Shown here: in pieces, positions 1 to 64,000 of the stretch
Layout: every line of letters starts with the position of its first letter
Position numbering within the stretch: position 1 is the stretch's first letter
Source of the DNA: a virus
Lineage: Duplodnaviria > Caudoviricetes
DNA: 64,000 nucleotides
IMG/VR virus record: IMGVR_UViG_3300026085_000093
Span: 1 to 64,000 of that record
Reading direction: 5' to 3' (one strand)
Made by a program: the position numbers and the translations under genes
Notes under the pieces: model-generated
Databases searched by the model: none
Told to the model about the DNA's origin: nothing
What the model saw: only the letters and a program-made list of their open reading frames with translations

Positions 1-1173
1 ACTTGGGATACTATGATCCCTGGACAAGGCACCAGTTATTCTAGTCCATTAATCGCAGGTATGTTGGCTTGTTTGGCTGAAATATATCCTACATTAACAC
101 AAGCACAAGCATTAACGTGGTTGCGTGACAATGCTGTCACAGGCTTGATGTATGACACAGGATCCAGCACTGTAGACTGGACACCTACAGATGCTGAGAT
201 AAGTGCCAACGCAACCACAGCCGCTTGGTTTGATGCTTCAGACACGTCAAGTTATACAACCAGCGGATCAACTGTCACAGCAGTTACAGACAAAGCAGGC
301 AATGCCACTGTCACAGTGAATGGCACACCAACTAACAGTTCTACACTGGACGGCAAGAATGTATGGACTTTCCTTTCAAGTAGCAGTGAAGATTTTACCA
401 CTGACGAGTTTGCACAAGTAGATGCTAACGGCAATCACTGGGCTATTGGGCTAATGAAATGGACCAGCATCAACGACACACAGGACTCGTTCTGGAGCAC
501 AGAGAACGCCACGGTATCAGCGTCAAGCAAAAGAGACTATGCTATCAGTGCCGGTAACACCAGTGCATTTGCCGGTGAGTTGGATTTGGACGGATTGTCT
601 AGCAACAGAATTTCATCTACCATAGGAAATCTACAGGTATTTGATTCAAGCATAGCACAAAACACCTGGGTCATAGTGTGTGCCATATTCAACAAAACAG
701 GCAACCAGATTGCTGTAAGGGTAAACGGAACCAACAAGTTTACTCCTGTGAATGACTATGACAATGCCCTAAACACCAATATGGATTTGCGATTCTTCCG
801 CAATAGAGCCAACGAACGCATGAGTGGTCAAATGGCAGAGTTTTTAACGTTTGCTGGATTGCCAGGCACAGGTGGCACAGATGTAAGTCACGTAGAACGC
901 ATAGAAGGATACCTTGCTCACAAGTGGGGACAGGAATCAAGTTTACCAGTCAGTCACCCATACAAGAGTTCAGCACCAAAACAAAATGCTCTATTAGTTG
1001 ATACCCAAACACGAGTAAGCCTTGACGGTTCTGACATTGATAGAATAGCACTTTGGAAGAATCACAGAGCGACATCAGGTAATATGGCGTTCAACACATA
1101 CAACAAAGATGTAAACACTCGTCCTACAAGCGGTTTGATGTATCCCCGTGTGAGAACACGTAGGCGCGGATAA
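1..1173 (+). CDS. C-terminal part of a subtilisin-like (S8) serine protease with a LamG/concanavalin-like module; 5' end outside the window
   Basis: Frame is open from base 1 (TWDTMIPGQGTSYSSPLIAG). GTSxSSPxxAG is the subtilase catalytic-Ser motif. It is followed by a beta-rich WFDASD...IEGYLAHKWG module. Confidence 0.75.
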   Translation, partial: TWDTMIPGQGTSYSSPLIAGMLACLAEIYPTLTQAQALTWLRDNAVTGLMYDTGSSTVDWTPTDAEISANATTAAWFDASDTSSYTTSGSTVTAVTDKAGNATVTVNGTPTNSSTLDGKNVWTFLSSSSEDFTTDEFAQVDANGNHWAIGLMKWTSINDTQDSFWSTENATVSASSKRDYAISAGNTSAFAGELDLDGLSSNRISSTIGNLQVFDSSIAQNTWVIVCAIFNKTGNQIAVRVNGTNKFTPVNDYDNALNTNMDLRFFRNRANERMSGQMAEFLTFAGLPGTGGTDVSHVERIEGYLAHKWGQESSLPVSHPYKSSAPKQNALLVDTQTRVSLDGSDIDRIALWKNHRATSGNMAFNTYNKDVNTRPTSGLMYPRVRTRRRG

Positions 1174-1176
1174 AGA

Positions 1177-1182
1177 TAAATA
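1177..1182 (+). promoter_or_regulatory. T4-like late promoter (GATAAATA)
   Basis: TAAATA core in the intergenic gap before the baseplate genes; the same motif recurs at more than 10 gene starts. Confidence 0.6.
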
Positions 1183-1206
1183 TTAAAAAGAACAGGATTT
1201 TAGAGA

Positions 1207-1923
1207 ATGGCATTAGCACAAATTAACATTGGTAACGCAGCAAACGACGGACAGGGTGATGATCTACGTGAAGCATTTATCAAAGTAAATCAAAACTTCC
1301 AAACACTAGAAAGCATAGCAGAACAAAGTGGTGCTAACGTAGGTGCTGCCTCGGGTAGTGTATACAAAGAAACTGCTGATAATGTTTTATATTTTAGAAC
1401 ACTAGCAGGAGGCACAGGCATTAGTCTAACAACTTTGGACAATACTGTTGTAATTACAAACACTGTTGCATCAGCTAACTTTACTATCACAACACCTCAA
1501 GGAACAGTTATTGGTGGTACAGATATTAACCTCAACTTTTTTGACGGTCAAGGTGTGCAAATCACAGGTGATGAAAACACTAAAACAATTACATTTAATG
1601 CTGGGTTATCAAGAGATCCTACACCAGCACTAGAGGCAAGTTTAGATGCTCGTAGTAACGATATTACCGCTGTCAATAATTTTAGTGCTACAAGTATTCT
1701 AGGTAATCGTGTCACAACAACTAATCTTGTACCAACAAACATCACAGGTGTTGATACTGTAGACTATTATGATGCGCTAGGTAGATACATTGAGGGATTT
1801 GATATGGGCGGCATTCAGCAAGTCCTAACTAGTCAACTTGATTGGGTGATGTATAGTTCACCAATTGATCTTGGAACTTTCTTAAATCCTTTAGATGCTA
1901 CAATGGATCTTGGGAATATATAG
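1207..1923 (+). CDS. Baseplate wedge/tail-fibre connector, T4 gp9/gp10-like N-terminus
   Basis: N-terminal INIGNAANDGQGDDLREAFIKVNQNF matches the gp9/gp10 N-terminal signature. Confidence 0.7.
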   Translation: MALAQINIGNAANDGQGDDLREAFIKVNQNFQTLESIAEQSGANVGAASGSVYKETADNVLYFRTLAGGTGISLTTLDNTVVITNTVASANFTITTPQGTVIGGTDINLNFFDGQGVQITGDENTKTITFNAGLSRDPTPALEASLDARSNDITAVNNFSATSILGNRVTTTNLVPTNITGVDTVDYYDALGRYIEGFDMGGIQQVLTSQLDWVMYSSPIDLGTFLNPLDATMDLGNI

Positions 1924-1932
1924 GAAGAATGA

Positions 1933-4900
1933 ATGTCTTTACTGCCAGTATGGAACGTAGAAACAAATTATAACTTAGGCACAATTAATGAAAGAGAAAC
2001 TGTTCTTATTTCTCTTCCTATTACTACGTCTACAGATTTGACAACAAAAGTTATTAGCGGAAGTCTACCAGGTGGCTTGCGATTAGAAGGTAATAATATT
2101 GTTGGAACACCATTTGAAGTAGCAAGAGACACACAAAGTAGATTTGTTATTAGAGCAACAAACAGTTTTGGCAAAAGAGATAGAACATTTTCTTTAACAG
2201 TTATAGGACCTGATAATCCTAATTGGGTAACACCTGAAGGTAGACTAGGTGTAGGCCCAAACAATGTATTGTTTATTTTAGATAGCAGCATTATTGATTA
2301 TCAACTAGAAGCAACTGATACAGACTTACCAGCAGGTGAAATATTAGAATATTATATTGCTGACGGAGACGGAGAACTGCCTCCAGGTATTACACTTACA
2401 ACAGATGGTAAACTGCAAGGTGTAGTGGATCCTTTACTAGCATTAGATGTAAATGTTGTAGATGACGGATATGACACTACAGACTTTTCTAAGTATCCAT
2501 TTGATTTTAATGTAAGAGCAGACAACGGTTGGGATAGTTATTTTTATGATATCACAACATACGATTACAGTAGTCCTGTAAGAACTCCTAGAAAACTAAA
2601 TCGCTACTATGAATTTTTTGTTACAGTAGCAGATAATGTTACTAGTGTAAGGCGTAGATTTGTAATTTATGTTGTAGGTGATGATTATGTCAGAGCAGAC
2701 AACACACTAATGAAAGCAGCAGATGGTGTGTTTACTGCGGATGCAACATTTAGAAGAATTCCTGTTTGGTTAACACCAGCAGACTTAGGTAGACGTAGAG
2801 CACAAAACTATCAAACCTTTTATCTAGAAATCCTAGAGCAAAATTTTGTAGAAGGTTTTGTAAGATATGCACTAGAAGGTGTAAACGACGACGGTAGTGA
2901 TAGCGAGTTGCCGCCAGGCATGGCACTAGATGAAACCACAGGTGAAATTGCAGGTGTTGTTCCATATCAACCTGCTGTTACAAAAGAATATAAATTTACT
3001 GTTAATGCTATACGTTTTACTACAGACCTTGATGTAGTTACAGTTTTTGCAACTGTTGCACAAGATACATTAATTGGAAATAAAACACTAAGAGTAGGTA
3101 AACTTCCAACAGGTACTGCTGATGGTATAGAAGACCTAAACAGTTTAGTAGGTCAAACTATACAACTTAATGGACGTTCCTATAAAATAGAAAGTGTAGA
3201 TAGCACAAATAATGATTATGACGAAATTACATTTGAAAGTGGATTATTATCATTAAGAACTGTAAATCCAATTGTGTTAAGAAGTACGTCAACAGGTGGA
3301 AAAAACTACTTATGGATTAATCAACTTTCTTCAAATGATACAGCATTCTATAAAAACAAAACAATTAATTTTACAGACGCAAGTCATGTTATAAGAGAGG
3401 TTGTAGATTATATTGAATGGGATGTAGACACAAGCGATAGCACTTCTGCAATGCAGTTAGTAACTGACGTTACAGGCACTATAGACGGAAGTAGTGATAT
3501 AGAACAAGGATTAGAAGCATATTTCAGCAGAACAAATGCACCTGCTACAATACAAACAGAAGTAAGTGGATACGGTATTACTAAAGTAAAGTTAATTATT
3601 CCTAGTACTGCTGAATCAAGAAACAAAAACTTTATAGAAAGTTTGTTTCATACCACAGATAGCGATACTGTTACTGCTACACAAATCGCACAATATCAAA
3701 GAGTACAACTAGACAGCAATTTAAAAAATACACTATCAGAAGGTAGACACATAACATTTGCAGCCGTTGTCAAAGATAGTTTTAGTAAGACGTTCAACAG
3801 TGCCGACAACGAAACATTAGAAAAGGCAAAAACTTTTACAGTTAGTATACTAGGAGATGTTGAAAGTACAATTACTTGGAAAACACCGGCAGACCTAGGT
3901 ACACTTAAAGCAAATAGGATTAGTACACTAAAAGTAGAAGCAGAAACAACCATCCCGGATGCAGTGTTAAAATACAATCTAGTCAGCGGATCATTGCCAC
4001 CAGGACTAGCGTTAAAGAATGATGGTAACATAATTGGTGAAGTGCCGATTTTTGGCACACCTGAGCGCAAGGGTTTAACATTCTTTGACAGCGGAACAAC
4101 TACCTTCGATGGTGGTACAACTACAAACGACAGAAGTTATACATTTGAAATCCTAGCAAGAGATAGATTTGGGTTTAGTGCAACATCAAGAACATTTACA
4201 CTTAGTATAGATGATGTAGATCAATTGTTCTACAGTAACTTGTATTTCCAACCTTTCTTAAAATCTACACAAAGATCTGTTTGGAATGAATTTATAGGTA
4301 ATACAAAAGTATTTGAACCGGATAAGATTTACAGACAAAGTGATACAAACTTTGGTGTACCTCGCCAACTTAGATCTCTAGCATACGCAGGTATTCAAAC
4401 TCAATCAATAGATGATTTTTATATTGCTGTTGCAAAAAATCATACTAGAAGAAAATATTGGTTTGGTGATGTAAAGAATGCAGTGGCCAAAGTTCCAGGA
4501 ACTAACGATGTAGTATATGAAGTAGTATACGTAGAACTTGTTGATAAAGCATTACCTAGGTCAGGCAAAACAAGACAAGTGTTCAACACAATAAACAATG
4601 GCAGTAAAATTACTGTAGACAGTATTAAATTAGAATCAGCGCAGGATAGTACTGGAAGATTAGACGAACCATTTAGATTTAGGCCAAACGGACAAACTGT
4701 AACTGCTGATACAGACGCAATACAAATTAGTCAAAGTGGACACAGTAGATTTTATATTTCTAATATTGATAATATGAGAGATAAAATTTCTGAACTAGGT
4801 GCAACATCCCTAGACTTTTTACCGTTATGGATGCGTACAGCACAAGGAACAAGCCTAGCAGAACTAGGATATGTGCTTTGTGTGCCTTTGGCATATACAC

Positions 4901-5073
4901 TTCCGGGCGAGTCTACTAGAATACTACAAAACGTAGAAAATCATATAAAGACAACAGAGTTTGATTTTGATCAAATTGAATACGACATAGATAGATATAT
5001 TGCTGATGCTGTAACAGGATCAAGTCAAGAAACATTTATCTTATTCGGAGATTACAAACACAACATTGCATAA
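1933..5073 (+). CDS. Large baseplate wedge subunit with repeated Ig-like domains
   Basis: 1046 aa with repeated SGSLPxGLxL..G.I.G Ig-like motifs, located among structural genes. Confidence 0.65.
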   Translation: MSLLPVWNVETNYNLGTINERETVLISLPITTSTDLTTKVISGSLPGGLRLEGNNIVGTPFEVARDTQSRFVIRATNSFGKRDRTFSLTVIGPDNPNWVTPEGRLGVGPNNVLFILDSSIIDYQLEATDTDLPAGEILEYYIADGDGELPPGITLTTDGKLQGVVDPLLALDVNVVDDGYDTTDFSKYPFDFNVRADNGWDSYFYDITTYDYSSPVRTPRKLNRYYEFFVTVADNVTSVRRRFVIYVVGDDYVRADNTLMKAADGVFTADATFRRIPVWLTPADLGRRRAQNYQTFYLEILEQNFVEGFVRYALEGVNDDGSDSELPPGMALDETTGEIAGVVPYQPAVTKEYKFTVNAIRFTTDLDVVTVFATVAQDTLIGNKTLRVGKLPTGTADGIEDLNSLVGQTIQLNGRSYKIESVDSTNNDYDEITFESGLLSLRTVNPIVLRSTSTGGKNYLWINQLSSNDTAFYKNKTINFTDASHVIREVVDYIEWDVDTSDSTSAMQLVTDVTGTIDGSSDIEQGLEAYFSRTNAPATIQTEVSGYGITKVKLIIPSTAESRNKNFIESLFHTTDSDTVTATQIAQYQRVQLDSNLKNTLSEGRHITFAAVVKDSFSKTFNSADNETLEKAKTFTVSILGDVESTITWKTPADLGTLKANRISTLKVEAETTIPDAVLKYNLVSGSLPPGLALKNDGNIIGEVPIFGTPERKGLTFFDSGTTTFDGGTTTNDRSYTFEILARDRFGFSATSRTFTLSIDDVDQLFYSNLYFQPFLKSTQRSVWNEFIGNTKVFEPDKIYRQSDTNFGVPRQLRSLAYAGIQTQSIDDFYIAVAKNHTRRKYWFGDVKNAVAKVPGTNDVVYEVVYVELVDKALPRSGKTRQVFNTINNGSKITVDSIKLESAQDSTGRLDEPFRFRPNGQTVTADTDAIQISQSGHSRFYISNIDNMRDKISELGATSLDFLPLWMRTAQGTSLAELGYVLCVPLAYTLPGESTRILQNVENHIKTTEFDFDQIEYDIDRYIADAVTGSSQETFILFGDYKHNIA

Positions 5074-5095
5074 ATAATATGTAAAGGAAATAACA

Positions 5096-5677
5096 ATGGC
5101 AGATGAAGTAATAGTTTATACAACAATTGATGAAGACTTTCCAGTCGCAGGACAAGATAACGATAGCCAAGGCTTCCGTGATAACTTTAGTGTGGTTAAA
5201 ACAGGATTGTCAACTGCTAACACAGAACTACTTGCTCTAAAAAATAATGCTGCAAAATTAAATGTAGATAATGACTTCGGCGAAAACAATATCACAAACG
5301 CAAATTTAGTTGCAAATACACTTGATATTAATAACACTAATGTAAATATGAACGGCGGTGAGTCAGCAGCGATTGACTGGAGTGACGGTGCAGTATATAA
5401 TGTTTCAGGTAATGCAAGTGCTGGTGCAATTGGTATAACTTTACAAAATTTTCCTACTACAAACGCAGGCAGTGTAAGAGTAGTAATAAGCACAGCAAAT
5501 ACTTCTAACACAACTTTTACATTTAATGCAGGAGTAGGTCAAACACTAAAGACAGACGGAAATGCTGCATGGACATCTACAGCACTAGAAGTTACTAATA
5601 CACAAACAATGATTGTAGATGTTTTTACAACAGATGGTGTTACATATTATCTAACACATGTAGGTACTTACAGTTGA
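5096..5677 (+). CDS. Probable virion structural protein
   Basis: IDEDFPVAGQDNDSQGFRDNF N-terminus, Thr/Asn-rich beta C-terminus, and late promoter TAAATA at 5071-5076. Confidence 0.55.
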   Translation: MADEVIVYTTIDEDFPVAGQDNDSQGFRDNFSVVKTGLSTANTELLALKNNAAKLNVDNDFGENNITNANLVANTLDINNTNVNMNGGESAAIDWSDGAVYNVSGNASAGAIGITLQNFPTTNAGSVRVVISTANTSNTTFTFNAGVGQTLKTDGNAAWTSTALEVTNTQTMIVDVFTTDGVTYYLTHVGTYS

Positions 5678-5904
5678 TACATCCTAATCTAGGTGATCTA
5701 TCAGAATTTACGTTGCATGAATTAGAACAAAAAGTTCTAAAACTTAATTCTATGTACTTCATGACACAAGATGAAAATGTACGTCATCAAATGATTTTGC
5801 TTATAGATTCTTACAAAATAGAAATAGAAGAAAGACGTAGGCAACAGAAAAAAGAACAAGAAGACACTAATTCAGATCTTGACAATCTTATCAATGTATC
5901 GTAA
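5674..5904 (+). CDS. Hypothetical coiled-coil protein
   Basis: 76-aa ORF with a TTG start, tightly packed between neighbours. Confidence 0.5.
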   Translation: MIHPNLGDLSEFTLHELEQKVLKLNSMYFMTQDENVRHQMILLIDSYKIEIEERRRQQKKEQEDTNSDLDNLINVS

Positions 5905-5907
5905 TAT
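5879..5907 (+). promoter_or_regulatory. Sigma70-type early promoter giving a probably leaderless transcript
   Basis: TTGACA(5879)-N17-TAATAT(5902)-N6-ATG(5914). Confidence 0.65.
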
Positions 5908-5913
5908 ACACGT

Positions 5914-6471
5914 ATGCTTATGAAAACAGACGACCTAGGAATACCACGATTCTCTAATCGCGATTTAATCGATATGATCTATTCAGGTCATGCGGATAAA
6001 GTTCATGTGGTATTGTGTGATTCGAGCGATGACGTAGACAAATTTAATACAGCAATGGAAGCGCAAGGTATGGATCCGTTGCAAAAGTATATTCCATTAG
6101 ATGTAGATCAAAAAACGTTTGACGGTGTATGTCAAAGCGAATGGTTTATGCCAGAAGAATATAAAACACTTACTATAGAAGAATGGCTATTTGCAAAAAC
6201 AATGGAAGAAAAACAACACGCCGGTGTTGATTTTGTATATAACTCTGCAGAATGGATACGAGTACAAGAAGAACTAGAAGCGTTTCAAGAACGTGGTATG
6301 TATGACCTACTACGCTATATGGTTTATCTTGTAGACTTTATGCGTGAGAATAACATTGTATGGGGTGTAGGACGTGGATCAAGTGTAGCAAGTTATGTGC
6401 TGTATTTGATCGGTGTGCATCGTATTAATTCAATCCAGTATGGCCTGGATTGGCGAGAGTTCTTGAGATAA
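5914..6471 (+). CDS. Truncated DNA polymerase III alpha (DnaE)-like protein
   Basis: WGVGRGSSVASYVLYLIGVH...REFLR matches the DnaE GRGS region, but the ORF stops before the catalytic PDxDxD motif. Confidence 0.75.
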   Translation: MLMKTDDLGIPRFSNRDLIDMIYSGHADKVHVVLCDSSDDVDKFNTAMEAQGMDPLQKYIPLDVDQKTFDGVCQSEWFMPEEYKTLTIEEWLFAKTMEEKQHAGVDFVYNSAEWIRVQEELEAFQERGMYDLLRYMVYLVDFMRENNIVWGVGRGSSVASYVLYLIGVHRINSIQYGLDWREFLR

Positions 6472-6498
6472 GTAGTACATATTAAGGAGATCAATAAT

Positions 6499-6882
6499 AT
6501 GGCAAGACAACAATCAGGGCGTAAGATTTATAAAACAGCCCAAGGTAAAAATATCGATCTTGATCTTCTGATCAGTAGAAATGAATTAACTCCTGCTGTA
6601 GGCAATGCAAGAGTTAATGCACGAGGAGATGAACTAGGACCAGGTGGTAAAATTGTTCGCAAGCGTGAACAAGTTCTTAAAGAATATTATAACACAAAAG
6701 GTGTTAAAGAAGAAACCGTTGTTAGACCGAAACCCATCACTGAGTTAGAAGAAGAAATGTTTGATGAATTTGATAATGAACCAGTGCCTGTAAAGCCTGT
6801 TGAAACAAAAAAATCAAAAACACAAACACTAGACGAATGGATTGAAGACGAAGACGGCAATTTTATTAGAAAAGGTGAATAA
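6499..6882 (+). CDS. Hypothetical protein with acidic C-terminus
   Basis: AAGGAG RBS and TAAGTA late-promoter variant at 6469-6474. Confidence 0.6.
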   Translation: MARQQSGRKIYKTAQGKNIDLDLLISRNELTPAVGNARVNARGDELGPGGKIVRKREQVLKEYYNTKGVKEETVVRPKPITELEEEMFDEFDNEPVPVKPVETKKSKTQTLDEWIEDEDGNFIRKGE

Positions 6883-7289
6883 TGGCTGTAAATTTTGGAA
6901 AAGTTTTTGAAGGAACTTTAACTCCTATTAAAGATAGAGTTCTTGTTACTGATATGTATTTTGGTGAACAAAAAACAAAAAGTGGATTAATTATTACTAA
7001 TGATGATGGAAATACTAGAGGCATTTATCCTCGTTGGGGTAAAGTACATGCAAAAGGTCCAGACAACAAAGATGATTACCAAGTCGGTGATTGGATTTTA
7101 ATTGAACATGGTCGTTGGACAAGAGCCTTTAATGTTGATGAAGGTAACGGCGCAATAGAACTAAGAATGATTGATCAAGAATGTATCATTGGTTATAGTA
7201 ACGAAAAGCCAAGTGATGTTTACATCGGTGACGAATATGCGAATGGTGAATCAACAACTGTAGACCCAAGTGTGTTTGTAGGTGCTTAA
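6882..7289 (+). CDS. groES: GroES/Cpn10-like co-chaperonin
   Basis: LTPIKDRVLV...KTKSGLII...GKVHAKGP...VGDWIL pattern. Confidence 0.8.
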   Translation: MAVNFGKVFEGTLTPIKDRVLVTDMYFGEQKTKSGLIITNDDGNTRGIYPRWGKVHAKGPDNKDDYQVGDWILIEHGRWTRAFNVDEGNGAIELRMIDQECIIGYSNEKPSDVYIGDEYANGESTTVDPSVFVGA

Positions 7290-7648
7290 TGACTAATCCA
7301 TTTGCAGATATTGAACGCTTTGGCTCAGCGTGTGATCAAGAGCCTAATGAAGCAAACTACAAAATGTATCTTTCACTGATTGACGAAGAAGTTGGTGAAC
7401 TAGTAGAAGCAGTAGTAGCAGATGATCGTGTAGAACAACTAGACGCACTTATTGATATACTTGTTGTAACAATGGGTGCTATTCGTGCAGGTGGCTTTGA
7501 CGGCGAAGGTGCATGGAAAGAAGTTATGGATACAAACTTTGCTAAGATAGATCCGAATACCGGCAAAGTTCGTAAACGTGAAGATGGCAAGGTTCTAAAG
7601 CCAGAAGGATGGAAGGCTCCAGAACTTGCACAGTTTATAGGAGACTAA
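7289..7648 (+). CDS. All-alpha NTP pyrophosphohydrolase (MazG/dUTPase-like)
   Basis: EExxEL...LDALxD motifs and C-terminal KREDGKVLKPEGW. Confidence 0.75.
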   Translation: MTNPFADIERFGSACDQEPNEANYKMYLSLIDEEVGELVEAVVADDRVEQLDALIDILVVTMGAIRAGGFDGEGAWKEVMDTNFAKIDPNTGKVRKREDGKVLKPEGWKAPELAQFIGD

Positions 7649-7649
7649 T

Positions 7650-8336
7650 ATGGTAGCAAGAACCGCAAATATTGCAAGTCGAGCTTATGATGAAGGCTTG
7701 CGTAAATTTATGATTAATATGTATAACCACACTGCTACAGGATTAGCATTAAGTGGTTTTATTGCCTACCTTGTTTATACAACAGGTATGGTATACAACA
7801 TGGGTGCTCTTATGTGGGTGTTCATGTTTGCTCCGCTGGGCATGATTTTATTTTATGGCTGGGCTGGGCAGAATTGGAGTCTACAGGGCATTACACGGTT
7901 TTACTATGCATTTACAGCAGTAATGGGTGTAAGTATGAGTACAATATTTGTTGTATATACAATGACGAGTATTGCACAGGTATTTTTTATTACAAGTGCA
8001 ACATTTGCAGCAGCAAGTTTATATGGATATACAACTAAACGTGATCTAACCGCAATGGGTAGTTTTCTTATTGTAGGCTTGATTGGTATTATTATTGCAA
8101 GCATTGTAAACATCTTTCTAGCAAGTTCAGCATTTGCATTTGCAATTAGTATTATCGGTGTACTAATTTTTGTCGGTATGACAGCATGGGATACGCAAAC
8201 AGCAAAAAATTTATTTCTTTCTGCTCCTAATATGGAAGTTGCAGACAAATATGGTGTCCAAATGGCATTAAGTTTATATCTTGACTTTGTGAACTTGTTC
8301 CAATTTTTATTATCATTACTAGGTAATAGAGAATAA
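7650..8336 (+). CDS. Bax inhibitor-1/YccA family membrane protein
   Basis: About 7 hydrophobic helices; YGYTTKRDLT and ALSLYLDFVNLF signatures. Confidence 0.9.
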   Translation: MVARTANIASRAYDEGLRKFMINMYNHTATGLALSGFIAYLVYTTGMVYNMGALMWVFMFAPLGMILFYGWAGQNWSLQGITRFYYAFTAVMGVSMSTIFVVYTMTSIAQVFFITSATFAAASLYGYTTKRDLTAMGSFLIVGLIGIIIASIVNIFLASSAFAFAISIIGVLIFVGMTAWDTQTAKNLFLSAPNMEVADKYGVQMALSLYLDFVNLFQFLLSLLGNRE

Positions 8337-8341
8337 TTTAC

Positions 8342-8370
8342 TTGACATCGTGTGTGTTTTGTGTTATGTT
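8342..8370 (+). promoter_or_regulatory. Sigma70-type early promoter
   Basis: TTGACA-N17-TATGTT with an extended -10 TG. Confidence 0.65.
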
Positions 8371-8398
8371 TAGACATAATTAACAACGAGGTTCAACT

Positions 8399-8989
8399 AT
8401 GAATTATAATGAGGATCGCAAGATCCTAGCAGATGTTGATGGTGTCTTTCTTAATTGGGAAGAAGCATTTGAACGTTGGATGTCTGCACGAGGATATGAA
8501 ATTGCAGCACCAGCACAATATAAAATGTCAGTCAAATATGGTATTGAACAACACACTGCTGATCATCTAGTAGGAATTTTCAATAACAGTGCATGGATTG
8601 GATATTTAAATCCTTTGCGTGATGCTGTAGATTGGGTACATAAACTAGTATCAGAAGGTTGGCATTTTGATTGTATCACTAGTTTGTCAGATGATCCTTA
8701 TGCTGCACGATTACGAGAAATGAACTTAGAGCATTGGTTCGGCAGAGGCGCAATGCGTAGAGTGCAATGTATAGCAACTGGTGCAGACAAAGATGAGTAT
8801 TTAAAAGCCTATGAACATAGTCATTGGTGGATTGAAGATAAGCCTGAAAATGCAATGGCAGGACTTTATGCAGGCCACAAGCCTATTTTAATACAACACG
8901 ACTATAATCTAGACTTTTTCGAAGCAGATGTGACTGTGGCTGAAAACTGGCAGCAAATTTATAATCTTATTACTAACAGCGAGGAATAA
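8399..8989 (+). CDS. HAD-family 5'(3')-deoxyribonucleotidase
   Basis: DVDGV motif I and WIEDKPEN motif. Confidence 0.75.
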   Translation: MNYNEDRKILADVDGVFLNWEEAFERWMSARGYEIAAPAQYKMSVKYGIEQHTADHLVGIFNNSAWIGYLNPLRDAVDWVHKLVSEGWHFDCITSLSDDPYAARLREMNLEHWFGRGAMRRVQCIATGADKDEYLKAYEHSHWWIEDKPENAMAGLYAGHKPILIQHDYNLDFFEADVTVAENWQQIYNLITNSEE

Positions 8990-8990
8990 A

Positions 8991-9512
8991 ATGATCCATG
9001 CAATGATCGACTTAGAAACACTGCACACTACACCTCAAGCAGCAGTCCTTACAGTCGGGGGTGTAAAGTTCGATCCAAACAGCAATAGCGAACCTTATGG
9101 AGAGTTTTACTATAAACTAGATTTAGATACGCAAGATCGTGCAGTAAGCGATGATACAATCGCATGGTGGGGACAACAAGATCCTAAAGTACAAGAAGAA
9201 GCGTTCGGTACAGAAGGGCGCGAACATGTTGACGTATTCTTAGACAGTTTGCCCAAATGGATGGTAGGTGTTGATGTGCTTTGGGGTCATGGTTATGGCT
9301 TTGACATTACTATTATTGAAGATATGTTACGACAGCGTAGCAAGCCTATTCCATGGCAATTTTGGCAAGTGCGTGACAGCAGAACATTGTTTGCATTGGC
9401 AAAAGTAGATCCACGCAAAGCAATGCAAAGTGATTTGCACAATGCACTAGCAGATGCATATTTCCAAGCAAAAGGTGTGCAAATGGTATACAAGGAACTT
9501 GGACTATGTTAA
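8991..9512 (+). CDS. DEDDh 3'-5' exonuclease (Rv2179c-like)
   Basis: MIDLETL...GFDITI...HNALADA motifs. Confidence 0.8.
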   Translation: MIHAMIDLETLHTTPQAAVLTVGGVKFDPNSNSEPYGEFYYKLDLDTQDRAVSDDTIAWWGQQDPKVQEEAFGTEGREHVDVFLDSLPKWMVGVDVLWGHGYGFDITIIEDMLRQRSKPIPWQFWQVRDSRTLFALAKVDPRKAMQSDLHNALADAYFQAKGVQMVYKELGLC

Positions 9513-10324
9513 GATTAGGAATTATTGGTAGTAGTTATAGTAGCGGAAGTCATAAAATTACAAATCCGTTACTAGACAATGTTGGAGAGCATTGTCAGCC
9601 TATCGATAAATGGTTTGAAAAACATGCAGATGTAGAAGTACATAACTTTGCTATACCAGGCAGAGGCAGCGAAGAATATCACAAATCGATTATACGAGCA
9701 GCCAAACTTGGTATTGATACAGTAGTTCTTGAAATGTGTAGTGACCGTAGTCAGATTATATCAAGAATGCCAGATAATGAAGACGTTTATGATGACTTGT
9801 TGAAGTATGATTGTTTAGATACAGAAGACTTATACAAGATTTCAACTGATCCACATGAACTAAGAAAAATTACAAAAAGCATTGCATGTTATAGAGATCC
9901 ATCAGAAACTGATCCTGTTTGGGATATAACTATACCTGGTATTAAAAAAGAGTGGTTAATGCCCTATGTAAAATTTAAAGTTATGGAAGATATGCATAGT
10001 TGGAATTTTTGGACACTAGAAAAAATATACTGGACACTAGAACTAGCAGAGCAATTAGATATAAATGTATTACTTTGGGAATACAGAAGACTCAAAGATT
10101 CTTATCTTAAAGAAAGTTTAGGAGCAATGGAATCTGCACATTACTTAGATATTCCACAAGGAGCACAAGAATATTACATTAGAGAATATGGCAAAAAAGC
10201 TTTAAGTGATGGAGATCATTTGTCAGACGAATGCTATGAACATCTTGTTAAAGAGTGGTTGATACCTGGATTAAAAGACGCAGGATGGTTGAACACAACA
10301 TCACAGACTGGACAGAATCATTGA
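9506..10324 (+). CDS. SGNH/GDSL-like hydrolase or acyltransferase
   Basis: N-terminal GSSYS, NFAIPGRGS block and C-terminal DGDH. Confidence 0.5.
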   Translation: MLRLGIIGSSYSSGSHKITNPLLDNVGEHCQPIDKWFEKHADVEVHNFAIPGRGSEEYHKSIIRAAKLGIDTVVLEMCSDRSQIISRMPDNEDVYDDLLKYDCLDTEDLYKISTDPHELRKITKSIACYRDPSETDPVWDITIPGIKKEWLMPYVKFKVMEDMHSWNFWTLEKIYWTLELAEQLDINVLLWEYRRLKDSYLKESLGAMESAHYLDIPQGAQEYYIREYGKKALSDGDHLSDECYEHLVKEWLIPGLKDAGWLNTTSQTGQNH

Positions 10325-10342
10325 ATATTACGGTGGAAATTT

Positions 10343-10525
10343 ATGAAAGTAACAATGTTTGATCCTCCTAGCGGTTGGCGCTATGGCTTTCCTAAACCTA
10401 TTCCAAAAAAGTGTATAGGCAATGATATGGAATTTAGAAAATACTTGACAGAAAATGGTTATCCAGATAGTATGTTAGATATAGCAAGTAAGTATAGTCG
10501 CTATTGGGAACAGGAAGAAGAATGA
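10343..10525 (+). CDS. Small hypothetical protein
   Basis: 60 aa starting MFDPPSGWRYGFPK; tightly packed. Confidence 0.55.
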   Translation: MKVTMFDPPSGWRYGFPKPIPKKCIGNDMEFRKYLTENGYPDSMLDIASKYSRYWEQEEE

Positions 10526-11436
10526 AAGAACTATGGGTAGAAAAATGGCGTCCAAAAACAGTGGACGGTTATGTATTTAGAGATGACGCACAAAGAAATC
10601 AAGTTAAAACATGGATCAAAGATAAAACTATTCCGCATTTGCTTTTTAGTGGCAATGCTGGGATTGGTAAAACTACTCTTGCTAAACTACTTTTTAATGA
10701 GCTTGATCTAAATCCGTTAGATATATTAGAAATCAATGCAAGTCGCACAAACTCAGTTGATGACGTGCGAGACAAGATTGTTGCATTTGTGCAAATGATT
10801 CCATTTGGAGATTTTAAAGTTGTATTACTTGATGAGGCAGACTATCTGTCACCTAATGCGCAAGCCGCACTACGTGGTGTTATGGAAGAATATCATACTA
10901 CTGCTAGGTTCATACTTACTTGTAACTATCCTAACCGTATCATTCCGGCTATTCACAGCAGGTGCCAAGGTTTCCATATTGCCAAGATCGACCAAACTGA
11001 ATTTACTGCTAGGGTCGCTGAAATTCTCATCACTGAAGGTATCACTCCAGATTTGGATACACTCGACACTTATGTCAAAGCAACATATCCAGACTTGCGC
11101 AAGTGTATCAACATGGTGCAAATGAATTCAGTTGAAGGCAAACTTGTTTCGCCAACAGAAGGTGACTCAGGTGAAGCAGACTGGAAACTTGATATGGTAG
11201 AACTGTTTAAAGCAGGCAAAATCCAAGATGCACGTAAATTACTATGTGGCACTGTACGTGCAGAAGAAATGGAAGAAATATATCGTTGGCTCTATGACAA
11301 CATAGAGTTGTTCGGAGATGAGGAACAACAAGACAAAGCAGTGCTAATTATTAAACAAGGTTTAGTAGATCATACATTGGTTGTAGATCCAGAAATAAAT
11401 CTTGCAGCAACATTAATCAGATTAGGATCATTATGA
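10522..11436 (+). CDS. Clamp loader ATPase subunit (RFC/gp44-like)
   Basis: WVEKWRP, Walker A GNAGIGKT, Walker B LLDEAD and the SRC motif. Confidence 0.93.
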
Positions 11437-11774
11437 CTTATATTGTAAATGACGCCTGTATTAGGTGTAAGCACATGGATTGCGTAGAAGTGTGTCCTGT
11501 GGATTGTTTTTATGAAGGTGAGAACATGTTAGTTATTCACCCTGATGAATGTATTGATTGTGGTGTATGTGAACCTGAATGTCCTGCAGATGCTATTTTA
11601 CCTGACACAGTAGAAGGCACAGAACAATGGGTAGACTTCAATAGAAAATGGAGTGCGGTATGGCCAAACATTACTGAAATGCGTCCAGAAGATGTACCTG
11701 CAGATGCAGAACAATGGGAAGGTGTTGAAGGCAAAATGCAATATTTTAGTGAGGAGCCGGGTCGTGGAGACTAA
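11433..11774 (+). CDS. fdxA: 7Fe ferredoxin (FdxA family)
   Basis: [13 protein letters not shown]...[17 protein letters not shown]. Confidence 0.92.
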
Positions 11775-11949
11775 AAATAAAAAATTAGTAAATGATATTG
11801 TACGTATTAGCGTATTAGAAGAAGAAATAGAGTATTACAAAACACTATTGCAACCACATGACACAGGGCATATTAATACAACAATTAGTTTCCTAAGTCA
11901 AAGACTATCTAACATCAAAGGAGAATTAGCGGGATGGCCGTTCGATTAG
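11764..11949 (+). CDS. Small hypothetical coiled-coil protein
   Basis: GTG start after a GAGGAG RBS; it is the 3' part of the 11653 ORF call. Confidence 0.5.
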
Positions 11950-12629
11950 TAAGTTACACAAAACCAACACCAGAATTTGTAGAAGAAGGCATTAACGATA
12001 ATGATCTACTAGATCTTGTTGCGTTTTGTGCAAGGGTAAGTAATCCTGCAAATCAAATTAATTCAGAAACAAGTGAAAAACTTGTAAAGTATTTGATTAA
12101 ACACGCACACTGGAGCCCATTGGAAATGGTAAATGTGTGTATGGAAATTGATACAACACGTGACATTGCACACCAAATTGTACGTCATAGAAGTTTTGCA
12201 TTCCAAGAGTTTTCGCAGCGTTATGCAGAGCCGGGCGAAATGGGAGAGATTTTTATTACAAGCGAAGCACGTTTACAAGATCATAAAAATAGACAAAACT
12301 CTATTGAAATTGATCTAGGACAAGAAGGTGCTGCTGAACTTGTTACTAAATGGGAAGAATTACAACAAGATGTATGCTTTACAGCAGGCAAAGCGTATGA
12401 CTGGGCTATTAAAAATGGTATTGCAAAAGAAGTTGCACGTAAAGTATTGCCAGAAGGTTTAACAAAAACAAGGCTGTATATGAATGGTACTCTACGCAGT
12501 TGGGTGCATTACATTGAACTTAGAGGTGCTAATGGTACACAAAAAGAACACATGGAAATTGCACATGAATGTGCAAAAGTTATTGCAGAAATATTTCCCC
12601 TGGGAATAACATATGCAGACAAAAGTTAA
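11934..12629 (+). CDS. thyX: Flavin-dependent thymidylate synthase
   Basis: RHRSFAFQEFSQRY ThyX motif, HWSPLE and EVARKVLP. Confidence 0.95.
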   Translation: MAVRLVSYTKPTPEFVEEGINDNDLLDLVAFCARVSNPANQINSETSEKLVKYLIKHAHWSPLEMVNVCMEIDTTRDIAHQIVRHRSFAFQEFSQRYAEPGEMGEIFITSEARLQDHKNRQNSIEIDLGQEGAAELVTKWEELQQDVCFTAGKAYDWAIKNGIAKEVARKVLPEGLTKTRLYMNGTLRSWVHYIELRGANGTQKEHMEIAHECAKVIAEIFPLGITYADKS

Positions 12630-13476
12630 ATTATTTGAAGAAAAACCTAAAAGACTATTTGTGTTTGGTTGTAGTTTTACTGAATACACATGGATGACTT
12701 GGGCAAATATACTTGCTTTAGATTTAGATATTCCTTTTTTTAATTATGCTGTCTCAGGTGCTGGTAACAGATTTATTGCAACACGCTTAGTTCACGCCGA
12801 CGCATTTCATAAATTTACAAAAAATGACTTGGTAATAGTTTGTTGGACAAATATTGCTCGAATAGATAGATATATTTCAGCAGAAGAAAGATGGGTTTTA
12901 CAGGGTAATATCTATAATAATGTAAATTATAAATTAAAAGAACTTAAGAAAATAGATCAAACAGATTTATTTTTGAGAGATATGGCGTACATAAGATTGT
13001 CCCATGAAATGCTGAAATCAAAAACAAATGCTCATTTTTTACAAATGTTAGACATTTCAAAGTGGTTTGATCAACAACACGAAAGCATATTTCCAGGCGA
13101 GTCTCAAATACTTAGTATTGATAATGATATTTTAAATTTATATCAAGATACATTACAAGAAATGCAAAAAAGTTTTTATGATGTATTGTGGAATGATACT
13201 TTAACATTTAAATTAAATTGGAATAGAAAAACAATACATAAACTATTTTGGGACTCACATCCGTTGCCGGGAGAACACTACAAATATTTGACTCAAACTT
13301 TCGATCACAAAATGAAAGATAAAACAGTAGATCGTGTAAAAAATATACATGAAAAAACCATAGAATACATAAAAAAATATATAGAGCAAGATCCAGCAGC
13401 ACTTCAAGATAGACTTTGTAATCACCAACGTGAAATTATTGGACCAAGAGGAACAAGCATGGAAGAGGTTGTATAA
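12613..13476 (+). CDS. SGNH/GDSL-like protein
   Basis: FGCSFT, NYAVSGAGN and DSHP. Confidence 0.55.
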   Translation: MQTKVKLFEEKPKRLFVFGCSFTEYTWMTWANILALDLDIPFFNYAVSGAGNRFIATRLVHADAFHKFTKNDLVIVCWTNIARIDRYISAEERWVLQGNIYNNVNYKLKELKKIDQTDLFLRDMAYIRLSHEMLKSKTNAHFLQMLDISKWFDQQHESIFPGESQILSIDNDILNLYQDTLQEMQKSFYDVLWNDTLTFKLNWNRKTIHKLFWDSHPLPGEHYKYLTQTFDHKMKDKTVDRVKNIHEKTIEYIKKYIEQDPAALQDRLCNHQREIIGPRGTSMEEVV

Positions 13477-13748
13477 TGCCAGCAACACTTGAAGTTGACA
13501 TTGAATGGAATGAACACTACGCACTGTGGCCCGTGCGTAGCAGTTGGAGTAAAAATCGTATTTGGTTAAAAAAATACTGGCAGGGCGATATCTATTACGA
13601 TGCAATGGGTCGCCCGCCTATAAAGGAAAAATCTTGGAAGCTCATTTATACAGAAAATGAGTATCTAATGTACTTGTTAAAACAAGATGAAAACAAGTAC
13701 CAGCACCCCTTAGGGGCACCTGTATTTAAAAGTGTAAGGGCTAAATAG
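13476..13748 (+). CDS. Hypothetical Trp-rich protein
   Basis: 90-aa ORF coupled by a TAATG overlap. Confidence 0.55.
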   Translation: MPATLEVDIEWNEHYALWPVRSSWSKNRIWLKKYWQGDIYYDAMGRPPIKEKSWKLIYTENEYLMYLLKQDENKYQHPLGAPVFKSVRAK

Positions 13749-13762
13749 CCCTTACTGAATGT

Positions 13763-14485
13763 TTAAACTTCGCCGTAGACTTGTAAAACTTCTTTTACTG
13801 CCTGATGCCGTTCGATGTCCTTGCTGACAAAATTTACAATATCTATCCTATGACTATTATGTTTGGATAGTAATTTAGTAAATTCAATTAATCCATTTTC
13901 TTTTAACCTATCTGCTTGATTAAGATCTCCAGTTACCACCATTTTGCTGCCTGTTCCAATTCTAGTAAGCAGCATTTTCATCTGGTTTGGGGTTGCGTTT
14001 TGCATTTCATCAGCAATAATAAAACTGTCTTTAAAAGTTCTACCACGCATATATGCTAGTGGAGAAATTTCAATAACACCTTCTGCAATCATGCCTTCAA
14101 TCTCGTTAGCATAAAAGTAGTCTCTGAATACATCAAAAATAGGTCTTGTCCAAGGTGCCATTTTTTGTTCTAATGTACCTGGTAAGAATCCGATATCTTC
14201 ATCTGCACTCACTGCTGGACGAGTAACAATAATCTTTTCTACTTCCCCTTCAAGAAATGCTTTTACTGCTACTTGACAAGCAAGCATGGTTTTACCAGTA
14301 CCAGCAGGTCCAATACCAAATACAATACTCTTGTCAGAGTCTAGTAGTTTGATAATGTAGTTTTCTTGGTTATAATTTCTTGGTAGAATATTTACTGTTT
14401 TATGTTTTTTTGGAAGGAATGAATTAAGTTTCACAATGTTATTGCTGTTTGAAATGTTGTGCCGTTTGGCCCTTTTTGCACCCAT
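13763..14485 (-). CDS. phoH: PhoH-family ATPase
   Basis: GPAGTGKT, LAYMRGRTF, DEMQN and GDLNQAD motifs; AAGGAGG RBS before the ATG at 14485; minus-strand TAAATA at 14546-14551. Confidence 0.93.
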   Translation of the reverse strand: MGAKRAKRHNISNSNNIVKLNSFLPKKHKTVNILPRNYNQENYIIKLLDSDKSIVFGIGPAGTGKTMLACQVAVKAFLEGEVEKIIVTRPAVSADEDIGFLPGTLEQKMAPWTRPIFDVFRDYFYANEIEGMIAEGVIEISPLAYMRGRTFKDSFIIADEMQNATPNQMKMLLTRIGTGSKMVVTGDLNQADRLKENGLIEFTKLLSKHNSHRIDIVNFVSKDIERHQAVKEVLQVYGEV

Positions 14486-14606
14486 GTAGTCCTCCTTGTA
14501 TGGATAATGGGAATGTTCCAACGCAGGAAGCATTCCCTGCAACAGTATTTAACCTTTTGACAACCGAAATCGACTAAATACTATTAACAAAAAAGGACTT
14601 TTTTTA

Positions 14607-15158
14607 ATGGCCAGTATCCTAGACGAAATTGATGTAATAAAAAACATTGAAAACATGTACGAAAGTAACACAGCATTCAATGTGCTAAAAGACTTTGAGC
14701 GTATTATAGACGAACTAGATCTATATGTTTACAAAAATTGGAGCGACGGTGAACTTGCGGAAGGACCTAATATTGACAGACATTGGGTAACTGCAAAGTT
14801 TATGTGGCCAAGAGAAACAATGCCAGATCCAATGGGTGCAAAGAGACTTCTTGATTATGATTGCAAAGTTAACTACCAAAAAATGTCTTTGCTAAAACCA
14901 CGCAAAGTTACAAAGAAAGAAGATTTACGTCCTGGCACAAAATTTGGTAAATTAGATAGACATCCTATTTGGGTTGTAGAGATTGCAGTACCTAAAAAAA
15001 TGTTAATGGATTTTTATGCTGCAAGTGCTGCAAATTTAGAAGCAGAAGCGCAACCAAATGATCAATTACAGCAACAACAAGTTCAAGCACAACAAAATCA
15101 AACACAAGCACAACAAGCCGCCGGGGCAGAAGAAGCAGCATTGGATACAGAAGTATGA
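14607..15158 (+). CDS. Hypothetical protein with a Gln-rich low-complexity C-terminus
   Basis: Late promoter TAAATA at 14575-14580; QQQQVQAQQNQTQAQQ tract. Confidence 0.6.
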   Translation: MASILDEIDVIKNIENMYESNTAFNVLKDFERIIDELDLYVYKNWSDGELAEGPNIDRHWVTAKFMWPRETMPDPMGAKRLLDYDCKVNYQKMSLLKPRKVTKKEDLRPGTKFGKLDRHPIWVVEIAVPKKMLMDFYAASAANLEAEAQPNDQLQQQQVQAQQNQTQAQQAAGAEEAALDTEV

Positions 15159-15871
15159 CATTACAAGCAAATGATTTAAAAGATATGATTTATCCAGTAT
15201 TTGAAGTAGATGCTTACAAAAGTAAAATGGGCAGCGATTCAGAAATTGTTGTGGTTAGTTTTTCAGTAAATGAAAAAGCAATCGGTGAAGACTTAGTTAA
15301 TTTTATTGAAAAAGGTTACGGCTTTGTATTAGATGCAGATGTTACAGCAGGCGAGCAAAGCGACGGAATGTACAGAGTATATGTAGAGATGGAAAGAAAC
15401 TCAGATGTACCTGAACAGATTGTTGAAATGCTAGATGGTGTAGGCAAACTAACAGGAACAAATTTTAGATATAGATATTACAAATCATTTCAAAGCGAGC
15501 CTGCAACACTAGAAAGTTTGGCAGCAACTATTCCAGCAGATAATGAAGCATACGAAGCAACTGTAAATGAAGCAAACATGAATAATTTTAAAAACTTTTT
15601 TAACAAAAGTTATTTAGAAGAATGTGACTTAGATGAATACGAAGATCTAATTCTCAAAAAAGCATATGCAGATCCGATAGGATTTGCTATCAAAGACTTT
15701 GGTCCAAGTCAGCAAGTACAAGAAAGTATTAACGAAAAAGTAAATATGAATGATTATGCAGAAATTTTGTTTTTAACAAAATATATTGGTGATTATAATA
15801 TTATGAAATATGGATCTAAAACTTTAACTTTTGAAAACGAGGGACATACATTAGTAGTAGAAAGATTATAA
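15155..15871 (+). CDS. Hypothetical protein
   Basis: 238-aa ORF with an ATGA overlap. Confidence 0.6.
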   Translation: MTLQANDLKDMIYPVFEVDAYKSKMGSDSEIVVVSFSVNEKAIGEDLVNFIEKGYGFVLDADVTAGEQSDGMYRVYVEMERNSDVPEQIVEMLDGVGKLTGTNFRYRYYKSFQSEPATLESLAATIPADNEAYEATVNEANMNNFKNFFNKSYLEECDLDEYEDLILKKAYADPIGFAIKDFGPSQQVQESINEKVNMNDYAEILFLTKYIGDYNIMKYGSKTLTFENEGHTLVVERL

Positions 15872-16017
15872 TGACCTATTGTCAAAATTGCGGACATACT
15901 GCACATTGTAACACTCCCCTCTATCGTGATGAAAGAGATTACGATAATAGAATTTACGCTATAAAAGTCTGTGATTGTTGTCGCTGCAATGATTGCCAGC
16001 CAAAAAAGGAAAAGTAA
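15871..16017 (+). CDS. 48-aa Cys/His-rich protein (not in the ORF track)
   Basis: MTYCQNCGHTAHCNTP...VCDCCRCNDCQPKKEK; start and stop both overlap neighbours (TAATG). Confidence 0.65.
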   Translation: MTYCQNCGHTAHCNTPLYRDERDYDNRIYAIKVCDCCRCNDCQPKKEK

Positions 16018-16874
16018 TGGGCGCTGAAAATTTTAAATTTGATTTTGAACCGTGGATGGCAGAAGAACTGATCCATCGCGATGACTGGGAAGAATGGTAC
16101 GAAGCAATGTGTGAAATTCTTCCTTTATGGGAAGTAGACACTATTGAACGTGTAGCAATGTTTGTTGCTCAGTGCGGTCATGAATCAGGTGGTTTTAGAG
16201 TACTAAGTGAAAATCTTAATTATAGTGCTCAAGCATTAAACACTATTTTCCCTAAGTATTTCAAACGTGCAGGAAGGGATGCAAATGAGTACCATAGACA
16301 ACCTGAAAAAATTGCTAACGTCATTTATGCAAATCGTATGGACAACGGAGATGCAGAAAGCGGTGATGGTTGGCGTTTCCGCGGAGGCGGCATACTTCAG
16401 CTTACTGGCAGATACAACTATACCAAATTCGGCAAAGAAGTAGATATGTCCCCAGAAGAAGCAGTAGAGTATGTGCGTACCAAAAAAGGTGCGTTAGATA
16501 GTGCTTGCTGGTTCTGGGATACCAATAACATTAACAAATACTGCGACGAAATGGATGTAGTAGGTGCTACTAAACGCATCAACGGCGGTACAATTGGTTT
16601 AGACGATCGCAAGAAGCATTATCTACATGCTATGGATGTGTTAGGCGGCGATTACGAAGAGCCGGAAGAAAAAGAACTTAATTTAAATCAAACTATACGT
16701 AAAGGAAGTAAAGGACCTTTAGTTGCAGAAGTACAAGAAAAACTTAATATTTCTCCAGCAGACGGTATCTTTGGTCCAGGCACAGAACGCATTGTTAAAG
16801 AATGGCAAAGTGCGAACGGACTTGCAGCCGATGGAGTAGTAGGACCCAAAACATTGGGAAAATTACTAGGGTAG
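16017..16874 (+). CDS. Endolysin: GH19 domain plus C-terminal peptidoglycan-binding domain
   Basis: AQCGHESGGF, FRGGGILQLTGRYNY and TKRINGG; C-terminal DGIFGPGT/DGVVGPKT repeats. Confidence 0.9.
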   Translation: MGAENFKFDFEPWMAEELIHRDDWEEWYEAMCEILPLWEVDTIERVAMFVAQCGHESGGFRVLSENLNYSAQALNTIFPKYFKRAGRDANEYHRQPEKIANVIYANRMDNGDAESGDGWRFRGGGILQLTGRYNYTKFGKEVDMSPEEAVEYVRTKKGALDSACWFWDTNNINKYCDEMDVVGATKRINGGTIGLDDRKKHYLHAMDVLGGDYEEPEEKELNLNQTIRKGSKGPLVAEVQEKLNISPADGIFGPGTERIVKEWQSANGLAADGVVGPKTLGKLLG

Positions 16875-16879
16875 GTGGT

Positions 16880-17368
16880 ATGGGTGCTAAGTTAGCATTG
16901 GTAATGTTTTTGCTACTGTGCGGTGCAGGAGGTATAGGTTATTGGTACTATAACGATACACAAGAACGTATGGCAATTTTACAAGAAAACAATGCTAAAC
17001 TTAACACCGCAGTTGAATTAAATGAACAAACTATAAGTTCGCTAGAGCAGGATTATGAAAAAGCATCTAGCGAACTTGCAAGTTTAAACGAAGCATACAC
17101 TGCTATACGCAGACAAAATCAACAATTAGCAGACAAACTTCAAGAAATAGATCTAACAGCAGCAGCAATCGCAAATGCTGAAGGCATTGAACGTGCAGTA
17201 AACAGAGGTACAGAAAATGCTGGTAGATGTTTTGAACTTCTATCGGGGGCAGAATTAACAGAAAAAGAAAGGACAGCAAAAAATGGTATCGCTTTTAACA
17301 AAGAGTGTCCTTGGCTTTACGATACTTATAAGTCTCGCGGCCTGCTCGACCCAGCCCCAACAGATTGA
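16880..17368 (+). CDS. Inner-membrane spanin (Rz-like)
   Basis: Single N-terminal TM helix then a long coiled coil; follows the endolysin. Confidence 0.7.
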   Translation: MGAKLALVMFLLLCGAGGIGYWYYNDTQERMAILQENNAKLNTAVELNEQTISSLEQDYEKASSELASLNEAYTAIRRQNQQLADKLQEIDLTAAAIANAEGIERAVNRGTENAGRCFELLSGAELTEKERTAKNGIAFNKECPWLYDTYKSRGLLDPAPTD

Positions 17369-17675
17369 AATTAGCACAAAGCCTGTTGAAAAACCAACAC
17401 TGCAATTACCTCCAGTCGACGAACTTAACATGAAAAAAGTTGAATGGATTGTTATTAACGAAGCAAACGTAGATCAAGTTATTGCTAAACTACAAACTGA
17501 AGGTAAAGCATTTGCATTATACGCACTCACAGGTGATGGTTATGGTAATTTGAGTTTGAACTTCTCTGACATTAGAGCATTGGTTCAACAGCAGCAAGCA
17601 ATCATAGCAGCATATGAAGGCTACTACAAGGAGGCAGAACAAGCACTTGATAAAGCAGTCATTGTGGACAATTAG
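17283..17675 (+). CDS. Outer-membrane spanin lipoprotein (Rz1-like)
   Basis: Signal peptide with LAAC lipobox and Pro-rich start; overlaps the 3' end of the i-spanin gene. Confidence 0.7.
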   Translation: MVSLLTKSVLGFTILISLAACSTQPQQIEISTKPVEKPTLQLPPVDELNMKKVEWIVINEANVDQVIAKLQTEGKAFALYALTGDGYGNLSLNFSDIRALVQQQQAIIAAYEGYYKEAEQALDKAVIVDN

Positions 17676-18180
17676 TTTTTTTATAACCCTAGTAGGATGT
17701 AACGCATCACAACTTCCAGATCCAGTAAGCACAGCCCATGATTATATTGGGCTTAATGAATATCAGAATAGAAAACAAATACGAGAGTTTGTAGGAGTTG
17801 ATCCTGTAAACACAGAATGGTGTGCGGCATTTGTTAATGCTGTGCTCGAACTAGACGGTATACCAGGTAGTGAAAGTGTAAGTGATGTTCCACTTATGGC
17901 ACGTAGTTTTCTCAAATGGGGTGAACCCGTTGAGCCAGAAGATATTCAACGTGGAGACATTGTGGTATTTCCAAGGGGCGATGGCGGTTGGTTAGGACAC
18001 GTTGGATTTTTTATAGCAGAAGAAGACGGGCGTTGGATAATACTTGGCGGCAATCAAAAGAACGAAGTAAGATACGACTTCTACAATCCTAAACATGCTT
18101 TAGGCATACGTAGGTATAAATATACACATATAATAGAGGGCGATATACATGTGGGAAATGATAGAAAGGATGGCCAGTGA
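17614..18180 (+). CDS. CHAP/NlpC-P60-like peptidoglycan hydrolase (TIGR02594-like), lipoprotein
   Basis: WCAAFVN Cys, GHVGFF His and LGGNQ; LVGC lipobox. Start codon uncertain. Confidence 0.75.
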   Translation: MKATTRRQNKHLIKQSLWTISFFITLVGCNASQLPDPVSTAHDYIGLNEYQNRKQIREFVGVDPVNTEWCAAFVNAVLELDGIPGSESVSDVPLMARSFLKWGEPVEPEDIQRGDIVVFPRGDGGWLGHVGFFIAEEDGRWIILGGNQKNEVRYDFYNPKHALGIRRYKYTHIIEGDIHVGNDRKDGQ

Positions 18181-18436
18181 TAGGCTGTGGATCTACACAG
18201 CATTAGCAGGCTCCGTATTTGGTGCTATATTTGTCGCATATATCAGCACCACACGAATAGGTCTATGGGGTTATGCCCAAGTAGACAGAGCGATAGATTA
18301 TCTTGTAGAACGTTGGGGACTTACATGGCTAGAACAGCCTGAAGACGCTTGGCGTAAAAAGTATCCAAAAATAACTGCGAAAATTGATAGCATTGAAAAA
18401 CGTTTAGCAGATTTGGAGGGCAAAAATGATAAGTGA
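18149..18436 (+). CDS. Small membrane protein, holin candidate
   Basis: N-terminal TM segment, charged C-terminus, located inside the lysis cassette. Confidence 0.4.
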   Translation: MWEMIERMASDRLWIYTALAGSVFGAIFVAYISTTRIGLWGYAQVDRAIDYLVERWGLTWLEQPEDAWRKKYPKITAKIDSIEKRLADLEGKNDK

Positions 18437-19175
18437 AATGAATTTTAAGGAGCGCAGTCTCCTTTTTGCACGTCTAGCAAGTATTGCATATTTAGATGAT
18501 GCAAAAAAGGAAGCCAAAAAACTAGGCTTTACAACAACAGAATTTTATAATAAAGATGGCGCACAGGCTTGGCGCTTTATGAATAAAGAAGATTTAGTCA
18601 TTGCTTGTAGAGGAACACAACCTACAGAGTTCAATGATATAAAAGCAGATCTAAAAGCAATGCCAGTAATGGCTGAAACTGTAAGCAGAGTACACAGGGG
18701 CTTTAAAGCAGAAGTTGACGAACTTTGGCCAATGATACTAGAAGATATTGATCGCAAAGCAAATGCAGACAAAAAACTTTGGTTCTGTGGACATAGTTTA
18801 GGTGCTGCTATGGCAACTATTATGGCAAGTCGTTGTCATTTGTACGAGGGAATAAATCCAGTAGAAGAACTTTACACATTTGGATCTCCAAGAGTAGGTT
18901 GGAAAGGCTACTGTAATAGTTTATGTGTAGAGCATCACAGATTTGTTAATAATAATGATATTGTAACTAGAGTTCCACTAGCAGTTATGGGTTACAAACA
19001 TCACGGTAACGAACACTATATAAACGCATACGGTAAATTCCGTCCATTAACACCTTGGCAACGTACTAAAGATCGTTGGCGTGGTATGTGGCTAGGAATT
19101 AAACAAGGTAAAATTGATAACTTTGGCGATCATTCAATGACTGAATATATTAAACATATAGGAAACATGGATTGA
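18426..19175 (+). CDS. Class 3 lipase
   Basis: RGTQ, VHRGF, GHSLGAA nucleophile elbow, FGSPRVG and DIVTRVP. Confidence 0.88.
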   Translation: MISEMNFKERSLLFARLASIAYLDDAKKEAKKLGFTTTEFYNKDGAQAWRFMNKEDLVIACRGTQPTEFNDIKADLKAMPVMAETVSRVHRGFKAEVDELWPMILEDIDRKANADKKLWFCGHSLGAAMATIMASRCHLYEGINPVEELYTFGSPRVGWKGYCNSLCVEHHRFVNNNDIVTRVPLAVMGYKHHGNEHYINAYGKFRPLTPWQRTKDRWRGMWLGIKQGKIDNFGDHSMTEYIKHIGNMD

Positions 19176-19915
19176 AATATCTTTATACTAACGGATGTAG
19201 TTTTACATGGGGAGGCGGTATTAACCAAGACAACGGATACAAAGAATCCGATAGAGAAAAACTAGTTTGGCCTTACTACCTAGCACAATTGTTAGACAGA
19301 ACTCCAATTCAACATGCCATAGGTTGTGGTAGTAATCAAAGGATGGTAAGAACAAGTATAGACTGGTTAGTGAATACACCTCAAGTAATCTTAGATAACA
19401 CAATTGCAGTTTTACAGACTACAGAAGCATTCAGGATGGAATATTACACAGGCAAGGATGAATATGTAGAAACTCAAGTACCTTTTGAAGATGGCAGTTT
19501 TTGGACAAGAAAAGATTACACTTATACACACGATGATGAAAAATGGATTAAGTTAAACGTTTGGGGTGACGAGTATGATAAGTCATTACCTACATCATTT
19601 AAAACAATACACGAAGCTAGAACAAGGTCATTTACAGAAGTGCAAGGAATGTACGAAAGTATCAGCCTTGTTTTATCATTAGACAGAATATTTAAAAGTT
19701 TAAATGTTAAAACCTATTGGTGGATGCAGTTCGGATCTGTACCGAAACAATATCCGCTAGAATACCGAAAATTATATGAGGATATAGACATCATGCCAAG
19801 TATGTTTTATGATATAATAGGAAAACACGATCCGCACCCTAGTCCTCAAGGACATAAATGTATAGCGGAACAAATGTTTAATTACTTAAAAGGAGGGCTT
19901 AAAAATGCCACGTAA
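19172..19915 (+). CDS. SGNH/GDSL-like protein
   Basis: NGCSFTWG, GCGSNQR and DPHPS; TTG start. Confidence 0.55.
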   Translation: MKYLYTNGCSFTWGGGINQDNGYKESDREKLVWPYYLAQLLDRTPIQHAIGCGSNQRMVRTSIDWLVNTPQVILDNTIAVLQTTEAFRMEYYTGKDEYVETQVPFEDGSFWTRKDYTYTHDDEKWIKLNVWGDEYDKSLPTSFKTIHEARTRSFTEVQGMYESISLVLSLDRIFKSLNVKTYWWMQFGSVPKQYPLEYRKLYEDIDIMPSMFYDIIGKHDPHPSPQGHKCIAEQMFNYLKGGLKNAT

Positions 19916-20300
19916 AAAACCAGAAGATTTACAAGCAGCAGCACCAGCAGTAAAAGCAGAACAAATGACAGAAATGCCTACATATGATTCTACAGTAGCA
20001 GTTCCAGCAAGTTCTGAAGGGCTAACAAAGAAAGTAAAACTTGATTTGGAAGTTGATACAACTGTAAAAGATCTAGGACCAAATCCTTATGCTAAACTTA
20101 TACATTTAGCAAAAGCAGTAGATGCATGGAGAATTTTTCCAAGAGCATTCTTAACAGTTTATATCTTTTTGCTTTACAAAACAGTTTTATGGTACATGAC
20201 ACTAGATGATCCTAGCATGAACCAGTCTGCACTTATTTCCGTAATTGTAGGTGCTGGCGCAGCATGGTTTGGACTATACACCGGAACTAGCAAAAAATAG
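19905..20300 (+). CDS. Two-TM membrane protein (holin-like)
   Basis: WRIFPRAF plus two C-terminal hydrophobic helices. Confidence 0.5.
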   Translation: MPRKKPEDLQAAAPAVKAEQMTEMPTYDSTVAVPASSEGLTKKVKLDLEVDTTVKDLGPNPYAKLIHLAKAVDAWRIFPRAFLTVYIFLLYKTVLWYMTLDDPSMNQSALISVIVGAGAAWFGLYTGTSKK

Positions 20301-20323
20301 CGGAGTAGCAAATAAGTAATAGT

Positions 20324-21154
20324 ATGGACTATTACAGCGTACTAGGTGTAAACAAACACGCCACATCAGACGAATTAAAGAAAGCATACAGAAAACTTGC
20401 AATGGAACACCATCCTGACAAGGGTGGTGATGGCAAAAAGTTTGCCCAAATTAACGAAGCATATGATACGTTGAAAGATCCTGAAAAAAGATCGTTATAT
20501 GACAATCCTGCAACTAATAATAATTTTCAAGGTAATGCATTTACTGATAACTTCGGTAATTTTAACGATATTTTTGGCAGTATGTTTGGACAAGGTTTTG
20601 CACAACAACATCGAGCAGTAAAAAATAAAGATATTAGATTGCGTGTAAGTTTAACACTAGAAGATGTTTTAACAGGTAAAGATTTTCTTGCAACTTATAG
20701 TATGTTAAATGGTGTAGAAACAAGTGCAAGTATTAGAATTGCTCCTGGTGTAATGGATGGTCAATTAATGAGATACAGAGGATTAGGAGATCACTCTGCC
20801 CACAGTCTGCCTAGAGGTGACTTGATTATGCAAATAAGCATTGTAAAACATCCTAGGTTTAGAAGAGATAATGCACACTTACATATTGAAGAAAAGGTAA
20901 ATCTTTTTGATTTTATTACAGGTACAACAAAAAACATTCCAACTCTAGAAGGAGGCATGGTTAGATTGAATATTCCTGCAGGAACAAACCCAGGTACAAT
21001 ATTAAGTGTATCTGGAAAAGGTTTGCCAGAACTTAATACAGGACGTACAGGAAATTTATATGTAAAGTTGAAAGGTATTACACCAAAAATAAAAGATCCA
21101 AATATGCTAGAAAAGGTAAAATTAATAAATGATGCAATTAATCGTAGCGCCTGA
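20324..21154 (+). CDS. dnaJ: J-domain co-chaperone (DnaJ type II/CbpA-like, no zinc finger)
   Basis: DYYSVLGV...HPDKGG J-domain, G/F-rich linker and DnaJ C-terminal domains. Confidence 0.9.
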
Positions 21155-21653
21155 TACAAGACTAGAAAATCCTGTTCCAAAGTTTGACTTGGTTACAGAT
21201 AATCCAAGACCTCTTGCATTTCAAATGATTGAATTAATGCAAAAGGAAGGTGGATTAGGGCTATCAGCAAATCAAGTGGGAATAAATGGGCAGATATTTG
21301 TTATGAAATGTTTGTTAAATAAAAAATACGGCGATACAATCGTTGTGATGAATCCACATATTAAAGGAATAAGTAAAGAATTAGAAGAAGGAATTGAGGG
21401 GTGTTTAAGCCATCCAGGTTTAACACTTAAAGTAAGACGTCCAATTAGTTGTATTGTTGAATTTGATACCTTGACAAATGATTATAAAGATGTTATACAT
21501 ATAGAGACAAAATTTAATGATATTGACAGTAGAATATTTTTACATGAATACGACCATTTACAAGGAATACAATTCATTAATAGGGTTAGTAGACTTAAAC
21601 TTAACATGGGTTTAAAAAAGCAAGCAAAAAGGAACAAAAATGGTAGAACCTAG
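21129..21653 (+). CDS. def: Peptide deformylase
   Basis: [13 protein letters not shown] and HEYDH motifs are intact. Confidence 0.9.
21471..21499 (+). promoter_or_regulatory. Possible sigma70 promoter inside def, upstream of clpA
   Basis: TTGACA-N17-TATACA with an extended -10 TG. Confidence 0.4.
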
Positions 21654-23889
21654 CCAGGCATTACAAGTAGTATTTGACAAGGCAGTTAAAGACGCAAAGA
21701 AATTACAACATGAATATGTTACTCTTGAACATCTTCTGTTTGCAATGCTTTGCGAAGAACAATTTTCTACAGCATTAAAAGGGTTTGATACAGATGTAGA
21801 CCTATTAAAAAAGAATGTAGAAAATTATCTCAAAACAAAACTAAGCGAAATTAAAACAGAAGCAAAAAAATACAAACCTGTAAAAACAGGAACAGTTGAA
21901 CGTGTTTTAAACAGAGCATTTGCACAAGTTTTATTCCAAGGACGCAATCAAATAGAAATTACTGATGTCTTTATTAGTACATTAAGTGAAAAAAGAAGTT
22001 ATGCGTTCTTTGCATGTCAACAAGCAGGTATTCAAAAAGATAAGTTTATTCAATATATGAGTGCAGAACTTGAGTTAGATATTACCGACGAAGATGATAT
22101 GGAAAATGCCGGGATCGCTAATAAAGCGTTAAAGGCGTTCACTGATGATCTTAATGCTGATGTTAAAAAAGGCCGGATCGATCCTGTAATTGGACGAGAA
22201 GATGAAATAGAATCACTAGCACTTGCGTTAGGACGCCGCACAAAATCAAATGTTCTTATGGTAGGCGATCCAGGTGTAGGTAAAACTGCTATTGCAGAAG
22301 GACTTGCATGGAAAATTGTAAACAATGATGTTCCAGATTTCCTAAAAGAATATAATGTTTATGCACTCGATATTGGTAGTATGCTTGCTGGCTCAAAATA
22401 TCGTGGAGACTTTGAAGAACGCTTTAAACTTGTATTATCTGCACTACAGAAAAAAGGTAAAACAATCATGTTTATCGATGAAGCACACATGATTTCAGGT
22501 GCAGGAGCAGGAGGCAGCAATAGTGCAAACGATCTTGCAAACATGCTCAAACCGGCATTATCTAAAGGCAACATTAAAGTTGTTGCTTCAACTACTTGGG
22601 AAGAATATCGTAAGTATTTTGAATCAGATCGTGCTCTAATGAGACGTTTTCAGCGGGTAACTGTAGACGAACCTAGTGCAGAAATTACAAAAGATATTTT
22701 ACATGGTATAAAGAAGTATTATGAAGAGTTCCACACTGTTGAAATTACTGATGAAGCAATCGAAGCAGCAGTAAAACTAACAATAAAATATCAAGCAGAT
22801 AAAAAACTACCTGACAAAGCAATTGATGTAATCGATGTTGCATGTAGTAGATTCAAAGTTAACAATCAAACAGAAAATAAAATTGTTACAGAAGAAAGTA
22901 TTCAATTTGAACTTGCTAAAATGGTTAAAATACCTAAAGAACAAGTTGCAGAACGTGAAACAGAAAACCTTGCTAATTTAGAAAATAATATGAAAGGCAG
23001 TGTTTATGGACAAGACGAAGCAATTGAAGGCATTGTTGATAAAATACTTGTGGCGCAAGCAGGATTAAAGGCAGCAAACAAACCTATTGGCTCGTTTGTG
23101 TTTATGGGTCCAACAGGAACAGGTAAAACGGAAACAGCAAAACAACTTGCACATCATTTAGGTGTACAACTTGTACGTTTTGATATGAGCGAATACCAAG
23201 AAAAGCACAGTGTTGCTAAGTTTATCGGTGCACCTCCAGGCTATGTAGGTTTTGAAGACGATGCCGGCCAACTTATTATCAAATTACAAGAAAATCCAAA
23301 CTGTGTGTTATTGTTAGACGAAATTGAAAAAGCACACCCTGATGTAAGTAATGTTTTATTGCAACTTATGGATAACGGAATGATCACAGGGTCAAACGGT
23401 AAAGAAGCAGATGCTAGAAATTGTATTCTAATTCTTACAACTAACTTAGGTGCTAGAGAATCAGAAAAGAATGCAATCGGTTTTGGTGAAGAAACAGATG
23501 GTTCTGACTACGAAGACGGTGAATTGAAAAAATTCTTTGCTCCAGAGTTTAGAAATAGGCTAGATGGCGTTATTACATTTGCTAAACTTGGTAAGCCTGT
23601 GATGTTAAAAATTGTTGGCAAGTTCTTAAAAGAACTTAAAGATCAAGTTAAGGACAAAAACGTAGAAATTAGTGTCACAGACGAAGCATTAGACTTGTTA
23701 GTAGACAAAGGTTTCGATCGCAAGATGGGTGCAAGACCATTACAGCGTGTTATTGACAAAGATATCAAACGTCCTTTGTCAAGGATGCTATTGTTTGGTG
23801 ATTTAAAAGACGGTGGTAAACTTACAATCAACGCAAAAGGCAAAGACATCGTCCTAAATGTTGAGAGTACTGTAATTGCAACAAGCTGA
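21640..23889 (+). CDS. clpA: ClpA-type Hsp100 unfoldase
   Basis: Clp N-domain, two AAA modules (GDPGVGKT, GPTGTGKT), no ClpB middle domain, IGF ClpP-docking loop. Confidence 0.93.
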   Translation: MVEPSQALQVVFDKAVKDAKKLQHEYVTLEHLLFAMLCEEQFSTALKGFDTDVDLLKKNVENYLKTKLSEIKTEAKKYKPVKTGTVERVLNRAFAQVLFQGRNQIEITDVFISTLSEKRSYAFFACQQAGIQKDKFIQYMSAELELDITDEDDMENAGIANKALKAFTDDLNADVKKGRIDPVIGREDEIESLALALGRRTKSNVLMVGDPGVGKTAIAEGLAWKIVNNDVPDFLKEYNVYALDIGSMLAGSKYRGDFEERFKLVLSALQKKGKTIMFIDEAHMISGAGAGGSNSANDLANMLKPALSKGNIKVVASTTWEEYRKYFESDRALMRRFQRVTVDEPSAEITKDILHGIKKYYEEFHTVEITDEAIEAAVKLTIKYQADKKLPDKAIDVIDVACSRFKVNNQTENKIVTEESIQFELAKMVKIPKEQVAERETENLANLENNMKGSVYGQDEAIEGIVDKILVAQAGLKAANKPIGSFVFMGPTGTGKTETAKQLAHHLGVQLVRFDMSEYQEKHSVAKFIGAPPGYVGFEDDAGQLIIKLQENPNCVLLLDEIEKAHPDVSNVLLQLMDNGMITGSNGKEADARNCILILTTNLGARESEKNAIGFGEETDGSDYEDGELKKFFAPEFRNRLDGVITFAKLGKPVMLKIVGKFLKELKDQVKDKNVEISVTDEALDLLVDKGFDRKMGARPLQRVIDKDIKRPLSRMLLFGDLKDGGKLTINAKGKDIVLNVESTVIATS

Positions 23890-24574
23890 GACTACAAAAC
23901 TACACTATAACAAATATCTATATAAATTAGAAACAAGACTTTATGTAGCACATATCTTGCGTACTGAAATGCAGCATGGAAAAAACTTTCAGTACGCAAG
24001 ACGAGAACTTAATGCTTTTAAAGCAAGAGTTTTTCCTGGAAGTAAAACATTTCAAGTTAATGCTCGATTTGGACAAACACACCTTTCGATTGACACTGAT
24101 GAATTACTTGATGTTGAAAGAGTTATTGCCAATCTTATGCACGAAGAAGACTACACTATCAGAGTAGAACAAAGTTTTTTAAACATTTATTCTAATAATG
24201 AAAGTTTAATTGATAGGTTAGCAAAAACTTTATCAGCAAATTATATAAAGGTTTGGAAACCAAATCCTGATATGATAGAATATTTGCAAAAGAATAAAAA
24301 TGTTATTATTGTAAACAAAGAAGTAGAGTTTGATTACAAAGTTACGTTTGGAGGTAATAGCGTTAATCCCTTAATGGCTAATTGGATTGTAAAAAATCCT
24401 AATTTATGCAAGTGTGGCCCTAAACTATTAGAAAAAATAAAAAACAAAAAATGGATCAAAGGGCAATACGTTTATATTAAGAACGACAAAGCACTTACTT
24501 TGTTTCAACTACTCTCAGGTGGAAATATTTCAAGGATCGATAAACTAATCTACAAACATGATCTAGATAAATAG
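23876..24574 (+). CDS. Hypothetical protein
   Basis: 232-aa ORF overlapping the clpA end. Confidence 0.55.
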   Translation: MQQAETTKLHYNKYLYKLETRLYVAHILRTEMQHGKNFQYARRELNAFKARVFPGSKTFQVNARFGQTHLSIDTDELLDVERVIANLMHEEDYTIRVEQSFLNIYSNNESLIDRLAKTLSANYIKVWKPNPDMIEYLQKNKNVIIVNKEVEFDYKVTFGGNSVNPLMANWIVKNPNLCKCGPKLLEKIKNKKWIKGQYVYIKNDKALTLFQLLSGGNISRIDKLIYKHDLDK

Positions 24575-24601
24575 TATTAGTAAATTTACAAAGGATCGAT
24601 C

Positions 24602-25360
24602 ATGGAACATTTCGTACGAGTAGTCATGGAAAAAACCGACATTGCTGAAAAGTTAGATGAGTCAATTTTTCCAGGCAACGACATTTTTGAATCAGAACAG
24701 GGTGCAACAGTTTTTGAAATTCCTCTATCTAGGGAATTATCAGAAGAAGAAGCAGATGGATATGCAGAGCACCTAGCAAATTATATGTTTGAACAAGGTT
24801 ATGACGACTTTGATATTGAAATATCTGCTAACGAAGAAATTTCAGACATTGAAGAAACATATGACGGCGACGAGTTTTTTGAAAACTACGGTGTCATGTG
24901 GTTCAACGAAGATGAAGATGAAGGTTTAGAAGAAAGATCAGAGTTTGAAAAATATAGAAATATGTATATTGTCTATGATCCAGGAACACTAGAAGTTAAA
25001 AAAAGCTATCCAATAACAAATAAAATGCAAGCACAAAACGATGCAAAAGCAATGGGTATGGTAGCAACTAGTGGAACAAAATATTTAGAATTAAGACGTG
25101 ATAGAAAATCAATGGACGAAGCTGAATATCAAGGACGCAAAGTTAAACTTGGCAAACCTATGCGCGGCGATGTTAAAAAGTTCAAAGTATATGTAAGAGA
25201 TCCAAAGACTAAAAATATTAAGAAAGTTAACTTTGGTGATCCAAACATGAAGATCAAAAAGTCTAACCCAGCACGTAGACGTTCATTCCGTGCTAGACAT
25301 AACTGTGATAATCCAGGACCAAGAACAAAAGCACGTTACTGGAGTTGTAGAAAATGGTAA
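24602..25360 (+). CDS. Modular probable internal head protein: acidic N-terminal part plus basic C-terminal module
   Basis: Late promoter at 24568; junctions LEE|R and MDE|AE precede a Lys/Arg-rich FGDP...ARH.C...YWSC module. Confidence 0.55.
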   Translation: MEHFVRVVMEKTDIAEKLDESIFPGNDIFESEQGATVFEIPLSRELSEEEADGYAEHLANYMFEQGYDDFDIEISANEEISDIEETYDGDEFFENYGVMWFNEDEDEGLEERSEFEKYRNMYIVYDPGTLEVKKSYPITNKMQAQNDAKAMGMVATSGTKYLELRRDRKSMDEAEYQGRKVKLGKPMRGDVKKFKVYVRDPKTKNIKKVNFGDPNMKIKKSNPARRRSFRARHNCDNPGPRTKARYWSCRKW

Positions 25361-25707
25361 AAATCAACGAGTTTCACGATCTTAGCCAAGACATGGATAT
25401 GAAAACTGGAGACAAACTTCCGTTTAACGTTGTTGACGATTTAGTAGTCTATATGAAGAATGATCCTGAATTTTATAGACGCCAATTATATCCAAAAATG
25501 TGTGATGTACAAGAAGTTGTAAAAAAAGGCAAAAAATACGATAAAAAGTCTTTACTTCCTACTGTCGAATGTGCTATAAGAGAATATGTTGATAAATTCA
25601 AAATCAAAAAAATGCCTGAAGAGATGTGTACAAGAGAAGAAAAGATGATGGTAATCGATCAAATACTAAGAGGCGAAATAGAAAACTTCCGCAACGGAGA
25701 GTATTAA
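25354..25707 (+). CDS. Hypothetical protein with a capsid-targeting-like N-terminus
   Basis: Starts MVKINEF. Confidence 0.55.
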   Translation: MVKINEFHDLSQDMDMKTGDKLPFNVVDDLVVYMKNDPEFYRRQLYPKMCDVQEVVKKGKKYDKKSLLPTVECAIREYVDKFKIKKMPEEMCTREEKMMVIDQILRGEIENFRNGEY

Positions 25708-28109
25708 TGTTTGTTCGTGACCTTTTTGAAGCACAGGCAAGACGTATTGTTGCAATTATGCCTGGAGGATTTCATCCGTTTCATCCTGGTCACAAAAGTT
25801 TATATGATTGGGCGACTAAAACATTTGGTAGTGAAAATGTATTTGTCGCTGCAACAGCAGATACCAAAACTAGACCATTCCCTTTCGATGTAAAAAAGAA
25901 ACTTGCTAACATGGCAGGAGTTCCTGCAGAGCGTTTTATACAAGTCAAATCACCTTTTAATTTAAACAGTTATAAAGACATGTTAGGAGACGATGCAGCA
26001 ATAGTATTTGTACGCAGTCTAAAAGACAAGGGCGAACAGCCGTTACCAGATCAAACAAAGAAGAATGGTGAGCCCGGTTATTTAAGATCATACAAAGGTA
26101 AAAATCTTAGAACTAGTGATGAAATGGGATACATGGCATATGGTCCTACTATAGATTTTAATTTTTCAGGTATGCAAATCAAGAGTGCTAGTGAACTTAG
26201 AGCAACATGGCCTGAAATGTCAGACGAAGATAAATTGAAAGCTGCTAAACTTATGTACGGTAATGGTGCCCCTGTTGCTGTTAAATTGTTAAATCAAGCA
26301 CTGGGCGATCCTGAGGCTCCTGTTGGTGAAGCATCATATAACAATCACATAGGACACAATGATCTACTAACTATGCCAAAGAATACTGTTGTTATTGATA
26401 CTCCTGGTGACTTAGACTGGTACAAATTAGGACAACATTTTCCTACATTAAACCGTGCAGATCCTAGAGAATTTGGTCAAGGCGAAAGCGATGCTATAAT
26501 TACATTTGCTAACGATAAAGAAAAAGAAGTATTCCTTAAACTAGCAGCACGTTTAGGTTTAAAAGTCAAGGATATCGGCGGAAGTGCTGAACATCCTGAA
26601 ATACACGGCGAAGAACAACAAGTTAATGAGATTGCACCAGCAGTATTATGGGCAGGTGCAAAAGCAGCAGGTTGGGTTTTAGGATGGGCTGCAAGGAGAG
26701 GCGCAGTTCCTGTAGTCAAATGGGCAATTAGACGGCATGGCGGCAAAATAGCAATAGGCGGCACAGCGGCATATTATGCTAAAAAAGGATGGGACTGGGT
26801 TGAAAGTATACTTGGTCCTGAAATGGTTAAATTCCTTGTTGCAAACAAGTTTAGTATTATGATGGCAGTAATATTGATCTTAGGAGGTGTTGCCCTACAA
26901 AAATTCTTTACGAAAAAAGGTGACGAACTTGTTCAAAAGATGGCCGACGAATCAATTGACATATCTGAAGATGCTTCTCCGGATGAAGAATATGAATTCC
27001 ACAGAAAACTAGACAAGTTAGTTCACAAGTATTTTGGTCATAGTTCAGACGAAAAACCAAAAAAGACAAAACCCAAAAAAAAAATTATTGAAGGTTACAA
27101 ACTACAACTAGAGCGTGATCCTAATATGTATGTATTACATATTACTGATACTGCTACAGGTAAACGTACAGAAGTACGTGGCAAACCAGATTATGAAACT
27201 ACTGGTTACGATGCAAATGATAAACTGCATCAACTGTTAGACAAGATTGGCAAAAGTGCAAACATTGCAGAACTAATCAACGGCGAAGTTGTAACTATCA
27301 ATCCTAAACATCCTGATGCTACCAAAGCAAAAGCAGCAACAGATTTAGCATATAATGAAAGTACAGACTTAGATAGTCTTAGAAAGTTTGTAAGGTCTCA
27401 ACGAGAAGCACCTGATCAAGTTCTTTATCAAATGATGATGGCACCAGATACTTATGGACACGCAGCATCAAACTTTGTAAGAAGTTGGTATGAGAAAACA
27501 AAAGAAGAAAATGGCTTAAATGATGTAGATTCAGCGTTAGAAATAATGGTTGATGAACTTGGAATGAAAAACGAAGGCGCAGAAATCACTATGTGGACTA
27601 ATCCTGAGTACCAAGGTGCAGATGTTGACGACAAATATTATAAAAAACAACCAGTAAAAATAGTAAACGTATCTAAACTTACACCGTTTGAACCTGCAGA
27701 CAAAATGGATCCTAAAGACAATCACGACAATATGATGAAGTTTGTTGACAAGATTAAAGCAGGTGAGAAGATTAAACCTATCGTAATCTTACGACACAAA
27801 GGTAAGTGGCTTATTGTTGATGGACATCACAGATACTTTGCACACCTAAAAGCAGGTGTAGATAAAATCCGTGCAGTTGTTGCTGATCCAAAAAATGTAA
27901 CTTGGCGTGATGATGTTCCAGAGAGTGTAAAAGAAAACTTTGCTGACGGTAAAGTAAAAGGCAAAAGCAGACCAGGGCGTGTAAAACGTGCAGGCGCTAG
28001 TTGCAATGGTAGTGTTACAGCATTACGTAAGCGAGCAAAAAATAGTTCGGGTGAGAAAGCGAGGATGTATCATTGGTGCGCAAACATGAAGGGCGGGAAG
28101 AAAAAGTAG
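25707..28109 (+). CDS. 800-aa mosaic polyprotein: HxGH nucleotidyltransferase-like, hydrophobic and ParB/Srx-like modules
   Basis: Starts MFVRDLFE; contains GGFHPFHPGH, SASELR and IVDGHHR; seven internal xxE| junctions. Confidence 0.7.
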   Translation: MFVRDLFEAQARRIVAIMPGGFHPFHPGHKSLYDWATKTFGSENVFVAATADTKTRPFPFDVKKKLANMAGVPAERFIQVKSPFNLNSYKDMLGDDAAIVFVRSLKDKGEQPLPDQTKKNGEPGYLRSYKGKNLRTSDEMGYMAYGPTIDFNFSGMQIKSASELRATWPEMSDEDKLKAAKLMYGNGAPVAVKLLNQALGDPEAPVGEASYNNHIGHNDLLTMPKNTVVIDTPGDLDWYKLGQHFPTLNRADPREFGQGESDAIITFANDKEKEVFLKLAARLGLKVKDIGGSAEHPEIHGEEQQVNEIAPAVLWAGAKAAGWVLGWAARRGAVPVVKWAIRRHGGKIAIGGTAAYYAKKGWDWVESILGPEMVKFLVANKFSIMMAVILILGGVALQKFFTKKGDELVQKMADESIDISEDASPDEEYEFHRKLDKLVHKYFGHSSDEKPKKTKPKKKIIEGYKLQLERDPNMYVLHITDTATGKRTEVRGKPDYETTGYDANDKLHQLLDKIGKSANIAELINGEVVTINPKHPDATKAKAATDLAYNESTDLDSLRKFVRSQREAPDQVLYQMMMAPDTYGHAASNFVRSWYEKTKEENGLNDVDSALEIMVDELGMKNEGAEITMWTNPEYQGADVDDKYYKKQPVKIVNVSKLTPFEPADKMDPKDNHDNMMKFVDKIKAGEKIKPIVILRHKGKWLIVDGHHRYFAHLKAGVDKIRAVVADPKNVTWRDDVPESVKENFADGKVKGKSRPGRVKRAGASCNGSVTALRKRAKNSSGEKARMYHWCANMKGGKKK

Positions 28110-28297
28110 TAGATCTATATCCAGATGGGTATAGTATAACGTGGAGAGAACACGAAGATATGAGCATTGACGACATAGAATGGTCACATTATGTTGCTAA
28201 GTTAAAAGAGCACGAAGCAAATAAAACAAGCACAAACGACAGAAACAAATATTGGAATGAATATAGAAGATCTAAAGAAGTTGGCGGGGATAAATGA
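28073..28297 (+). CDS. Possible small hypothetical protein
   Basis: Fills the gap but overlaps both neighbours. Confidence 0.3.
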   Translation: MVRKHEGREEKVVDLYPDGYSITWREHEDMSIDDIEWSHYVAKLKEHEANKTSTNDRNKYWNEYRRSKEVGGDK

Positions 28298-28469
28298 ATT
28301 CAAAGGATATACTGAATATACTCCTGAGAACATGAGTGCTGCCGCTGCTGAAAAAAGAAAGATTGAAAAGAAAAAAGGCATTAAGCCTGGCGACCCAGAT
28401 TGGTTTAAACTATGGTTTAGTTTACCTTATATGACAGGTCCTGTGCAATTTAGAGGGAGAAAGAAATGA
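28257..28469 (+). CDS. Small probable internal head protein
   Basis: MNIEDLKKLAGINE| leader followed by a basic module. Confidence 0.6.
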   Translation: MNIEDLKKLAGINEFKGYTEYTPENMSAAAAEKRKIEKKKGIKPGDPDWFKLWFSLPYMTGPVQFRGRKK

Positions 28470-28576
28470 ATGGCGAAAAAAGAACTTGCAAAAATTGTGG
28501 GCATAGATGCCATTGTTATCGACCTGATTGTAAAGACTGTGTAAATGATGTTTGTACGAAGTGTAATTGTAAATGA
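28466..28576 (+). CDS. 36-aa metallothionein-like protein (not in the ORF track)
   Basis: MNGEKRTCKNCGHRCHCYRPDCKDCVNDVCTKCNCK has 9 Cys and 2 His; GGAG RBS; ATGA overlaps at both ends. Confidence 0.7.
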   Translation: MNGEKRTCKNCGHRCHCYRPDCKDCVNDVCTKCNCK

Positions 28577-29406
28577 AACTATTTGAATTTTTAAAAGAAG
28601 ATGGACGTATTGTAAAAGGAGTTAACACTACTCCTGATGTAGCAGTAGACGAAATACCAAAGCAAGCAGCAAAATTTGGTAATAAAGTAGATGTTGGCGG
28701 ACGTCCACCTACACTATCAACTAAAGTAAAAGGTAAATCTACTAACGTACTTTTTAATTTAGGACTAGCAGAAAAAACCTATAGTGCATATGAACTTGCA
28801 CTGATGGAGGGCGGGCATAGCCTACCGGAAGAACATTCATGGCCAAAAGGACACGGAAGTGAAATCGCATGGCTGGCATATAACCACAACCTAGTGGAAG
28901 AACTAGAAAACATAGGTCCTAATACTGAAATTTACGTAGACATGGACGGTGTACTTGCTGACTTTTTTGGCGATTGGGCTAAATTAATGAACAAAAAACA
29001 CTGGACTGATATCGAAGATCCTGCTAATGCAATTAACAAAATTAAAACAGTAGATGATTTTTGGTTAAATTTACCTCTTACAAAAAATGCAAAGCCTTTG
29101 CTTATGTTAATCAAGCGTGTCAAAGGCAGTTATAATATCTTAAGCAGTCCACTTGCTGATGATCCTAAAAGTATTCCGCATAAAAAGGAATGGATCAAGA
29201 AAAATTTGTCATTTTTTCCACCCAGAAGAATATTTTTAACACACGACAAAGCACAGTATGCTACAAACTCAGACGGTTCTGCAAATATTCTAATTGACGA
29301 CTATGGTGTAAACATTAACAAATGGTCCGAAGCAGGAGGTATAGGCTTCAAACACAAAGATCATAAGTTTGAAAGAACTGTGAAGAACTTAAAAGGTTTA
29401 AGATAA
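28573..29406 (+). CDS. Modular protein: targeting leader plus HAD 5'-nucleotidase (NT5C-like) domain
   Basis: Starts MKLFEFLKE; contains YVDMDGVLADF and LIDDY. Confidence 0.7.
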   Translation: MKLFEFLKEDGRIVKGVNTTPDVAVDEIPKQAAKFGNKVDVGGRPPTLSTKVKGKSTNVLFNLGLAEKTYSAYELALMEGGHSLPEEHSWPKGHGSEIAWLAYNHNLVEELENIGPNTEIYVDMDGVLADFFGDWAKLMNKKHWTDIEDPANAINKIKTVDDFWLNLPLTKNAKPLLMLIKRVKGSYNILSSPLADDPKSIPHKKEWIKKNLSFFPPRRIFLTHDKAQYATNSDGSANILIDDYGVNINKWSEAGGIGFKHKDHKFERTVKNLKGLR

Positions 29407-29413
29407 ATACATT

Positions 29414-29602
29414 ATGCTAATAAGAGAAGTCAAAAAGAGTCAATTTTCTGTTTGGATAGCAAATGTCCGAGTGCGTCAGCGTACCTACACACAATGGATA
29501 CCTGTCCAAGTTAGCGCAAGAAATAACAGAGAAGCACGTAACATCATTTATGCACAATATGGCAAAAACGCAGGCATTACAGACCTAAGGAGAGCCAAAT
29601 GA
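29414..29602 (+). CDS. Small basic protein, probably leaderless
   Basis: Starts MLIREV; TAAATA-N4-ATG. Confidence 0.6.
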   Translation: MLIREVKKSQFSVWIANVRVRQRTYTQWIPVQVSARNNREARNIIYAQYGKNAGITDLRRAK

Positions 29603-29868
29603 AAATGCAAGACATTTTAGAAGCAGTGAAGCAAAGAGATCCTAGCAGTAAAATTATGCAGGATATTCGCAAGAGTGGTGCAGCAGGTGCTCACAAAGAC
29701 AAAAAGAAAGTACTACCTCGCAAAGAAAAGCACAAAGGCAAAGCATACGAAGAATATAAACATGCTGATCATGCTAAAGGCAAAGATCCAATGCCTAAAA
29801 AATCTAAGCCAGGTAAAGGTCCTGAGACTAAACATCCTCTAAGAGGAAAATTAGTAGGAGGGACTTGA
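29599..29868 (+). CDS. Lys-rich probable internal head protein
   Basis: MKMQDILE| leader; very basic. Confidence 0.6.
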   Translation: MKMQDILEAVKQRDPSSKIMQDIRKSGAAGAHKDKKKVLPRKEKHKGKAYEEYKHADHAKGKDPMPKKSKPGKGPETKHPLRGKLVGGT

Positions 29869-29893
29869 CAATGAAGATAAAAGATGTTATAAT
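29865..29893 (+). promoter_or_regulatory. Perfect-consensus sigma70 promoter embedded in a gene start
   Basis: TTGACA-N17-TATAAT with an extended -10 TG. Confidence 0.55.
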
Positions 29894-30053
29894 AAATGAA
29901 GTTGCAACAGGAATGGGAACATCTAGTGTATCAACAGTAATAAATCCAACTGTCGCAAAATCTAAAAGAAAACCCAAAAAACAAAAGCCAACTGATAATG
30001 CATTAGATATGAAAGGTGTATCTTTATTTGGCGGATCACTGCTGAAACGATAA
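29871..30053 (+). CDS. Small probable internal head protein
   Basis: MKIKDVIINE| leader. Confidence 0.6.
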   Translation: MKIKDVIINEVATGMGTSSVSTVINPTVAKSKRKPKKQKPTDNALDMKGVSLFGGSLLKR

Positions 30054-30083
30054 ATACTACAACAAGAGAAAACGGAGCCACCG

Positions 30084-31007
30084 ATGCCTACAATGAATAA
30101 AGCAGCAAAAAACAAAGCACAGATGCAGTTCGCTCAAATGACAAAGACACTGCTTCCAATGATTCGCAGACGTATTCAAAACGTCAAAAACGCACCTATG
30201 AATGATGTTGATTTTAATCAACTAGACCATATGGGATCACTAATTGCTAATCAACAAGTAACAACCGCAAGAGAGTTGCTAGATGCAATGAGTGAATATA
30301 CAACAATGCGTGATCAAGGTGAGTTTACTGTAGATCGTTTTAAAGAATTAGTTGCTCTCGCCAAAGGTGGTACTAGCGAAGGCATGATTGAAGCACACGC
30401 AAAAGCAACTTGCGGCTGCGATGCAAGTAGTTGCTCACACTGTGGCGGCAAGCATACATTAGACGAAGTAGGCAAAACTTGTGATTGCTGCGAAAACAAA
30501 ATTAAAAAAGTGGAAACAACAAACGAAGGTCTTGCAGACATGGCAGGCGTTGCAGAACGTGATCACGAAGTGCAAATGGCTCGTGCTGAACTATATAAGA
30601 TCGCAAAATATGCTATCAAACTACACGAAATGCTAAAAGGTGTAAGTGAAGCAGAAGGCATCGAAGGTTGGATGCAAAGCAAAATCACAAAAGCAGCAGA
30701 CTACATGGGCTCAGTATATCATACACTAGATTATGATATGATGGGAGAGTCAAAGAAAACATTCAAAGGCAATATGGACGAAGCAGCAAAAGCTGATTAT
30801 AAAACCACACTTGCCGAAAAAATGAAAGAACAGACTTGTAACGAATGCAGTAAAACAATGCTTACTGCTCAAGAGAAAAAGGAACTTGCAAATTTGCCAG
30901 AAGGCAAACGCCACGGTAATAGTAAAATTTATCAAAAATGCTGGAAAGGCTGCCGTAAAGTAGCAGGTGTTCCACGTGGTCAACCTGGTTCATGCAAGTG
31001 TGATTAA
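30084..31007 (+). CDS. Modular polyprotein-like protein with Cys-rich modules
   Basis: Junctions MIE|A, TNE|G, MGE|S, MDE|A and LPE|G; CGC..CxHC and CWxGC modules; late promoter at 30051. Confidence 0.6.
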   Translation: MPTMNKAAKNKAQMQFAQMTKTLLPMIRRRIQNVKNAPMNDVDFNQLDHMGSLIANQQVTTARELLDAMSEYTTMRDQGEFTVDRFKELVALAKGGTSEGMIEAHAKATCGCDASSCSHCGGKHTLDEVGKTCDCCENKIKKVETTNEGLADMAGVAERDHEVQMARAELYKIAKYAIKLHEMLKGVSEAEGIEGWMQSKITKAADYMGSVYHTLDYDMMGESKKTFKGNMDEAAKADYKTTLAEKMKEQTCNECSKTMLTAQEKKELANLPEGKRHGNSKIYQKCWKGCRKVAGVPRGQPGSCKCD

Positions 31008-31009
31008 TA

Positions 31010-31195
31010 ATGCGTATTCACGAAGTCACTGAACGTAAAATGACTGGGGCTGAAAAGTCCAAGGAAACTAAACTTAAGAAAAAGTATGACGACAGTGATA
31101 TGAAAAAGAATATGAAAAAACAGTATGGTAAAGATTGGGAAAATGTTTACTATGCTACTATCCGTAAAAAGTCAATGACCAAAGGCGCAAAGTAA
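31010..31195 (+). CDS. Small basic probable internal head protein
   Basis: MRIHEVTE| leader. Confidence 0.6.
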   Translation: MRIHEVTERKMTGAEKSKETKLKKKYDDSDMKKNMKKQYGKDWENVYYATIRKKSMTKGAK

Positions 31196-31199
31196 TGTT

Positions 31200-31700
31200 A
31201 TGTTTGAACAACATATACAAAACTGGATAGAAACTTTCCTTAGTATACCTTCCGAAACATTTAATAACTTACCTCCTTGTCCGTTTGCCAAACAAGCAAT
31301 GCTAGAAGACAAGATAAAGTGTGTAGAATTAAAAGACATCTATAAAATAAGCATGAGTTCTTATTTTATAGCAGAACTTGAAAATTTTTCTTATCATTGG
31401 CCTAAAAATACAGAAGTTGTAATACTAGGGTGTGATCCGTCTTTGATTACATCTGAAGAATTATCACGTGCTGTAGGACATTCAAATGATCAATTTTTAC
31501 ATAACAGAGGCTTTATTGCACTGGAAGATCATCCAGATGAAGAAGAACTAGTAGATAACACTATACTCAACAACGGTAAATACGCTGTAAGTTTCTTGCA
31601 GCAAAAAGATAAACTTGAACTTGCAAGAAAGGCTTTACGTAAACAAAACTATTACGTAAAATGGGATCAAGATTATTATAACGAAGTTGTGGGTGAATGA
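31200..31700 (+). CDS. Hypothetical protein (DUF1415-like CPFA motif)
   Basis: N-terminal PPCPFAK. Confidence 0.45.
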   Translation: MFEQHIQNWIETFLSIPSETFNNLPPCPFAKQAMLEDKIKCVELKDIYKISMSSYFIAELENFSYHWPKNTEVVILGCDPSLITSEELSRAVGHSNDQFLHNRGFIALEDHPDEEELVDNTILNNGKYAVSFLQQKDKLELARKALRKQNYYVKWDQDYYNEVVGE

Positions 31701-32131
31701 CAAGTAGAATTGATTTACAAAATACAAAATATAAAACAATTGATTTTAAACTGCTAAACAGTTCACACTTTGAAGAATGTGAACAAATTTACAAACAATA
31801 TTTAATTTATAAAAAATTTGATACAATTTATCCTATATTTAAAGAAGATTGGGATAGAAATACAGTTTTTGGTTATTATGACAATAATGAACTAGCAGCA
31901 TGGAGTTGCTACATGGTTTATCCGAGTAAGAGTACAGCACATGCTGATCAATTTGCATGGAACTATAAATCACCTAAACTAAAATTAGGATACAGATCAT
32001 TGCGTAGTGAATGTGCTTATTTTCGAGATCAAGGATTTCGTTATTTAATACTAGGAGATTTGTATTCTTACAAACAAGAACTACAAGGCTTTGAACATAT
32101 TACTTTAGATAGTCATTTAGCGTTTTCATAA
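31697..32131 (+). CDS. GNAT-fold protein resembling the C-terminal domain of Ate1/Bpt aminoacyl-tRNA-protein transferases
   Basis: LGYRSL..E......GFRYLILG resembles LGTYxIL.EI....G..YLYLG. Confidence 0.5.
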   Translation: MTSRIDLQNTKYKTIDFKLLNSSHFEECEQIYKQYLIYKKFDTIYPIFKEDWDRNTVFGYYDNNELAAWSCYMVYPSKSTAHADQFAWNYKSPKLKLGYRSLRSECAYFRDQGFRYLILGDLYSYKQELQGFEHITLDSHLAFS

Positions 32132-32157
32132 TATACGCATTTAATGATAAATACTAC

Positions 32158-33279
32158 ATGAAGTATAATGCATGGAATTATAACGATCTAAATGCTTTTC
32201 ACGTAGAATTAAGTACACGATGCAATGCAGCGTGTCCAGGCTGTCCAAGATTCTTACGTAATAGCACTAATGTCGATCCGGAAGTTGTGCAAACGGATAT
32301 TACAATTGATTTGTTTAAAAGATGGTTTCCATTAGATCTTGTACAAAAATCTAAAAGTTGGATATTTTGCGGAACACATGGAGATCCATTGGCCTGTAAT
32401 GATATATATGATATATTAGATTACATATGTTCTAACAGTATAGCAACTATACAAATTAACACCAATGGAGGCTTGCGCACTCCGGATCATTTCCGTGCAA
32501 TAGGAGAATTGTTTTTAGAAACAACAAATGGTTTAAACCCAAAACCAATGCGTAAAATTACATTTAGTATAGACGGCTTAGAAGATACTAACCATATATA
32601 CAGAAGAAATGTTATTTGGGATAAAGCATGGAATAACATGATTGCATATGCATTTACAGGTGCGCACACTGATTGGGACTTTTTACAATTCAAACACAAC
32701 AAACATCAGGTAGAACTTAGCAGAAAAATTGCACAAGAAAATGGTATTAATTTTGTATTAAAAAATCCATTCGGTGTCGACGGCACAGGTATGCCAGCAT
32801 ATGACAAAGACTACAACTTAGAATATGTCCTAGAACATGCTACAGACAACGGACATGATCATTACACTCCTGCTCCATTAGGTTGGGAAGCAGATATGCC
32901 AGCGCCAGTAACAGAAGAAGGTGTAATTGCTTGTAACAGTTTTAGAACTTTGCCATATCCATACCATGAAGAACCAATGGTCGAACTATATATAGATGCA
33001 TTAGGAAGAGTTCATCCTTGTTGCTTTGTAGGAAATAAAATGCAAGGCCCTAGATATGTTCCTGAAGCAAGAGAAATGCAAACACTACAAAAAACACTAG
33101 GCGATGCAAATAATTTACATCATCATAGACTTGATCAGATTATAGACGGAGGCGTACTTGCAGTTTATTCAGAAAGTTGGCAATCAAAATCAATCAGTCA
33201 ATGCTGGGTCCAATGCGGAAAGTCCTGTGGAAAAGTCAGAGAAATTGACAAACTCTTCGAACTCTCCGAAGAAATGTAA
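32158..33279 (+). CDS. Radical SAM protein with a SPASM/twitch domain
   Basis: CNAACPGC and C-terminal VHPCC...C..QC. Confidence 0.85.
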   Translation: MKYNAWNYNDLNAFHVELSTRCNAACPGCPRFLRNSTNVDPEVVQTDITIDLFKRWFPLDLVQKSKSWIFCGTHGDPLACNDIYDILDYICSNSIATIQINTNGGLRTPDHFRAIGELFLETTNGLNPKPMRKITFSIDGLEDTNHIYRRNVIWDKAWNNMIAYAFTGAHTDWDFLQFKHNKHQVELSRKIAQENGINFVLKNPFGVDGTGMPAYDKDYNLEYVLEHATDNGHDHYTPAPLGWEADMPAPVTEEGVIACNSFRTLPYPYHEEPMVELYIDALGRVHPCCFVGNKMQGPRYVPEAREMQTLQKTLGDANNLHHHRLDQIIDGGVLAVYSESWQSKSISQCWVQCGKSCGKVREIDKLFELSEEM

Positions 33280-34327
33280 ATGGCTAGATAATCACATCAG
33301 TATGGATACTTTGGGTAACTTACGGCCTTGCTGTAATTGGGATGACCGTGACAGAAACGATCTTGTAAAAGTTTCAGATATCAAAAAATACAAAGACAGT
33401 GACTTTTTAGCAAGTGTTAGGAAAGATCTTGATAATGGAATATTTCCCGAAGGATGTAGAGATTGTGAGGAAGAAGAATCTTATGGCTTTGAAAGTTTAC
33501 GATTGCAAAGCGATAGAAAATATAAGAACAATCGCAAAGACGCTGAGATAAAATTTGGAAACAAATGTAATCTTTCGTGTTCAATGTGTGGTCCTGTTAA
33601 CAGTAGTTTAATAGATACAGAACTAAGAAAATTAGATTCGCAAGATATACAACACAAACTGATACAAAGACAAAAATATTCATTTGATTTATGGTATGAA
33701 GACGAAAAAAATATACAAAAACTTGCCGAATTTTTACATGATAGAGATGAAATACGTTTCACAGGTGGAGAACCAACTGTAAATAATTATCTTCAAAAAT
33801 TTTGCGAATATTTGTTAGTATATGATAGTAAACCTAGTTTGCGTATTACTACAAATGGAAATAACTTACCTACGAAATTACTTTCAATCTTAGAAAAATT
33901 TGACGTTGAATGGCATTTTAGCATTGACGGTTATAAAGAAGTAAACGAATATATAAGGTATCCTAGCAATTGGGATAAAATTATAAAAAACATAGCAAAA
34001 GCACAACAAATCGGTACAAGTGATGTTTGTACAACTGTAAGTTGGTTGAATGTAAAACACATGGAACCATTAGGCGAATGGATCATGTCAAATAATTTTG
34101 AACGATGGGAAGTTTATCCTGTAAACAGTCCTAAAGAATTTGCACCTTGTCATGCACCTGATAATCATAAACAGATTTATGTAGATTTGTGTGCCACATA
34201 TACAGATCTTAAAAGAAGCTTGCCGGCAGTAATCCGAGAACGGAACATTGATTATTTTGATCAAGGTATGAGTTATCAAAAACATTTAGATAGATTGAGA
34301 GGAACATCTATTGAAACGGTATTTTGA
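33158..34327 (+). CDS. Radical SAM protein with an N-terminal Fe-S (twitch-like) segment
   Basis: RPCC...CRDC, CNLSCSMC and GGEP; true start probably downstream of 33158. Confidence 0.8.
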   Translation: MQFIQKVGNQNQSVNAGSNAESPVEKSEKLTNSSNSPKKCKWLDNHISMDTLGNLRPCCNWDDRDRNDLVKVSDIKKYKDSDFLASVRKDLDNGIFPEGCRDCEEEESYGFESLRLQSDRKYKNNRKDAEIKFGNKCNLSCSMCGPVNSSLIDTELRKLDSQDIQHKLIQRQKYSFDLWYEDEKNIQKLAEFLHDRDEIRFTGGEPTVNNYLQKFCEYLLVYDSKPSLRITTNGNNLPTKLLSILEKFDVEWHFSIDGYKEVNEYIRYPSNWDKIIKNIAKAQQIGTSDVCTTVSWLNVKHMEPLGEWIMSNNFERWEVYPVNSPKEFAPCHAPDNHKQIYVDLCATYTDLKRSLPAVIRERNIDYFDQGMSYQKHLDRLRGTSIETVF

Positions 34328-34367
34328 TAATGTTAGCGCTCAATTGTAACAAATATGTAAATACGTT

Positions 34368-34589
34368 ATGTTAAAAAATGATCTCAAAGAACAATACAGA
34401 TTATTTTACATGGTCAAGGGCCACCTTGACGCTTCCCCTGAAACAGTAATAGCAAGTGCAAATGGATATTTCAAACGCCTCTGGTATGATGGCGGCGATG
34501 GTGCACCTCTTTATGAATACAGTGAACAATTTGAACAAGCATGGAGACATAAACAGAATGGTTTCACAGAAGATACAAGAACTGAGTGA
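34368..34589 (+). CDS. Hypothetical protein, probably leaderless
   Basis: TAAATA-N4-ATG. Confidence 0.55.
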   Translation: MLKNDLKEQYRLFYMVKGHLDASPETVIASANGYFKRLWYDGGDGAPLYEYSEQFEQAWRHKQNGFTEDTRTE

Positions 34590-34776
34590 TGACGACTTGT
34601 CCTACTTAGAAAAACTACTTGGTGAGCAATTTGCCAAAGAGTTAGAAGCAGATAAAACTTGGATACAAAAGAATAACTATCATCGTCCAGGTGAAAAGAA
34701 AAGCAAAATCATTCGTCTTATGAATGCCATCCGTGCTCAAAGAGATGTCAAAAAAAGAACATCATTAAAGTGGTAA
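34558..34776 (+). CDS. Hypothetical protein
   Basis: GGAG RBS before the ATG at 34558. Confidence 0.5.
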   Translation: MVSQKIQELSDDDLSYLEKLLGEQFAKELEADKTWIQKNNYHRPGEKKSKIIRLMNAIRAQRDVKKRTSLKW

Positions 34777-34783
34777 TTACTTC

Positions 34784-34811
34784 TTGACTTTTTTCTTATA
34801 AGTTGTATAAT
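34784..34811 (+). promoter_or_regulatory. Sigma70-type early promoter
   Basis: TTGACT-N16-TATAAT. Confidence 0.6.
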
Positions 34812-34831
34812 ACAAATAAAGGAGAAATCTT

Positions 34832-35092
34832 ATGAGTGATCGAGTATATGGTGCTGAAGAAAAGCAAAAACTAGAACGCCTAGTCAATGAAGGTGTGACT
34901 GTGCTTCAAGAAATTGAGGACCTACAAGCAGGTTTAAAAGACACAATAAAAGCAGTAGCAGAAGAACTTAACATTAAGCCAAGTTTGATCAACAAGGCTA
35001 TTAAAGTTGCACAAAAAGGAGATTGGGATAGACACCAAGACGAGTTTGAAGACCTCGAAACACTTGTTGTAACTGTTGGTAAGGACAAATGA
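34832..35092 (+). CDS. Small dsDNA-binding protein (T4 DsbA/GapR-like)
   Basis: 86 aa; EIEDL...KDTIKAVAEELNIKPSLINKAIK helical pattern. Confidence 0.6.
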   Translation: MSDRVYGAEEKQKLERLVNEGVTVLQEIEDLQAGLKDTIKAVAEELNIKPSLINKAIKVAQKGDWDRHQDEFEDLETLVVTVGKDK

Positions 35093-35370
35093 TTAAGTCT
35101 ATAATTGATTTCTGTAAAGAAAGTTATAGACTTTCTCCACTAGCATTTTATTGCGAAATGGCGGAAACCTTAATTTTAATTTCTGCAAGTGCTGTACTAA
35201 CATTTACAGTGTTAGATCCTGCAACAGAAATTTTTATTCCGATGTATCTAATTGGAAGTATACTTGGAGTTATTAGCACTGTAATTCGTAAAGCAGCGTT
35301 TGCAATAGTATTGTGTGCATGGTTTGTTGTTATGAACTCAATAGCAATGGTGCAATTATTCTTGCTGTAA
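35089..35370 (+). CDS. Small membrane protein
   Basis: About 3 hydrophobic helices. Confidence 0.6.
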   Translation: MIKSIIDFCKESYRLSPLAFYCEMAETLILISASAVLTFTVLDPATEIFIPMYLIGSILGVISTVIRKAAFAIVLCAWFVVMNSIAMVQLFLL

Positions 35371-35386
35371 TATATAATAATGAGTC

Positions 35387-35437
35387 GCTCACATTACGAG
35401 CATGTAGAAGGTCCGTTGGCCAGAAACAACGAAGGAG
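35387..35437 (+). promoter_or_regulatory. Structured leader/translational operator of the DNA polymerase gene
   Basis: Hairpins GCTC-N7-GAGC and CGTTG-N8-CAACG; the second abuts the AAGGAG RBS. Confidence 0.5.
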
Positions 35438-35442
35438 AATAA

Positions 35443-38142
35443 ATGAGTTATGTAGATGCATTCTTTGACCGTGATCAAGATATCATTCGTGTTGTAGAAC
35501 GCAAAGATGGAAAGCGACATTTCCACGAATATCAAGCAAAATATACATTTTATTATGAAGATCCTAGAGGCAAATATAAAAGTGTCTATGGCGATCCTCT
35601 TACACGTATTGTGTGTAAAAACACAAAAGACTTTAGAAAAGAAGTTGCTATTAACAAAGGCAAGAACTTGTTCGAAAGCGACATTAATCCTATCTTTCAA
35701 TGTTTAAGTGAAAATTATCTTAATCAAGATGCACCCAAACTAAACATTGCGTTTTGGGATATTGAGACGGACTTTGATCCAGAGCGTGGCTTTGCTCCAG
35801 TTGAAGATCCGTTTATGCCAATTACTGCTATTACTGTATGTTTACAATGGCTAAACAGTGCGCTAATTACACTTGCTGTTCCACCTAAAGGTATGAAGCA
35901 TGAAGATGCTGTTGCTATGTGTAAAGAACGTTGGGGAGACGAAGTAATACTTTTCACTAATGATAAGAACGGCGATGGTGAAAGACAAATGTTACAGACG
36001 TTCTTAGACTTAATTGAAGATGCAGATGTACAAAGTGGTTGGAACTCAGAAGGTTATGATGTTCCGTATACTGTTAATAGAATTAAACGTGTACTCAGCA
36101 ACGATGATACAAGACGTTTTTGTTTATGGGGACAGTTGCCCAAGAAGCGTGAATATGAAAAATTTGGTAAAACGTCAGAAACATATGACTTTGTAGGTCG
36201 TGTGCATTTAGACAGTTTGGAACTATATCGAAAATACACATATGAAGAACGTCATACATATAGACTAGATGCGATTGGTGAAATTGAAGTAGGCGAAAAC
36301 AAAACTGTTTATGAAGGCACACTTGATCAATTGTATAATCAAGACTTTGAAACATTTATTGAATATAACAGACAAGACGTTGCACTACTTGACAAACTAG
36401 ATAAGAAATTACGTTTTATTGATTTAAGCAATTCAATTGCACATGAAAATACAGTGCTTCTACAAACAACAATGGGTGCTGTTGCTGTAACAGAGCAAGG
36501 TATTATCAACGAAGCACACAACAGAGACTTACGTGTACCAAATCGGCCAAAGCGTGATGACACAGAAAGCACACAAGCCGCTGGTGCTTATGTTGCGTTT
36601 CCTAAAAAAGGTGTACACAAATGGATCGGTTCAATGGACTTGAACTCACTGTATCCAAGTGTGATTCGTGCGTTGAATATGGCTCCAGAAACTATCATAG
36701 GACAAATACGTCCTGAAATTTCTGAAGCTCGTGTTACTGAAGATATGGGGTTAAAGAAAAAGTCGTTCGCAGGTAGTTGGGAAGGACGTTTCAGCACAGA
36801 AGAATACGAAGCAGTTATGGAACAACGCAAAGATGTTGCACTAACTGTTGACTGGGAAGATGGTCGTTCAGATGTATTAAGTGCTGCCGAAATACATAAA
36901 CTTGTTTTTGATTCAAACATGCCTTGGATGCTTAGTTCAAATGGCACTATTTTTACTACAGAATTTGAAGGCGTTATTCCAGGTATCCTAAAGCGTTGGT
37001 ATGCAGAGCGTAAAGACATGCAAAAGATGCTTAAGAAAGCAAAAGACGCTAAAAATGATGCGGAAATTGAATACTGGGATAAAAGGCAACTTGTTAAAAA
37101 AATTAACTTGAACAGTTTGTATGGTGCTATTTTGAATCCAGGTTGTAGATTTTTTGATAAGCGTATCGGTCAATCAACTACACTCACAGGTCGTACTATT
37201 GTTAAGCACATGAGTGCAGAAGTAAACAAAGTTATCACAGGCAAATACGATCACGTAGGAGAAAGTGTTATCTATGGTGACACAGACTCTGTGTACTTTA
37301 GTGCATATCCGACATTACGTAAAGAAATCGAAGCAGGTAATATTCCTTGGAGTAAAGACAATGTAATTACATTATATGATCAAGTAGCAGAAGCAGCAAA
37401 TGCTACGTTCCAAGAATTTATGCTAAAGGCATTTCATTGTCCAAAGAGTCGTTCAGATGTTATTGCCGCAGGTAGAGAAATTGTTGCAGAAAGCGGATTG
37501 TATATTACAAAGAAGCGTTATGCGGCACTAGTGTATGATGTAGAAGGTTTCCGTTCAGATGTAGATGGCAAACCAGGTAAAGTAAAAGCAATGGGCTTGG
37601 ACTTGCGTAGATCAGATACTCCAGTGTTTATGCAAGAGTTCTTAAGTGAAATTCTTCTTATGGTGCTACAAGACAAACCAGAAAAAGAAATCCTAGATCG
37701 TATTACTACGTTCAGAAAAGAATTTTCACAACGTCCAGGTTGGGAAAAAGGCACACCAAAACGTGCAAACAAGATTGGACACTATCAGCGTCTTGAAGAA
37801 CGCCAAGGCAAGGCCAATATGCCAGGGCACGTTAGAGCAAGCATCAATTGGAATACGCTAAAACGCATGAACGGCGACAAGTATTCGCAAGAGATTGTAG
37901 ATGGCATGAAAGTTATTGTTTGTAAATTAAAGCAAAATCCATTAGGGTTTACTTCAGTAGCATATCCTACAGATGAACTACGTATTCCAGAATGGTTTAA
38001 GGAACTACCATTTGATGATGCAGCAATGGCAGAAACTATTATTGACAACAAACTAGATAACTTGATCGGTGTGTTGAACTATCCACTAGAAGATACAAAA
38101 CAGCACACTACATTTAACAGTTTGTTTGAATTTGGAGTATAG
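35443..38142 (+). CDS. Family B DNA polymerase (gp43-like)
   Basis: Exonuclease DIET, DLNSLYPS, KINLNSLYG and YGDTDS motifs. Confidence 0.97.
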   Translation: MSYVDAFFDRDQDIIRVVERKDGKRHFHEYQAKYTFYYEDPRGKYKSVYGDPLTRIVCKNTKDFRKEVAINKGKNLFESDINPIFQCLSENYLNQDAPKLNIAFWDIETDFDPERGFAPVEDPFMPITAITVCLQWLNSALITLAVPPKGMKHEDAVAMCKERWGDEVILFTNDKNGDGERQMLQTFLDLIEDADVQSGWNSEGYDVPYTVNRIKRVLSNDDTRRFCLWGQLPKKREYEKFGKTSETYDFVGRVHLDSLELYRKYTYEERHTYRLDAIGEIEVGENKTVYEGTLDQLYNQDFETFIEYNRQDVALLDKLDKKLRFIDLSNSIAHENTVLLQTTMGAVAVTEQGIINEAHNRDLRVPNRPKRDDTESTQAAGAYVAFPKKGVHKWIGSMDLNSLYPSVIRALNMAPETIIGQIRPEISEARVTEDMGLKKKSFAGSWEGRFSTEEYEAVMEQRKDVALTVDWEDGRSDVLSAAEIHKLVFDSNMPWMLSSNGTIFTTEFEGVIPGILKRWYAERKDMQKMLKKAKDAKNDAEIEYWDKRQLVKKINLNSLYGAILNPGCRFFDKRIGQSTTLTGRTIVKHMSAEVNKVITGKYDHVGESVIYGDTDSVYFSAYPTLRKEIEAGNIPWSKDNVITLYDQVAEAANATFQEFMLKAFHCPKSRSDVIAAGREIVAESGLYITKKRYAALVYDVEGFRSDVDGKPGKVKAMGLDLRRSDTPVFMQEFLSEILLMVLQDKPEKEILDRITTFRKEFSQRPGWEKGTPKRANKIGHYQRLEERQGKANMPGHVRASINWNTLKRMNGDKYSQEIVDGMKVIVCKLKQNPLGFTSVAYPTDELRIPEWFKELPFDDAAMAETIIDNKLDNLIGVLNYPLEDTKQHTTFNSLFEFGV

Positions 38143-38143
38143 C

Positions 38144-38422
38144 ATGAAAAGTCCTATAAATGAACTACAACAACTAATGATTATCACCAGTGAAGAATGT
38201 GGCGAATTAATCCAAGTTTGTAGCAAAATTACGAGAAAGTATAAAAACGCTGGACAAGTTAATAAAGAATGGCGGCAGAAATTATTAGAAGAACTTGGCG
38301 ATGTACAGTGTATGATTGAACTTATGATTGATCATGGAATTGTTAATCATGTTGAAATTGCTAAACGCTCTAATGTAAAGCGTGAAAAATTAAAAAAGTG
38401 GAGTACTATAATCAATGAGTGA
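38144..38422 (+). CDS. MazG-like NTP pyrophosphohydrolase
   Basis: EECGELIQ...EELGDV. Confidence 0.75.
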   Translation: MKSPINELQQLMIITSEECGELIQVCSKITRKYKNAGQVNKEWRQKLLEELGDVQCMIELMIDHGIVNHVEIAKRSNVKREKLKKWSTIINE

Positions 38423-38666
38423 AGAATCAAAACTTATTCTTATTACAGACTTTATAGAACAAAAGTTACGCAAAGAAAAAGAACTAGAATATTATCTAGA
38501 AGAACTCCAAAAATTACAAACCAAGATTGGATACTTACGTAGAGAAGTTGATCTAACTAACACTATAATTAACTTGATTAAACATGAGCAGGTTTATGAC
38601 ATTAAAGACAATATGTTAGAAAATAACAAGGATAAACTAATAGGGAGCAATGAAGAAATATCTTAG
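38415..38666 (+). CDS. Hypothetical coiled-coil protein
   Basis: Tightly packed ORF. Confidence 0.55.
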   Translation: MSEESKLILITDFIEQKLRKEKELEYYLEELQKLQTKIGYLRREVDLTNTIINLIKHEQVYDIKDNMLENNKDKLIGSNEEIS

Positions 38667-38919
38667 AAGACTTTTTATAGCATTTAGTATTTTCATAAAT
38701 GTTATACTTGGAGGCAGGATTAATCAAACATTTAGTGCAAGGAACTGGCAAAGAAAACGTGACAATAAAATAAATCTAGTGTATATTATTAATACAATAT
38801 TTAGGAATAATGATCACTGTTGGGAAAGTTGGGTAAAATGGACAATAATAAATGGTGCAATAAAAAGGTATGATGAAGAAATGGGTTTTGATAGAAAGAG
38901 GAGGCATTGGTACGAATGA
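38650..38919 (+). CDS. Hypothetical protein
   Basis: N-terminal hydrophobic segment; QTFSAR...DHC. Confidence 0.55.
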   Translation: MKKYLRRLFIAFSIFINVILGGRINQTFSARNWQRKRDNKINLVYIINTIFRNNDHCWESWVKWTIINGAIKRYDEEMGFDRKRRHWYE

Positions 38920-39341
38920 AAGTAGGATTTACCGCATCGACCTTCGATTTACTTCACGCCGGGCATATACAAATGCTACGTGAAGCAAAAGAACAGTGTG
39001 ACTATCTTATATGCGGATTACAAATGGATCCCAGTGTAGATAGGCCAGAAAAGAATCCACCTGTACAAACAATAGTGGAACGTTATACACAACTCAAAGG
39101 AGTTAGTTATGTAAATGAAATAATTCCTTATGCAACTGAACAAGACTTAGAAGATATCTTGACAATGTATCATATTGATGTTAGAATACTAGGTGAAGAG
39201 TATCGTGAAAAGGATTTTACTGGCAAGGATATTTGCAAGAAGCGGGGTATCCAGCTACATTTCAATAAAAGAGATCACCGCTTCTCAAGCAGCGATTTAA
39301 GAAAACGAGTATGCGAAAGGGAAAGAAATGCCACTACCTGA
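38916..39341 (+). CDS. Cytidylyltransferase (TagD/RfaE-like)
   Basis: STFDLLHAGH HxGH motif and C-terminal FSSS. Confidence 0.85.
   Translation: MKVGFTASTFDLLHAGHIQMLREAKEQCDYLICGLQMDPSVDRPEKNPPVQTIVERYTQLKGVSYVNEIIPYATEQDLEDILTMYHIDVRILGEEYREKDFTGKDICKKRGIQLHFNKRDHRFSSSDLRKRVCERERNATT
39159..39187 (+). promoter_or_regulatory. Sigma70 promoter inside the cytidylyltransferase gene
   Basis: TTGACA-N17-TAGAAT. Confidence 0.5.
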
Positions 39342-39495
39342 AGGACGTAAAGCACTAACTGATCAAGATATGGTAATCTTGCTACACAATATAGCAAGAG
39401 ATTTAGAAAACACAGACCTTAGACTTACAGCAGATAGGTTTAGTGAACTAGCCAAAGCAGCAAGCGAAGCACAGCATAGGGCGAAGCAAGGATGA
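39328..39495 (+). CDS. 55-aa hypothetical protein (not in the track)
   Basis: MPLPEGRKALTD...; overlaps neighbours. Confidence 0.5.
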   Translation: MPLPEGRKALTDQDMVILLHNIARDLENTDLRLTADRFSELAKAASEAQHRAKQG

Positions 39496-39647
39496 TACGA
39501 AATACTGATCCAACATGTGATGAACTTAGAAAAATTTTTATAGAAAATGGATTACAATTTTATATCAAAAAAGAAAAGAAGGGTATTGTAAAAGTACACT
39601 TTATAACTAGAGAGGAAGAAAATGATGTGGACACTGTTGATAATTAG
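39492..39647 (+). CDS. 51-aa hypothetical protein (not in the track)
   Basis: MIRNTDPTCDEL...; ATGA overlap. Confidence 0.45.
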   Translation: MIRNTDPTCDELRKIFIENGLQFYIKKEKKGIVKVHFITREEENDVDTVDN

Positions 39648-39783
39648 TTCACTTGTAGATATTAATGAATACAAAGTTACAAGATTTAATGATTATCCTA
39701 CAGAAAAACAATGCAGCATTAATGCAGCAGTTCTTGAAGCATTGTTTACAGAAGGAGAAAAGGCGGTATGCATAAATGAATAA
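39622..39783 (+). CDS. 53-aa hypothetical protein (not in the track)
   Basis: MMWTLLII...C...C; GAGGA RBS. Confidence 0.5.
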   Translation: MMWTLLIISSLVDINEYKVTRFNDYPTEKQCSINAAVLEALFTEGEKAVCINE

Positions 39784-40492
39784 GTTTATTTTTGATGTCG
39801 ACGGAACACTAACTCCAAGTAGACAAACTATCGATCCTGAGTTCAACAAATTCTTTTTTGATTTTGTAACAACTAATGATGTATATTTGATTACAGGCAG
39901 TGACAAAGATAAAACAGTTGAACAAATTGGTAATGTTTTGTTTTGTACAGCAAAAGTTGTTTATAATTGTTCTGGAAACGATGTTTGGAGTCACGGTGTT
40001 AATGTAAAAACCAATGACTGGACGGCACCAAAAGAACTTATGGATCTAATGCATGGTTGGCTACAAGCAAGTAATTTTCCTTTACGCACAGGTAACCACA
40101 TCGAAGTGCGTCCAGGTTGTGTTAACTTTAGTATAGTTGGACGTAACTGCACACTAGGCGAACGTAAATTATATATTAAACACGATCTCGAAAGTAGAGA
40201 ACGTGAAAGTATTGCTTATCAAATTAACACAGAATTTGAAAACATAACAGCAAAAGTAGGAGGAGAAACAGGTATTGATATCTATCCTACAGGTTGTGAC
40301 AAATCACAAATTATTAATGATTTTAACGACCATGACAAACTAATCTTTTTTGGCGATAGACAAGAACCTGGTGGTAATGACGAACCATTATCAACTGCGA
40401 TTGCCAAGAGAGGCAATGGTAAATCCTATCATGTCAAAGACTGGAAGGATACAATGGAGATCTTAAATGAAAGTTATGTTAACAGGCCATAG
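39776..40492 (+). CDS. HAD-IIB phosphomannomutase-like enzyme
   Basis: FDVDGTLT, NFSIVGRN and FFGD...GGND motifs of the eukaryote-type PMM family. Confidence 0.8.
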   Translation: MNKFIFDVDGTLTPSRQTIDPEFNKFFFDFVTTNDVYLITGSDKDKTVEQIGNVLFCTAKVVYNCSGNDVWSHGVNVKTNDWTAPKELMDLMHGWLQASNFPLRTGNHIEVRPGCVNFSIVGRNCTLGERKLYIKHDLESRERESIAYQINTEFENITAKVGGETGIDIYPTGCDKSQIINDFNDHDKLIFFGDRQEPGGNDEPLSTAIAKRGNGKSYHVKDWKDTMEILNESYVNRP

Positions 40493-41243
40493 AGGCTTTA
40501 TTGGGAGTCATTTACTAAAAAGACTTACAAAAAAACATAGTGTTGTAGGGTTTGATCTTAAGGACGGTTGGGATAGAGACAAACTTAACAACAGCCAAGA
40601 TCTAACAACTTGTGACCTAAAAGAAGAATTTGATTTAATTATACACCTAGCAGGAAAAAGTGGTGTTCGTGAATCAATGAAGGATCCTGCAGGTTATTGG
40701 CTTCATAATGTAGAAGTCACCAAAAGACTTTTAGAACGCTATCCAGACACACGTATGTTGATTGCAAGTTCAAGTTCAGCATATGAGCCACATCTAAATC
40801 CATATGCAGCAAGCAAGTATATCGTAGAAGAAGCAGCATCATGTTATTCCAATACGCTATGTATGAGATTCCATACAGTTTATTCTGATAATCCTCGAAA
40901 AGGTATGTTTATGCAAAAGTATCTAGATGGAGAACTTGAATATGTTACAAACCATTACAGAGATTTTATACATATTGAAGATTTATGCGATGCAATAGAA
41001 TTATGTATGAATAGCAAGTATAAAGGAGAAATTGATATAGGTACAGGACATCCTTTTCGTATCCGTGACTTTGTAGAAGATTTGCCCATCCGTCTAAATA
41101 CCCCAAACGAAAGACAATGGACTTGTGCAAATACGGAAAAAATTAAAACACTAGGCTTTAAACCTAAATACTCAGTAGAAAAACTATTGACAAACAGCAG
41201 ATTAGGCAATATAATAGAATTTAACAATGGAGAAACAGTATGA
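40467..41243 (+). CDS. NAD-dependent epimerase/dehydratase
   Basis: TGHRGFIG, HLAG and YAASK. Confidence 0.88.
   Translation: MKVMLTGHRGFIGSHLLKRLTKKHSVVGFDLKDGWDRDKLNNSQDLTTCDLKEEFDLIIHLAGKSGVRESMKDPAGYWLHNVEVTKRLLERYPDTRMLIASSSSAYEPHLNPYAASKYIVEEAASCYSNTLCMRFHTVYSDNPRKGMFMQKYLDGELEYVTNHYRDFIHIEDLCDAIELCMNSKYKGEIDIGTGHPFRIRDFVEDLPIRLNTPNERQWTCANTEKIKTLGFKPKYSVEKLLTNSRLGNIIEFNNGETV
41187..41215 (+). promoter_or_regulatory. Perfect sigma70 promoter for the clamp/dpdA-like genes
   Basis: TTGACA-N17-TATAAT. Confidence 0.75.
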
Positions 41244-41968
41244 AAGATATCTTACAAGATGTTGTGTCGCACACACATAGTCTCGGTTTTATTACAACAT
41301 TAAAAGTTGTTGCAGAACAAGAGACTAGTATCGAAAGTATGGCAGAAGATAGAAGTGTTGTACTTAGTGCAACAACTCATTCGCCTGTGTCGGAATTTGT
41401 AGGTACATTTGGTATGCCAGATTTAAATAAACTTGCATATCATTTGAAGAACCCAGAATACCAGGACAAAGCAAAAATTGATGTGGTACAGGAAGAACGC
41501 AACGGAGAAATTATTCCAACACATATTCATTTTGAAAATGAAGTTGGCGACTTCCAAAACGACTATCGCTTTATGAATAAAGCAATTATCGAAGAAAAAT
41601 TAAAAAGTGTTAAATTCAAAGGTAGCACATGGGATGTAGAATTTACTCCAAGTGTTGCAGCAATTGCACGTATGAAACTAATGGCTGGTGCTCATTCAGA
41701 AGAACCAGTATTCCAGGTCAAAACAGAAGATGGAAATCTAAACTTTTACTTCGGTGACTTGAATACACACGCAGGTAAGTTTACATTCCAACACGATGTA
41801 GGTGGAACCTTGCAACACACTTGGGCATGGCCAGTTGCGCAAACTATTTCTATTTTAGGACTAGATGGCGATAAGAAAATTAGCATCACAGATCAAGGTG
41901 CTATGATGATTACAGTAGACAGTGGTATGGCCAAGTATGACTATATCCTGCCAGCACAAAGTAAATAA
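41240..41968 (+). CDS. Probable DNA polymerase sliding clamp (gp45/PCNA-like)
   Basis: 242 aa, two-domain beta/alpha pattern ending YDYILPA; PolB and RFC are in the window. Confidence 0.6.
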   Translation: MKDILQDVVSHTHSLGFITTLKVVAEQETSIESMAEDRSVVLSATTHSPVSEFVGTFGMPDLNKLAYHLKNPEYQDKAKIDVVQEERNGEIIPTHIHFENEVGDFQNDYRFMNKAIIEEKLKSVKFKGSTWDVEFTPSVAAIARMKLMAGAHSEEPVFQVKTEDGNLNFYFGDLNTHAGKFTFQHDVGGTLQHTWAWPVAQTISILGLDGDKKISITDQGAMMITVDSGMAKYDYILPAQSK

Positions 41969-43425
41969 TGAATACAAATTTAACTGCAACACAAAATGAC
42001 TATGCTGTTTTTCTGCCTGCGTTGAGTGGCTTTTATGCTACTTACGTGGGCAAACAGCGTTTTGAAAACTATGTTGATCCTGCTAGAATACCAAGCAATT
42101 TAAATAATGGCGTTGAAAGTCTTAACTATCTAAATAAAGATCAAGGACAGTTTCAATATAAGTGGACATTGTACTCAGCAGGACATGCTGACTTAGATAC
42201 TACAAAACATGCACCTAAGGAAGATATGGTGCGTAACAGAGATAGAGCAAACACTTGGCTACTTGGTGACTCAGGTGGCTTCCAGATTGGTAAGGGTGTT
42301 TGGGAAGGTGACTGGAAAGATCCAAACTGTCCAAAAGCACAAAAGAAACGTGATGGTGTATTGCGTTGGATGGATGCTTATATGGATTATGGTATGATAC
42401 TTGATATTCCCGCCTGGGTTGCACGTTCACCTGCAGGTGCAAAAGCAACAGGCATTAGTACATATGCAGAAGCAGTTAAAGCAACACGTATTAATAATGA
42501 TTATTGGATGAAGCATCGTACAGGTGCCTGTAAGTTTTTGAACGTACTACAAGGCGAAAATCATGCAGATGCAGATGACTGGTACGATCAAATGAAAGAC
42601 TACTGTGATCCAAAAAAATATGAAGATCATTTTAACGGATGGTCAATGGGTGGACAAAATATGTGCGATGTACACCTTGCTCTTAAACGTGTTGTTTCAC
42701 TACGTTTTGACGGATTGCTTGAAAAGGGCAAACATGATTTTATGCACTTCTTAGGAACTTCAAAACTTGAGTGGGCTACACTACTAACAGACATTCAACG
42801 AGCAGTGCGCAAATATCATAACGAAAACTTTACTATCACATTTGATTGTGCTAGTCCTTTCCTTGCAACTGCTAATGGACAAATCTACTGTGAACTGGAA
42901 ACAGAAGACAGAAGTAAATGGGTATATCGAATGGTGCCAAGCATTGACGATAAAGCACTAGCAAACGATACTACTCCGTTTAGTCAAGCATTTGTAAGAG
43001 AAGGAAAACACCCTAGTTTCTTAGATTCACCAATAACAACAGGATTACAAGCCAAAGATATTTGTATCTATGGTCCGGGTGATCTAAATAAAATAGGCAA
43101 AGAAGGCAAGACCTCATGGGACAGTTTTTCATATGCTGTTATGATGGGTCATAATGTATGGATGCACATTAACGCAGTGCAGGAAGCAAACCGCCAATAT
43201 GATGCAGGTATTATTCCTAATATGTTAATACAAGAAAAGTTTGATAGAATTGCGTTTAGAGATATTGTTGATGCAATTTTTGAAACCGATAACAGACAAA
43301 AAGCCGAATCTCTCATTTTAGAATTTTCTAAATATTGGGACAGTATTATAGGTACTAGAGGCAATACAGGAAAGCGTATTGTAAATGCACAAACGCAATT
43401 CAACAATCTATTTGAGGAACTATAA
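41968..43425 (+). CDS. dpdA: tRNA-guanine transglycosylase-like protein (DpdA-like DNA 7-deazaguanine transglycosylase)
   Basis: TGT motifs DSGGFQ, LDIP, VLQG, GG, HFLG and FDC; located next to folE/queE. Confidence 0.75.
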   Translation: MNTNLTATQNDYAVFLPALSGFYATYVGKQRFENYVDPARIPSNLNNGVESLNYLNKDQGQFQYKWTLYSAGHADLDTTKHAPKEDMVRNRDRANTWLLGDSGGFQIGKGVWEGDWKDPNCPKAQKKRDGVLRWMDAYMDYGMILDIPAWVARSPAGAKATGISTYAEAVKATRINNDYWMKHRTGACKFLNVLQGENHADADDWYDQMKDYCDPKKYEDHFNGWSMGGQNMCDVHLALKRVVSLRFDGLLEKGKHDFMHFLGTSKLEWATLLTDIQRAVRKYHNENFTITFDCASPFLATANGQIYCELETEDRSKWVYRMVPSIDDKALANDTTPFSQAFVREGKHPSFLDSPITTGLQAKDICIYGPGDLNKIGKEGKTSWDSFSYAVMMGHNVWMHINAVQEANRQYDAGIIPNMLIQEKFDRIAFRDIVDAIFETDNRQKAESLILEFSKYWDSIIGTRGNTGKRIVNAQTQFNNLFEEL

Positions 43426-43607
43426 TGATGGGACATAAAGAACATTTAGTTGAACTGAAAAGAAAACATAGAAAACTAGATGAAGAAATTATTGAACTTG
43501 AAAAATCGTATGTTGTAGATGACGAAATTAGAAAATTAAAAACAAAAAAACTTTGGTATAAAGATGAAATTCATAGACTGGAGAATATAATTGCGTTCAG
43601 AGAATGA
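43425..43607 (+). CDS. DUF465/YdcH-like coiled-coil protein
   Basis: LKRKHRKLDEEI...LKTKKLWYKDEI. Confidence 0.65.
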   Translation: MMGHKEHLVELKRKHRKLDEEIIELEKSYVVDDEIRKLKTKKLWYKDEIHRLENIIAFRE

Positions 43608-43767
43608 AATTAGATTAGAAGCATTACAAATGGCCCTAGAAGAAATTGAAAAAATCATTGACAGTATGCATAAAAACAATTATACTAATGAAGAAATTAA
43701 TGAATACAACAAAAAACGTTGGGACATTTGGAACGAAATGTATAAGGTAAAAAATGGCAAAGGTTGA
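43591..43767 (+). CDS. 58-aa hypothetical protein (not in the track)
   Basis: TTG start after GGAG; helical. Confidence 0.45.
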   Translation: MRSENEIRLEALQMALEEIEKIIDSMHKNNYTNEEINEYNKKRWDIWNEMYKVKNGKG

Positions 43768-44068
43768 AGAAACAGTAGCAGCCCTAAAGGGTATACCTAC
43801 AAAAGATGAATTAGTTGCATTGTTAGAAAAGCAAGTCGTTGAAGTAACTTTTAATAAATTAGACGGCACTGAAAGAGTAATGCCTTGTACTCTTATGCCT
43901 TCATTCTTTCCAGATCCAAAGAAAGATACAACACAAAAACACGAAAAAAATGTTGTTGTGTGGGCAATTGAATCAAACGCTTTTAGAAGTTTTAGGTACG
44001 ATCGTGTTAAAAAAGTAGAAGTTATTCAATATGGCAACGGCGGCAACGAATGGGAGGCTCAATATTAA
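43754..44068 (+). CDS. Sm-like/WYL_2 (DUF2693-like) protein
   Basis: VTFNKLDGTERVMPCTL...FRSFRYD. Confidence 0.65.
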   Translation: MAKVEETVAALKGIPTKDELVALLEKQVVEVTFNKLDGTERVMPCTLMPSFFPDPKKDTTQKHEKNVVVWAIESNAFRSFRYDRVKKVEVIQYGNGGNEWEAQY

Positions 44069-44622
44069 TGAATAGAGATTATTCTACAGGTTCTGCAGAT
44101 GATGCTATTTACTTTATCGGTAACGAAGTAGAACGCACACCTGCATTTGGCTTAAAAACTTTGTTTATTACAGGCAAACAGCCTTTAGAAGAAATTAAAG
44201 GCATTGCTAATGTGAATAAAATCAAGCATTTGTTTTTTGGTTCTAATCATAGTTTTAAACCCGAGACTAGTGAAGATTGGGACTGGTGGGAATCGATGAT
44301 CAAGGATTGTCTAGATGAAGGTTACTATTGCAGTTTAGATATTCCTATTGCACTTGCAGAAGAATTTCTCGAAAGTGGTTTGACAGAATACGAAAATTTT
44401 ATTCCACAACTAAGAGTTCCTATTCCATATATTAAACTATGGAATTATAACACTATGTTAAAAATCGATGATAAAGATTTTAAGGCAACTAATCCAGGTG
44501 TTTGGTGTCATAGTTTACACGACTTAATGGATAGGAAAAAATTTACTGACTGGTCTAATTATGCATCAGATGAAATTATTGAGTTGACAACTATCGAAAA
44601 TGGTACTATAGTAAATGAGTAA
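44068..44622 (+). CDS. Uncharacterised protein inside the deazaguanine locus
   Basis: 184 aa, directly upstream of the T-fold gene. Confidence 0.65.
   Translation: MNRDYSTGSADDAIYFIGNEVERTPAFGLKTLFITGKQPLEEIKGIANVNKIKHLFFGSNHSFKPETSEDWDWWESMIKDCLDEGYYCSLDIPIALAEEFLESGLTEYENFIPQLRVPIPYIKLWNYNTMLKIDDKDFKATNPGVWCHSLHDLMDRKKFTDWSNYASDEIIELTTIENGTIVNE
44584..44612 (+). promoter_or_regulatory. Sigma70-type promoter
   Basis: TTGACA-N17-TATAGT; if real, the T-fold gene starts at a downstream ATG (44654 or 44666). Confidence 0.5.
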
Positions 44623-45076
44623 CAACAAAGAACCCGAGCGCTATTATGATTGGATGCTTTGGAAAATGCGACAGGAAGATAATAAATTGGCAAATAGTTT
44701 AGAAAATGCAAAACGTAGTATTTGGGTAACATTCCGTAAAGAAGGTATCCATTTGTATCCTGCGGCAAAAGACGACCCGGCACTTGCAACAGGTGGTTGG
44801 GATGATGTAAGTTTCTTAGGTGTAGCACATAGACACATCTTTCATTTCAAAGTACAAATTCAAGTAACACACAATGATAGAGATATTGAATTTATTCAGT
44901 TCAAGCGTTGGCTCGAAAGTCTTTATGATGATAAGGTTATTGAACTTAATCACAAGTCTTGCGAAATGATCGCAGACGACTTGTATATCCAGATTAACAA
45001 CAAATATCCCGGCCGCTTTGTTGTTATTGATGTCGCCGAAGATGGCGAAAATGGCTGTCAAATTGTTTACCCATAG
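44615..45076 (+). CDS. QueD-paralog T-fold enzyme, DpdL-like (putative CDG decarboxylase)
   Basis: LGVAHRHIF fits LxxxHRHxF; also IEF..FK, SCE and EDGENG. Confidence 0.7.
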   Translation: MSNNKEPERYYDWMLWKMRQEDNKLANSLENAKRSIWVTFRKEGIHLYPAAKDDPALATGGWDDVSFLGVAHRHIFHFKVQIQVTHNDRDIEFIQFKRWLESLYDDKVIELNHKSCEMIADDLYIQINNKYPGRFVVIDVAEDGENGCQIVYP

Positions 45077-45094
45077 AAAAAAGGATTAAGGTAA

Positions 45095-45307
45095 ATGACT
45101 ATTACATTCAATCGTGACGCTTACAATAAAGTGTTTAATGATTTGGATAAATTCCGCGACTACTGTCGTTTCGAAGGAAAGGTCTTTAACGAGGCTGATT
45201 TATATAAAAAGGATTCGCCTATTTGGCAGTCTTATATTAAACATCAAAATTATATTCGTGCTAAGTCACGTAACGCAAGCCGAAGTTTTAACAATCGGAG
45301 AAACTAA
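45095..45307 (+). CDS. Small hypothetical protein
   Basis: AAGG RBS; 70 aa. Confidence 0.55.
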   Translation: MTITFNRDAYNKVFNDLDKFRDYCRFEGKVFNEADLYKKDSPIWQSYIKHQNYIRAKSRNASRSFNNRRN

Positions 45308-46356
45308 TGACAATTTACATTGTAGATATCGAAGCAGTTGATACACGCTACACAAAGCAATGGAAAGACTATCTTCCGAAGCAACTACAACGATCTACAA
45401 ACGAAAATGTAAAAGTCATTAGTGGTGGGGAAACGCCTCAGGCAACAACGCCTGGGGCATTTCTCAATTTTGGTGGAACTAATGTTTATAAGTCCAAACA
45501 ACTAGAAATTATAGGCGAAATGTTTTGCAAAGGGCAAATTCAAAGTGGAGATTATTTTTTATATACCGATGCTTGGAACCCTACTGTTATTCAGTTACGT
45601 TATATGGCAGAACTCTTGGACGTTGATGTTAGCATCGGCGGGCTTTGGCATGCTGGTAGTTATGACCCTCATGACTTTCTTGGCAGGTTAATTGGAGATA
45701 AACCGTGGGTACGTCATGCAGAACAGGCAATGTATGAATGTTACGATGATAACTTTTTTGCAAGTAATTTTCATATTGAATTATTTGCACAAAGTTTAGA
45801 CATTGATCCAGATAAAACACATCGTGTAGGCTGGCCTATGGAATATTTACGTAGTAGTTTAGATCAATACAAAGGTATGGAGAAGCGTAATCTTATTCTT
45901 TTCCCACATCGTCTTGCCCCAGAAAAACAAGTTGATGTATTCCATGATTTGAAACAGCAACTTCCGCAATATGAATTTGTTGTATGTCAAGAGCAAATGC
46001 TTTCTAAAAATGAATATCACAACTTGTTAGGAGAAGCAAAACTTGTGTTTAGTGCTAACTTACAAGAAACACTTGGTATTAGTTGGTACGAAGGCGCACT
46101 TGTTGATGCTATTCCTATGGTTCCTGATCGCCTTTCTTACAGTGAAATGGCATTGCCTGAATTTAAATATCCTAGCCAATGGACTGAAGATTATAGTGCA
46201 TATAGAAAACATAGAGGAGATATTGCTGCCAAGATTGTTGACTATATGGAAAACTACAATGACTATCTTATAAGTTTAGAAAAACAGCGTATTAGACTTA
46301 ACAAAGAATTTTTTGACGGAACAGAACTATACAGGAATATTGCAGATGGGCAATGA
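45307..46356 (+). CDS. GT-B fold glycosyltransferase (GT4-like)
   Basis: PHRLAPEKQ and the ETLGISWYE EX7E motif. Confidence 0.8.
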   Translation: MTIYIVDIEAVDTRYTKQWKDYLPKQLQRSTNENVKVISGGETPQATTPGAFLNFGGTNVYKSKQLEIIGEMFCKGQIQSGDYFLYTDAWNPTVIQLRYMAELLDVDVSIGGLWHAGSYDPHDFLGRLIGDKPWVRHAEQAMYECYDDNFFASNFHIELFAQSLDIDPDKTHRVGWPMEYLRSSLDQYKGMEKRNLILFPHRLAPEKQVDVFHDLKQQLPQYEFVVCQEQMLSKNEYHNLLGEAKLVFSANLQETLGISWYEGALVDAIPMVPDRLSYSEMALPEFKYPSQWTEDYSAYRKHRGDIAAKIVDYMENYNDYLISLEKQRIRLNKEFFDGTELYRNIADGQ

Positions 46357-46666
46357 TGATGATTATATTTTTAGTGTAAGTACAGACCACACTTATTCAG
46401 TTAGCATAAGTGATATCACAACAACAACTATAGACACTAGTACATTTGATGATCTAATTACATTAGATGGAGATAACGGTATTACACTTATCATGGACGA
46501 TCCTGTTGATTTTGTAGATCAAATGCCTTCATTAGATAAAATAAAAGATATGTGTCAACATTATCCTGGCTTAAAAAAAGCTTTTAAAAACTTTGAATCA
46601 GTTTACAAAATGGTTCATCAAGACTATAAAGGTAATCACGAACCAAAAATAGAGGTACCATTTTAA
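46346..46666 (+). CDS. Hypothetical protein
   Basis: Acidic Thr-rich N-terminus and CQHYPGL module. Confidence 0.5.
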   Translation: MGNDDDYIFSVSTDHTYSVSISDITTTTIDTSTFDDLITLDGDNGITLIMDDPVDFVDQMPSLDKIKDMCQHYPGLKKAFKNFESVYKMVHQDYKGNHEPKIEVPF

Positions 46667-46893
46667 TGCAACATCCAATTGAAGAATGGATCAGACGTAT
46701 CAATGCAATGAAAGATTTATGCATACAAGCACATAGAGTGCGTAACGAATTTGCAGAAATCAGTTATAAACAATATGACGAATCTACTTGTAAGCACTTA
46801 CTAGAACAAGTTCAATCAATGGCAGCAGGTATTGCAAACGAAAAAATAACTGATATAAAAACTGAAATGGATGAGTGGAAAAAGAATGATTAA
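46666..46893 (+). CDS. Hypothetical protein
   Basis: TAATG-coupled ORF. Confidence 0.5.
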   Translation: MQHPIEEWIRRINAMKDLCIQAHRVRNEFAEISYKQYDESTCKHLLEQVQSMAAGIANEKITDIKTEMDEWKKND

Positions 46894-47467
46894 GAAACAT
46901 TATTATTCGTGGCAAGACGTAGAAAAGATGTGTGCAAGTATTGTCATGCAGATGTATAAAGATAATTGGCGTCCTGATTACATTGTAGGTATTACACGAG
47001 GTGGTAACATTCCTGCTACTATTATTAGTAACATGACAGGCATCCGTTGTGAAGCACTTAAAGTAAGTTTGCGTGATAACGGTAATGGCGAAAGCGAAAG
47101 CAACTGTTGGATGGCAGAAGATGCATTTGGATATGAAGATATGAAACTTCAAACCCATAACCAAGACATTCAAGCAAGTGCAAATGTTGATATTATCACT
47201 ATAGAAAACAAAAGTAATATCCTTATTGTAGACGATATTAACGACACTGGTGCAACATTTAACTGGATTGTTAATGACTGGCAAGCCAGTTGTTTACCTG
47301 ATCATGATCGATGGAGCAGAGTTTGGGACGAAAACGTTCGTTTCGCAACATTAACTGAAAACTTATCAAGTGCCTGCGGATTAGTGCGTTATTATGCACA
47401 CGAAATTAATAAAGCAGAAGAAAACGTTTGGTTAGTTTATCCTTGGGAGAATGTAAATGAGTACTGA
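46886..47467 (+). CDS. Type I phosphoribosyltransferase (Gpt/Hpt-like)
   Basis: VGITRGG, PRPP loop LIVDDINDTGAT and C-terminal WLVYPWE. Confidence 0.88.
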   Translation: MIKKHYYSWQDVEKMCASIVMQMYKDNWRPDYIVGITRGGNIPATIISNMTGIRCEALKVSLRDNGNGESESNCWMAEDAFGYEDMKLQTHNQDIQASANVDIITIENKSNILIVDDINDTGATFNWIVNDWQASCLPDHDRWSRVWDENVRFATLTENLSSACGLVRYYAHEINKAEENVWLVYPWENVNEY

Positions 47468-47708
47468 ATATAAAGAATATAGATGCAAGTATAAAGCAGA
47501 ATGGCCTGTAGACAAATTTGGCAGACTTGGTGGAATGTATAGCATGGCAGATCTTCCAGTTAAGGCATATGTCGAACTAGAAAGAGAAGGTCTTTTAGTA
47601 TCACAAGATAGCAAAAAAGAACTGTACGAAATTAAAGATGCTGAAAAACAATTTATCAAACGTGTAGTTCCTTTTAGTGATGTAACAGATATTGAAGAAA
47701 TATCTTGA
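47457..47708 (+). CDS. Hypothetical protein
   Basis: 83-aa ORF. Confidence 0.5.
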   Translation: MSTEYKEYRCKYKAEWPVDKFGRLGGMYSMADLPVKAYVELEREGLLVSQDSKKELYEIKDAEKQFIKRVVPFSDVTDIEEIS

Positions 47709-47733
47709 CAAAAACCTAAATACATGGTATATT
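47705..47733 (+). promoter_or_regulatory. Sigma70 promoter of folE with an overlapping TAAATA
   Basis: TTGACA-N17-TATATT. Confidence 0.7.
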
Positions 47734-47772
47734 AAATTAATAGACATCCCCGTCTATAACTCGGAGAAATAA

Positions 47773-48456
47773 ATGAGCAAATCAAAACAAATTACAGCCC
47801 GCTTGCAAGATGCAGGCATTCGCTATTGGGCCGGCGACAACATTTCAGAAGTCCTACAAGCAGGCGACAAAGAAGAACTTATTGAAGATGCTACAGTAGC
47901 ATTTGAAGGTGTACTAGATGCACTACTAATCGATCGACATAACGATCCTAATTCACAAGGTACTGCAAGGCGTCTTGCTAAGATGTACTTTAATGAAATT
48001 ATGGCAGGACGATATGATCCTATTCCAAGTGCTACAGCATTTCCAAACCATGTAGATGAAGGTTACAAAGGTATGTTAGTTGTAAGAAGCGAACTTAAAA
48101 GTATGTGTTCGCATCATCATCAACCAGTAAACGGTGTAGCATATATTGGTATTATTGCCGCTGATACACTTATCGGACTTTCAAAGTATACACGTATTGC
48201 ACAATGGTGTGCTAGACGTGGTACACTACAAGAAGAACTTAATAATGTTATTGCAAATGAAATACAGAAAGCAACAGGAAGTCCTAACGTAGGTGTGTAC
48301 ATTCAAGCAACACATGGTTGTTGTGAAAATAGAGGTATTGGTGCACACAGCAGTCTTACACAAACAACTGTACTACGTGGTGCATTCTATGATGATCCTA
48401 GTACTAAGAAAGAGTTTATGGATAATATAAAACTACAACAGGAATTTGCTTGCTAA
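47773..48456 (+). CDS. folE: GTP cyclohydrolase I
   Basis: SMCSHHHQP, GLSKY.RI, LQEEL and HGCCENRG. Confidence 0.95.
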   Translation: MSKSKQITARLQDAGIRYWAGDNISEVLQAGDKEELIEDATVAFEGVLDALLIDRHNDPNSQGTARRLAKMYFNEIMAGRYDPIPSATAFPNHVDEGYKGMLVVRSELKSMCSHHHQPVNGVAYIGIIAADTLIGLSKYTRIAQWCARRGTLQEELNNVIANEIQKATGSPNVGVYIQATHGCCENRGIGAHSSLTQTTVLRGAFYDDPSTKKEFMDNIKLQQEFAC

Positions 48457-48562
48457 TGTTTGAAATTAATTATTCTTTTACACAACCTTACTACAATACA
48501 TTCATTGTTAATCTGCAACCTAAATACGATCTAGCAGAAAGATTTATCAAGGCAAAAGCAGA

Positions 48563-49201
48563 ATGTCAAGGTTAATTGCATTTGGTTGTAGTTTGACATA
48601 CGGCGATAATTTAAAAGATATATGGCCGCACAATGAAGAGTCGAGCAAACTTGCTTGGCCTTCTGTTGTTTCTAAACTATTAAATTTAGAATGCATTAAC
48701 AAAGGAGTAAGTGGTTATTCAAATAAAGAAATACTTAACGATTTGTTGACATTTGAATACCAAAAAGGTGACACAGTTATTTGTTTATGGACATTTCATC
48801 AGAGACATGCAATACTTACTGAAGAATTATCAACACCTGCAATTTCAATTAAACCGTGGGAAATGAAAAACAATAAAGCAATTAAGTCATATTTTAAAAA
48901 TCTTTACACAGATTATGATTCTAATTGGACAACTAACTTATACATGAGAGTAGCGAAATCTTACTTTGACGAGCATAACATAATTAATTACCATGCTAAT
49001 GCAAAACCATGGATCTTCCAACAGGAAAAATGGAATAACATAAATTTTATTCCAGTAGAAGACATTGATACAATTCGAAACAAAGAAAGCAGTGATTTGG
49101 CAAAAGACAAACGTCATCCAGGTTACAGAGTGCATAAAGAGTTTGGTACAAATATTGCAAATTATATAAAGGAACAGACACATGAAATTACGTTACAGTG
49201 A
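48563..49201 (+). CDS. SGNH/GDSL-like protein
   Basis: FGCSLTYG, NKGVSGYSN and DKRHPG. Confidence 0.55.
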   Translation: MSRLIAFGCSLTYGDNLKDIWPHNEESSKLAWPSVVSKLLNLECINKGVSGYSNKEILNDLLTFEYQKGDTVICLWTFHQRHAILTEELSTPAISIKPWEMKNNKAIKSYFKNLYTDYDSNWTTNLYMRVAKSYFDEHNIINYHANAKPWIFQQEKWNNINFIPVEDIDTIRNKESSDLAKDKRHPGYRVHKEFGTNIANYIKEQTHEITLQ

Positions 49202-50075
49202 AGCATTTTATAGTGTACAAGGTGAGGGTAAATACGTAGGAGTACCTAGCGTATTTTTACGTACATTTGGTTGCAACTTTCGTTGTATGAATTTTGGATT
49301 ACCTAAGGACAAAGATCGTTGGGAGCAACACGCAGAAGGCAATCGGTACAATCCAGAAGTAAAGGCACTACTTGACGCAGGCGTACACGAAACTACAGAA
49401 AAATTTGAAGATTTACCTATTATTCACACAGGCTGTGATACATATGCTAGTATCTATCCAGAGTTTAAACACTTTAACAAACTTGCAGAAGTAGACGAAG
49501 TTGTAGATCATTTGATTAGTTTATTGCCAGAAGGCAAATGGACACAAGACAATGGACAAGATATTCATTTGATTATGACAGGTGGTGAACCATTACTTGC
49601 ATGGCAACGACTTTACGTAGAGTTGTTTGAACATCCGAAAATGAAAGATTTAAAAAATGTCACGTTTGAAACAAACACTACACAATTTTTACATGATGAT
49701 TTGTTCGATTACATCAACAATAATGACAGAATTGAATGGACATTTAGTTGTTCTCCTAAACTTTCCGTCAGCGGAGAAACTTGGGAGTCAGCTATCAAAC
49801 CTGATGTCCTGCGGGATTACGCTCGTTGTGACAGCAGTTCTGTTTATCTTAAATTTGTTGTTGCTGATATGGATGATGTTGATGAAGTTAGTAGAGCAGT
49901 TAGTGAATATCGTGCAGCGGGTGTGGAATGCCCTGTCTATCTTATGCCGCTTGGCGGTCGCTCGGAAGGGTACAACATCACGGTACAAGAGGTGGCGAAG
50001 CTCTGTATGGAACGAGGCTGGAGGTTCACTCCGAGACTCCACATTAGCCTATTCGGAAATGCCTGGGGAACATAA
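49182..50075 (+). CDS. queE: 7-carboxy-7-deazaguanine synthase (radical SAM)
   Basis: FYSVQGEG, FLRTFGCNFRC...CDT, TGGEP, CSPK and PRLH. Confidence 0.9.
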   Translation: MKLRYSEAFYSVQGEGKYVGVPSVFLRTFGCNFRCMNFGLPKDKDRWEQHAEGNRYNPEVKALLDAGVHETTEKFEDLPIIHTGCDTYASIYPEFKHFNKLAEVDEVVDHLISLLPEGKWTQDNGQDIHLIMTGGEPLLAWQRLYVELFEHPKMKDLKNVTFETNTTQFLHDDLFDYINNNDRIEWTFSCSPKLSVSGETWESAIKPDVLRDYARCDSSSVYLKFVVADMDDVDEVSRAVSEYRAAGVECPVYLMPLGGRSEGYNITVQEVAKLCMERGWRFTPRLHISLFGNAWGT

Positions 50076-50144
50076 GGAAACTAGTAAGTATGCTAGTGGG
50101 ATATACACTGAAGAACAATATAACAAACTAAGGAAACACTTATA

Positions 50145-50534
50145 ATGGGATGGTGGAATAAACTTGTTAGAGACAAAAAAGCCGAAGAAGAAAAGGCAAA
50201 GTTTGAGGAAGAAAAACTTGAGTTTCTAAAAAAGAAAGATCCAAAAGAATATGCAACAAAAAGAAAACAGCCATGGGTAAGTGTTTTAGATGTACAAGTA
50301 AACGAAGAAAATATTCGCAACGGATTCTTTGAACTAGATTGGAATGAATATTTTATTCAACAACTTTTAGAAGCAGGTTATGGAACAGATGCTGATCCTG
50401 AAGAAGAAATTGTTGATAGATGGTTTAAAGATATTGTTTACAATATGCTTGTAGATGAAGGTTTAGACACAGATAGAGGTGCAGGTTATATTAATGTTGT
50501 ACCTATAGATAAAAGAAGAAGTGAAGTATCATAA
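50145..50534 (+). CDS. Hypothetical protein
   Basis: NGFFELDWNEYF core. Confidence 0.6.
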   Translation: MGWWNKLVRDKKAEEEKAKFEEEKLEFLKKKDPKEYATKRKQPWVSVLDVQVNEENIRNGFFELDWNEYFIQQLLEAGYGTDADPEEEIVDRWFKDIVYNMLVDEGLDTDRGAGYINVVPIDKRRSEVS

Positions 50535-50540
50535 TAGTGC

Positions 50541-51776
50541 ATGACGAATGAAATAGAAGATTTATACAAAAATTTTTGTGTCCATCCTTTTGTTAAAATG
50601 TTTGTGACAACAACAGGGCATATGAAAGCCTGTTGTTATGCAAAACAATTAGATTCAGACGATATTAATATTCTAGGCAAGGATGTCGATGAAGTATGGA
50701 ACAGCAAGACTTTACAAAAATTAAGACACAAATTCAATCAAAGAATCATCCCTAAAAATATCTGTAAAAGTTGTATTGAAAGTGAAGAACAGGGAATCAT
50801 TTCAAACCGACAGTATGAAAATCATAAATGGAAATCATTAGCCGATTATTATTATAAAAATGCCCATACAGTTGTTCCTAGTCCTCTGAGTTTTGATTTG
50901 AGAATGAGCAACGAATGTAACTTGCAGTGCGTGATGTGCCTCCCTACATTGAGCAATCAAATTGCAAAGAACATGCTAGAATATAATAAATTCGGCAAAA
51001 GCAATCCTTATACCAATAGTAAAGACCTAGAAGTTCTTTCTACATCATCTAATAATTTCAACCAGCGATTTGTTGACCATATACTTGAAAATGCAAAAAG
51101 AACTCAAGAGATTGTGGCAGTCGGCGGCGAGCCGTTTGTGATGAAGGGATTTACATCTTTGATAGAAGAATTAGTGAATAGAAAAGAAAGCGGTCATATA
51201 AAGGTACACATAATTTCAAATGGCACAATTATCAAAGAATCATGGATAGAAAAATACCTTACAAAGTTTAAGCATGTAAACTTATCAATAAGTTTGGATG
51301 CTACTGGAAAAGTTTTAGAATATGTTCGATACCCTAGTTCTTGGTCTGCATTGGAAAGCAAGATTTTAAGATCTAAAAAAATATGCGACCAATATGAGAA
51401 TTTTCAAATTACCTTAGAGCCTACAATACAATTGCTAAATCTAAAAGATTTGCCAAATTTGCTTGACTTTATTAAACAAAATAAGTTTCCTTTTAATACA
51501 ACATTTTTAGATTGGCCAGAGCCATTACATTTTGCCAACTCACCCATTGATTACAGAATTGAAATTGTAAAAAAAATTGAAACTTTCTTACCAGAGTTAA
51601 AAACTTTAGACCTAATAGACGACTACAACTGGTTAGATTGGATTAAAACGGAGCCACAAAAAACTTTATCAGATAAACAACGTGATTATTTTAGATACAT
51701 GTTGGATTATTTTGACAGTACAAGAGCAACAAAATTCTTAGATCTTTATCCTGAATTTGGTTTTTTAAAAGATTGA
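50541..51776 (+). CDS. Radical SAM protein with an N-terminal twitch-like segment
   Basis: ACC...CKSC, CNLQCVMC and GGEP. Confidence 0.82.
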   Translation: MTNEIEDLYKNFCVHPFVKMFVTTTGHMKACCYAKQLDSDDINILGKDVDEVWNSKTLQKLRHKFNQRIIPKNICKSCIESEEQGIISNRQYENHKWKSLADYYYKNAHTVVPSPLSFDLRMSNECNLQCVMCLPTLSNQIAKNMLEYNKFGKSNPYTNSKDLEVLSTSSNNFNQRFVDHILENAKRTQEIVAVGGEPFVMKGFTSLIEELVNRKESGHIKVHIISNGTIIKESWIEKYLTKFKHVNLSISLDATGKVLEYVRYPSSWSALESKILRSKKICDQYENFQITLEPTIQLLNLKDLPNLLDFIKQNKFPFNTTFLDWPEPLHFANSPIDYRIEIVKKIETFLPELKTLDLIDDYNWLDWIKTEPQKTLSDKQRDYFRYMLDYFDSTRATKFLDLYPEFGFLKD

Positions 51777-51801
51777 CATTTGAGTGTTAATGTGTTATAT
51801 T
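51773..51801 (+). promoter_or_regulatory. Sigma70 early promoter
   Basis: TTGACA-N17-TATATT with an extended -10 TG. Confidence 0.7.
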
Positions 51802-51834
51802 GTATAAAGTTAGATTATACGGAGTAGCACATAA

Positions 51835-52398
51835 ATGACAAGTAATACACAATCAGTTGCAGAAGAACTGTCTAAGGAAGTCAATTGGAATGGATTTTTC
51901 CAAATGGTCAAAGACCTAGGACCGCAATTGAATGAACGTCAATTGAGATTTTTAAAAGCACGTTTGATTGAAAAAGGTATTGCAAACCTAAGTAAAAATA
52001 TTAAATGGGTTGACACAATTGGACAAGATCATCAATTACGTGACATACGTATTGAAACAAAATTTGCTACAAACTCAATTACCACTGGCAAAGGTGCTTG
52101 GAAGAAAAATAATAAAACAAGCGATATTAAACTAACAAATACACTAGGCAGCAGTGATGGAAGAAACTTGCCAGAAACATTTGACTTCCTTATGATTGTA
52201 GATACCGACTGTGTTGGTTTAGTTGCACACAAAGATATCAATGCTGTAAGTGCAGGAGACGGACTTAAAGCAAGCATTCCATATGAAAACTTGTCTATCG
52301 TTGTAAAAAACAATGCAATACTTAGAGAATCAAAAAATATCAATATTCTCGAAAAATTAGATTCAATGTTAGATAATATTATTTCAGAATATAACTAA
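51835..52398 (+). CDS. Putative PD-(D/E)xK restriction-endonuclease-like protein
   Basis: GQD-x7-IETK pattern; GGAG RBS. Confidence 0.45.
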   Translation: MTSNTQSVAEELSKEVNWNGFFQMVKDLGPQLNERQLRFLKARLIEKGIANLSKNIKWVDTIGQDHQLRDIRIETKFATNSITTGKGAWKKNNKTSDIKLTNTLGSSDGRNLPETFDFLMIVDTDCVGLVAHKDINAVSAGDGLKASIPYENLSIVVKNNAILRESKNINILEKLDSMLDNIISEYN

Positions 52399-52492
52399 TG
52401 TACTTCAACTATGATAAATAGTTATGTAGACAGTAAACGCTTATGCAACTTCTGTTTACCCCAAACGCATAGAGCAATGAAGGAGATATACT

Positions 52493-53515
52493 ATGGCGAA
52501 ACCAAAAATCGCGGGCACCTCATCGGTGACAGGATTTAACAATCACGGAACAATTAACTTAAACGAATACGGATATGAACATATCCGCGAGCAAAAGAAC
52601 GCTGAGTTTCAGCATTTTGAATTTATAGATTTAGATACAATTGACGAAAATAATCCAGATCTTTGGAATATGTCAATTAGACAAGAACAGAATACAGAAG
52701 AGCGCATCGAAAGTATTCAGGCTAGTTTTTTCTATCATGGATTTTCAACAAAATATGCACCGCCTTGTTTAGGTACAGATGGTAAATTTAGAGATGGTAG
52801 AGGTCGTGTTATTGCTGCAAAACGCAATGAAGAAAGATGGCTTCCAGTAGCAGTATTTGATTACGAAGACGATAGTGAACGTAACTATGTAACTAATGGA
52901 CTTATTGCAAACGAGCATCCGCCAGCAGTTCCTACACTAAGAAAAGACTTTGAAACAGCGGGCATCGAGCTTTGTAGAATAGGACAACTAAAACCAATTG
53001 CAGAAGAAATCGAATGGTGGCTGTATAACGATGTAGATATTGAAAAGTTTTTTAATAACAAAAGTGGTAACATTACAAAAATTATAAACAATATTATTTC
53101 TGGTTACGAAGCAGGTCAAGATTTAGGACTTGTAAGAACACAAAGCAGATCAGGTTGGGTGCAATGGTGTAAACAAAATGGTTACGAAATAAATGACAAA
53201 AATCGTATTCTAGTAAGTGTAGATAATGATACATACCCTTTAAGAACATTTGTACACATCCTCGAAGCATGTAACAAAAAGTTTGATCCGGTTGAGATTA
53301 TTCTTTTTACAAATTCTTATAATCCAAAGAAAGCAAAAGATGGTGTAAGAAACTTCGAAAAAACACTTGAAAAATTATACACTTTGTCGTATAATATGGC
53401 ATATGCAGTTATTAGAGATAGCGAACGCCCTTGGAAAATATTAGGTGCAGTTCCGCAGATCAAAGATAAACATGCACTAGAAGGCAACAAGTTAGTAGAC
53501 ACAAAGGACTATTAA
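52493..53515 (+). CDS. ParB/Srx-like protein
   Basis: RDGRGRVIAA resembles the ParB DGxxR motif. Confidence 0.4.
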   Translation: MAKPKIAGTSSVTGFNNHGTINLNEYGYEHIREQKNAEFQHFEFIDLDTIDENNPDLWNMSIRQEQNTEERIESIQASFFYHGFSTKYAPPCLGTDGKFRDGRGRVIAAKRNEERWLPVAVFDYEDDSERNYVTNGLIANEHPPAVPTLRKDFETAGIELCRIGQLKPIAEEIEWWLYNDVDIEKFFNNKSGNITKIINNIISGYEAGQDLGLVRTQSRSGWVQWCKQNGYEINDKNRILVSVDNDTYPLRTFVHILEACNKKFDPVEIILFTNSYNPKKAKDGVRNFEKTLEKLYTLSYNMAYAVIRDSERPWKILGAVPQIKDKHALEGNKLVDTKDY

Positions 53516-54387
53516 TGACTTATAAAGTTTACAACCAGGACTGTATTTCTGGTATGCGTGAACATGTAGCAGACGGGTCAGTGGATTTGATATTCACTGA
53601 TCCTCCTTATGGTATCGAAGGCGATAAACTTGATGTTGTTTATCACAGAGATGAAAGCAATGTAGTTCCAGGTTATGTAGAAGTTCCGTTAGAAACATAC
53701 GATACATTCAGCAAAGATTGGATTTCAGAGTGTGCAAGATGTTTGCGACCAGGTGGTAGCATTTACATTGTAAGCGGATATACTAATCTACACCATGTGT
53801 TAAATGCATTACATGCAACAGACTTACAAGAAATTAATCATATAATTGCAAAGTATTCATTCGGTGTAAGCACTAAAAAGAAATGGGTAAGCAGTCACTA
53901 TCATGTGCTGTTTTGGCAAAAGCCAGACAAAGGTAAACAAAAACGTACATTCAATACAAATGTATATTACTCAGATCAAAAAGACAGTTATCATGATAGA
54001 TTAACTGTGCAAGATCTGCCACGTGATTACAAGCCAGGACAAATAAAAAACAAAAATCAACTTAGCGAAGATTTTATTGAAAAATTTGTTTTATACAGCA
54101 GTAATAGAGAAGAAACTGTAATGGACCCATTTTGTGGCGGATTTACAACTGCACGTACTGCACTACGTTATGGTAGAAACTTTATTGGCTTCGAATTAAA
54201 CAAAAATGCATATGATGCTTTTTTGCCAACACTAGGTCAAGTGAATCCAAAAGATGATCCTATCCCAATCAATCCTAGTCCAGAAGAACTTGCAAAACGT
54301 AACAAAATGCGTGAAGGCTGGGCAAATAAAAGAGCACAACGTAAAGCAGAACTAGACAATAATTTATTTGAGACTGACGATGGCTAG
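53515..54387 (+). CDS. Amino (N4-C/N6-A) DNA methyltransferase, beta class
   Basis: Catalytic TDPPY precedes the SAM-binding DPFCGG motif. Confidence 0.88.
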   Translation: MTYKVYNQDCISGMREHVADGSVDLIFTDPPYGIEGDKLDVVYHRDESNVVPGYVEVPLETYDTFSKDWISECARCLRPGGSIYIVSGYTNLHHVLNALHATDLQEINHIIAKYSFGVSTKKKWVSSHYHVLFWQKPDKGKQKRTFNTNVYYSDQKDSYHDRLTVQDLPRDYKPGQIKNKNQLSEDFIEKFVLYSSNREETVMDPFCGGFTTARTALRYGRNFIGFELNKNAYDAFLPTLGQVNPKDDPIPINPSPEELAKRNKMREGWANKRAQRKAELDNNLFETDDG

Positions 54388-54583
54388 ACTAGTTGCAAAG
54401 AATATGGTTATAACAAAAGACAAGGATTCAATGGTATTTGCTGTAAGACGTAAACACAATCGTGTAACTATCGATTGTTATAAAGATTATGAATTTTCCA
54501 AAACAATTGAAACAGATCTTGACAAAGGAACAGAATTGTATTATAATGCTATTAACAATGAAGGATATCAAGAGGCTTTTTAA
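54380..54583 (+). CDS. Small hypothetical protein
   Basis: 67 aa. Confidence 0.45.
   Translation: MARLVAKNMVITKDKDSMVFAVRRKHNRVTIDCYKDYEFSKTIETDLDKGTELYYNAINNEGYQEAF
54519..54547 (+). promoter_or_regulatory. Perfect sigma70 promoter for the RNase H gene
   Basis: TTGACA-N17-TATAAT. Confidence 0.75.
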
Positions 54584-55566
54584 TGGCAACCTATGTACTA
54601 GTAGACACACTTAACACATTCTTTCGTGCTCGTCATGTTGTGCGCGGCGACATCGATACTAAAGTTGGTATGGCACTACATATTACCCTTAACAGTGTAA
54701 AGAAAGCATGGAATGACTTTGATGCAGATCATGTTGTGTTTTGTTTAGAAGGACGCAGTTGGCGTAAGGACTATTATGAGCCTTACAAACGTAATCGCAA
54801 AGAACACCGCGATGCTATGAGTTCACGTGAAGCAGAAGAAGATAAGATCTTTTTTGAAGTGTTTGACGAGTTTAAACAGTTTGTAGATACAAAAACAAAC
54901 TGCACTGTGTTACAAAATTCTGTACTAGAAGCAGACGACTTGATTGCAGGCTGGATACAGAATCATCCAAATGACAATCATGTTATTGTTTCTACTGACG
55001 GCGACTTTGCACAGTTGATTGCTCCGAATGTACGTCAGTACAATGGGGTAAGTAATACTACTATTACATATGAAGGATATTTTGATGACAAAGGTAAGCC
55101 CGTGGTGGACAAGAAAACCGGCGAAGCAAAACCTGCTCCAGAACCTCAATACATGCTGTTCGAGAAATGTATGCGTGGAGATACTAGTGACAATGTGTTT
55201 AGTGCCTATCCGGGTGTTAGAAAGAAGGGCACGAAAAACAAAGTTGGACTAGTTGAAGCATTTGCTGATAAACAGACTAAAGGCTACAACTGGAATAACA
55301 TGATGCTACAGCGTTGGGTAGATCATGAAGGTGTTGAGCATCGTGTGCTTGACGATTACACACGTAATGTTACATTGTGTGATTTGACTGCACAGCCAGA
55401 TGATATTAGAGAACAGATTGATACAACTATACAAACTGTAGAATCGAAAAACATTTCACAAGTAGGTATGCGTCTTATGAAATTTTGTGCAAAATGGGAT
55501 ATGCAACGTGTAGCAGATCAAGCAGCAACATTTGCAGAACCTTTACAAGCGAGGTATATTAAATGA
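54583..55566 (+). CDS. 5'-3' exonuclease/T4 RNase H-like flap nuclease
   Basis: YKRNR, EADD, STDGDF and GDTSDN. Confidence 0.88.
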   Translation: MATYVLVDTLNTFFRARHVVRGDIDTKVGMALHITLNSVKKAWNDFDADHVVFCLEGRSWRKDYYEPYKRNRKEHRDAMSSREAEEDKIFFEVFDEFKQFVDTKTNCTVLQNSVLEADDLIAGWIQNHPNDNHVIVSTDGDFAQLIAPNVRQYNGVSNTTITYEGYFDDKGKPVVDKKTGEAKPAPEPQYMLFEKCMRGDTSDNVFSAYPGVRKKGTKNKVGLVEAFADKQTKGYNWNNMMLQRWVDHEGVEHRVLDDYTRNVTLCDLTAQPDDIREQIDTTIQTVESKNISQVGMRLMKFCAKWDMQRVADQAATFAEPLQARYIK

Positions 55567-56036
55567 CAATGAATGTAAAACCAGTATTACAAGATAAATT
55601 TTGGATTGTTGAAGATGAAGGCATCCGTGTCGGCACACTTACTAAAGACGAAGATAAATTCATATATACAAAAAAAGGTGTAGTAACATTTCATAGTGAA
55701 ACACAAATTAAAAAACAATTTGGCAAAAGTTTCTTAACAGCAAAAATTACGACTCCTGACGTAGATGAAGACACAAGAGAAATACACGGCTTTCCTACAA
55801 AGAATCAACCTTACAATAGTATGTTTGATATAAGCAGAAACTTACCACTATTTACAAAAAGTGAAAAGTCTAAGAGTGTATATTGTGCAGGATATTATTT
55901 GATTAAATTTAACAAAAATTGGTTAAAGAGTTTTTGTCCAAAATTAATTACTATTGAACGCAACAAATATAAAGGGCCGTATAAAACTGAATTAGAAATG
56001 AAATTAATGTTAAGCAATGTCAACAGAACCTCTTAA
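55563..56036 (+). CDS. Hypothetical protein
   Basis: 157-aa ORF. Confidence 0.6.
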   Translation: MTMNVKPVLQDKFWIVEDEGIRVGTLTKDEDKFIYTKKGVVTFHSETQIKKQFGKSFLTAKITTPDVDEDTREIHGFPTKNQPYNSMFDISRNLPLFTKSEKSKSVYCAGYYLIKFNKNWLKSFCPKLITIERNKYKGPYKTELEMKLMLSNVNRTS

Positions 56037-56259
56037 TACACAACCTATACAGCAATTTATAAAACAAGTACAGGCTGCTGAAAACAGTAGAGCCAAGGAC
56101 TTACGTTTAGACATTGCAACCGCAAAAAACTTGGCTTTTACAATGGGCATTGTAATGAGTAGATTACAAGGCGATTTAGAAAAATTTGTTAAAGAAAACA
56201 GCGGCGGACTAGGAGATCAAGTCATAAAAATTGACTTAGATACTGGAGATTCTTGGTAA
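56017..56259 (+). CDS. Hypothetical protein
   Basis: 80-aa ORF. Confidence 0.55.
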   Translation: MSTEPLNTQPIQQFIKQVQAAENSRAKDLRLDIATAKNLAFTMGIVMSRLQGDLEKFVKENSGGLGDQVIKIDLDTGDSW

Positions 56260-56300
56260 AAATAGATAAATATATACGTAGTTTTTAAAAGGATACGTAT

Positions 56301-56588
56301 ATGTCAAGACCAAAGCCTACAGTACTGTTAGATTATACAAATAGTGCAACATATAAATGTGAACAAATTTTAGATGCTGATGCTATCTGGGCAGTATTCT
56401 ACGACGGTAAACCTTTTAATTTAAAAAGCAGTAATTCAATTACAAACTATCCAGGTCCTAAGTATAAGAAAACTTCTTTTTCTAATCCAGGACATGCACA
56501 CAATCTTGCAAAAAGATTAAATCAGCAATTCAAAACAGACAAATTTGTAGTAATAAAGTTAACACAAGGTGAAGTTGTATCTGAATGA
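56301..56588 (+). CDS. Hypothetical late protein
   Basis: TAAATA at 56267; AAGGA RBS. Confidence 0.6.
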   Translation: MSRPKPTVLLDYTNSATYKCEQILDADAIWAVFYDGKPFNLKSSNSITNYPGPKYKKTSFSNPGHAHNLAKRLNQQFKTDKFVVIKLTQGEVVSE

Positions 56589-57495
56589 TAATGTAGATAT
56601 TTTATCTACAACACCAAAAGGTGGATATACCTTAGAAAAAGGCCCTTATGCATGGATTGATGATCTAGAAAACTATAAAGGAAAAAAGCCGTTAGTTATT
56701 AATCAAATGACAGAAGGTTTTCCTTTATTAGATAAAGATTACGAAAGAATCCACAAAAGTTTTCCAAGAAAAAGAATTTTTTATATCACTAGTAATTTAC
56801 TAGAGCCTAAAAGGTATAAAAGATGGTGGAAGAATCAAAACAAATTCTCTACTAAGATACAAATAGTTGCACAGCCTGTATGGGCAGAAATTGTCAAAAC
56901 AGACTTTACACCTATAGATATAAAAGAATATAATGATACTAGAGAATGTTTTTATAATTGTTTAAACAGACAACCTAGAGAATACAGACTATACTTAGTG
57001 CAAAATCTGCAAAAAAAGAATTTAATAAAAAATAACTTTGTAAGTTTTCCTTATCATTCTTTATTACCTGATAGTCCTCTTATTGTAGATAGAAATGATT
57101 TTTGTACAAACTGGGCAACAAACATGAATAAAGACATCTATTTAAATAGTTGGTTTTCGATAGTGAACGAAACGTTTTATGAAGAAGACGCTGAATATAC
57201 TATGTTCCATTCAGAAAAGATATTTAAAACTATACTTGCAGGACATCCTTTTATTTTATTTGGTCAACACAAAAGTTTAAGAAGTTTAAAAAGAATGGGT
57301 TTTAAAACTTTTGGTAAATTATGGCCTGAAGACTATGATAGTATAGTTGATCCAAAAGAACGTCTACAAAAAATTATAGATACAATAGAATACATGTGTA
57401 AGTTAGACTGGAAAGAAATTTGGCCTAGCGTACAAAAAATTGTAGAATATAATCAATCATTCTTATTGAAGAATACATTTTCAGATTACGATTAA
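56569..57495 (+). CDS. Putative glycosyltransferase-like protein (GT10-like C-terminus)
   Basis: SIVNET...SEKIFK...PFILFG...GFKTF...YD pattern. Confidence 0.4.
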   Translation: MKLYLNDNVDILSTTPKGGYTLEKGPYAWIDDLENYKGKKPLVINQMTEGFPLLDKDYERIHKSFPRKRIFYITSNLLEPKRYKRWWKNQNKFSTKIQIVAQPVWAEIVKTDFTPIDIKEYNDTRECFYNCLNRQPREYRLYLVQNLQKKNLIKNNFVSFPYHSLLPDSPLIVDRNDFCTNWATNMNKDIYLNSWFSIVNETFYEEDAEYTMFHSEKIFKTILAGHPFILFGQHKSLRSLKRMGFKTFGKLWPEDYDSIVDPKERLQKIIDTIEYMCKLDWKEIWPSVQKIVEYNQSFLLKNTFSDYD

Positions 57496-57502
57496 ATACC
57501 AT

Positions 57503-57898
57503 ATGAAATGGAAAGAAGCATATACAAAGATATTTTTAAAACAACTAGGGGAAGTAGACTCTTCTAGTAATGTAAAAATACATTTGCCTATATGGTGGAA
57601 AAATACTAGAGAAAAAGACGAAGGCGGACTACGTCTAACCGACGAAGGATGGAATGCCATACAAAGTATTGAACTAGCAAACTATGAGATACCTTTTCCA
57701 TTAGACATGCCTCTTACAACACAAATTATAATTTGGTTGGACCATTTTATAGATTGCCCGTATTATCTTACATCAAGAGCAGTGTACGTAACAAATGAAA
57801 AAAAGGCAGTCGAACTTACTCTTTTTTCAGGCGATATTAGAAAATATGGTTTAGCAAAAGCTTTAAAAAGATCAGAAAAAATAGAAAATAATGGTTGA
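57503..57898 (+). CDS. Hypothetical protein, probably leaderless
   Basis: TAAATA-N4-ATG. Confidence 0.6.
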   Translation: MKWKEAYTKIFLKQLGEVDSSSNVKIHLPIWWKNTREKDEGGLRLTDEGWNAIQSIELANYEIPFPLDMPLTTQIIIWLDHFIDCPYYLTSRAVYVTNEKKAVELTLFSGDIRKYGLAKALKRSEKIENNG

Positions 57899-57943
57899 CA
57901 CTTTCTTGTTTGGTGCTATATTAGTTGTATAGGCACTGATAAA
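57895..57943 (+). promoter_or_regulatory. Early promoter plus TAGGCACTGATAAA box
   Basis: TTGACA-N16-TATATT; 14-nt box at 57930-57943. Confidence 0.7.
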
Positions 57944-57962
57944 AATTGAAAGGAATACACAG

Positions 57963-59051
57963 ATGAGTGTTGCAGAGATCGCACGTACTGTAAGCCCTAA
58001 CAAGGCTAAATCACGAATTCAGCGAGCAATCGCTAAAAAACGTCCAATTTTCCTGTGGGGGCCTCCGGGTATTGGAAAATCAGAAATTGTTGAACAGATT
58101 CAAACTTCAACACCTAATTCATATCTCATTGACGTTCGTTTGTCACTTTGGGAACCTACAGACATTAAAGGTATGCCCTACTATGCTGCAAATGACAACA
58201 CAATGAAATGGGCACCTCCTGTAGAACTGCCAAGCGAAGAATTTGCTAAACAGTTCTCGAGAATCTATTTGTTCTTAGATGAGTTGAATTCGGCAGCGCC
58301 TGCTGTACAGGCAGCGGCTTATCAACTTATTCTTAACCGTAAGGTTGGTACATATGTACTACCTGACAATGTAGTAATCATTGCGGCTGGCAACCGTGAA
58401 GCAGACAAAGGTGTTACTTATCGAATGCCTGCTCCGCTTGCTAACCGTTTTGTACACTTAGAATTAGCCGTTGATTTCAATGACTGGTTTGAGTGGGCTG
58501 TCGCTAACAAGATACACAAAGATGTGGTTGGTTATCTTCAGTTTGCAAAAAAAGATTTGTTTGACTTTGATCCTCGTAGTCCAAGTCGTTCGTTCGCAAC
58601 ACCACGAACATGGACGTTTGTGAGCGAATTGCTCGACGATGAAGATGATCAAGAAGTTATTACAGATCTTGTAGCGGGTTCGGTTGGCGAAGGACTTGCT
58701 GTTAAGTTTATGGCACACCGCAAAGTTGCATCAAGTATGCCAAATCCGACTGACATCTTAGATGGTAAAGTAAAAGAGTTGAACACAAAAGAAATCAGTG
58801 CCATGTATTCCTTGACTGTTTCACTTTGTTACGAACTTCAAGATGCAGATGCAAAAAATGACAAAAAGTTTGATGCTAAGGTTAATAACTTTTTGCGTTT
58901 TGCAATGGATAATTTCGATACGGAATTGGTTGTTATGGGTATTAAACTTGCTCTTACTCAATACAGTCTTCCAATCGATCCAGACGCTGTTGAATGTTTT
59001 GATGAGTTCCACGATCGTTATGGAAAGTATATCAAAGCAGCACAACAGTAG
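57963..59051 (+). CDS. MoxR-like AAA+ ATPase
   Basis: GPPGIGKS, FLDELN, AAGN and ANRF. Confidence 0.88.
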   Translation: MSVAEIARTVSPNKAKSRIQRAIAKKRPIFLWGPPGIGKSEIVEQIQTSTPNSYLIDVRLSLWEPTDIKGMPYYAANDNTMKWAPPVELPSEEFAKQFSRIYLFLDELNSAAPAVQAAAYQLILNRKVGTYVLPDNVVIIAAGNREADKGVTYRMPAPLANRFVHLELAVDFNDWFEWAVANKIHKDVVGYLQFAKKDLFDFDPRSPSRSFATPRTWTFVSELLDDEDDQEVITDLVAGSVGEGLAVKFMAHRKVASSMPNPTDILDGKVKELNTKEISAMYSLTVSLCYELQDADAKNDKKFDAKVNNFLRFAMDNFDTELVVMGIKLALTQYSLPIDPDAVECFDEFHDRYGKYIKAAQQ

Positions 59052-59064
59052 ATGTGTCATAGGC

Positions 59065-59099
59065 GGGCAGGGTGTAAACTCTGCCCATTTTTCTTTTTT
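59065..59099 (+). terminator. Rho-independent terminator
   Basis: GGGCAGGGT-GTAA-ACTCTGCCC 9-bp stem with a GNRA loop, followed by a U-tract. Confidence 0.8.
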
Positions 59100-59104
59100 A
59101 ATGG

Positions 59105-59151
59105 TTGACAAAAAACGTAAATATGTTATATTAATGTTAGGCACTGATAAA
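59105..59151 (+). promoter_or_regulatory. Early promoter plus a second TAGGCACTGATAAA box
   Basis: TTGACA-N16-TATATT; identical box at 59138-59151. Confidence 0.7.
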
Positions 59152-59161
59152 GAGGTATAAT

Positions 59162-60490
59162 ATGTCTTATCCATTTGGTAGTAAAAGTTTTAAAGTTGCA
59201 ATGCAAATGTCTACAGACAAGACTGCAAGTAAACTTAAAAACTGGCAACCTGATCCGGACATAACAGAAGGCGCTCTTTCTGTTATGCGTGAAGAAGTAT
59301 TAGATCGCATTATTGTTGCAAGAGTAGGATTATTGCTAAGACATCCGTTTTTTGGTAATATGGCAACACGTCTTAAAATTGTTGCTGCTGACGACTGGAT
59401 TCCGACTGCGGCTGTAGATGGGCGTAACTTATATTTTAATACTCAATTCTTTAATGCAATGGATAATAAAGAAATTGAGTTTGTAATTGCACACGAAATC
59501 CTACACTGTGTATTTGATCACTTAGGTCGTAGAGATGATCGTCATCCTATGCTTTATAATATTTCAGCAGATTATATTGTTAACAATTTACTTGTTCGCG
59601 ATCGTATTGGTAATAAACCCAGCATTGTTGATTGTTTTCAAGACTTTAAATACGAAGGTTGGACTTCAGAAGAAGTATACGATGATTTGTTTCCAGAGTT
59701 TGAAAAACAAGGCCAAAAATTCCTAAAACAGTTAGGTGAGATGCTAGACGAACACCTTGATTTAGAAGGCGAAGACGGTGACGAGGACGGCGAAGGCAAA
59801 GGTAAAGCACCTAAGTATTCAAAAGAAGAAATGAAACAAATTCGCGACGAAATCAAAGAAAGTATGATTTCGGCAGCAAACGCCGCTGGTGCAGGTAACA
59901 CTCCAGGCGAGATTACAAGAATTATTAAAGATCTTACTGAACCTAAAATGAACTGGGGCGAAATTATTCGTCAACAAATTCAAAGTACAGTAAAAAATGA
60001 TTTTACATTTATGCGTCCTTCACGCAAAGGCTGGCACACTGGTGTTATTTTGCCAGGTATGAACTTCCAAGAAACTATTGATGTTTGTATTGGTGTTGAC
60101 ATGTCGGGTTCTATTGGAAACGAACAAGCAAACATTTTTCTAAGCGAAGTACAAGGTATTATGGACCAATTCAAAGACTACAATATTAAATTGTGGTGTT
60201 TTGATACTAAAGTATATAACGAACAAGATTTTAGTGCCGATTGCGGCGAAAGGCTCACTGACTACGAAGTCATGGGTGGCGGTGGCACTGATTTCGATGC
60301 TAACTGGACCTACATGAAAGAAAACGATATTACGCCTAAAAAGTTTATTATGTTTACAGATGGCTATCCTTGGGGTAGCTGGGGCGATCCAGATTACTGT
60401 GATACTATTTTTATTATCCATGGGCATCATGATAAAGGACTAGAAGCACCATTTGGTCTTACTGCACACTACGAAGAGTTACATGGATAA
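59162..60490 (+). CDS. Metallopeptidase-vWA protein (DUF2201-like)
   Basis: HEILH zincin motif, acidic linker, MIDAS DMSGS and GGGT. Confidence 0.85.
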   Translation: MSYPFGSKSFKVAMQMSTDKTASKLKNWQPDPDITEGALSVMREEVLDRIIVARVGLLLRHPFFGNMATRLKIVAADDWIPTAAVDGRNLYFNTQFFNAMDNKEIEFVIAHEILHCVFDHLGRRDDRHPMLYNISADYIVNNLLVRDRIGNKPSIVDCFQDFKYEGWTSEEVYDDLFPEFEKQGQKFLKQLGEMLDEHLDLEGEDGDEDGEGKGKAPKYSKEEMKQIRDEIKESMISAANAAGAGNTPGEITRIIKDLTEPKMNWGEIIRQQIQSTVKNDFTFMRPSRKGWHTGVILPGMNFQETIDVCIGVDMSGSIGNEQANIFLSEVQGIMDQFKDYNIKLWCFDTKVYNEQDFSADCGERLTDYEVMGGGGTDFDANWTYMKENDITPKKFIMFTDGYPWGSWGDPDYCDTIFIIHGHHDKGLEAPFGLTAHYEELHG

Positions 60491-60764
60491 AATTAAAATT
60501 AACCCTTTAAACGTTTTTGATATTAGACGGGTGGATTTTTGTCCACCCTATTGGGAATCTATGATTATTCCTCAAAAGTATAATATCCAAAAGGCACTAG
60601 AAGAGTGGGTGCATACTAATCTTAAAGGAAGATACTATATTAATAAAGAAGTTGTATATGAAGAAGAACAACCGTTATCAAGTAAAGTAAAAATTGCATT
60701 TGAAGAATCAAAAGAACTTAGTTATTTTGCTCTTGCTTGTCCACTTTTAAAATATAGAAACTAG
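60483..60764 (+). CDS. Hypothetical protein
   Basis: 93 aa. Confidence 0.55.
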   Translation: MDKIKINPLNVFDIRRVDFCPPYWESMIIPQKYNIQKALEEWVHTNLKGRYYINKEVVYEEEQPLSSKVKIAFEESKELSYFALACPLLKYRN

Positions 60765-60800
60765 ACATCAAATAATTACATTGTAAAGGAGATTTCGAAT

Positions 60801-61067
60801 ATGTCTGAACAAGAACAACAACAGCCAAATCCAATGGATCTTAACATTCAAGATTTAGCAGTTATGAAAGGTATCATTGATATTGCCAGCGAGCGCGGAT
60901 CATTTAAACCAGGTGAGATGGCTGCGGTAGGTACAGTGTACAATAAACTAGATGCGTTTTTAAAGAACGTAGAAGAACAACAGAAAGCAGCACAGGCTGC
61001 AAAAGAAGCCGCATCTGGTCCAGATGCGCCGAAACCAACAGAGGAAGTAGAAGAAGATGCCGCTTAA
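60801..61067 (+). CDS. Hypothetical protein
   Basis: AAGGAG RBS; low-complexity C-terminus. Confidence 0.6.
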   Translation: MSEQEQQQPNPMDLNIQDLAVMKGIIDIASERGSFKPGEMAAVGTVYNKLDAFLKNVEEQQKAAQAAKEAASGPDAPKPTEEVEEDAA

Positions 61068-61665
61068 ACACGTAGGAAGACTTGCTAGAAATAAAAAGTC
61101 TGTGGTTGTGGCTTATAGAACAATTCCAAATGATCCAGAAAATTGTTTAGTTGTTACAACCGAAACACTAATGTCAGACGAGCATGACGCATTAATGAGA
61201 CTTGTTGAATCACCAGCAGGTCAAAGTTCAAATGAACTTGCAGAAGCAATGGCGCGAGATACTCTACCAGATGGTAGAAACATGCTTGCAGCTTTTCATT
61301 CAACAGGAAAATTAAATAAATTTCCAACTAAAGAAGTTGAAATGGTGCCTGACAGATCAACAACAATTATGTTAAACGAACTTAACAAAATCATTGCTGA
61401 ACAAAAAGGTATTGCACTAGAAGATCTTGCAATTAAACCTGAAATTAGGTCAGCAAATCCAACTCAGGCACCAGAAAGTGCTTATATACAAGAACCAGTC
61501 GCTCAACCTACCGCTGCACCAGTAGATGGTGTGTTATCTGATGAAGATCTAGCAGCAAGTTATAGATCTCAAGCAGACAGGCTTTTTAAAGAGGCCAAAG
61601 CATTAAGAGAACAAGCAGAAGAACTTGTTCCTACTAAAAAGAAAAAAACAGTAAGCAGTGCCTAA
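61057..61665 (+). CDS. Hypothetical protein
   Basis: 202 aa. Confidence 0.6.
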   Translation: MPLKHVGRLARNKKSVVVAYRTIPNDPENCLVVTTETLMSDEHDALMRLVESPAGQSSNELAEAMARDTLPDGRNMLAAFHSTGKLNKFPTKEVEMVPDRSTTIMLNELNKIIAEQKGIALEDLAIKPEIRSANPTQAPESAYIQEPVAQPTAAPVDGVLSDEDLAASYRSQADRLFKEAKALREQAEELVPTKKKKTVSSA

Positions 61666-61975
61666 AAAATTAATTGATTACGAAGCAGATACGGAAACAC
61701 ATTGGGATGACATATTCGAATCCATTGAAATGGAAGTGCTTCCTATTGAATATCTAAGTAGAATTGTAATTAAATTTCATAGTGGCACCCAATGGGATAT
61801 AGATATCGACGATAGTAAGAAAAAACAAACTATTGATCAAATTGAAGAAACTTTAGACAATCTGTTTATGCAATACGAAGATGATATCGATCTTGTTGAT
61901 TTTAGACTAGATGTCAAACAGTTAAAGAACGATCTTGCTAAAAGAGTTCATAAATTCCTTAAACTAAATCGATAA
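61658..61975 (+). CDS. Hypothetical protein
   Basis: GTG start; 105 aa. Confidence 0.55.
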   Translation: MPKKLIDYEADTETHWDDIFESIEMEVLPIEYLSRIVIKFHSGTQWDIDIDDSKKKQTIDQIEETLDNLFMQYEDDIDLVDFRLDVKQLKNDLAKRVHKFLKLNR

Positions 61976-61982
61976 ACAAAAC

Positions 61983-62028
61983 CTCCTAAGGTGATAAATA
62001 CATACAAATACTATTATCACCTTAGGAG
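61983..62028 (+). promoter_or_regulatory. 15-bp perfect inverted repeat occluding the RBS, with an embedded late promoter
   Basis: CTCCTAAGGTGATAA / TTATCACCTTAGGAG; TAAATA at 61995-62000. Confidence 0.8.
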
Positions 62029-62036
62029 AACATAAA

Positions 62037-64000
62037 ATGACATTAAGACTTCGCCGCGGAACAAACCTTGAAAGGTTGGGCGTTACGTTTGCAGAAGGCG
62101 AACTAGTTTACACAACTGATACACAAGAAATTTACGTGGGCGATGGTAGCACACTAGGCGGTATCAGAGTTACAGGTAGTGTAAGCGGTTCCCCAGCAGT
62201 ACTAAGCCAAAATTTAGATCTTAATAACTTTGACATTGTAGGAACTGGTAACATAACAATTGCCGGTAGTATTATTCCTACTTCAGTAGCGGCTGCTTCA
62301 ACAATTAGCGCAACTGCAATGACTGCAAGTGGTTCGATCACAGCCGGATCATTTATAGGTGACGGTAGCGGACTAACAAACTTACCAATTTCCGGCGGTG
62401 GCGGCGGTGGTACAGGCATTCTTGAAGGCCAAACATATGATATTAGTATTACAGGTGATGTAATAGCAGATGATTCAACTATAATGGTTGACACGTTCTC
62501 TAAAACAGTAACAGCAAACTTTTTCGTAGGTGATGGTAGTCTTTTAACAAATCTTCCAAGCACTGGCGGTGGTGGTGGCGAAGGTGTTGTAGGTGGTGGT
62601 AACTATAACATTAATATCGTTGCTGATGATAGCACACTATTGTTAGATGCAACTAACCAAACGTTTTATGGTTTAGGATTAACAATTAGTGGAAATGGAA
62701 TCTTCACAGGTAACGTTGAATCTAGTCAATTCTTTGGTCCTTTAGATGGTGATGTAACAGGTAGTATTTTCTCTGACAGTAGTTTTGTTATGATTGACAG
62801 CATTGCCGGTAAAGTAAGAGCAGACACACAGTATGTCGGCTCAGGTATTATTACTTCACCATCTGGTAATATTGACGTAACAGCACCTAGCGGCGCTGTT
62901 AACATAAATGGTGTTAACTTTTTAAGTAACAAAGATGTTGTACCTCTTGTAAGCGGACAAGGTAAAATTGGTAGAGCAGGAACTAGATTTGAAGAAGTCA
63001 ACGCAATAACTGGTAACTTTGGTGCCATAACAGGCGATGCAAGTGGATTGTATAACTTTCCTCCTACTATTGGCATTGTTGACGGACAAACATACACTAT
63101 TGATGTACAAGGTAATCTAATCGGAGAAGATTCTACAATACTTGTTGACGCTGTAAGTAATCGACTTAATGGTAACGTGCAAGGTAATGTTATTGCAGAT
63201 GATTTATCAGTAATAGTAGATGCGTTAGACAAAAGAGTAACAGCAAACTTATTTATAGGTGGATTTGAATGCTCACCGACAGGAGTTTTCCAAGGTGATC
63301 TAATTGGTAATACATTCGGAGATTTATACGACGAATCATCTGTTAATTTAACAACAGTAGAACTATCAGAAATGCACTTTACTAGATGGTTGCCAAATGA
63401 TTTAACAGTTATATTTGAAAACAGATCTCAAACAACAGGTGACCAAGTTATCCAATTTAATTCTTTTGAAGGAAGAATGCAACTAGACCTCAAAAAGAAT
63501 AAAGCAGATGCAGGACTAGATGATGGAATTTTTGATATTAGAGGCGAAGTTAAATTTGGTGCATTATCAGACATAGACGGCGATATCAACAGTGCTAAAA
63601 TTACAGTTGGACACGATGCATTATTCATAGGCACTGCTAAAAACAACGATTTGACAATTGACGAAAAGTTTGTTATGTTTACAACAAACGATTCAGATCA
63701 AATTAAAGTAGGTATCGGTAAGACAGCAGTTAATGCAGAATTAGATGTAAACGGTTCAGGTATTTTTGAAGGTGATGTTACAGCAGCAGCATTTAAAGGT
63801 AGTTTAGTTGCTGATGATTCTACAATTATAGTGGATGCAGTAAACAACACAATCACATCAGGCGGTTACATACAGTTTGGTCAATATACAACAGCAAATA
63901 GAAATGCATTAGCAGCAGCAAACGGTATGGTTATTTACAACGAATCAGTAGACAGATTCCAAGGCTACCAAAACGGTGCTTGGATTAACTTAGACGATGG
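62037..64000 (+). CDS. Tail fibre-like protein, 3' end outside the window (absent from the ORF track)
   Basis: MTLRLRRGT...EGELVYTTDT...YVGDG N-terminus, repeated ADDSTxxVD and GDGSxLTNLP motifs, frame consistent to the window end. Confidence 0.75.
   Translation, partial: MTLRLRRGTNLERLGVTFAEGELVYTTDTQEIYVGDGSTLGGIRVTGSVSGSPAVLSQNLDLNNFDIVGTGNITIAGSIIPTSVAAASTISATAMTASGSITAGSFIGDGSGLTNLPISGGGGGGTGILEGQTYDISITGDVIADDSTIMVDTFSKTVTANFFVGDGSLLTNLPSTGGGGGEGVVGGGNYNINIVADDSTLLLDATNQTFYGLGLTISGNGIFTGNVESSQFFGPLDGDVTGSIFSDSSFVMIDSIAGKVRADTQYVGSGIITSPSGNIDVTAPSGAVNINGVNFLSNKDVVPLVSGQGKIGRAGTRFEEVNAITGNFGAITGDASGLYNFPPTIGIVDGQTYTIDVQGNLIGEDSTILVDAVSNRLNGNVQGNVIADDLSVIVDALDKRVTANLFIGGFECSPTGVFQGDLIGNTFGDLYDESSVNLTTVELSEMHFTRWLPNDLTVIFENRSQTTGDQVIQFNSFEGRMQLDLKKNKADAGLDDGIFDIRGEVKFGALSDIDGDINSAKITVGHDALFIGTAKNNDLTIDEKFVMFTTNDSDQIKVGIGKTAVNAELDVNGSGIFEGDVTAAAFKGSLVADDSTIIVDAVNNTITSGGYIQFGQYTTANRNALAAANGMVIYNESVDRFQGYQNGAWINLDD

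Follow-up and report, generated by a model that had tools for sequence, protein, structure and literature searches.

A phage gene island of leader-bearing proteins built from modules that meet at putative prohead-protease sites

The genome of a marine jumbo myovirus (236-kb record IMGVR_UViG_3300026085_000093; T4-like, kin of PA5oct and Rak2-type phages) carries, at 24602-31195 of the window analysed here (its first 64,000 nucleotides), an island of ten ORFs that we regard, on balance, as a hypervariable set of T4-type internal head protein genes turned into cleavable mosaics, the products of which would be packaged, cut and partly injected. The phage head would thus probably act as a loader of shuffled protein cargo. 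The first-pass annotation of the window had proposed such a modular cargo system; its interpretation is partly supported here, with packaging, cleavage and injection as putative steps, and the comparative data back its underlying observation more strongly than a single sequence could. If this reading is true, the syntax of cleavage sites would account for the extensive shuffling of modules.

Leaders and promoters of the island

The ORFs and N termini reported in the first-pass annotation were confirmed. All ten ORFs, and the modules within them, lie on the + strand. Eight of the ten start with an 8–14-residue leader ending in [LIV]-x-Glu (a slash marks the predicted cut): the 117-aa ORF (25354-25707; short leader MVKINE/F, its start overlapping the stop of the 252-aa ORF), the 800-aa ORF (25707-28109, counted from ATG; MFVRDLFE), the 70-aa ORF (28257-28469; a second leader type, MNIEDLKKLAGINE/F), the 277-aa ORF (28573-29406; MKLFEFLKE), the 62-aa ORF (29414-29602; MLIRE/V), the 89-aa ORF (29599-29868; MKMQDILE/A), the 60-aa ORF (29871-30053; MKIKDVIINE/V) and the 61-aa ORF (31010-31195; MRIHEVTE/R). 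The N terminus of the 252-aa ORF (24602-25360), MEHFVRVVME, is an atypical leader, and the Cys-rich 307-aa ORF (30084-31007) has none. At least eight consecutive leader-bearing late ORFs had been claimed; eight of ten bear leaders, but they are not consecutive, the 307-aa ORF interrupting the run.

With a simple gene call over the complete 236-kb record as reference, 8 of 10 island ORFs have [LIV]xE among their first 11 residues versus 26 of 235 others (Fisher p=2e-6), and 7 of 10 versus 10 of 235 have a M-x-x-x-[ED]-hydrophobic start (p=2e-7), p-values that are indicative only, the motif having been set after inspection of the data. Across 391 distinct homologue N termini, the leader consensus is M-[RK]-[ILF]-[KRF]-[ED]-[LIF]-x-E; homologues of the 117-aa ORF start with MKINEIF, MRIDEF or MKIEDL and those of the 62-aa ORF with MLLRELQ, MFIRETF or MRLRETF. 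The 70-aa ORF family is kept in relatives, and LAG[LIVM] occurs 155 times in related ORFs versus 30 expected, its N-terminal copies being followed by x-E in 64 of 70 cases. For comparison, T4 IPII and IPIII begin with MKTYQEFIAE/A and T4 gp24 with MAKINELLRE. In the T4 leader, targeting depends on residues 4 and 7 and processing on residues 8 and 10, and cleavage by gp21 follows L/I-x-E (PMC9026906).

Late-promoter-like motifs of the T4 type are found on the + strand 28 nt 5′ of the first island gene ((G)ATAAATA, 24567..24573), 4 nt 5′ of the ATG of the 62-aa ORF (ATAAATA, 29403..29409) and 27 nt 5′ of the 307-aa ORF (ATAAATA, 30050..30056). The window holds 11 copies of ATAAATA against 31 ± 5 expected, an approximately threefold depletion, and 24 of the 33 copies in the 236-kb record lie at most 60 nt upstream of gene starts, including those of tail and baseplate genes. 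The distal island genes may be made early too, as suggested by a perfect sigma-70 promoter at 29865-29893.

Modules of the 800-aa precursor

The large ORFs had been described as strings of unrelated modules, and in relatives these modules are indeed permuted (E-B-F-G-H, G-F-H, G-NT5C-H), deleted or found alone behind a bare leader. The seven junctions of the 800-aa ORF fall after residues 208, 308, 421, 462, 551, 623 and 743, and the ends of BLAST alignments with ORFs of 157 related contigs cluster at 208, 303-309, 406-424, 455-462, 549-553, 621-626 and 741-743. The ORF contains nine [LIV]xE sites in all, and two of the seven junctions (AYNE, KNE) have no Leu, Ile or Val at P3; because alignment ends pile up at all seven, the junctions are true module boundaries and not a chance pick of [LIV]xE sites. 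Whether breakpoints of gain, loss and permutation in homologues coincide with the Glu junctions had been set as a test beforehand, and in the 157 contigs they coincide at every one. AlphaFold2 gives pLDDT <50 for the stretches around five of the seven junctions, and the E/F junction (551) falls within a predicted helix.

The leader (25707..25730) occurs in relatives as 23 distinct variants, MLLRELFE and MFIRDLYE among them, directly before module A (residues 9-208; 25731..26330). Module A has an HxGH nucleotidyltransferase fold according to Pfam (CTP_transf_like, E=5e-4, narrowly missing the cut-off) and AlphaFold2 (pLDDT 80-95); its closest solved folds, NadD and PPAT, are weak matches (E=2e-3), and alignments stop at 208 in 16 homologues. 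Acidic module B (residues 209-308; 26331..26630), flanked by linkers of pLDDT <50 (203-221 and 292-319), follows module E in two related loci (L008, L010), where it is preceded by ..AYNE/ or ..LGLNE/. Module C (residues 309-421; 26631..26969), modelled as all-helical and including one hydrophobic helix of transmembrane-like character, occurs by itself in locus L054, behind a leader of its own (MKIQEITEQRVDE/LAPI..). Module D (residues 422-462; 26970..27092), a short spacer, acidic then basic, sits directly behind module A in relatives without B and C (..APVGE/DASPDEE).

Module E (residues 463-551; 27093..27359), a small beta/alpha domain starting GYKLQLER (pLDDT about 90), has Glu at P1 in 10 of 10 distinct upstream contexts, one of them the bare leader MKINEITMRE/, and Glu directly precedes helical module F (residues 552-623; 27360..27575; starting STDLDSLR) in 8 of 8. 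Modules F and G are inverted in locus L025. Module G (residues 624-743; 27576..27935) has a ParB/Srx fold with a DGHHR motif, as judged from Pfam (ParB_N, E=1e-3), PHROG (ParB-like) and Foldseek (sulfiredoxin 6ky4, E=2e-5, TM 0.70, and ParB/Noc). It is missing exactly between ..GMNE/ and /NFADG in a near-identical relative (L004), and contigs from three RNA libraries carry a joint, 27568>27933, that drops 121 codons in frame and with them module G. Module H (residues 744-800; 27936..28109), a basic two-Cys tail starting NFADGK (pI 11.2, +15), is also found as a stand-alone ORF of 66-68 aa (MRVLEIVE/NFADGK).

Adaptor, payload and small basic products

In the 277-aa precursor, the leader (28573..28599), comparable to that of T4 IPII/IPIII, is followed by a 58-aa adaptor, module R (residues 10-67; 28600..28773; DGRIVKGVNTT...NVLFNLGLAE/), with a Glu site on both sides. 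About 45 leader variants precede R in relatives, and mean column identity is 75% across 21 diverse copies. A profile of R retrieved 767 clusters from 1.84 billion representative proteins; in the best 150 of the 767, R mostly begins between residues 9 and 12 and has unrelated sequence behind it, and the partners of leader and adaptor include NT5C, GH19 + LysM, Cu/Zn-SOD, poly(A)-polymerase head, HD and other domains. R has no match in Pfam, PDB or Atlas, and among cultured phages no island module was found except in a 65-aa adaptor-only protein of Sinorhizobium phage Phosso. The 277-aa ORF contains an NT5C-type HAD 5′(3′)-deoxyribonucleotidase domain (28918..29376; Pfam NT5C, E=2e-8; phrog_2643, E=5e-22) whose fusion partners in relatives are modules G and H or other modules.

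The remaining ORFs are built from similarly mobile parts. The 252-aa ORF, found in 126 related loci, consists of a conserved N terminus, an acidic middle (net -29) and, after ..DEAE/YQGR, a basic 87-aa C-domain (pI 10.9) that matches phrog_7595 and is a stand-alone protein of 79-90 aa, starting MAKYQGR, in pelagiphages Kolga and HTVC026P. The 307-aa ORF comprises two modules joined at ..TTNE147/GLADMAGVAE, and its C-terminal half stands alone in more than 10 relatives behind MRDKEIRE/, MKEKDLKE/ or MRQKDLKE/. Parts of the 89-aa ORF (phrog_1359) reappear as C-terminal modules of longer ORFs, the 60-aa ORF as the C-terminal module of ORFs of 193-307 aa and the 61-aa ORF as an internal or C-terminal module. 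The small mature products of the island have pI values of 10-11.6, the mature parts of the 62-, 89-, 60- and 61-aa ORFs being at 11.6, 10.2 (+15), 10.8 and 10.0, respectively; that of the 70-aa ORF is basic too (pI 9.9).

A varied payload had been proposed earlier, of which the HxGH nucleotidyltransferase, ParB/Srx and NT5C nucleotidase folds are assignable and the other modules are not; a role as anti-defence or host-takeover effectors is conjecture. The products might instead serve, after prohead targeting and trimming, as core, scaffold or DNA-condensing parts, with enzyme domains that are passengers or active only in the producing cell, which we consider unlikely, though worth weighing. 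Six products are, like T4 internal proteins, small and very basic, and could equally be DNA-condensing internal proteins; the LAG[LIVM] motif of the 70-aa ORF leader type recurs at the C-terminal end of the scaffold protein, making LAG[LIV] common to leaders and scaffold; and adaptor R is far better conserved than any sequence behind it. Moreover, it is not obvious why a deoxynucleotidase or an adenylyltransferase should need packaging, which counts against the cargo reading. However, what lies downstream turns over fast and consists of unrelated enzymes and a transmembrane module, such hypervariability is typical of conflict genes and not of structural ones, and GH19 + LysM and Cu/Zn-SOD make sense only outside the capsid.

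Processing sites and the head protease

Upstream of module H, 45 non-redundant and mutually unrelated contexts all have Glu at P1, and 31 of them (69%) have Leu, Ile, Val or Met at P3 against a background of 0.23 (p=1e-10), whereas P2 and P4-P6 are at background in these 45 contexts. Judged by residue frequencies, this pattern is the T4 gp21 L/I-x-E signature. Of the local alignments in an unbiased all-against-all comparison, 21% begin and 25% end on Glu (background 7.5%). The Glu before each module could be the module's own first residue, in which case only the P3 signal would lie clearly outside the modules.

A gp21-family prohead protease is encoded in the same genome (ORF 165185-165808, genome position; Pfam Peptidase_S77, E=9e-26; phrog_207, E=4e-58), and an alignment with T4 gp21 matches the His and Ser motifs of the two. 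The earlier assignment of the leaders to the T4 capsid-targeting type is supported as well, and they end in the gp21-type L/I-x-E. The capsid protein has KYLSE41/S aligned at the T4 gp23 cleavage site FLTE65/A, and that of PA5oct has RFLVE/N at the equivalent position; we counted this shared P3/P1 rule at the capsid maturation site in favour of conserved protease specificity. ESI-MS/MS annotation places three PA5oct proteins in the virion, namely gp150 (starting MKINDIITE/G, its gene adjoining portal), gp202 (a homologue of a protein of the present phage starting MKQFKEYLTE/A) and gp203 (N terminus MFNINDILRLAGV), which is family-level evidence, as they are not direct homologues of island ORFs.

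These observations bear on a second explanation, in our view distinctly improbable, in which the leaders and x-x-E junctions reflect a linker or recombination convention of ordinary cytoplasmic multidomain proteins and no proteolysis takes place, the N-terminal motif being a translation-initiation or folding feature and the junctions leader remnants of gene fusions. If a leader-bearing gene became fused to one lying upstream, a ..h-x-E remnant would stay behind; well-translated genes generally show Lys or Arg at position 2; and [LIVM]xE is not depleted within modules (48 observed versus 32 expected), with no site avoidance seen. Yet internal junctions retain only P3 and P1 of the leader, not its acidic P4 and basic P5, as one would expect of a selected protease site but not of an inherited remnant; the capsid maturation site follows the same P3/P1 rule; and leader-bearing PA5oct relatives are virion proteins.

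Gene neighbourhood

DnaJ and peptide deformylase genes lie just upstream of the island region, and clpA precedes the island in 107 related loci and a 201-aa ORF in 86. This setting would fit an N-terminal degradation or unfolding tag for the phage ClpA encoded directly upstream, limiting protein lifetime, but such a tag leaves the conserved inter-module Glu sites and the same motif on head-module proteins unexplained, and Pfam yields nothing at E<=0.01 for a candidate Bpt-like ORF (31697-32131), so we give this explanation very little weight. Hardly credible is that the small ORFs are precursor peptides, with conserved leader and variable core, for the two radical-SAM genes downstream (32158-34327; many others lie elsewhere in the genome), as the leaders have just 8 residues and also head the 277-aa and 800-aa enzymes, two other ORFs intervene, and the cores are Lys-rich without the Cys/Ser/Thr patterns usual for such peptides.

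Proposed route of the cargo

We suggest that the cleavable-mosaic island works as follows. Its genes would be transcribed late, as the promoter motifs indicate, and the 8–14-residue leader would dock each precursor onto the scaffolding core of the assembling prohead, on the model of the T4 capsid targeting sequence; in many relatives adaptor R lies directly behind this leader. The gp21-family serine protease would then cut after the Glu of [LIVM]-x-E at the leader end and at every junction, and site signature and module syntax suggest that this would free the targeting parts and separate the modules. Because each module begins right after a cleavage site, modules could be added, removed or reordered without harm to their neighbours. 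More conjecturally, the small, very basic products may remain with the packaged DNA, and the enzyme and membrane modules may exit with it at the next infection.

Comparison with known systems

Polymorphic toxins, such as MuF-fused phage toxins, join a conserved N-terminal trafficking part to a variable C-terminal payload, and the leader and adaptor, fused to hundreds of unrelated C-terminal parts, may be likened to this arrangement; unlike MuF-fused phage toxins, the island system has no MuF or recognised toxin domain.

In the jumbo phages phiKZ, 201phi2-1 and SPN3US, cleavage behind the Glu of a three-residue motif affects many head proteins, sometimes at several sites in one protein; propeptides have a targeting role, and a transmembrane helix is present in one ejection protein (PMC5694885, PMC9026906). 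Their inner-body and ejection proteins resemble the island in Glu-site processing, multiple sites and targeting propeptides, but their sites are S/A/G-x-E or A-x-E and their propeptides span about 100-130 residues, and the island differs in both. They are a different lineage with which we found no homology, and combinatorial module shuffling at cleavage sites is not described for them in PMC5694885 or PMC9026906.

[quoted passage not shown] These are strings of several effector domains, frequently with a ParB-like one, for which head packaging, delivery together with DNA and processing into units were proposed (Iyer et al. 2017, PMC5512222). For these, cutting by a zincin-like peptidase domain of the same polypeptide was proposed (PMC5512222); a Pfam search found no such domain in island proteins, which differ in carrying a prohead protease site at the junctions and an N-terminal leader.

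Closest are T4 IPI, IPII, IPIII and Alt, which share with the island a short N-terminal leader of one pattern ending in L/I-x-E and a gp21-family protease encoded in the genome, and the T4 internal proteins are likewise small basic products. T-even internal-protein genes are highly diverse, the leader alone being conserved, according to the accounts in PMC3012670 (citing Repoila 1994) and PMC9026906, and similarity between T4 internal proteins and the island is limited to the leader. Unlike T4, the island has ten genes, up to eight modules per precursor with the same site between them, a 58-aa adaptor behind the leader in many precursors, and several enzyme classes.

Modular architecture of the island proteins

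The island at 24602-31195 comprises ten ORFs (252, 117, 800, 70, 277, 62, 89, 60, 307 and 61 aa in order) that are tightly packed on one strand, with stop and start codons overlapping in several. The first-pass annotation had read these products as packaged polyproteins cut after Glu by the prohead protease, had named seven Glu junctions in the 800-aa protein (208, 308, 421, 462, 551, 623 and 743) and had called for their comparison with breakpoints in relatives. Two IMG/VR scans with the 800-aa and 277-aa proteins yielded 157 loci, and to locate breakpoints every ORF in them was compared by BLAST with the ten island proteins. Along the 800-aa protein, end points of alignments piled up at 208, 303-309, 406-424, 455-462, 549-553, 621-626 and 741-743, clusters that match all seven junctions; breakpoints in the relatives thus fall where the annotation had placed them, and the proposed syntax of modules and junctions is confirmed at the level of sequence comparison. 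Two half-length alignments of the 800-aa ORF were used, a single MAFFT alignment of the 64 shuffled segments having run to 1510 columns and proved unusable.

The eight modules of the 800-aa protein (A to H) recur among relatives in other orders and combinations, including E-B-F-G-H and G-F-H. The nucleotidyltransferase module (A) occurs alone in some relatives, module C alone in one behind MKIQEITEQRVDE/ (a slash marks the presumed cut), module E directly behind MKINEITMRE/, and module H, which begins NFADGK, as a free-standing 66-68 aa ORF starting MRVLEIVE/NFADGK; the NT5C deoxynucleotidase domain of the 277-aa ORF is also found fused to ParB and H modules. One relative with a 98%-identical NT5C protein lacks the ParB module precisely between ..GMNE/ and /NFADG, and the in-frame deletion of 121 codons that removes this module is also seen as a joint, 27568>27933, in contigs of three metatranscriptome libraries. 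Two further population variants are present in RNA-library contigs. One (27350-27952) joins a stretch ending in NFADGK back to the start of module F; in the other (30395-30525), 102 different letters take the place of 129 nt in the Cys-rich portion of the 307-aa ORF. Relatives also use NFADGK with K-N-E after it as a short linker ahead of other modules.

The 307-aa ORF has no leader and consists of two modules joined at ..TTNE/GLADMAGV; in many relatives the second forms an ORF of its own, led by MRDKEIRE/ or MKEKDLKE/. In the 252-aa ORF a basic C-domain starts after ..DEAE/, a domain that pelagiphages Kolga and HTVC026P encode as a separate protein (MAKYQGR...). A tBLASTn search with module H against 50,697 cultured phage records gave no match, and among the same records no relative of the island region was found at the DNA level, except for a short domain common to pelagiphages. 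Each module is single-copy in the genome of this phage.

Genomic setting

The window is the first 64 kb of a 236,366-bp IMG/VR record (estimated completeness 66%), which encodes a T4-type family-B DNA polymerase and clamp loader. The phage is present at estuary and salt-marsh sites. A T4-like head module outside the window contains, in order, the portal, an 83-aa ORF, a very acidic 309-aa ORF, the protease, a scaffold-like protein and a Gp23-family capsid protein, the last 65-71% identical to those of the cultured jumbo phages Sinorhizobium phage Phosso, Vibrio phage 2.275.O, Pseudomonas phage PA5oct and the GAP32/CBB/BF group. On one side the island is bordered by the conserved clpA, 201-aa and 252-aa ORFs, and on the other by conserved ORFs of 166 and 144 aa. 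Its length between these flanks ranges from 4.7 to 7.9 kb across 27 related contigs, a variability that marks it as a hyperplastic region.

DnaJ, peptide deformylase, ClpA and the 201-aa ORF form a block at 20324-24574, immediately 5′ of the island, whose position is kept in approximately 100 related contigs; it is conceivable that the phage ClpA handles cargo precursors. We rejected the readings of the leaders as ClpA degrons and of the small ORFs as RiPP precursors, because neither accounts for the internal junctions. A Bpt/Ate1-like transferase reading of the 144-aa ORF (31697-32131) found no Pfam match at E<=0.01, and the preceding 166-aa ORF was likewise without one. Outside the island, a class-3 lipase ORF (18426-19175; Pfam Lipase_3, E=6e-20) starts with the weakly leader-like MISEMNFKE.

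Leaders and the prohead protease

N-terminal leaders claimed in the first-pass annotation are present on eight of the ten island ORFs. The motif [LIV]xE was found within the first 11 residues of these 8/10 ORFs, compared with 26/235 of the other ORFs of the genome (p=2e-6), and 391 homologue N-termini gave the consensus M-[RK]-[ILF]-[KRF]-[ED]-[LIF]-x-E. The leaders are 8-14 residues long (approximately 67 counting the adaptor described below) and end in [LIV]-x-Glu, as in T4-type propeptides of about 10-20 residues ending L/I-x-E. For the 800-aa ORF we chose the ATG at 25707 over an upstream GTG, because every homologue starts M-[LF]-[LVI]-R-[EDQ]-L-[FY]-E. A degenerate DNA pattern for leaders, meant for scanning cultured relatives, matched merely 1-3 of the leaders of the phage's own genome and was dropped.

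The few carriers of the motif elsewhere in the genome include the 83-aa ORF adjoining the portal (MILRELYY), a 172-aa ORF (MKVFEIISE/N) and a 181-aa ORF (MKQFKEYLTE/A), all three preceded by the late-promoter motif; the last is nearly superimposable on the T4 IPII/IPIII leader MKTYQEFIAE/A. The PA5oct homologue of the 181-aa ORF, gp202, is annotated as a virion protein by ESI-MS/MS, as are PA5oct gp150 (MKINDIITE/G) and gp203, annotations that come from a relative of this phage and concern presence in the virion.

The genome of our phage encodes a prohead protease of the gp21 family, a 207-aa ORF at genome positions 165185-165808 (Pfam Peptidase_S77 PF03420, E=9e-26, above cut-off; phrog_207, E=4e-58) in which the His and Ser motifs of T4 gp21 are conserved. 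T4 gp21 cuts after Glu within the short motif L/I-x-E, and in T4 an Asp in place of this Glu prevents processing while leaving targeting intact (PMC9026906). In the capsid protein of our phage, KYLSE41/SATSG aligns opposite the T4 gp23 maturation site FLTE65/AEIGG, and the PA5oct capsid protein has RFLVE/NASAG at the matching position; from this alignment of capsid-protein sites, the site rule appears to be conserved in the lineage. We consider it probable that the S77 protease cuts the leaders and that these serve as capsid-targeting propeptides.

Signature of the internal junctions

The Glu ahead of a module could be either the end of a cleavage site or simply the first residue of the module. 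To separate the two, we compiled 45 non-redundant contexts upstream of module H, any two of which share <5 of 11 upstream residues. The residue before the presumed cut (P1) was Glu in 45/45 contexts, and P3, two residues further upstream, was Leu, Ile, Val or Met in 31/45 (69%) against a background of 0.23 (binomial p=1e-10), with P2, P4, P5 and P6 at background (8-12 of 45). P3 falls within upstream sequences that are unrelated to one another, which excludes it as a conserved element of module H. Nor are the junctions simply leftover leaders, because the acidic P4 and basic P5 of leaders are lost there. In an unbiased all-against-all comparison of 527 ORFs, high-identity local alignments with unrelated flanks began with Glu in 21% of cases and ended with it in 25% (background, 7.5%).

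In two AlphaFold2 half-models, junctions 208, 308, 462, 623 and 743 lie in stretches with pLDDT <50, junction 421 in a coil between helices and junction 551 within a helix. Avoidance of [LIVM]xE inside modules was looked for as a mark of protease pressure, but there was none (48 observed versus 32 expected), and the motif is slightly enriched in other parts of the genome as well. On balance, we lean slightly towards the view that the internal junctions are also cut by the protease.

A conserved adaptor behind the leader

Behind its leader, the 277-aa ORF has a module of 58 aa (DGRIVKGVNTT...NVLFNLGLAE/), then a linker and finally the NT5C domain. This module, here termed the adaptor, retains 75% mean identity across diverse copies, far above the conservation of the sequence downstream. 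In a search of 1.84 billion representative proteins, its profile detected 767 clusters at E<=1e-3, of which 437 reached E<=1e-10. For most of the best 150 of the 767 clusters, the adaptor begins at residue 9-12 and is preceded by M-[KR]-x-[RKY]-[ED]-[LI]-x-E; among these 150 it ends in N-L-G-[LM]-x-E, beyond which the sequences are unrelated, and the proteins that carry it range from 70 to 1136 residues. Pfam domains in 107 adaptor proteins included NT5C (31), GH19 (8, with LysM in 3), DUF5661 (8), Cu/Zn-SOD (4) and the poly(A)-polymerase head (3), as well as cytidylyltransferase-like, HD, pterin dehydratase and sigma-70 region 4 domains. Searches for relatives of the adaptor itself found no Pfam or PHROG family, PDB sequence match or named Atlas cluster.

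The sole cultured carrier of the adaptor is Sinorhizobium phage Phosso, in a 65-aa protein that begins MRYAEILKLLE/DGKVVKGVNTT. This ORF, at 5001-5195 of the Phosso locus L161 (PV764938.1 439799-439993), is leader and adaptor alone and follows a run of tail-fibre-like genes in the 469-kb phage. By analogy with the long propeptides of phiKZ-like phages (PMC5694885), we infer that the adaptor may be an extended targeting propeptide with a similar role.

A second targeting-like motif

The 70-aa ORF carries a different N terminus, MNIEDLKKLAGINE/F. The motif h-x-x-LAG-[LIV] also forms the extreme C terminus of three head-associated proteins encoded outside the window (whole-record coordinates, G000:C1): the scaffold-like protein (..DMKRLAGLN; 165821-166909), a 368-aa glycine-zipper protein (208013-209119) and a 468-aa virion protein (210773-212179). 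The PA5oct scaffold homologue likewise ends in the motif (..LRRLAGIK), and PA5oct virion protein gp203 starts with it. LAG[LIVM] occurred 155 times in related loci against 30 expected, and x-E directly followed it in 64/70 N-terminal copies, which gives [LIV]-x-E again. The C-terminal LAG tail may be conserved as a means of docking to the capsid shell or portal.

Payload

Three folds could be assigned. The HxGH nucleotidyltransferase module has NadD and PPAT as its nearest, weak matches. Module G has a ParB N-terminal fold with the DGxHR nucleotide-binding motif (IVDGHHRY) and matched sulfiredoxin and ParB/Noc in Foldseek (E=2e-5 to 1e-3), with a Pfam score below cut-off. The 277-aa ORF contains an NT5C domain of the HAD fold, with the DxDxV/T motif as DMDGVLADF and a PF06941 match of 34.9 bits (cut-off, 24.8). 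Modules B, C, E, F and H received no fold assignment in Foldseek searches with two half-models, which were dominated by the ParB and nucleotidyltransferase domains; in the AlphaFold2 model, module C contains a transmembrane-like helix. Six small products are strongly basic (pI 10-11.6), a property that would suit internal proteins associated with DNA. We regard a role of the products as injected effectors as possible, albeit rather doubtful.

Expression

ATAAATA is the core of the T4 late promoter. The window contains 11 copies, spanning 1176-63256, against 31 +/- 5 expected, a threefold depletion; 10/11 lie on the coding strand, and almost all are close upstream of a gene. In the whole record, 24/33 copies lie no more than 60 nt ahead of a gene start, among them the starts of tail tube, baseplate and fibre genes, and the island has three, before the 252-aa, 62-aa and 307-aa ORFs. 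The distance from ATAAATA to the ATG is bimodal, either 4-5 nt or 19-28 nt; the short spacing, seen among others at the tail tube gene, the 62-aa ORF at 29414 and a radical-SAM gene at 32158, would give leaderless or nearly leaderless late mRNAs.

A sigma-70 consensus at 29865-29893 (12/12 match: TTGACA, 17 nt, TG-n-TATAAT with extended -10; approximately 0.003 expected by chance in the stretch) overlaps the beginning of the 60-aa ORF and is oriented towards the 307-aa ORF, so the distal island genes may, judging from this promoter-like sequence, also be expressed early. Contigs of four metatranscriptome libraries from separate studies cover most of the island; they allow for DNA carry-over, and transcript starts are not readable from contigs.

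Discussion

We propose, tentatively and as a reading we place a little short of evenly balanced, that the head of this group of marine jumbo phages serves as a programmable delivery compartment. A universal 8-residue leader and the 58-residue adaptor would load hundreds of different mosaic precursors into the head, where one prohead protease would both release them and cut them into single modules. The cleavage site would then be the joining rule of a polymorphic-effector system, in which recombination could reshuffle the repertoire freely because modules are framed by cleavage sites.

The T4 capsid-targeting principle has so far been established in T4, and analogous targeting propeptides have been inferred for phiKZ-like phages. 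If our proposal is true, the principle extends to uncultured marine jumbo phages, and a sequence rule (leader, optional adaptor and [LIVM]-x-E before each module) would predict packaged proteins and their cut sites. It would also bring into view a large set of unannotated proteins that are candidates for injection (for the adaptor by itself, 767 clusters at 50% identity, most without a known domain), and foreign proteins to be loaded into large capsids would have a natural tag in the leader-adaptor pair. In the literature, no paper was found on the motifs GRIVKGVN, NFADGK or MLLRELFE, and LFNLGL led to an unrelated epitope paper alone.

Among known systems, the inner-body and ejection proteins of phiKZ-like phages have S/A/G-x-E sites and propeptides of approximately 100-130 residues (PMC5694885), whereas in the island P3 is Leu, Ile, Val or Met in 69% of module H contexts and the leaders are 8-14 residues long. 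Polyvalent proteins (Iyer et al. 2017) combine, in one phage-encoded polypeptide, 2-15 unrelated domains, including conflict-type ones such as ParB, as does the 800-aa ORF with its eight modules and ParB/Srx fold. These multi-effector proteins are proposed to rely on a built-in zincin-like MPTase peptidase (PMC5512222); no peptidase family was detected at E<=0.1 in the ten island proteins.

The closest system is that of the T4 internal proteins, which are diverse and have just a capsid targeting sequence in common (PMC3012670, PMC9026906), and the island has its sequence-level hallmarks. Comparison of the mature parts with T4 IPI, IPII, IPIII and Alt through Pfam and the PHROG internal-protein families found no homology, leaving the leader pattern alone in common. 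Unlike in T4, an island precursor holds up to eight modules, a presumed protease site serves as a universal joint between them, and a conserved adaptor follows the leader.

Follow-up and report, generated by a model that had tools for sequence, protein, structure and literature searches.

Why should a jumbo phage keep a glycosyltransferase (GT) beside 7-deazaguanine genes, among the enzymes that replicate its DNA, and does the sugar end up on that DNA? The locus that raises this question lies in a 64-kb window, the whole stretch analysed here, from the 236-kb record of an uncultured jumbo phage (CheckV completeness 66%), and the region gave no match to cultured phages by megablast. Every gene named in the initial annotation was found at its position, all on the plus strand, with the GT one 70-aa ORF (o70) downstream of DpdL (Table 1). 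The replication neighbourhood proposed for the locus also holds, the GT locus lying in the replication module. By context, the B-family polymerase, 52% identical to the gp43-like polymerase of PAC2, is the start of a replication/modification block, and a strong promoter-like site at 41187-41215 precedes the clamp gene.

Table 1. Features of the replication and modification block in the 64-kb window.
Feature	Position	Strand	Basis or remark
B-family DNA polymerase (polB)	35443..38142	+	49-52% identical to the DNA polymerases of Phosso and PAC2
Sugar-/polyol-phosphate nucleotidyltransferase, cytidylyltransferase-like	38907..39341	+	PF01467 4e-15
PMM-type HAD-IIB phosphosugar mutase or phosphatase	39776..40492	+	PF03332 3e-24; TIGR01484
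Short SDR NDP-sugar epimerase/dehydratase	40467..41243	+	PF01370 5e-24
Sliding clamp	41240..41968	+	32-36% identity to PCNA/sliding-clamp-annotated genes of PAC2 and Phosso
Divergent TGT-fold DpdA-like DNA transglycosylase	41968..43425	+	TGT motifs, hhalign
Conserved 190-aa protein (P4_190)	44050..44622	+	homologs in 72/80 relatives
Sigma-70-like promoter TTGACA-17-TATAGT	44584..44612	+	ahead of DpdL-o70-GT
DpdL, QueD-like paralog, proposed CDG decarboxylase	44615..45076	+	LxxxHRHxF motif, homology
Small basic ORF, 70 aa, pI 9.9 (o70)	45095..45307	+	coupled to GT
GT4-type retaining GT-B glycosyltransferase (GT)	45307..46356	+	AF2 fold, EX7E motif
Type I purine phosphoribosyltransferase (PRTase)	46871..47467	+	PF00156 3e-10; xanthine/HGPRT-like
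GTP cyclohydrolase I (FolE)	47773..48456	+	PF01227 1e-37
QueE (CDG synthase)	49182..50075	+	phrog_2076 7.5e-50; QueE NCBIfam matches
Twitch/SPASM radical SAM enzyme	50541..51776	+	NF033640 1e-81; pathway membership uncertain

Searched alone, the GT has no recognisable domain in Pfam or PHROGs, scoring 13.7 bits against Pfam Glycos_transf_1, below the gathering threshold of 26.4, and sequence-only searches of the PDB and Pfam with the GT and DpdA gave no useful match. PF00534 is weakly matched by 47 of 60 family members (best 1e-8), and the BUDD homolog clears the Pfam gathering threshold at 45.7 bits. The AF2 model (pLDDT 96.4, pTM 0.93) has the two Rossmann-like domains of a GT-B fold, aligning at Z 22-27 over residues 1-349, with Z scores of 27 to SPS, 26 to BshA and 25.7 to MshA and Foldseek E-values of 1e-9 to BshA, MshA and GlgA. 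Within the C-terminal motif E254-x7-E262 (EX7E), E262 is invariant among 60 diverse members and E254 is at least 90% conserved, as are R202 and K207; in GT4 enzymes the motif and the R/K pair serve the NDP-sugar. On this modelled structure the protein is confidently a GT-B/GT4 retaining glycosyltransferase, as the initial annotation had it for the GT-B class.

The accompanying analogy with T4 enzymes did not carry over. The nearest folds are the small-molecule GT4 enzymes BshA, MshA and SPS, and neither AGT nor BGT of T4 ranks among the best 50 PDB structures for either aligner, the GT being GT4-like with EX7E and unlike either of them; both observations count against the pathway preferred below, as does the acidic whole-protein pI of 5.0, although this value does not decide on a basic DNA-binding, base-flipping groove. 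The 'DNA alpha-GT' of S-TIM5 is a weak BFVD match (rank 44, TM 0.54). QTMAN, a GT-B/GT4-type enzyme, was rejected as a model, with QTMAN_N (PF12038) absent from 60 family members at E up to 0.1 and QTMAN itself outside the top 30 Swiss-Prot structural neighbours. To BshA and MshA, which catalyse the first steps of bacillithiol and mycothiol synthesis, the likeness extends over about 305 residues at Z 26 and an rmsd of about 3 A with EX7E in common, but identity is just 11-13% and the genes around the GT have no connection with thiol synthesis.

Since these nearest folds use small soluble acceptors, the GT might instead glycosylate some soluble intermediate not destined for DNA, for example a pterin, given FolE and the PTPS-like DpdL, or free CDG/DG, for detoxification, storage or shielding of the base from the host tRNA-guanine transglycosylase. 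Pterin glycosides occur in cyanobacteria, and the tetrahydrobiopterin glucosyltransferase 9v0l aligns to the GT at Z 22, but this is no closer than generic GT4 enzymes (Z 27). For DpdL, a paralog of PTPS/QueD, no activity has ever been demonstrated, and the GT follows DpdL, not one DpdA type; against this, most loci also have QueE and a DpdA-type gene, phiST produces dDG using DpdL without a GT, and the benefit of a soluble glycoside to the phage is unclear. We consider this explanation improbable.

The partnership of the GT was followed in 158 viral contigs with the family, forming 13 clusters at 50% identity, from a family of 1179 such clusters. Co-occurrence with dpdA, proposed at the outset, is strongly upheld across related genomes, but the tightest partner is DpdL instead, present in each of the 147 GT loci that have a complete upstream flank, in several gene orders and on very different phage backbones. 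The GT-DpdL linkage is thus far beyond chance and near-obligate. The pairing occurs in the cultured PA5oct-like phages, Phosso, ACP17, BUDD/X1 and BCSR5, in the order DpdA-GT-DpdL (ACP17, PA5oct), DpdL-GT (Phosso) or GT-DpdA-DpdL (BUDD, BCSR5). Related-locus searches with single distant GT queries or a too-divergent query alignment returned no loci. In the window, the stop codon of o70 and the start codon of the GT share a base (TAATG), with a GGAG ahead of them, and by these signals the GT is translationally coupled to o70, just downstream of DpdL; o70 homologs are found in 47-57 of 80 relatives.

Such linkage, held through rearrangement and coupled to the DpdL operon, is not predicted by co-regulation alone, and this weighs against plain dDG in the DNA with the GT merely co-expressed early and acting on an unrelated target, for instance glycans of the host envelope, some protein of phage or host, or a different base. 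An unrelated target of this kind would make the acceptor problem described below vanish, and it is common for GT4 enzymes of phages to act on something other than DNA; the Xanthomonas phage PhiXhv-12 has a distant family member without DpdL, lying beside GlmS-like and BshB-like deacetylase genes, which also counts against a deazaguanine acceptor. The GT model, however, has no evident signal peptide or membrane segment, and we regard an unrelated target as very unlikely.

DpdL (P0003) carries LGVAHRHIFHF, which fits the LxxxHRHxF that replaces the CxxxHGH of QueD in this family (PMC10516641), and HRHxF is also present in three distant loci. It is 51-66% identical to the GT-neighbour genes of ACP17 (51%, 9e-44), PAC2 and Phosso and 33% identical to phiST DpdL (7e-11). 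As homologs align from residue 33 only, its start codon is probably a later Met than annotated. The CDG decarboxylase activity of DpdL is a proposal in the literature, where its reconstitution failed; dDG was not reconstituted from ACP17 genes (PMC10516641). The P4_190 homolog lies immediately upstream of dpdA in ACP17 and elsewhere in PA5oct. Its AF2 model (pLDDT 85) has no clear fold match, all being at Z 6.8 or below, and a stripped-down QueE was rejected: three QueE structures match at Z 5.7-6.3, which is noise level, and hhalign to QueE and radical SAM profiles gives a probability below 1%.

The DpdA-like protein shows the TGT motifs DSGGxQ (here DSGGFQ), QG, HxLG and D-C/S, is 36% identical to the product of the gene directly upstream of the PAC2 GT, and aligns, motifs included, with the DpdA3-type proteins of BUDD, BCSR5 and ACP17 (hhalign 89%, E 2e-6). 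A protein language model places it closest to TGT and DpdA clusters, at scores of 0.93 and 0.89. Pfam TGT/DpdA profiles matched none of 28 members and nothing in six-frame translations (E-value limit 10), and no CxCxxC zinc site was found in the 485-aa sequence. Of the phiST-type set, FolE and QueE were detected, and neither QueC nor a PTPS/canonical QueD was found in the 236-kb record, which covers an estimated 66% of the genome.

Other neighbours bear on the stage at which a sugar would be added. A PRTase gene occurs in 53 of 80 relatives and also in PA5oct, the cluster includes HIT genes in 32/80 and IMPDH/GMP-reductase genes in 8/80, and it sits between polB and clamp genes. As in the biosynthesis of toyocamycin and tubercidin, the PRTase could make a 7-deazaguanine ribonucleotide; by such a pre-replicative route the GT would act on this nucleotide or nucleoside, the modified dNTP then being polymerised. 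This has little probability in our view, as a DpdA-type transglycosylase is present and conserved, the PRTase is absent from ACP17, BUDD and many loci of a second, divergent sample, no analogue-specific kinase or reductase set was identified, and the deazaguanine DNA modifications in published work are all post-replicative. The twitch radical SAM enzyme was dismissed as a core member, being shared with only one of 80 close relatives; in 27 of 79 divergent loci the GT has a different radical SAM gene directly beside it.

The initial annotation also pointed to the nucleotidyltransferase, HAD and epimerase between polB and the clamp/dpdA genes. This trio is not conserved with the GT: PMM-type HAD and SDR epimerase each occur in 3/80 relatives, as does the trio, which was therefore rejected as a conserved partner, and the nucleotidyltransferase in 10/80, in five of these between the P4_190 gene and DpdL. 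At least one NDP-sugar gene nevertheless lies inside the cluster in 50/80 relatives, a UDP-sugar dehydrogenase in 37/80, and these genes shift between its slots, so that the trio is one of several interchangeable sets. The best NCBIfam match of the nucleotidyltransferase is RfaE domain II (heptose-1-P adenylyltransferase), at 72 bits against a cut-off of 181.5; the epimerase has GalE and heptose-epimerase N-terminal matches below cut-off, with 37 bits against 275 for the heptose epimerase model. The resemblance to the ADP-heptose pathway (HldE/GmhB/HldD) is thus a lead only, below equivalog level. The GT is the sole GT1-/GT2-type match in the 236-kb genome, and no second GT that the sugar genes might supply was detected there.

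We prefer to think of the locus as a QueC-less, DpdL-type 7-deazaguanine DNA-modification pathway with a dedicated GT4-type retaining GT, a description to which we give an even chance. FolE and QueE, with QueD contributed by the host or encoded in the third of the genome that the record lacks, would lead to 7-carboxy-7-deazaguanine, which DpdL, probably with P4_190, would turn into a 7-deazaguanine-type base; the clamp-adjacent DpdA would swap guanine in DNA for that base, and the GT would move a sugar from an NDP-sugar onto the deazaguanine-derived species, in DNA or as base or nucleotide before insertion, to give a glycosylated deazaguanine in virion DNA. The donor sugar may vary by lineage: here the PMM-type mutase, RfaE-II-like nucleotidyltransferase and SDR epimerase would yield NDP-heptose or NDP-hexose, and relatives have in their place a UDP-sugar dehydrogenase or else paired GFO/ADH oxidoreductases. 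The gene identities, the fold and catalytic motifs of the GT and its near-obligate tie to DpdL are demonstrated; acceptor, stage, sugar and arrival of the product in DNA are what we infer, from the GT4 fold with its intact EX7E and R/K pair, the DpdL motif and orthology, the shared promoter-like site and overlapping stop and start codons of DpdL-o70-GT, the unbroken DpdL linkage and its recurrence in cultured phages of distinct lineages, the lack of another detected GT, the NDP-sugar genes of relatives and the precedent of the phage heptosyl-5hmC gene set. That the sugar goes onto a 7-deazaguanine produced by way of DpdL, and that this base reaches the DNA, seems to us, taken together, evenly poised.

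The chief difficulty is the acceptor. Unsubstituted 7-deazaguanine (DG) has no hydroxyl for a retaining O-glycosyltransferase, which argues against the pathway as drawn. A cupin-like 160-aa protein with the motif HDHPW is found in 53/80 relatives and does not resemble, at profile level, the cupin annotated in L094. It is missing from the genome under study, where no oxygenase is evident, and a cupin hydroxylase was accordingly discarded as the acceptor's source; this absence too counts against the pathway.

The closest known system is that of Cellulophaga phage phiST, with FolE, QueD, QueE, DpdL and DpdA3, in which dDG has been proven (Cui et al. 2023, PMC10516641). Both have FolE, QueE, a DpdL with LxxxHRHxF and a highly divergent TGT-fold DpdA among replication genes, with no QueC found. 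Unlike phiST, the window has no canonical QueD detected and a DpdA of a different subtype, whose kinship with DpdA3 shows only by hhalign; phiST lacks a GT-family member (by profile search) and the 190-aa partner, both present here, and is thus an example of a DpdL phage that has no such GT. One phage gene set, consisting of a HAD, a cytidylyltransferase and a GT-B enzyme, produces DNA with heptosyl-5hmC (bioRxiv 10.1101/2023.12.21.572611). As in T4 and metavirome 5hmC systems, the window sets a phage GT-B beside base-modification genes, with lineage-variable sugars and a phage-encoded NDP-sugar supply (HAD, nucleotidyltransferase), but those systems offer a pyrimidine hydroxymethyl acceptor, whereas here there is a purine-analogue pathway without an obvious hydroxyl. 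Mannosyl-queuosine (QTMAN/GTDC1) and galactosyl-queuosine in tRNA are the only described glycosylated 7-deazaguanine nucleosides (PMC12518689), so the initial statement that none had been described stands for DNA, where none was found in the literature searched, and fails for tRNA. The tRNA acceptor is the cyclopentenediol of queuosine, and no QueC, QueF, QueA or QueG route to Q was found in the phage.

Tentatively, and with slightly more doubt than belief, we suggest that PA5oct, ACP17, Phosso, BUDD and others have in their DNA the first purine analogue to be glycosylated, a 7-deazaguanine derivative whose sugar varies by lineage (a heptose or hexose in this phage, a uronic acid in those with UDP-sugar dehydrogenase), its handle coming from DpdL and P4_190 or, in other lineages, from a radical SAM enzyme, and the sugar acting as a counter-defence, directed at DNA glycosylases specific for deazaguanine and at nucleases of the END type. 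To our knowledge, the glycosylated DNA bases described are all pyrimidines (5hmC, 5hmU/base J, 5-hydroxycytosine), and the DNA deazaguanines all bear small C7 groups. If real, a deazaguanine that bears a sugar would open a new chemical class among DNA modifications, could explain the failed dDG reconstitution from ACP17 genes (PMC10516641), and could account for the modified G of unidentified structure in PA5oct (PMC12191111). As hosts use deazaguanine-specific glycosylases (bioRxiv 10.1101/2025.10.29.685425), it would also parallel the logic of T4, where adding a sugar to a modified base evades the enzymes directed at that base. The GT family is abundant and is present in cultured, therapy-relevant Pseudomonas jumbo phages, in which the hypothesis is directly testable.

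Gene calls and domain searches of the window bear out every coordinate of the initial annotation, and the observation that it described is real: a nucleotidyltransferase, a PMM-type HAD and an epimerase are positioned between polB and the clamp and DpdA genes. GC content is about 36%, the entire block studied lies on the + strand, and the 236-kb IMG/VR viral record, of which the window forms the initial 64 kb, is 66% complete by CheckV. The DpdA-like gene begins at the stop codon of the clamp, and its product ends in ...QFNNLFEEL. The 212-aa ORF between FolE and QueE gives a weak ATP-grasp match (GshA/GshB-like), occurs in only 2 of 80 relatives and is not a QueD.

Coordinates of the genes and sites discussed; L-numbers denote glycosyltransferase (GT)-carrying loci of relatives
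Feature	Location	Strand	Remark
Radical SAM gene	32158-33279
Radical SAM gene	33158-34327
polB	35443-38142	+	then three small ORFs
Cytidylyltransferase-like nucleotidyltransferase	38907-39341	+	then three small ORFs
PMM-type HAD	39776-40492	+
SDR epimerase	40467-41243	+
Sliding clamp	41240-41968	+
485-aa DpdA-like protein	41968-43425	+	then two small ORFs
WYL_2 protein	43754-44068	+
190-aa protein, function unassigned	44050-44622	+
Promoter-like site	44584-44612
DpdL (P0003)	44615-45076	+
70-aa basic ORF	45095-45307	+
GT	45307-46356	+	then two small ORFs
Purine PRTase	46871-47467	+
FolE	47773-48456	+
212-aa ORF	48563-49201	+
QueE	49182-50075	+	then 129-aa ORF
Twitch/SPASM radical SAM protein	50541-51776	+
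Radical SAM cluster	69155-93897	-	full record, outside window
Nucleotide-type genes, examples	L009:8952-9998; L034:13898-14305
HDHPW...H protein, example	L032:12905-13384
Radical SAM gene between DpdL and GT, examples	L109:6712-8004; L143:6529-7401; L117:6364-7659		within L104-L145
Insertion after FolE	L015:11792-16180
Permease after FolE	L014:11819-13108
GT2-family gene	L096:7429-8975
PhiXhv-12 GT neighbourhood	L086:4861-8947

A near-consensus promoter-like site (TTGACA-17-TATAGT) stands immediately 5' of DpdL, and the stop codon of the 70-aa ORF overlaps the start of the GT (TAATG) with GGAG ahead of it, an arrangement that probably makes one tightly coupled unit of DpdL, the 70-aa ORF and the GT. 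The clamp, WYL_2 and FolE genes are each preceded by a similar site, and promoter-like sites overall are not enriched relative to shuffles.

The DpdL assignment is an exact one at motif level, LGVAHRHIF in P0003 fitting the LxxxHRHxF signature that separates DpdL from QueD (Cui et al., PMC10516641). P0003 shares 51-66% identity with genes flanking the GT in ACP17, PAC2 (a PA5oct-like phage) and Phosso, and 33% with DpdL of phiST. The 485-aa protein has no sequence match in Pfam or PDB and the CxCxxC zinc site of TGT is absent from it. Its DSGGFQ, QG, HxLG and FDC motifs, its 36% identity to the PA5oct-type gene immediately upstream of that phage's GT, an hhalign match covering the motifs to the DpdA3-type proteins of BUDD, BCSR5 and ACP17 (probability 89%, E 2e-6), and the TGT and DpdA clusters among its language-model neighbours are together evidence that it is probably a divergent DpdA. 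Neither QueC nor a canonical QueD/PTPS was found in the 236 kb, an absence that is no proof since the record is incomplete.

Taken alone, the window GT is unrecognised by Pfam and PHROGs. Its family comprises 1179 clusters at 50% identity in metagenomes (E up to 1e-3) and more than 8000 near relatives; 47 of 60 members give weak Glycos_transf_1 matches, and the BUDD homolog exceeds the Pfam threshold. The AlphaFold2 model built on an alignment of 60 diverse members (pLDDT 96.4, pTM 0.93) predicts a two-domain GT-B fold, the class to which the gene had originally been assigned. Every one of the best structural matches is a retaining enzyme of GT4 type: sucrose-phosphate synthase (Z 27.1), BshA (Z 26), MshA (Z 25.7), GlgM, PglA and glycogen synthase. 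Comparison with Swiss-Prot models agrees. Across the family, the EX7E motif (E254 to E262) and the R202/K207 pair vary little or not at all, and the enzyme therefore looks catalytically competent. T4 AGT and BGT are not among the top 50 structural matches and QTMAN_N is in none of the family members checked; it is thus of generic GT4 type and cannot be recognised as a glycosyltransferase of DNA or queuosine. In one distant locus (L096) the GT4-like gene directly follows a gene for a GT2-family glycosyltransferase, a hint that this lineage may build a disaccharide.

Among the 80 IMG/VR loci nearest the window GT (55-69% identity), DpdL is present in 75, the 190-aa protein in 72, FolE in 65, QueE in 55 and the PRTase in 53, and DpdA, whose co-occurrence with the GT the initial annotation had proposed to follow, is found in 69. 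A second sample of 79 divergent loci, ranked against a 30%-identical family member and counted by HMM, contains DpdL in 74 (within 1.5 kb of the GT in 61), QueE in 62, FolE in 60 and QueD in 33. Pooled, the 158 loci, whose GTs fall into 13 single-linkage clusters at 50% identity, include DpdL in 147, and the other 11 all lie on contigs that break off no more than 750 nt upstream of the GT. Three more contigs, reached through GT representatives of 28-33% identity, differ considerably in backbone, small phages with polB and terminase being among them; all three encode an HRHxF DpdL upstream, zero to two genes from the GT, and have PTPS, QueE and FolE close by. Gene order is shuffled: FolE, 190-aa homolog, DpdA, GT, DpdL, QueE in ACP17; clamp, DpdA, GT, DpdL, epimerase-domain protein, PRTase, QueE in the PA5oct-like phage; DpdL, GT, then FolE in Phosso; and GT, DpdA in BUDD and BCSR5, with DpdL next in BUDD. 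That the module persists despite this argues for a functional link between GT and DpdL rather than inherited synteny. Profile searches find no GT-family member in the DpdL phages phiST, RHph_I1_18 and Ahp1. Xanthomonas phage PhiXhv-12 is one counter-example, having a 22%-identical GT homolog without DpdL, flanked by a GlmS-like gene, a BshB-like deacetylase and a GFO oxidoreductase. The linkage is essentially obligate on the GT side. PhiXhv-12 also has a weak DpdA-like ORF (E 2e-4) about 94 kb from its GT cassette.

7-Deazaguanine itself has no hydroxyl, and three proteins were considered as candidate makers of a handle for the sugar. The 190-aa protein is modelled confidently (pLDDT 85) and has no convincing fold relative (Z at most 6.8; QueE structures 5.7-6.3), hhalign also being negative. 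Of the 80 relatives, 53, the closest (L006-L008) among them, have between GT and PRTase a cupin-like protein of 160 aa with an HDHPW...H motif and no Pfam match; tblastn does not find it in the window genome. Among the divergent loci, 27/79 have a radical SAM enzyme between DpdL and GT, of SPASM type (about 300 aa) or in another form (about 440 aa), and its gene often ends where the GT starts. The 190-aa gene is mostly missing from these loci, and the intervening enzyme may be an alternative maker of the sugar acceptor. Apart from QueE, hmmsearch finds at least 12 radical SAM paralogs in the phage genome itself, of which ten lie together at 69-94 kb, an expansion that is unusually large for a phage. 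Insertions after FolE occur in two relatives: an ABC transporter (NMT1/THI5-like binding protein, ATPase, permease) with a 2OG-Fe(II) oxygenase and an arylsulfotransferase in L015, and a xanthine/uracil permease in L014.

On the donor side, the three sugar genes could provide a coherent minimal route, in which the PMM-type HAD would act as a phosphosugar mutase (sugar-6/7-P to sugar-1-P), the cytidylyltransferase-like product as nucleotidyltransferase and the SDR epimerase as third member. The best model for the window nucleotidyltransferase is RfaE domain II (heptose-1-P adenylyltransferase); since all scores of the trio fall under equivalog cut-offs, this predicted sugar identity is only a lead. 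As a set the trio is rare: PMM and epimerase recur in 3/80 relatives and the nucleotidyltransferase in 10/80, in five of them between the 190-aa gene and DpdL. The same slots are filled in relatives by alternative nucleotide-sugar-type genes: a UDP-glucose/GDP-mannose dehydrogenase in 37/80 loci (in the polB-clamp gap or directly after the GT) and a GFO_IDH_MocA and Zn-ADH-like pair in 24/80 (between DpdA and the 190-aa gene), with at least one such gene in 50/80. Searches of this genome detect no further gene of GT1 or GT2 type, and we read the exchange of sugar genes as probable lineage-by-lineage tuning of the donor sugar of the GT. Such tuning has a parallel in the phage HAD, cytidylyltransferase and GT-B set that has been shown to make heptosyl-5hmC (bioRxiv 10.1101/2023.12.21.572611).

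A less probable variant is modification before replication, at the nucleotide level. Toyocamycin and tubercidin biosynthesis involves nucleotide-level chemistry, and the PRTase, together with the HIT protein (32/80) and the IMPDH/GMP-reductase (8/80, sometimes directly upstream of the GT) inside the clusters of relatives, resembles those steps, a likeness that keeps this variant alive.

Full-text literature searches bring up neither a glycosyltransferase in dpd clusters nor a glycosylated deazaguanine in DNA. The initial statement of knowing no described glycosylated deazaguanine agrees with this for DNA but is too broad, as glycosylated queuosines exist in animal tRNA (PMC12518689). Reconstitution of dDG from the genes of ACP17, a DpdL/DpdA phage, failed (Cui et al., PMC10516641), and PA5oct DNA is resistant at G-containing restriction sites and a target of END nucleases, its modified G not being identified in that study (PMC12191111). 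A sugar-modified deazaguanine that ends up in DNA, as first suggested, is the best available interpretation; it is chemically unproven, and we put its chances at about even. Since hosts possess genes for glycosylases that act specifically on 7-deazaguanine DNA (bioRxiv 10.1101/2025.10.29.685425), a selective reason for phages to decorate 7-deazaguanine is plausible.

Follow-up and report, generated by a model that had tools for sequence, protein, structure and literature searches.

The window is the whole stretch of 64,000 nucleotides that was analysed, part of a 236-kb viral record. Between positions 41968 and 50075 its + strand carries a TGT-fold gene, a T-fold gene, folE and queE, with PolB and a clamp-like gene located just upstream (Table 1). 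All the sequence features that an earlier note had named were found in place, among them the DSGGFQ, LDIP and FDC motifs of the TGT-like protein and the LGVAHRHIF motif of the T-fold protein. The core gene order, clamp, DpdA-like, u184, DpdL, s70, GT4, PRT, FolE and QueE, is kept across ~50–77 related loci.

Table 1. Features of the locus and its upstream neighbourhood.
Feature	Position	Strand	Basis or remark
Family B DNA polymerase (PolB)	35443..38142	+	Pfam DNA_pol_B 127 bits, DNA_pol_B_exo1
MazG-like nucleoside-triphosphate pyrophosphohydrolase	38126..38422	+	phrog_4856 E 3.8e-19; directly 3' of PolB
HldE-C-like nucleotidyltransferase	38907-39341	+	Pfam CTP_transf_like
PMM-type phosphomutase	39776-40492	+	Pfam PMM
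NDP-sugar epimerase/dehydratase	40467-41243	+	Pfam Epimerase
Putative sigma-70-type promoter match	41187..41215	+	TTGACA-17-TATAAT, 12/12; ahead of clamp/DpdA-like pair
gp45/PCNA-like sliding clamp	41240..41968	+	Language-model features, Phosso homologue annotation
Divergent zinc-less DpdA-like guanine transglycosylase	41968..43425	+	485 aa; fold, motifs, hhalign
u184, conserved alpha/beta protein	44068..44622	+	184 aa; conservation, AF2
DpdL, QueD-paralogous T-fold protein	44615..45076	+	phrog_17812 E 8.8e-35; FLGVAHRHIF
s70, small conserved ORF	45095..45307	+	70 aa; between DpdL and GT4
GT-B / GT4-type (Glycos_transf_1) glycosyltransferase (GT4)	45307..46356	+	Homologues beside DpdL in ACP17, PA5oct
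Type I purine phosphoribosyltransferase, Gpt/XGPRT-like (PRT)	46871..47467	+	Pfam Pribosyltran 40 bits (cut-off 26 bits)
GTP cyclohydrolase I (FolE)	47773..48456	+	Pfam GTP_cyclohydroI 129 bits (cut-off 27 bits), phrog_2197 E 2e-43
QueE-like radical SAM enzyme (CDG synthase)	49182..50075	+	phrog_2076 E 7.5e-50, full length

The DpdA-like protein contains the catalytic motifs D101-S-G-G-F-Q106, L145-D-I-P148 and F292-D-C294, and residues D101, S102, G104, D146, P148, G224, H260, G263 and D293 are invariant in 56 diverse homologues. In its AF2 model (pLDDT 92.6), residues 1-462 form a TGT barrel and a helical part, and residues 463-485 follow as a disordered tail with TQFNNLFEEL at its end. TGT structures align with the model at Z scores of 18-19.4 (308 residues at Z 19.4), and Foldseek matched it to TGT structures with an E-value of 1e-7. 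It matches none of the Pfam models, TGT included. Comparison by hhalign with the DpdA proteins of Acidovorax phage ACP17 and of phages BUDD and BCSR5 gave 98.1% probability (E 9e-14) with the motifs in register; at ~21% identity to ACP17-type DpdA, the protein represents a separate family that is related at the profile level only. The bacterial TGTs of Z. mobilis (1PUD) and T. maritima (2ASH) have in common with it the (beta/alpha)8 barrel, the DSGGFQ general base, the substrate Asp of LD.P, the glycine of the GLAVG region and the nucleophile Asp of xDC/S. The DpdA-like protein differs from them in being only ~14% identical and ~100 residues longer, in lacking the zinc CxCxxC...H site, in its added C-terminal clamp-type tail, and in its predicted substrate, which is DNA. 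Only C366 (38/56) and H395 (49/56) are partly conserved where the CxCxxC zinc cluster is absent, and the earlier proposal of a divergent, DpdA-like family without the zinc cluster is borne out. The family comprises ~1000 clusters at 50% identity, and a transglycosylase gene, catalytically intact by its motifs, is present at every related locus.

The clamp and DpdA-like genes overlap, the stop codon of the first with the start codon of the second. Language-model features of the clamp candidate point to PCNA/gp45 sliding-clamp clusters (scores 0.94-0.98) and its homologue in Sinorhizobium phage Phosso is annotated as a sliding clamp, while HMM and PDB profile searches gave no match; the gene lies at the same offset in 77/77 related loci. 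PolB, also named previously, is confirmed by Pfam. It ends in TTFNSLFEFGV, a presumed clamp-binding tail. Of 345 ORFs in the record that are 80 aa or longer, just three, PolB and the DpdA-like protein among them, have this motif at their C-terminus. The DpdA-like tail mimics that of the cognate polymerase in three lineages, the pairs being SLDDLFE / TLDELFE in ACP17, SLESLFG / SLEELFG in BUDD, and NTFNSLFDFG / TQFNNLFEE (polymerase / DpdA-like) in the marine group. In one related locus, L043, LF has changed to FF in both tails alike. An acidic KLEELE-type tail replaces the LF tail in ~9 of 46 distinct marine-group variants and also in PA5oct. Because the tail copies the clamp-binding peptide of the polymerase, the DpdA-like enzyme probably remains bound to the sliding clamp during base exchange; the overlap with the clamp gene and the tail shared with PolB point to DNA, not tRNA, as its target.

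DpdL is the predicted 7-carboxy-7-deazaguanine (CDG) decarboxylase. Its FLGVAHRHIF motif agrees with the published LxxxHRHxF (PMC10516641), as the earlier note had correctly stated, and the protein is 56% identical to its counterpart in PA5oct, 51-53% to that of ACP17 and 37% to that of phiST. The QueE-like protein retains C31/C35/C85, the TGGEP motif and other invariants, and is 40% identical to the QueE of BUCT-ZZ01; NCBIfam QueE equivalogs match it just partially, below cut-off. Neither the window nor the whole record encodes a canonical QueD. In all three relatives whose contigs reach far enough, QueD is found 50-56 kb upstream, and the corresponding region falls beyond the left end of the record. 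The claim that FolE, QueD and QueE make CDG here was therefore overstated, since FolE and QueE are present but QueD lies outside both the window and the record. The reported absence of QueC and QueF from the window holds and extends to the rest of the record; QueC is also absent from 10 related records. With DpdA, FolE, QueE, QueD and DpdL but no QueC, the locus fits the published DpdL-type signature (PMC10516641).

GT4, first suggested by language-model features, contains EX7E (E254...E262), and its R202 and K207 are invariant. It shares 39% and 44% identity with the DpdL-neighbouring genes of ACP17 and PA5oct, respectively, and profile searches matched it to Xanthomonas phage BUDD (2.5e-44), Burkholderia phage BCSR5 (4e-38) and Synechococcus phage BUCT-ZZ01 (1e-25); the BUDD and BCSR5 homologues pass Pfam Glycos_transf_1. 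In seven phage lineages GT4 occurs together with DpdL and DpdA, and it adjoins DpdL/DpdA in PA5oct-likes, Phosso, ACP17, BUDD/X1, BCSR5 and BUCT-ZZ01. The gene for u184, which starts at the ATG at 44068 and not at 44050, occurs in every related locus of sufficient length. Homologues are found in ACP17 (in the FolE-DpdA interval) and PA5oct, with none in the phiST records, and 25 residues are invariant in an alignment of 18 sequences, ACP17 included. A fold search with its AF2 model (pLDDT 80.8) gave no convincing match (best Z 6.5). Both GT4 and u184 equal DpdL in conservation within the group. PRT, which also has an NCBIfam XPRT N-terminal match, is present in 47/49 related loci and has homologues within the BUCT-ZZ01 que operon, in phiST, and adjoining QueE in PA5oct. 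The s70 ORF is found at the same position in 57/64 related loci and gave no match in family searches.

Upstream of the clamp, the MazG-like product also matches Pfam MazG below threshold (16.6 bits), and a second MazG-like NTP pyrophosphatase gene lies at 7289-7648; the enzyme might clear dGTP, a conjectural role in the pathway. The trio of sugar-nucleotide genes that follows, which PHROGs 7878 and 540 also match, is variable, occurring in just 25-40 of ~70 related loci, and could possibly supply the donor for the glycosyltransferase. Consensus sigma70 promoters had been noted at the locus, and besides the perfect match in Table 1 there are + strand matches of 11/12 at 43658, 44584, 47705 (with TG, preceding folE) and 51773, although the total of 67 matches is no excess over shuffles (58.7 +/- 8.3).

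Clusters with a comparable gene content are found in several other phages. The Pseudomonas jumbo phage PA5oct (Wroclawvirus; EST35_0314-0324) encodes a member of the same DpdA-like family (36% identity) in the same order as here: clamp, DpdA-like, GT4, DpdL, PRT-like, QueE and u129-like. It differs in reading HFH for HRH in DpdL, in the acidic tail (KLTELEQ, not the LF type) of its DpdA-like protein, and in the location of its u184 homologue, ~28 kb distant from the cluster; FolE was not found in a 19-kb stretch around the cluster. The DNA of PA5oct withstands several restriction enzymes whose sites contain G (PMC12191111). Phages ACP17, BUDD, BCSR5 and BUCT-ZZ01 have DpdA-GT-DpdL-QueE clusters whose gene order is unlike that of this locus, and QueC is absent from the regions examined. 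ACP17 shares DpdL, GT4 and u184 with the locus, and BUCT-ZZ01 shares PRT.

Modification of this phage's DNA with a 7-deazaguanine is likely. Our preferred explanation, which we hold tentatively, is a QueC-independent module that places a 7-deazaguanine base into phage DNA at the replication fork. We infer all enzymatic activities and the sequence of steps as follows. FolE, then a QueD encoded far from the locus, then QueE would convert GTP to CDG, from which DpdL, a QueD paralogue without the catalytic Cys, would remove the carboxyl to give 7-deazaguanine. The zinc-less transglycosylase, probably tethered to the sliding clamp by its tail, would then put the deazapurine in place of G in duplex DNA that has just been synthesised. 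The likeness of PRT to guanine/xanthine salvage enzymes fits recycling of the released guanine, and its simplest role would be conversion of this guanine to GMP and GTP, re-feeding FolE. GT4 and u184, whose conservation equals that of DpdL, may modify the base beyond this point, with addition of a sugar the most plausible step, and the product would be a dDG derivative. The conserved glycosyltransferase suggests a final base more elaborate than plain dDG, so that of the dDG-containing genome predicted previously, the 7-deazaguanine modification and the DpdL signature stand, while dDG as such, with GT4, u184 and PRT in the core, is a minimal prediction only. However, dDG has no obvious hydroxyl that GT4 could O-glycosylate, and the substrate of the enzyme could have nothing to do with DNA.

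Plain dDG as the final product, made by DpdL from CDG and inserted by the DpdA-like enzyme, with GT4, u184 and PRT accessory or otherwise employed, is rather unlikely but has a close precedent. Cellulophaga phage phiST, whose type is the sole DpdL lineage in which dDG has been measured, carries the same signature of DpdL, FolE, QueD and QueE without QueC, and its G is fully replaced by dDG (Hutinet et al., NAR 2023; PMC10516641). Its cluster also lies beside replication genes, its DpdL has LxxxHRHxF, and its genome encodes a homologous PRT. Against this, GT4 and u184 match DpdL in conservation, and in seven lineages GT4 either separates DpdA from DpdL or adjoins them, whereas the phiST cluster is without the three core genes GT4, u184 and (within the cluster) PRT; no GT4 was found in the part of the cluster examined or by tblastn of the phiST records. 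BLAST finds nothing in common between the 259-aa DpdA3 of phiST and the 485-aa DpdA-like protein, and their folds match only weakly (E 4e-3). Furthermore, dpdA and dpdL of ACP17 alone yielded no dDG in E. coli (PMC10516641).

It is improbable that the base instead enters before replication, by a tubercidin-like route in which PRT would join CDG or 7-deazaguanine to PRPP, DpdL would decarboxylate, kinases of host or phage together with ribonucleotide reductase would yield 7-deaza-dGTP for incorporation by PolB, and the MazG-like enzyme would deplete dGTP, leaving the TGT-like enzyme a secondary role in patching or editing. In tubercidin synthesis (TubC/A/B, TubE, TubF), the CDG:PRPP phosphoribosyltransferase TubE acts before a decarboxylase, likewise without QueC (PMC6112128). 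The core status of PRT, its presence in the BUCT-ZZ01 operon and in phiST, where replacement is 100%, and the two MazG-like genes here (that of phiST adjoins DpdL) also fit this route. The tubercidin decarboxylase, TubF, is a member of the UbiD family and has no T-fold, and its pathway ends in a free nucleoside antibiotic and involves no transglycosylase. A pre-replicative route would not need such an enzyme, yet an intact one with a clamp-type tail is present at every locus. PRT resembles salvage enzymes, and an unsystematic look at the genes identified no dedicated kinase.

Quite improbable, too, is a scheme in which DpdL, as a variant pterin lyase, would catalyse a step ahead of QueE and another 7-substituted deazaguanine, or dCDG, would enter DNA, possibly with a group that GT4 could glycosylate. 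T-fold enzymes bind pterins and DpdL is a QueD paralogue; its decarboxylase role is predicted only, and heterologous dDG production failed (PMC10516641). GT4 would require a nucleophilic acceptor, which dDG appears to lack, and the record encodes no ThyA-type hydroxymethylase that could provide an hm-pyrimidine instead. Nonetheless, canonical QueD is retained beside DpdL in phiST, ACP17, BUCT-ZZ01 and relatives of this phage, and the dDG in phiST DNA is the outcome that decarboxylation predicts. Although the closest solved structures are tRNA-guanine transglycosylases, it is very unlikely that the module serves RNA or the nucleotide pool (tRNA modification, an inhibitor nucleoside) and leaves phage DNA unmodified, given the polymerase-like tail and clamp/PolB synteny, the homology to phage DpdA, the loss of the zinc subdomain that tRNA TGTs typically have, and the restriction-resistant DNA of PA5oct.

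An abundant marine jumbo phage appears to carry the genes to swap guanine in its DNA for a 7-deazaguanine base, using a new family of base-swapping enzyme that seems to ride the replication clamp.

The record is a 236,366 bp IMG/VR virus (CheckV 66% complete); its initial 64 kb make up the window. The window has a G+C content of approximately 36% and carries nearly all of its genes on the + strand, and a near-identity DNA search of GenBank phages gave no match to it. Across 80 related loci, the block clamp, TGT-like protein, u184 (a 184-aa protein), DpdL, s70 (a 70-aa ORF), GT4 (a 349-aa protein), phosphoribosyltransferase (PRT), FolE and QueE is invariable, and the sugar-nucleotide genes, the WYL_2 gene, the 212-aa protein and the twitch radical SAM enzyme vary. 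The conserved core exceeds the four genes singled out in the earlier note, whose quoted motifs are all present in the window sequence. Strong promoter-like sites on the + strand lie before the clamp gene (a 12/12 match to the consensus) and before each of the WYL_2, DpdL and FolE genes (11/12 matches); the overall number of such sites was not above that of shuffles.

Features of the predicted 7-deazaguanine locus and its surroundings
Feature	Position	Match	Remark
Family B DNA polymerase (PolB)	35443-38142
MazG-like NTP pyrophosphatase	38126-38422	phrog_4856	abuts the PolB stop codon
Three sugar-nucleotide genes	38907-41243		between PolB and the clamp gene
gp45/PCNA-like clamp	41240-41968
TGT-like protein, 485 aa	41968-43425
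WYL_2 (Sm-like SH3) domain protein	43754-44068		between the DpdA-like gene and u184
u184, 184-aa protein	44068-44622
T-fold protein (DpdL)	44615-45076
s70, 70-aa ORF	45095-45307
349-aa protein (GT4)	45307-46356
Phosphoribosyltransferase (PRT)	46871-47467
FolE	47773-48456
212-aa protein	48563-49201
QueE	49182-50075
Twitch radical SAM enzyme	50541-51776

Several neighbouring genes deserve mention. The sugar-nucleotide genes encode an HldE-C-like nucleotidyltransferase, a eukaryotic-type phosphomannomutase and a short NDP-sugar epimerase/dehydratase, and could supply a donor for GT4; at the position between PolB and clamp, such genes occur in just 25-40 of about 70 relatives. Few relatives have a WYL_2 protein at the corresponding site. 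A 129-aa protein (50145-50534) lies 3′ of queE and is kept in the related group and in Pseudomonas phage PA5oct (EST35_0324 region); the PHROG that it matches carries the label virion structural protein, which makes its place within a metabolic cluster odd. The window also holds three radical SAM paralogues (32158-33279, 33158-34327 and 50541-51776).

The AF2 model of the TGT-like protein (pLDDT 92.6) aligns over about 300 residues with bacterial, archaeal and human TGT (VIA Z 19.4, 18.9 and 18.7, respectively), and the best 50 Foldseek matches in the PDB are all TGT. Residues D101, S102, G104, D146, P148, G224, H260, G263 and D293 are invariant among 56 homologues of 26-87% identity, and the motifs align with DSGGLQ, FDEIP and SYDS of the DpdA type found in Acidovorax phage ACP17. 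We take the catalytic residues to correspond to D102, D156, G230 and D280 of Z. mobilis TGT. The modelled structure is a (beta/alpha)8 TGT barrel in which the predicted catalytic and substrate residues are kept. The CxCxxC...H zinc site, reported missing in the earlier note, is indeed absent from this protein and its 56 homologues, among which only C366 (38/56) and H395 (49/56) are conserved.

The relationship is detected by fold and profile-profile methods only. The protein has no match in Pfam (including PF01702), NCBIfam or PHROG, none of the 56 homologues matches Pfam, and PDB searches with the single sequence and with the 56-member profile brought up no TGT chain. When profiles were compared, the DpdA proteins encoded beside DpdL in ACP17, Xanthomonas phage BUDD and Burkholderia phage BCSR5 matched with 98.1% probability (E 9e-14) and with the motifs in register, and hmmsearch against the same proteins gave 4e-8. 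Among named proteins in BFVD, the nearest in structure are phage TGT-like proteins, one of them R9TGF0 of Vibrio phage nt-1 (E 7e-11), which may be the DpdA2 of that phage. An nt-1 DpdA2 is named in the literature (PMC10516641). Assignment to DpdA3 can be set aside: there is no BLAST match to CGPG_00065 of Cellulophaga phage phiST, and the BFVD match to the phiST DpdA3 reached only E 4e-3. The TGT-like protein is, by model and profile, probably a divergent DpdA-type enzyme and a predicted DNA guanine exchanger. The earlier idea of a divergent DpdA subfamily agrees with the fold and profile results. At 90% identity the family forms over 7500 clusters, and at 50% it forms 985 (about 1000); at least 598 contigs in IMG/VR carry a member, and they come from marine, estuarine and fresh waters. 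The phage itself is present in metagenomes of 2014-2025 from the same three kinds of water.

The C-terminal tail of the TGT-like protein, which is disordered in the AF2 model, resembles that of the polymerase. An xxLFE-type end motif occurs in only three of the 345 ORFs of at least 80 aa in the record, including PolB (TTFNSLFEFGV) and the TGT-like protein (TQFNNLFEEL). Corresponding pairs of polymerase and DpdA tails are SLDDLFE and TLDELFE in ACP17, SLESLFG and SLEELFG in BUDD, and NTFNSLFDFG and TQFNNLFEE in the marine relatives. In the related locus L043, the tails are IQSFFSF and AQEFFG, with LF changed to FF in both alike. An acidic KLEELE-type tail takes the place of the LF tail in a minority of the relatives (approximately 9 of the 46 tail variants) and in PA5oct. 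The paired sequences show that polymerase-tail mimicry recurs independently across lineages. In T4-type replisomes, the C-terminal peptide of the polymerase docks on the gp45 clamp, as in the RB69 clamp-peptide structure. Most simply, such mimic tails would bring DpdA enzymes to the clamp, where they would work on DNA just replicated, which argues for DNA rather than tRNA as the substrate. The predicted exchange of guanine in DNA for a 7-deazaguanine by the DpdA-like protein is backed indirectly by the clamp-type tail and synteny. A profile of the clamp family found nothing in the PDB. The third ORF with an xxLFE-type tail is the radical SAM protein at 32158-33279 (EIDKLFELSEEM), which may be another clamp client or a chance match.

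The T-fold protein carries F-L69-GVA-H73-R-H75-I-F77, the LxxxHRHxF motif by which DpdL is defined (PMC10516641). The motif replaces the CxxxHGH of QueD, with loss of the catalytic Cys, and falls in the alignment where the QueD proteins of ACP17 and phiST have their Cys-containing motif. The protein shares 53% identity with the ACP17 DpdL and 37% with that of phiST (tblastn E 3e-33 and 7e-11), both so named by Hutinet et al. (PMC10516641), and it matches phrog_17812 (E 8.8e-35). By motif and homology it is a DpdL, a predicted decarboxylase of 7-carboxy-7-deazaguanine (CDG), and the account of DpdL in the earlier note was accurate. Conversion of CDG to 7-deazaguanine is a prediction for every DpdL, and expression of dpdL and dpdA from ACP17 or phiST in E. 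coli yielded no deoxy-7-deazaguanosine (dDG; PMC10516641).

The expected company of a DpdL, namely DpdA, FolE, QueE and QueD without QueC, is found here with a DpdA-like protein; QueD is absent from the record but encoded by relatives. FolE scores 129.4 bits against Pfam PF01227 (cut-off 27), and is a divergent member since its score with the NCBIfam equivalog, 131, falls below the cut-off of 202. QueE matches phrog_2076 over its full length (E 7.5e-50) and shares C31, C35, C85 and T133-GGEP with annotated phage QueEs; the NCBIfam QueE equivalogs match partially and below cut-off, and there is no Pfam Radical_SAM match.

The lack of QueC and QueF noticed in the window extends to the 236-kb record, where nothing scores above cut-off for QueC (PF06508) or QueF (PF14489), and no QueC was found in 10 related records (11 with this one). 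A 247-aa PP-loop ATPase (record 70062-70802, ~20 kb downstream) reaches 21.9 bits with Pfam QueC against a cut-off of 22, through its C-terminal part only, and is not counted as a pathway QueC because it sits in a separate, radical-SAM-rich cluster. Positions 66-116 kb of the record, outside the window (e.g., 69158-71727, minus strand), hold a large tailoring cluster made up of at least 12 radical SAM/SPASM-twitch paralogues and this QueC-like ATPase. As for queD, the record contains none, and no Pfam-type TGT either, but a canonical QueD is encoded upstream in all three relatives with contigs that extend 50 kb or more beyond the TGT-like gene in that direction. The record starts at a position equivalent to ~17.7 kb of the relative G004, downstream of the QueD of G004 and of its block of giant fibre-like genes (8.4-17.7 kb); QueD is probably missing because the contig ends there. 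Four contigs of one ~98%-identical strain (G000, which is this record, G001, G005 and the L005 contig) end 41-42 kb upstream of the TGT-like gene. This shared left end corresponds to the fibre block of G004; assembly probably broke here because the fibre genes are hypervariable or repetitive, and the break hides QueD. The alternative that QueD is truly absent and that DpdL acts in its stead is weakened by the QueD genes that relatives carry upstream of the record end.

Among the partners conserved with DpdL, the 349-aa protein has no direct Pfam match, and its best PDB match is weak (the GT4 enzyme WlaC/PglA, E 0.55). Its family profile matches proteins of BUDD (2.5e-44) and BCSR5 (4e-38), and both homologues exceed the PF00534 cut-off of 26.4 bits (45.7 and 42 bits). 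Atlas features suggest a GT1/GT4 enzyme. Residues E254-TLGISWY-E262, R202 and K207 are invariant among 16 homologues. An EX7E motif with phosphate-binding Arg/Lys is the signature of the GT-B/GT4 C-terminal domain. Its sequence features mark the protein as a probable GT-B/GT4 glycosyltransferase that is predicted to be catalytically intact. Homologues adjoin DpdL and DpdA in PA5oct-like phages, Sinorhizobium phage Phosso, ACP17, BUDD/X1, BCSR5 and Synechococcus phage BUCT-ZZ01. Homologues of u184 are encoded by ACP17, where the gene lies between FolE and DpdA, and by PA5oct; the u184 model (pLDDT 80.8) has no informative relative in the PDB, by Foldseek or a wide VIA search, or in AFDB clusters, and a partial-barrel likeness to QueE (Z about 6) is too weak to trust. 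PRT scores 40.2 bits with PF00156 (cut-off 26.3) and contains the PRPP-binding acidic loop motif ILIVDDINDTGAT, as expected of a type I purine phosphoribosyltransferase. It recurs beside QueE in PA5oct and inside the operon of the freshwater cyanophage BUCT-ZZ01 (L098, 6144-13078), which reads QueE-PRT-x-QueD-FolE-x(447 aa)-DpdA-DpdL-GT4; no other complete version of the module is as compact. Phage phiST, the only phage with measured dDG, also carries a PRTase homologue but, unlike the marine clade, apparently lacks GT4 and u184; neither the retrieved part of its cluster nor tblastn against phiST records yielded a homologue of GT4. We found no paper linking a glycosyltransferase or PRTase to DpdL.

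The best-supported route is a chain of FolE, QueD, QueE, DpdL and the DpdA-like enzyme. FolE would convert GTP to H2NTP, the distally encoded QueD would convert H2NTP to CPH4, and QueE would convert CPH4 to CDG, from which DpdL is predicted to produce 7-deazaguanine. The clamp-bound DpdA-like enzyme would then swap guanine in DNA for this base, and PRT would most simply salvage the released guanine. A nucleotide-level route to modified DNA is a rival that we keep alive by analogy with the tubercidin pathway, in which the CDG:PRPP transferase TubE acts before a decarboxylase (PMC6112128); the two MazG-like genes of the window, the other of which lies at 7289-7648 (phrog_671), would fit such a route.

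As for the product of the FolE-to-DpdA-like chain, the dDG put forward in the earlier note is partly supported, as the least that the published model predicts, but the conserved GT4, u184 and PRT point beyond it. Further elaboration of the base, probably glycosyl, is as likely as plain dDG, because GT4 and u184 are kept together with DpdL and DpdA across lineages, are missing where dDG was measured, and the two-gene test failed. As the record has no gene of the ThyA family, GT4 is unlikely to act on a hydroxymethylpyrimidine. GT4-bearing DpdL clusters occur in the abundant marine jumbo-phage clade, PA5oct, ACP17, BUDD, BCSR5, Phosso and BUCT-ZZ01. We tentatively propose, while considering it rather doubtful as a whole, that these clusters install a glycosylated or GT4-dependent 7-deazaguanine co-replicatively, by a DpdA-type transglycosylase held on the clamp through its polymerase-mimicking C-terminal peptide. 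Such a base would represent a class of purine hypermodification not yet described.

The use of 7-deazaguanine DNA modification as an anti-restriction strategy is already known, and its DpdL/dDG branch has been in print since 2023; therefore, the basic idea is not new. What goes beyond the literature found is the large unannotated DpdA-like family, the polymerase-tail mimicry, and the conserved GT4, u184 and PRT partners. These partners travel with DpdL in most lineages, with GT4 absent from the sole lineage with measured dDG; the partnership would explain the failed two-gene reconstitution and points to an undescribed end product. Cultured proxies (PA5oct, ACP17 and BUCT-ZZ01) exist, so the end-product question is directly testable. 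BUCT-ZZ01 would be a good one, and PA5oct shares the syntenic cluster and has DNA that resists several restriction enzymes with G-containing sites (PMC12191111). Tail mimicry in the DpdA of three unrelated lineages offers a testable way in which a “post-replicative” exchanger may reach high or complete replacement. The TGT-like family is very large and matches no Pfam, NCBIfam or PHROG model, and current pipelines would therefore miss guanine modification in a major environmental group of jumbo phages.
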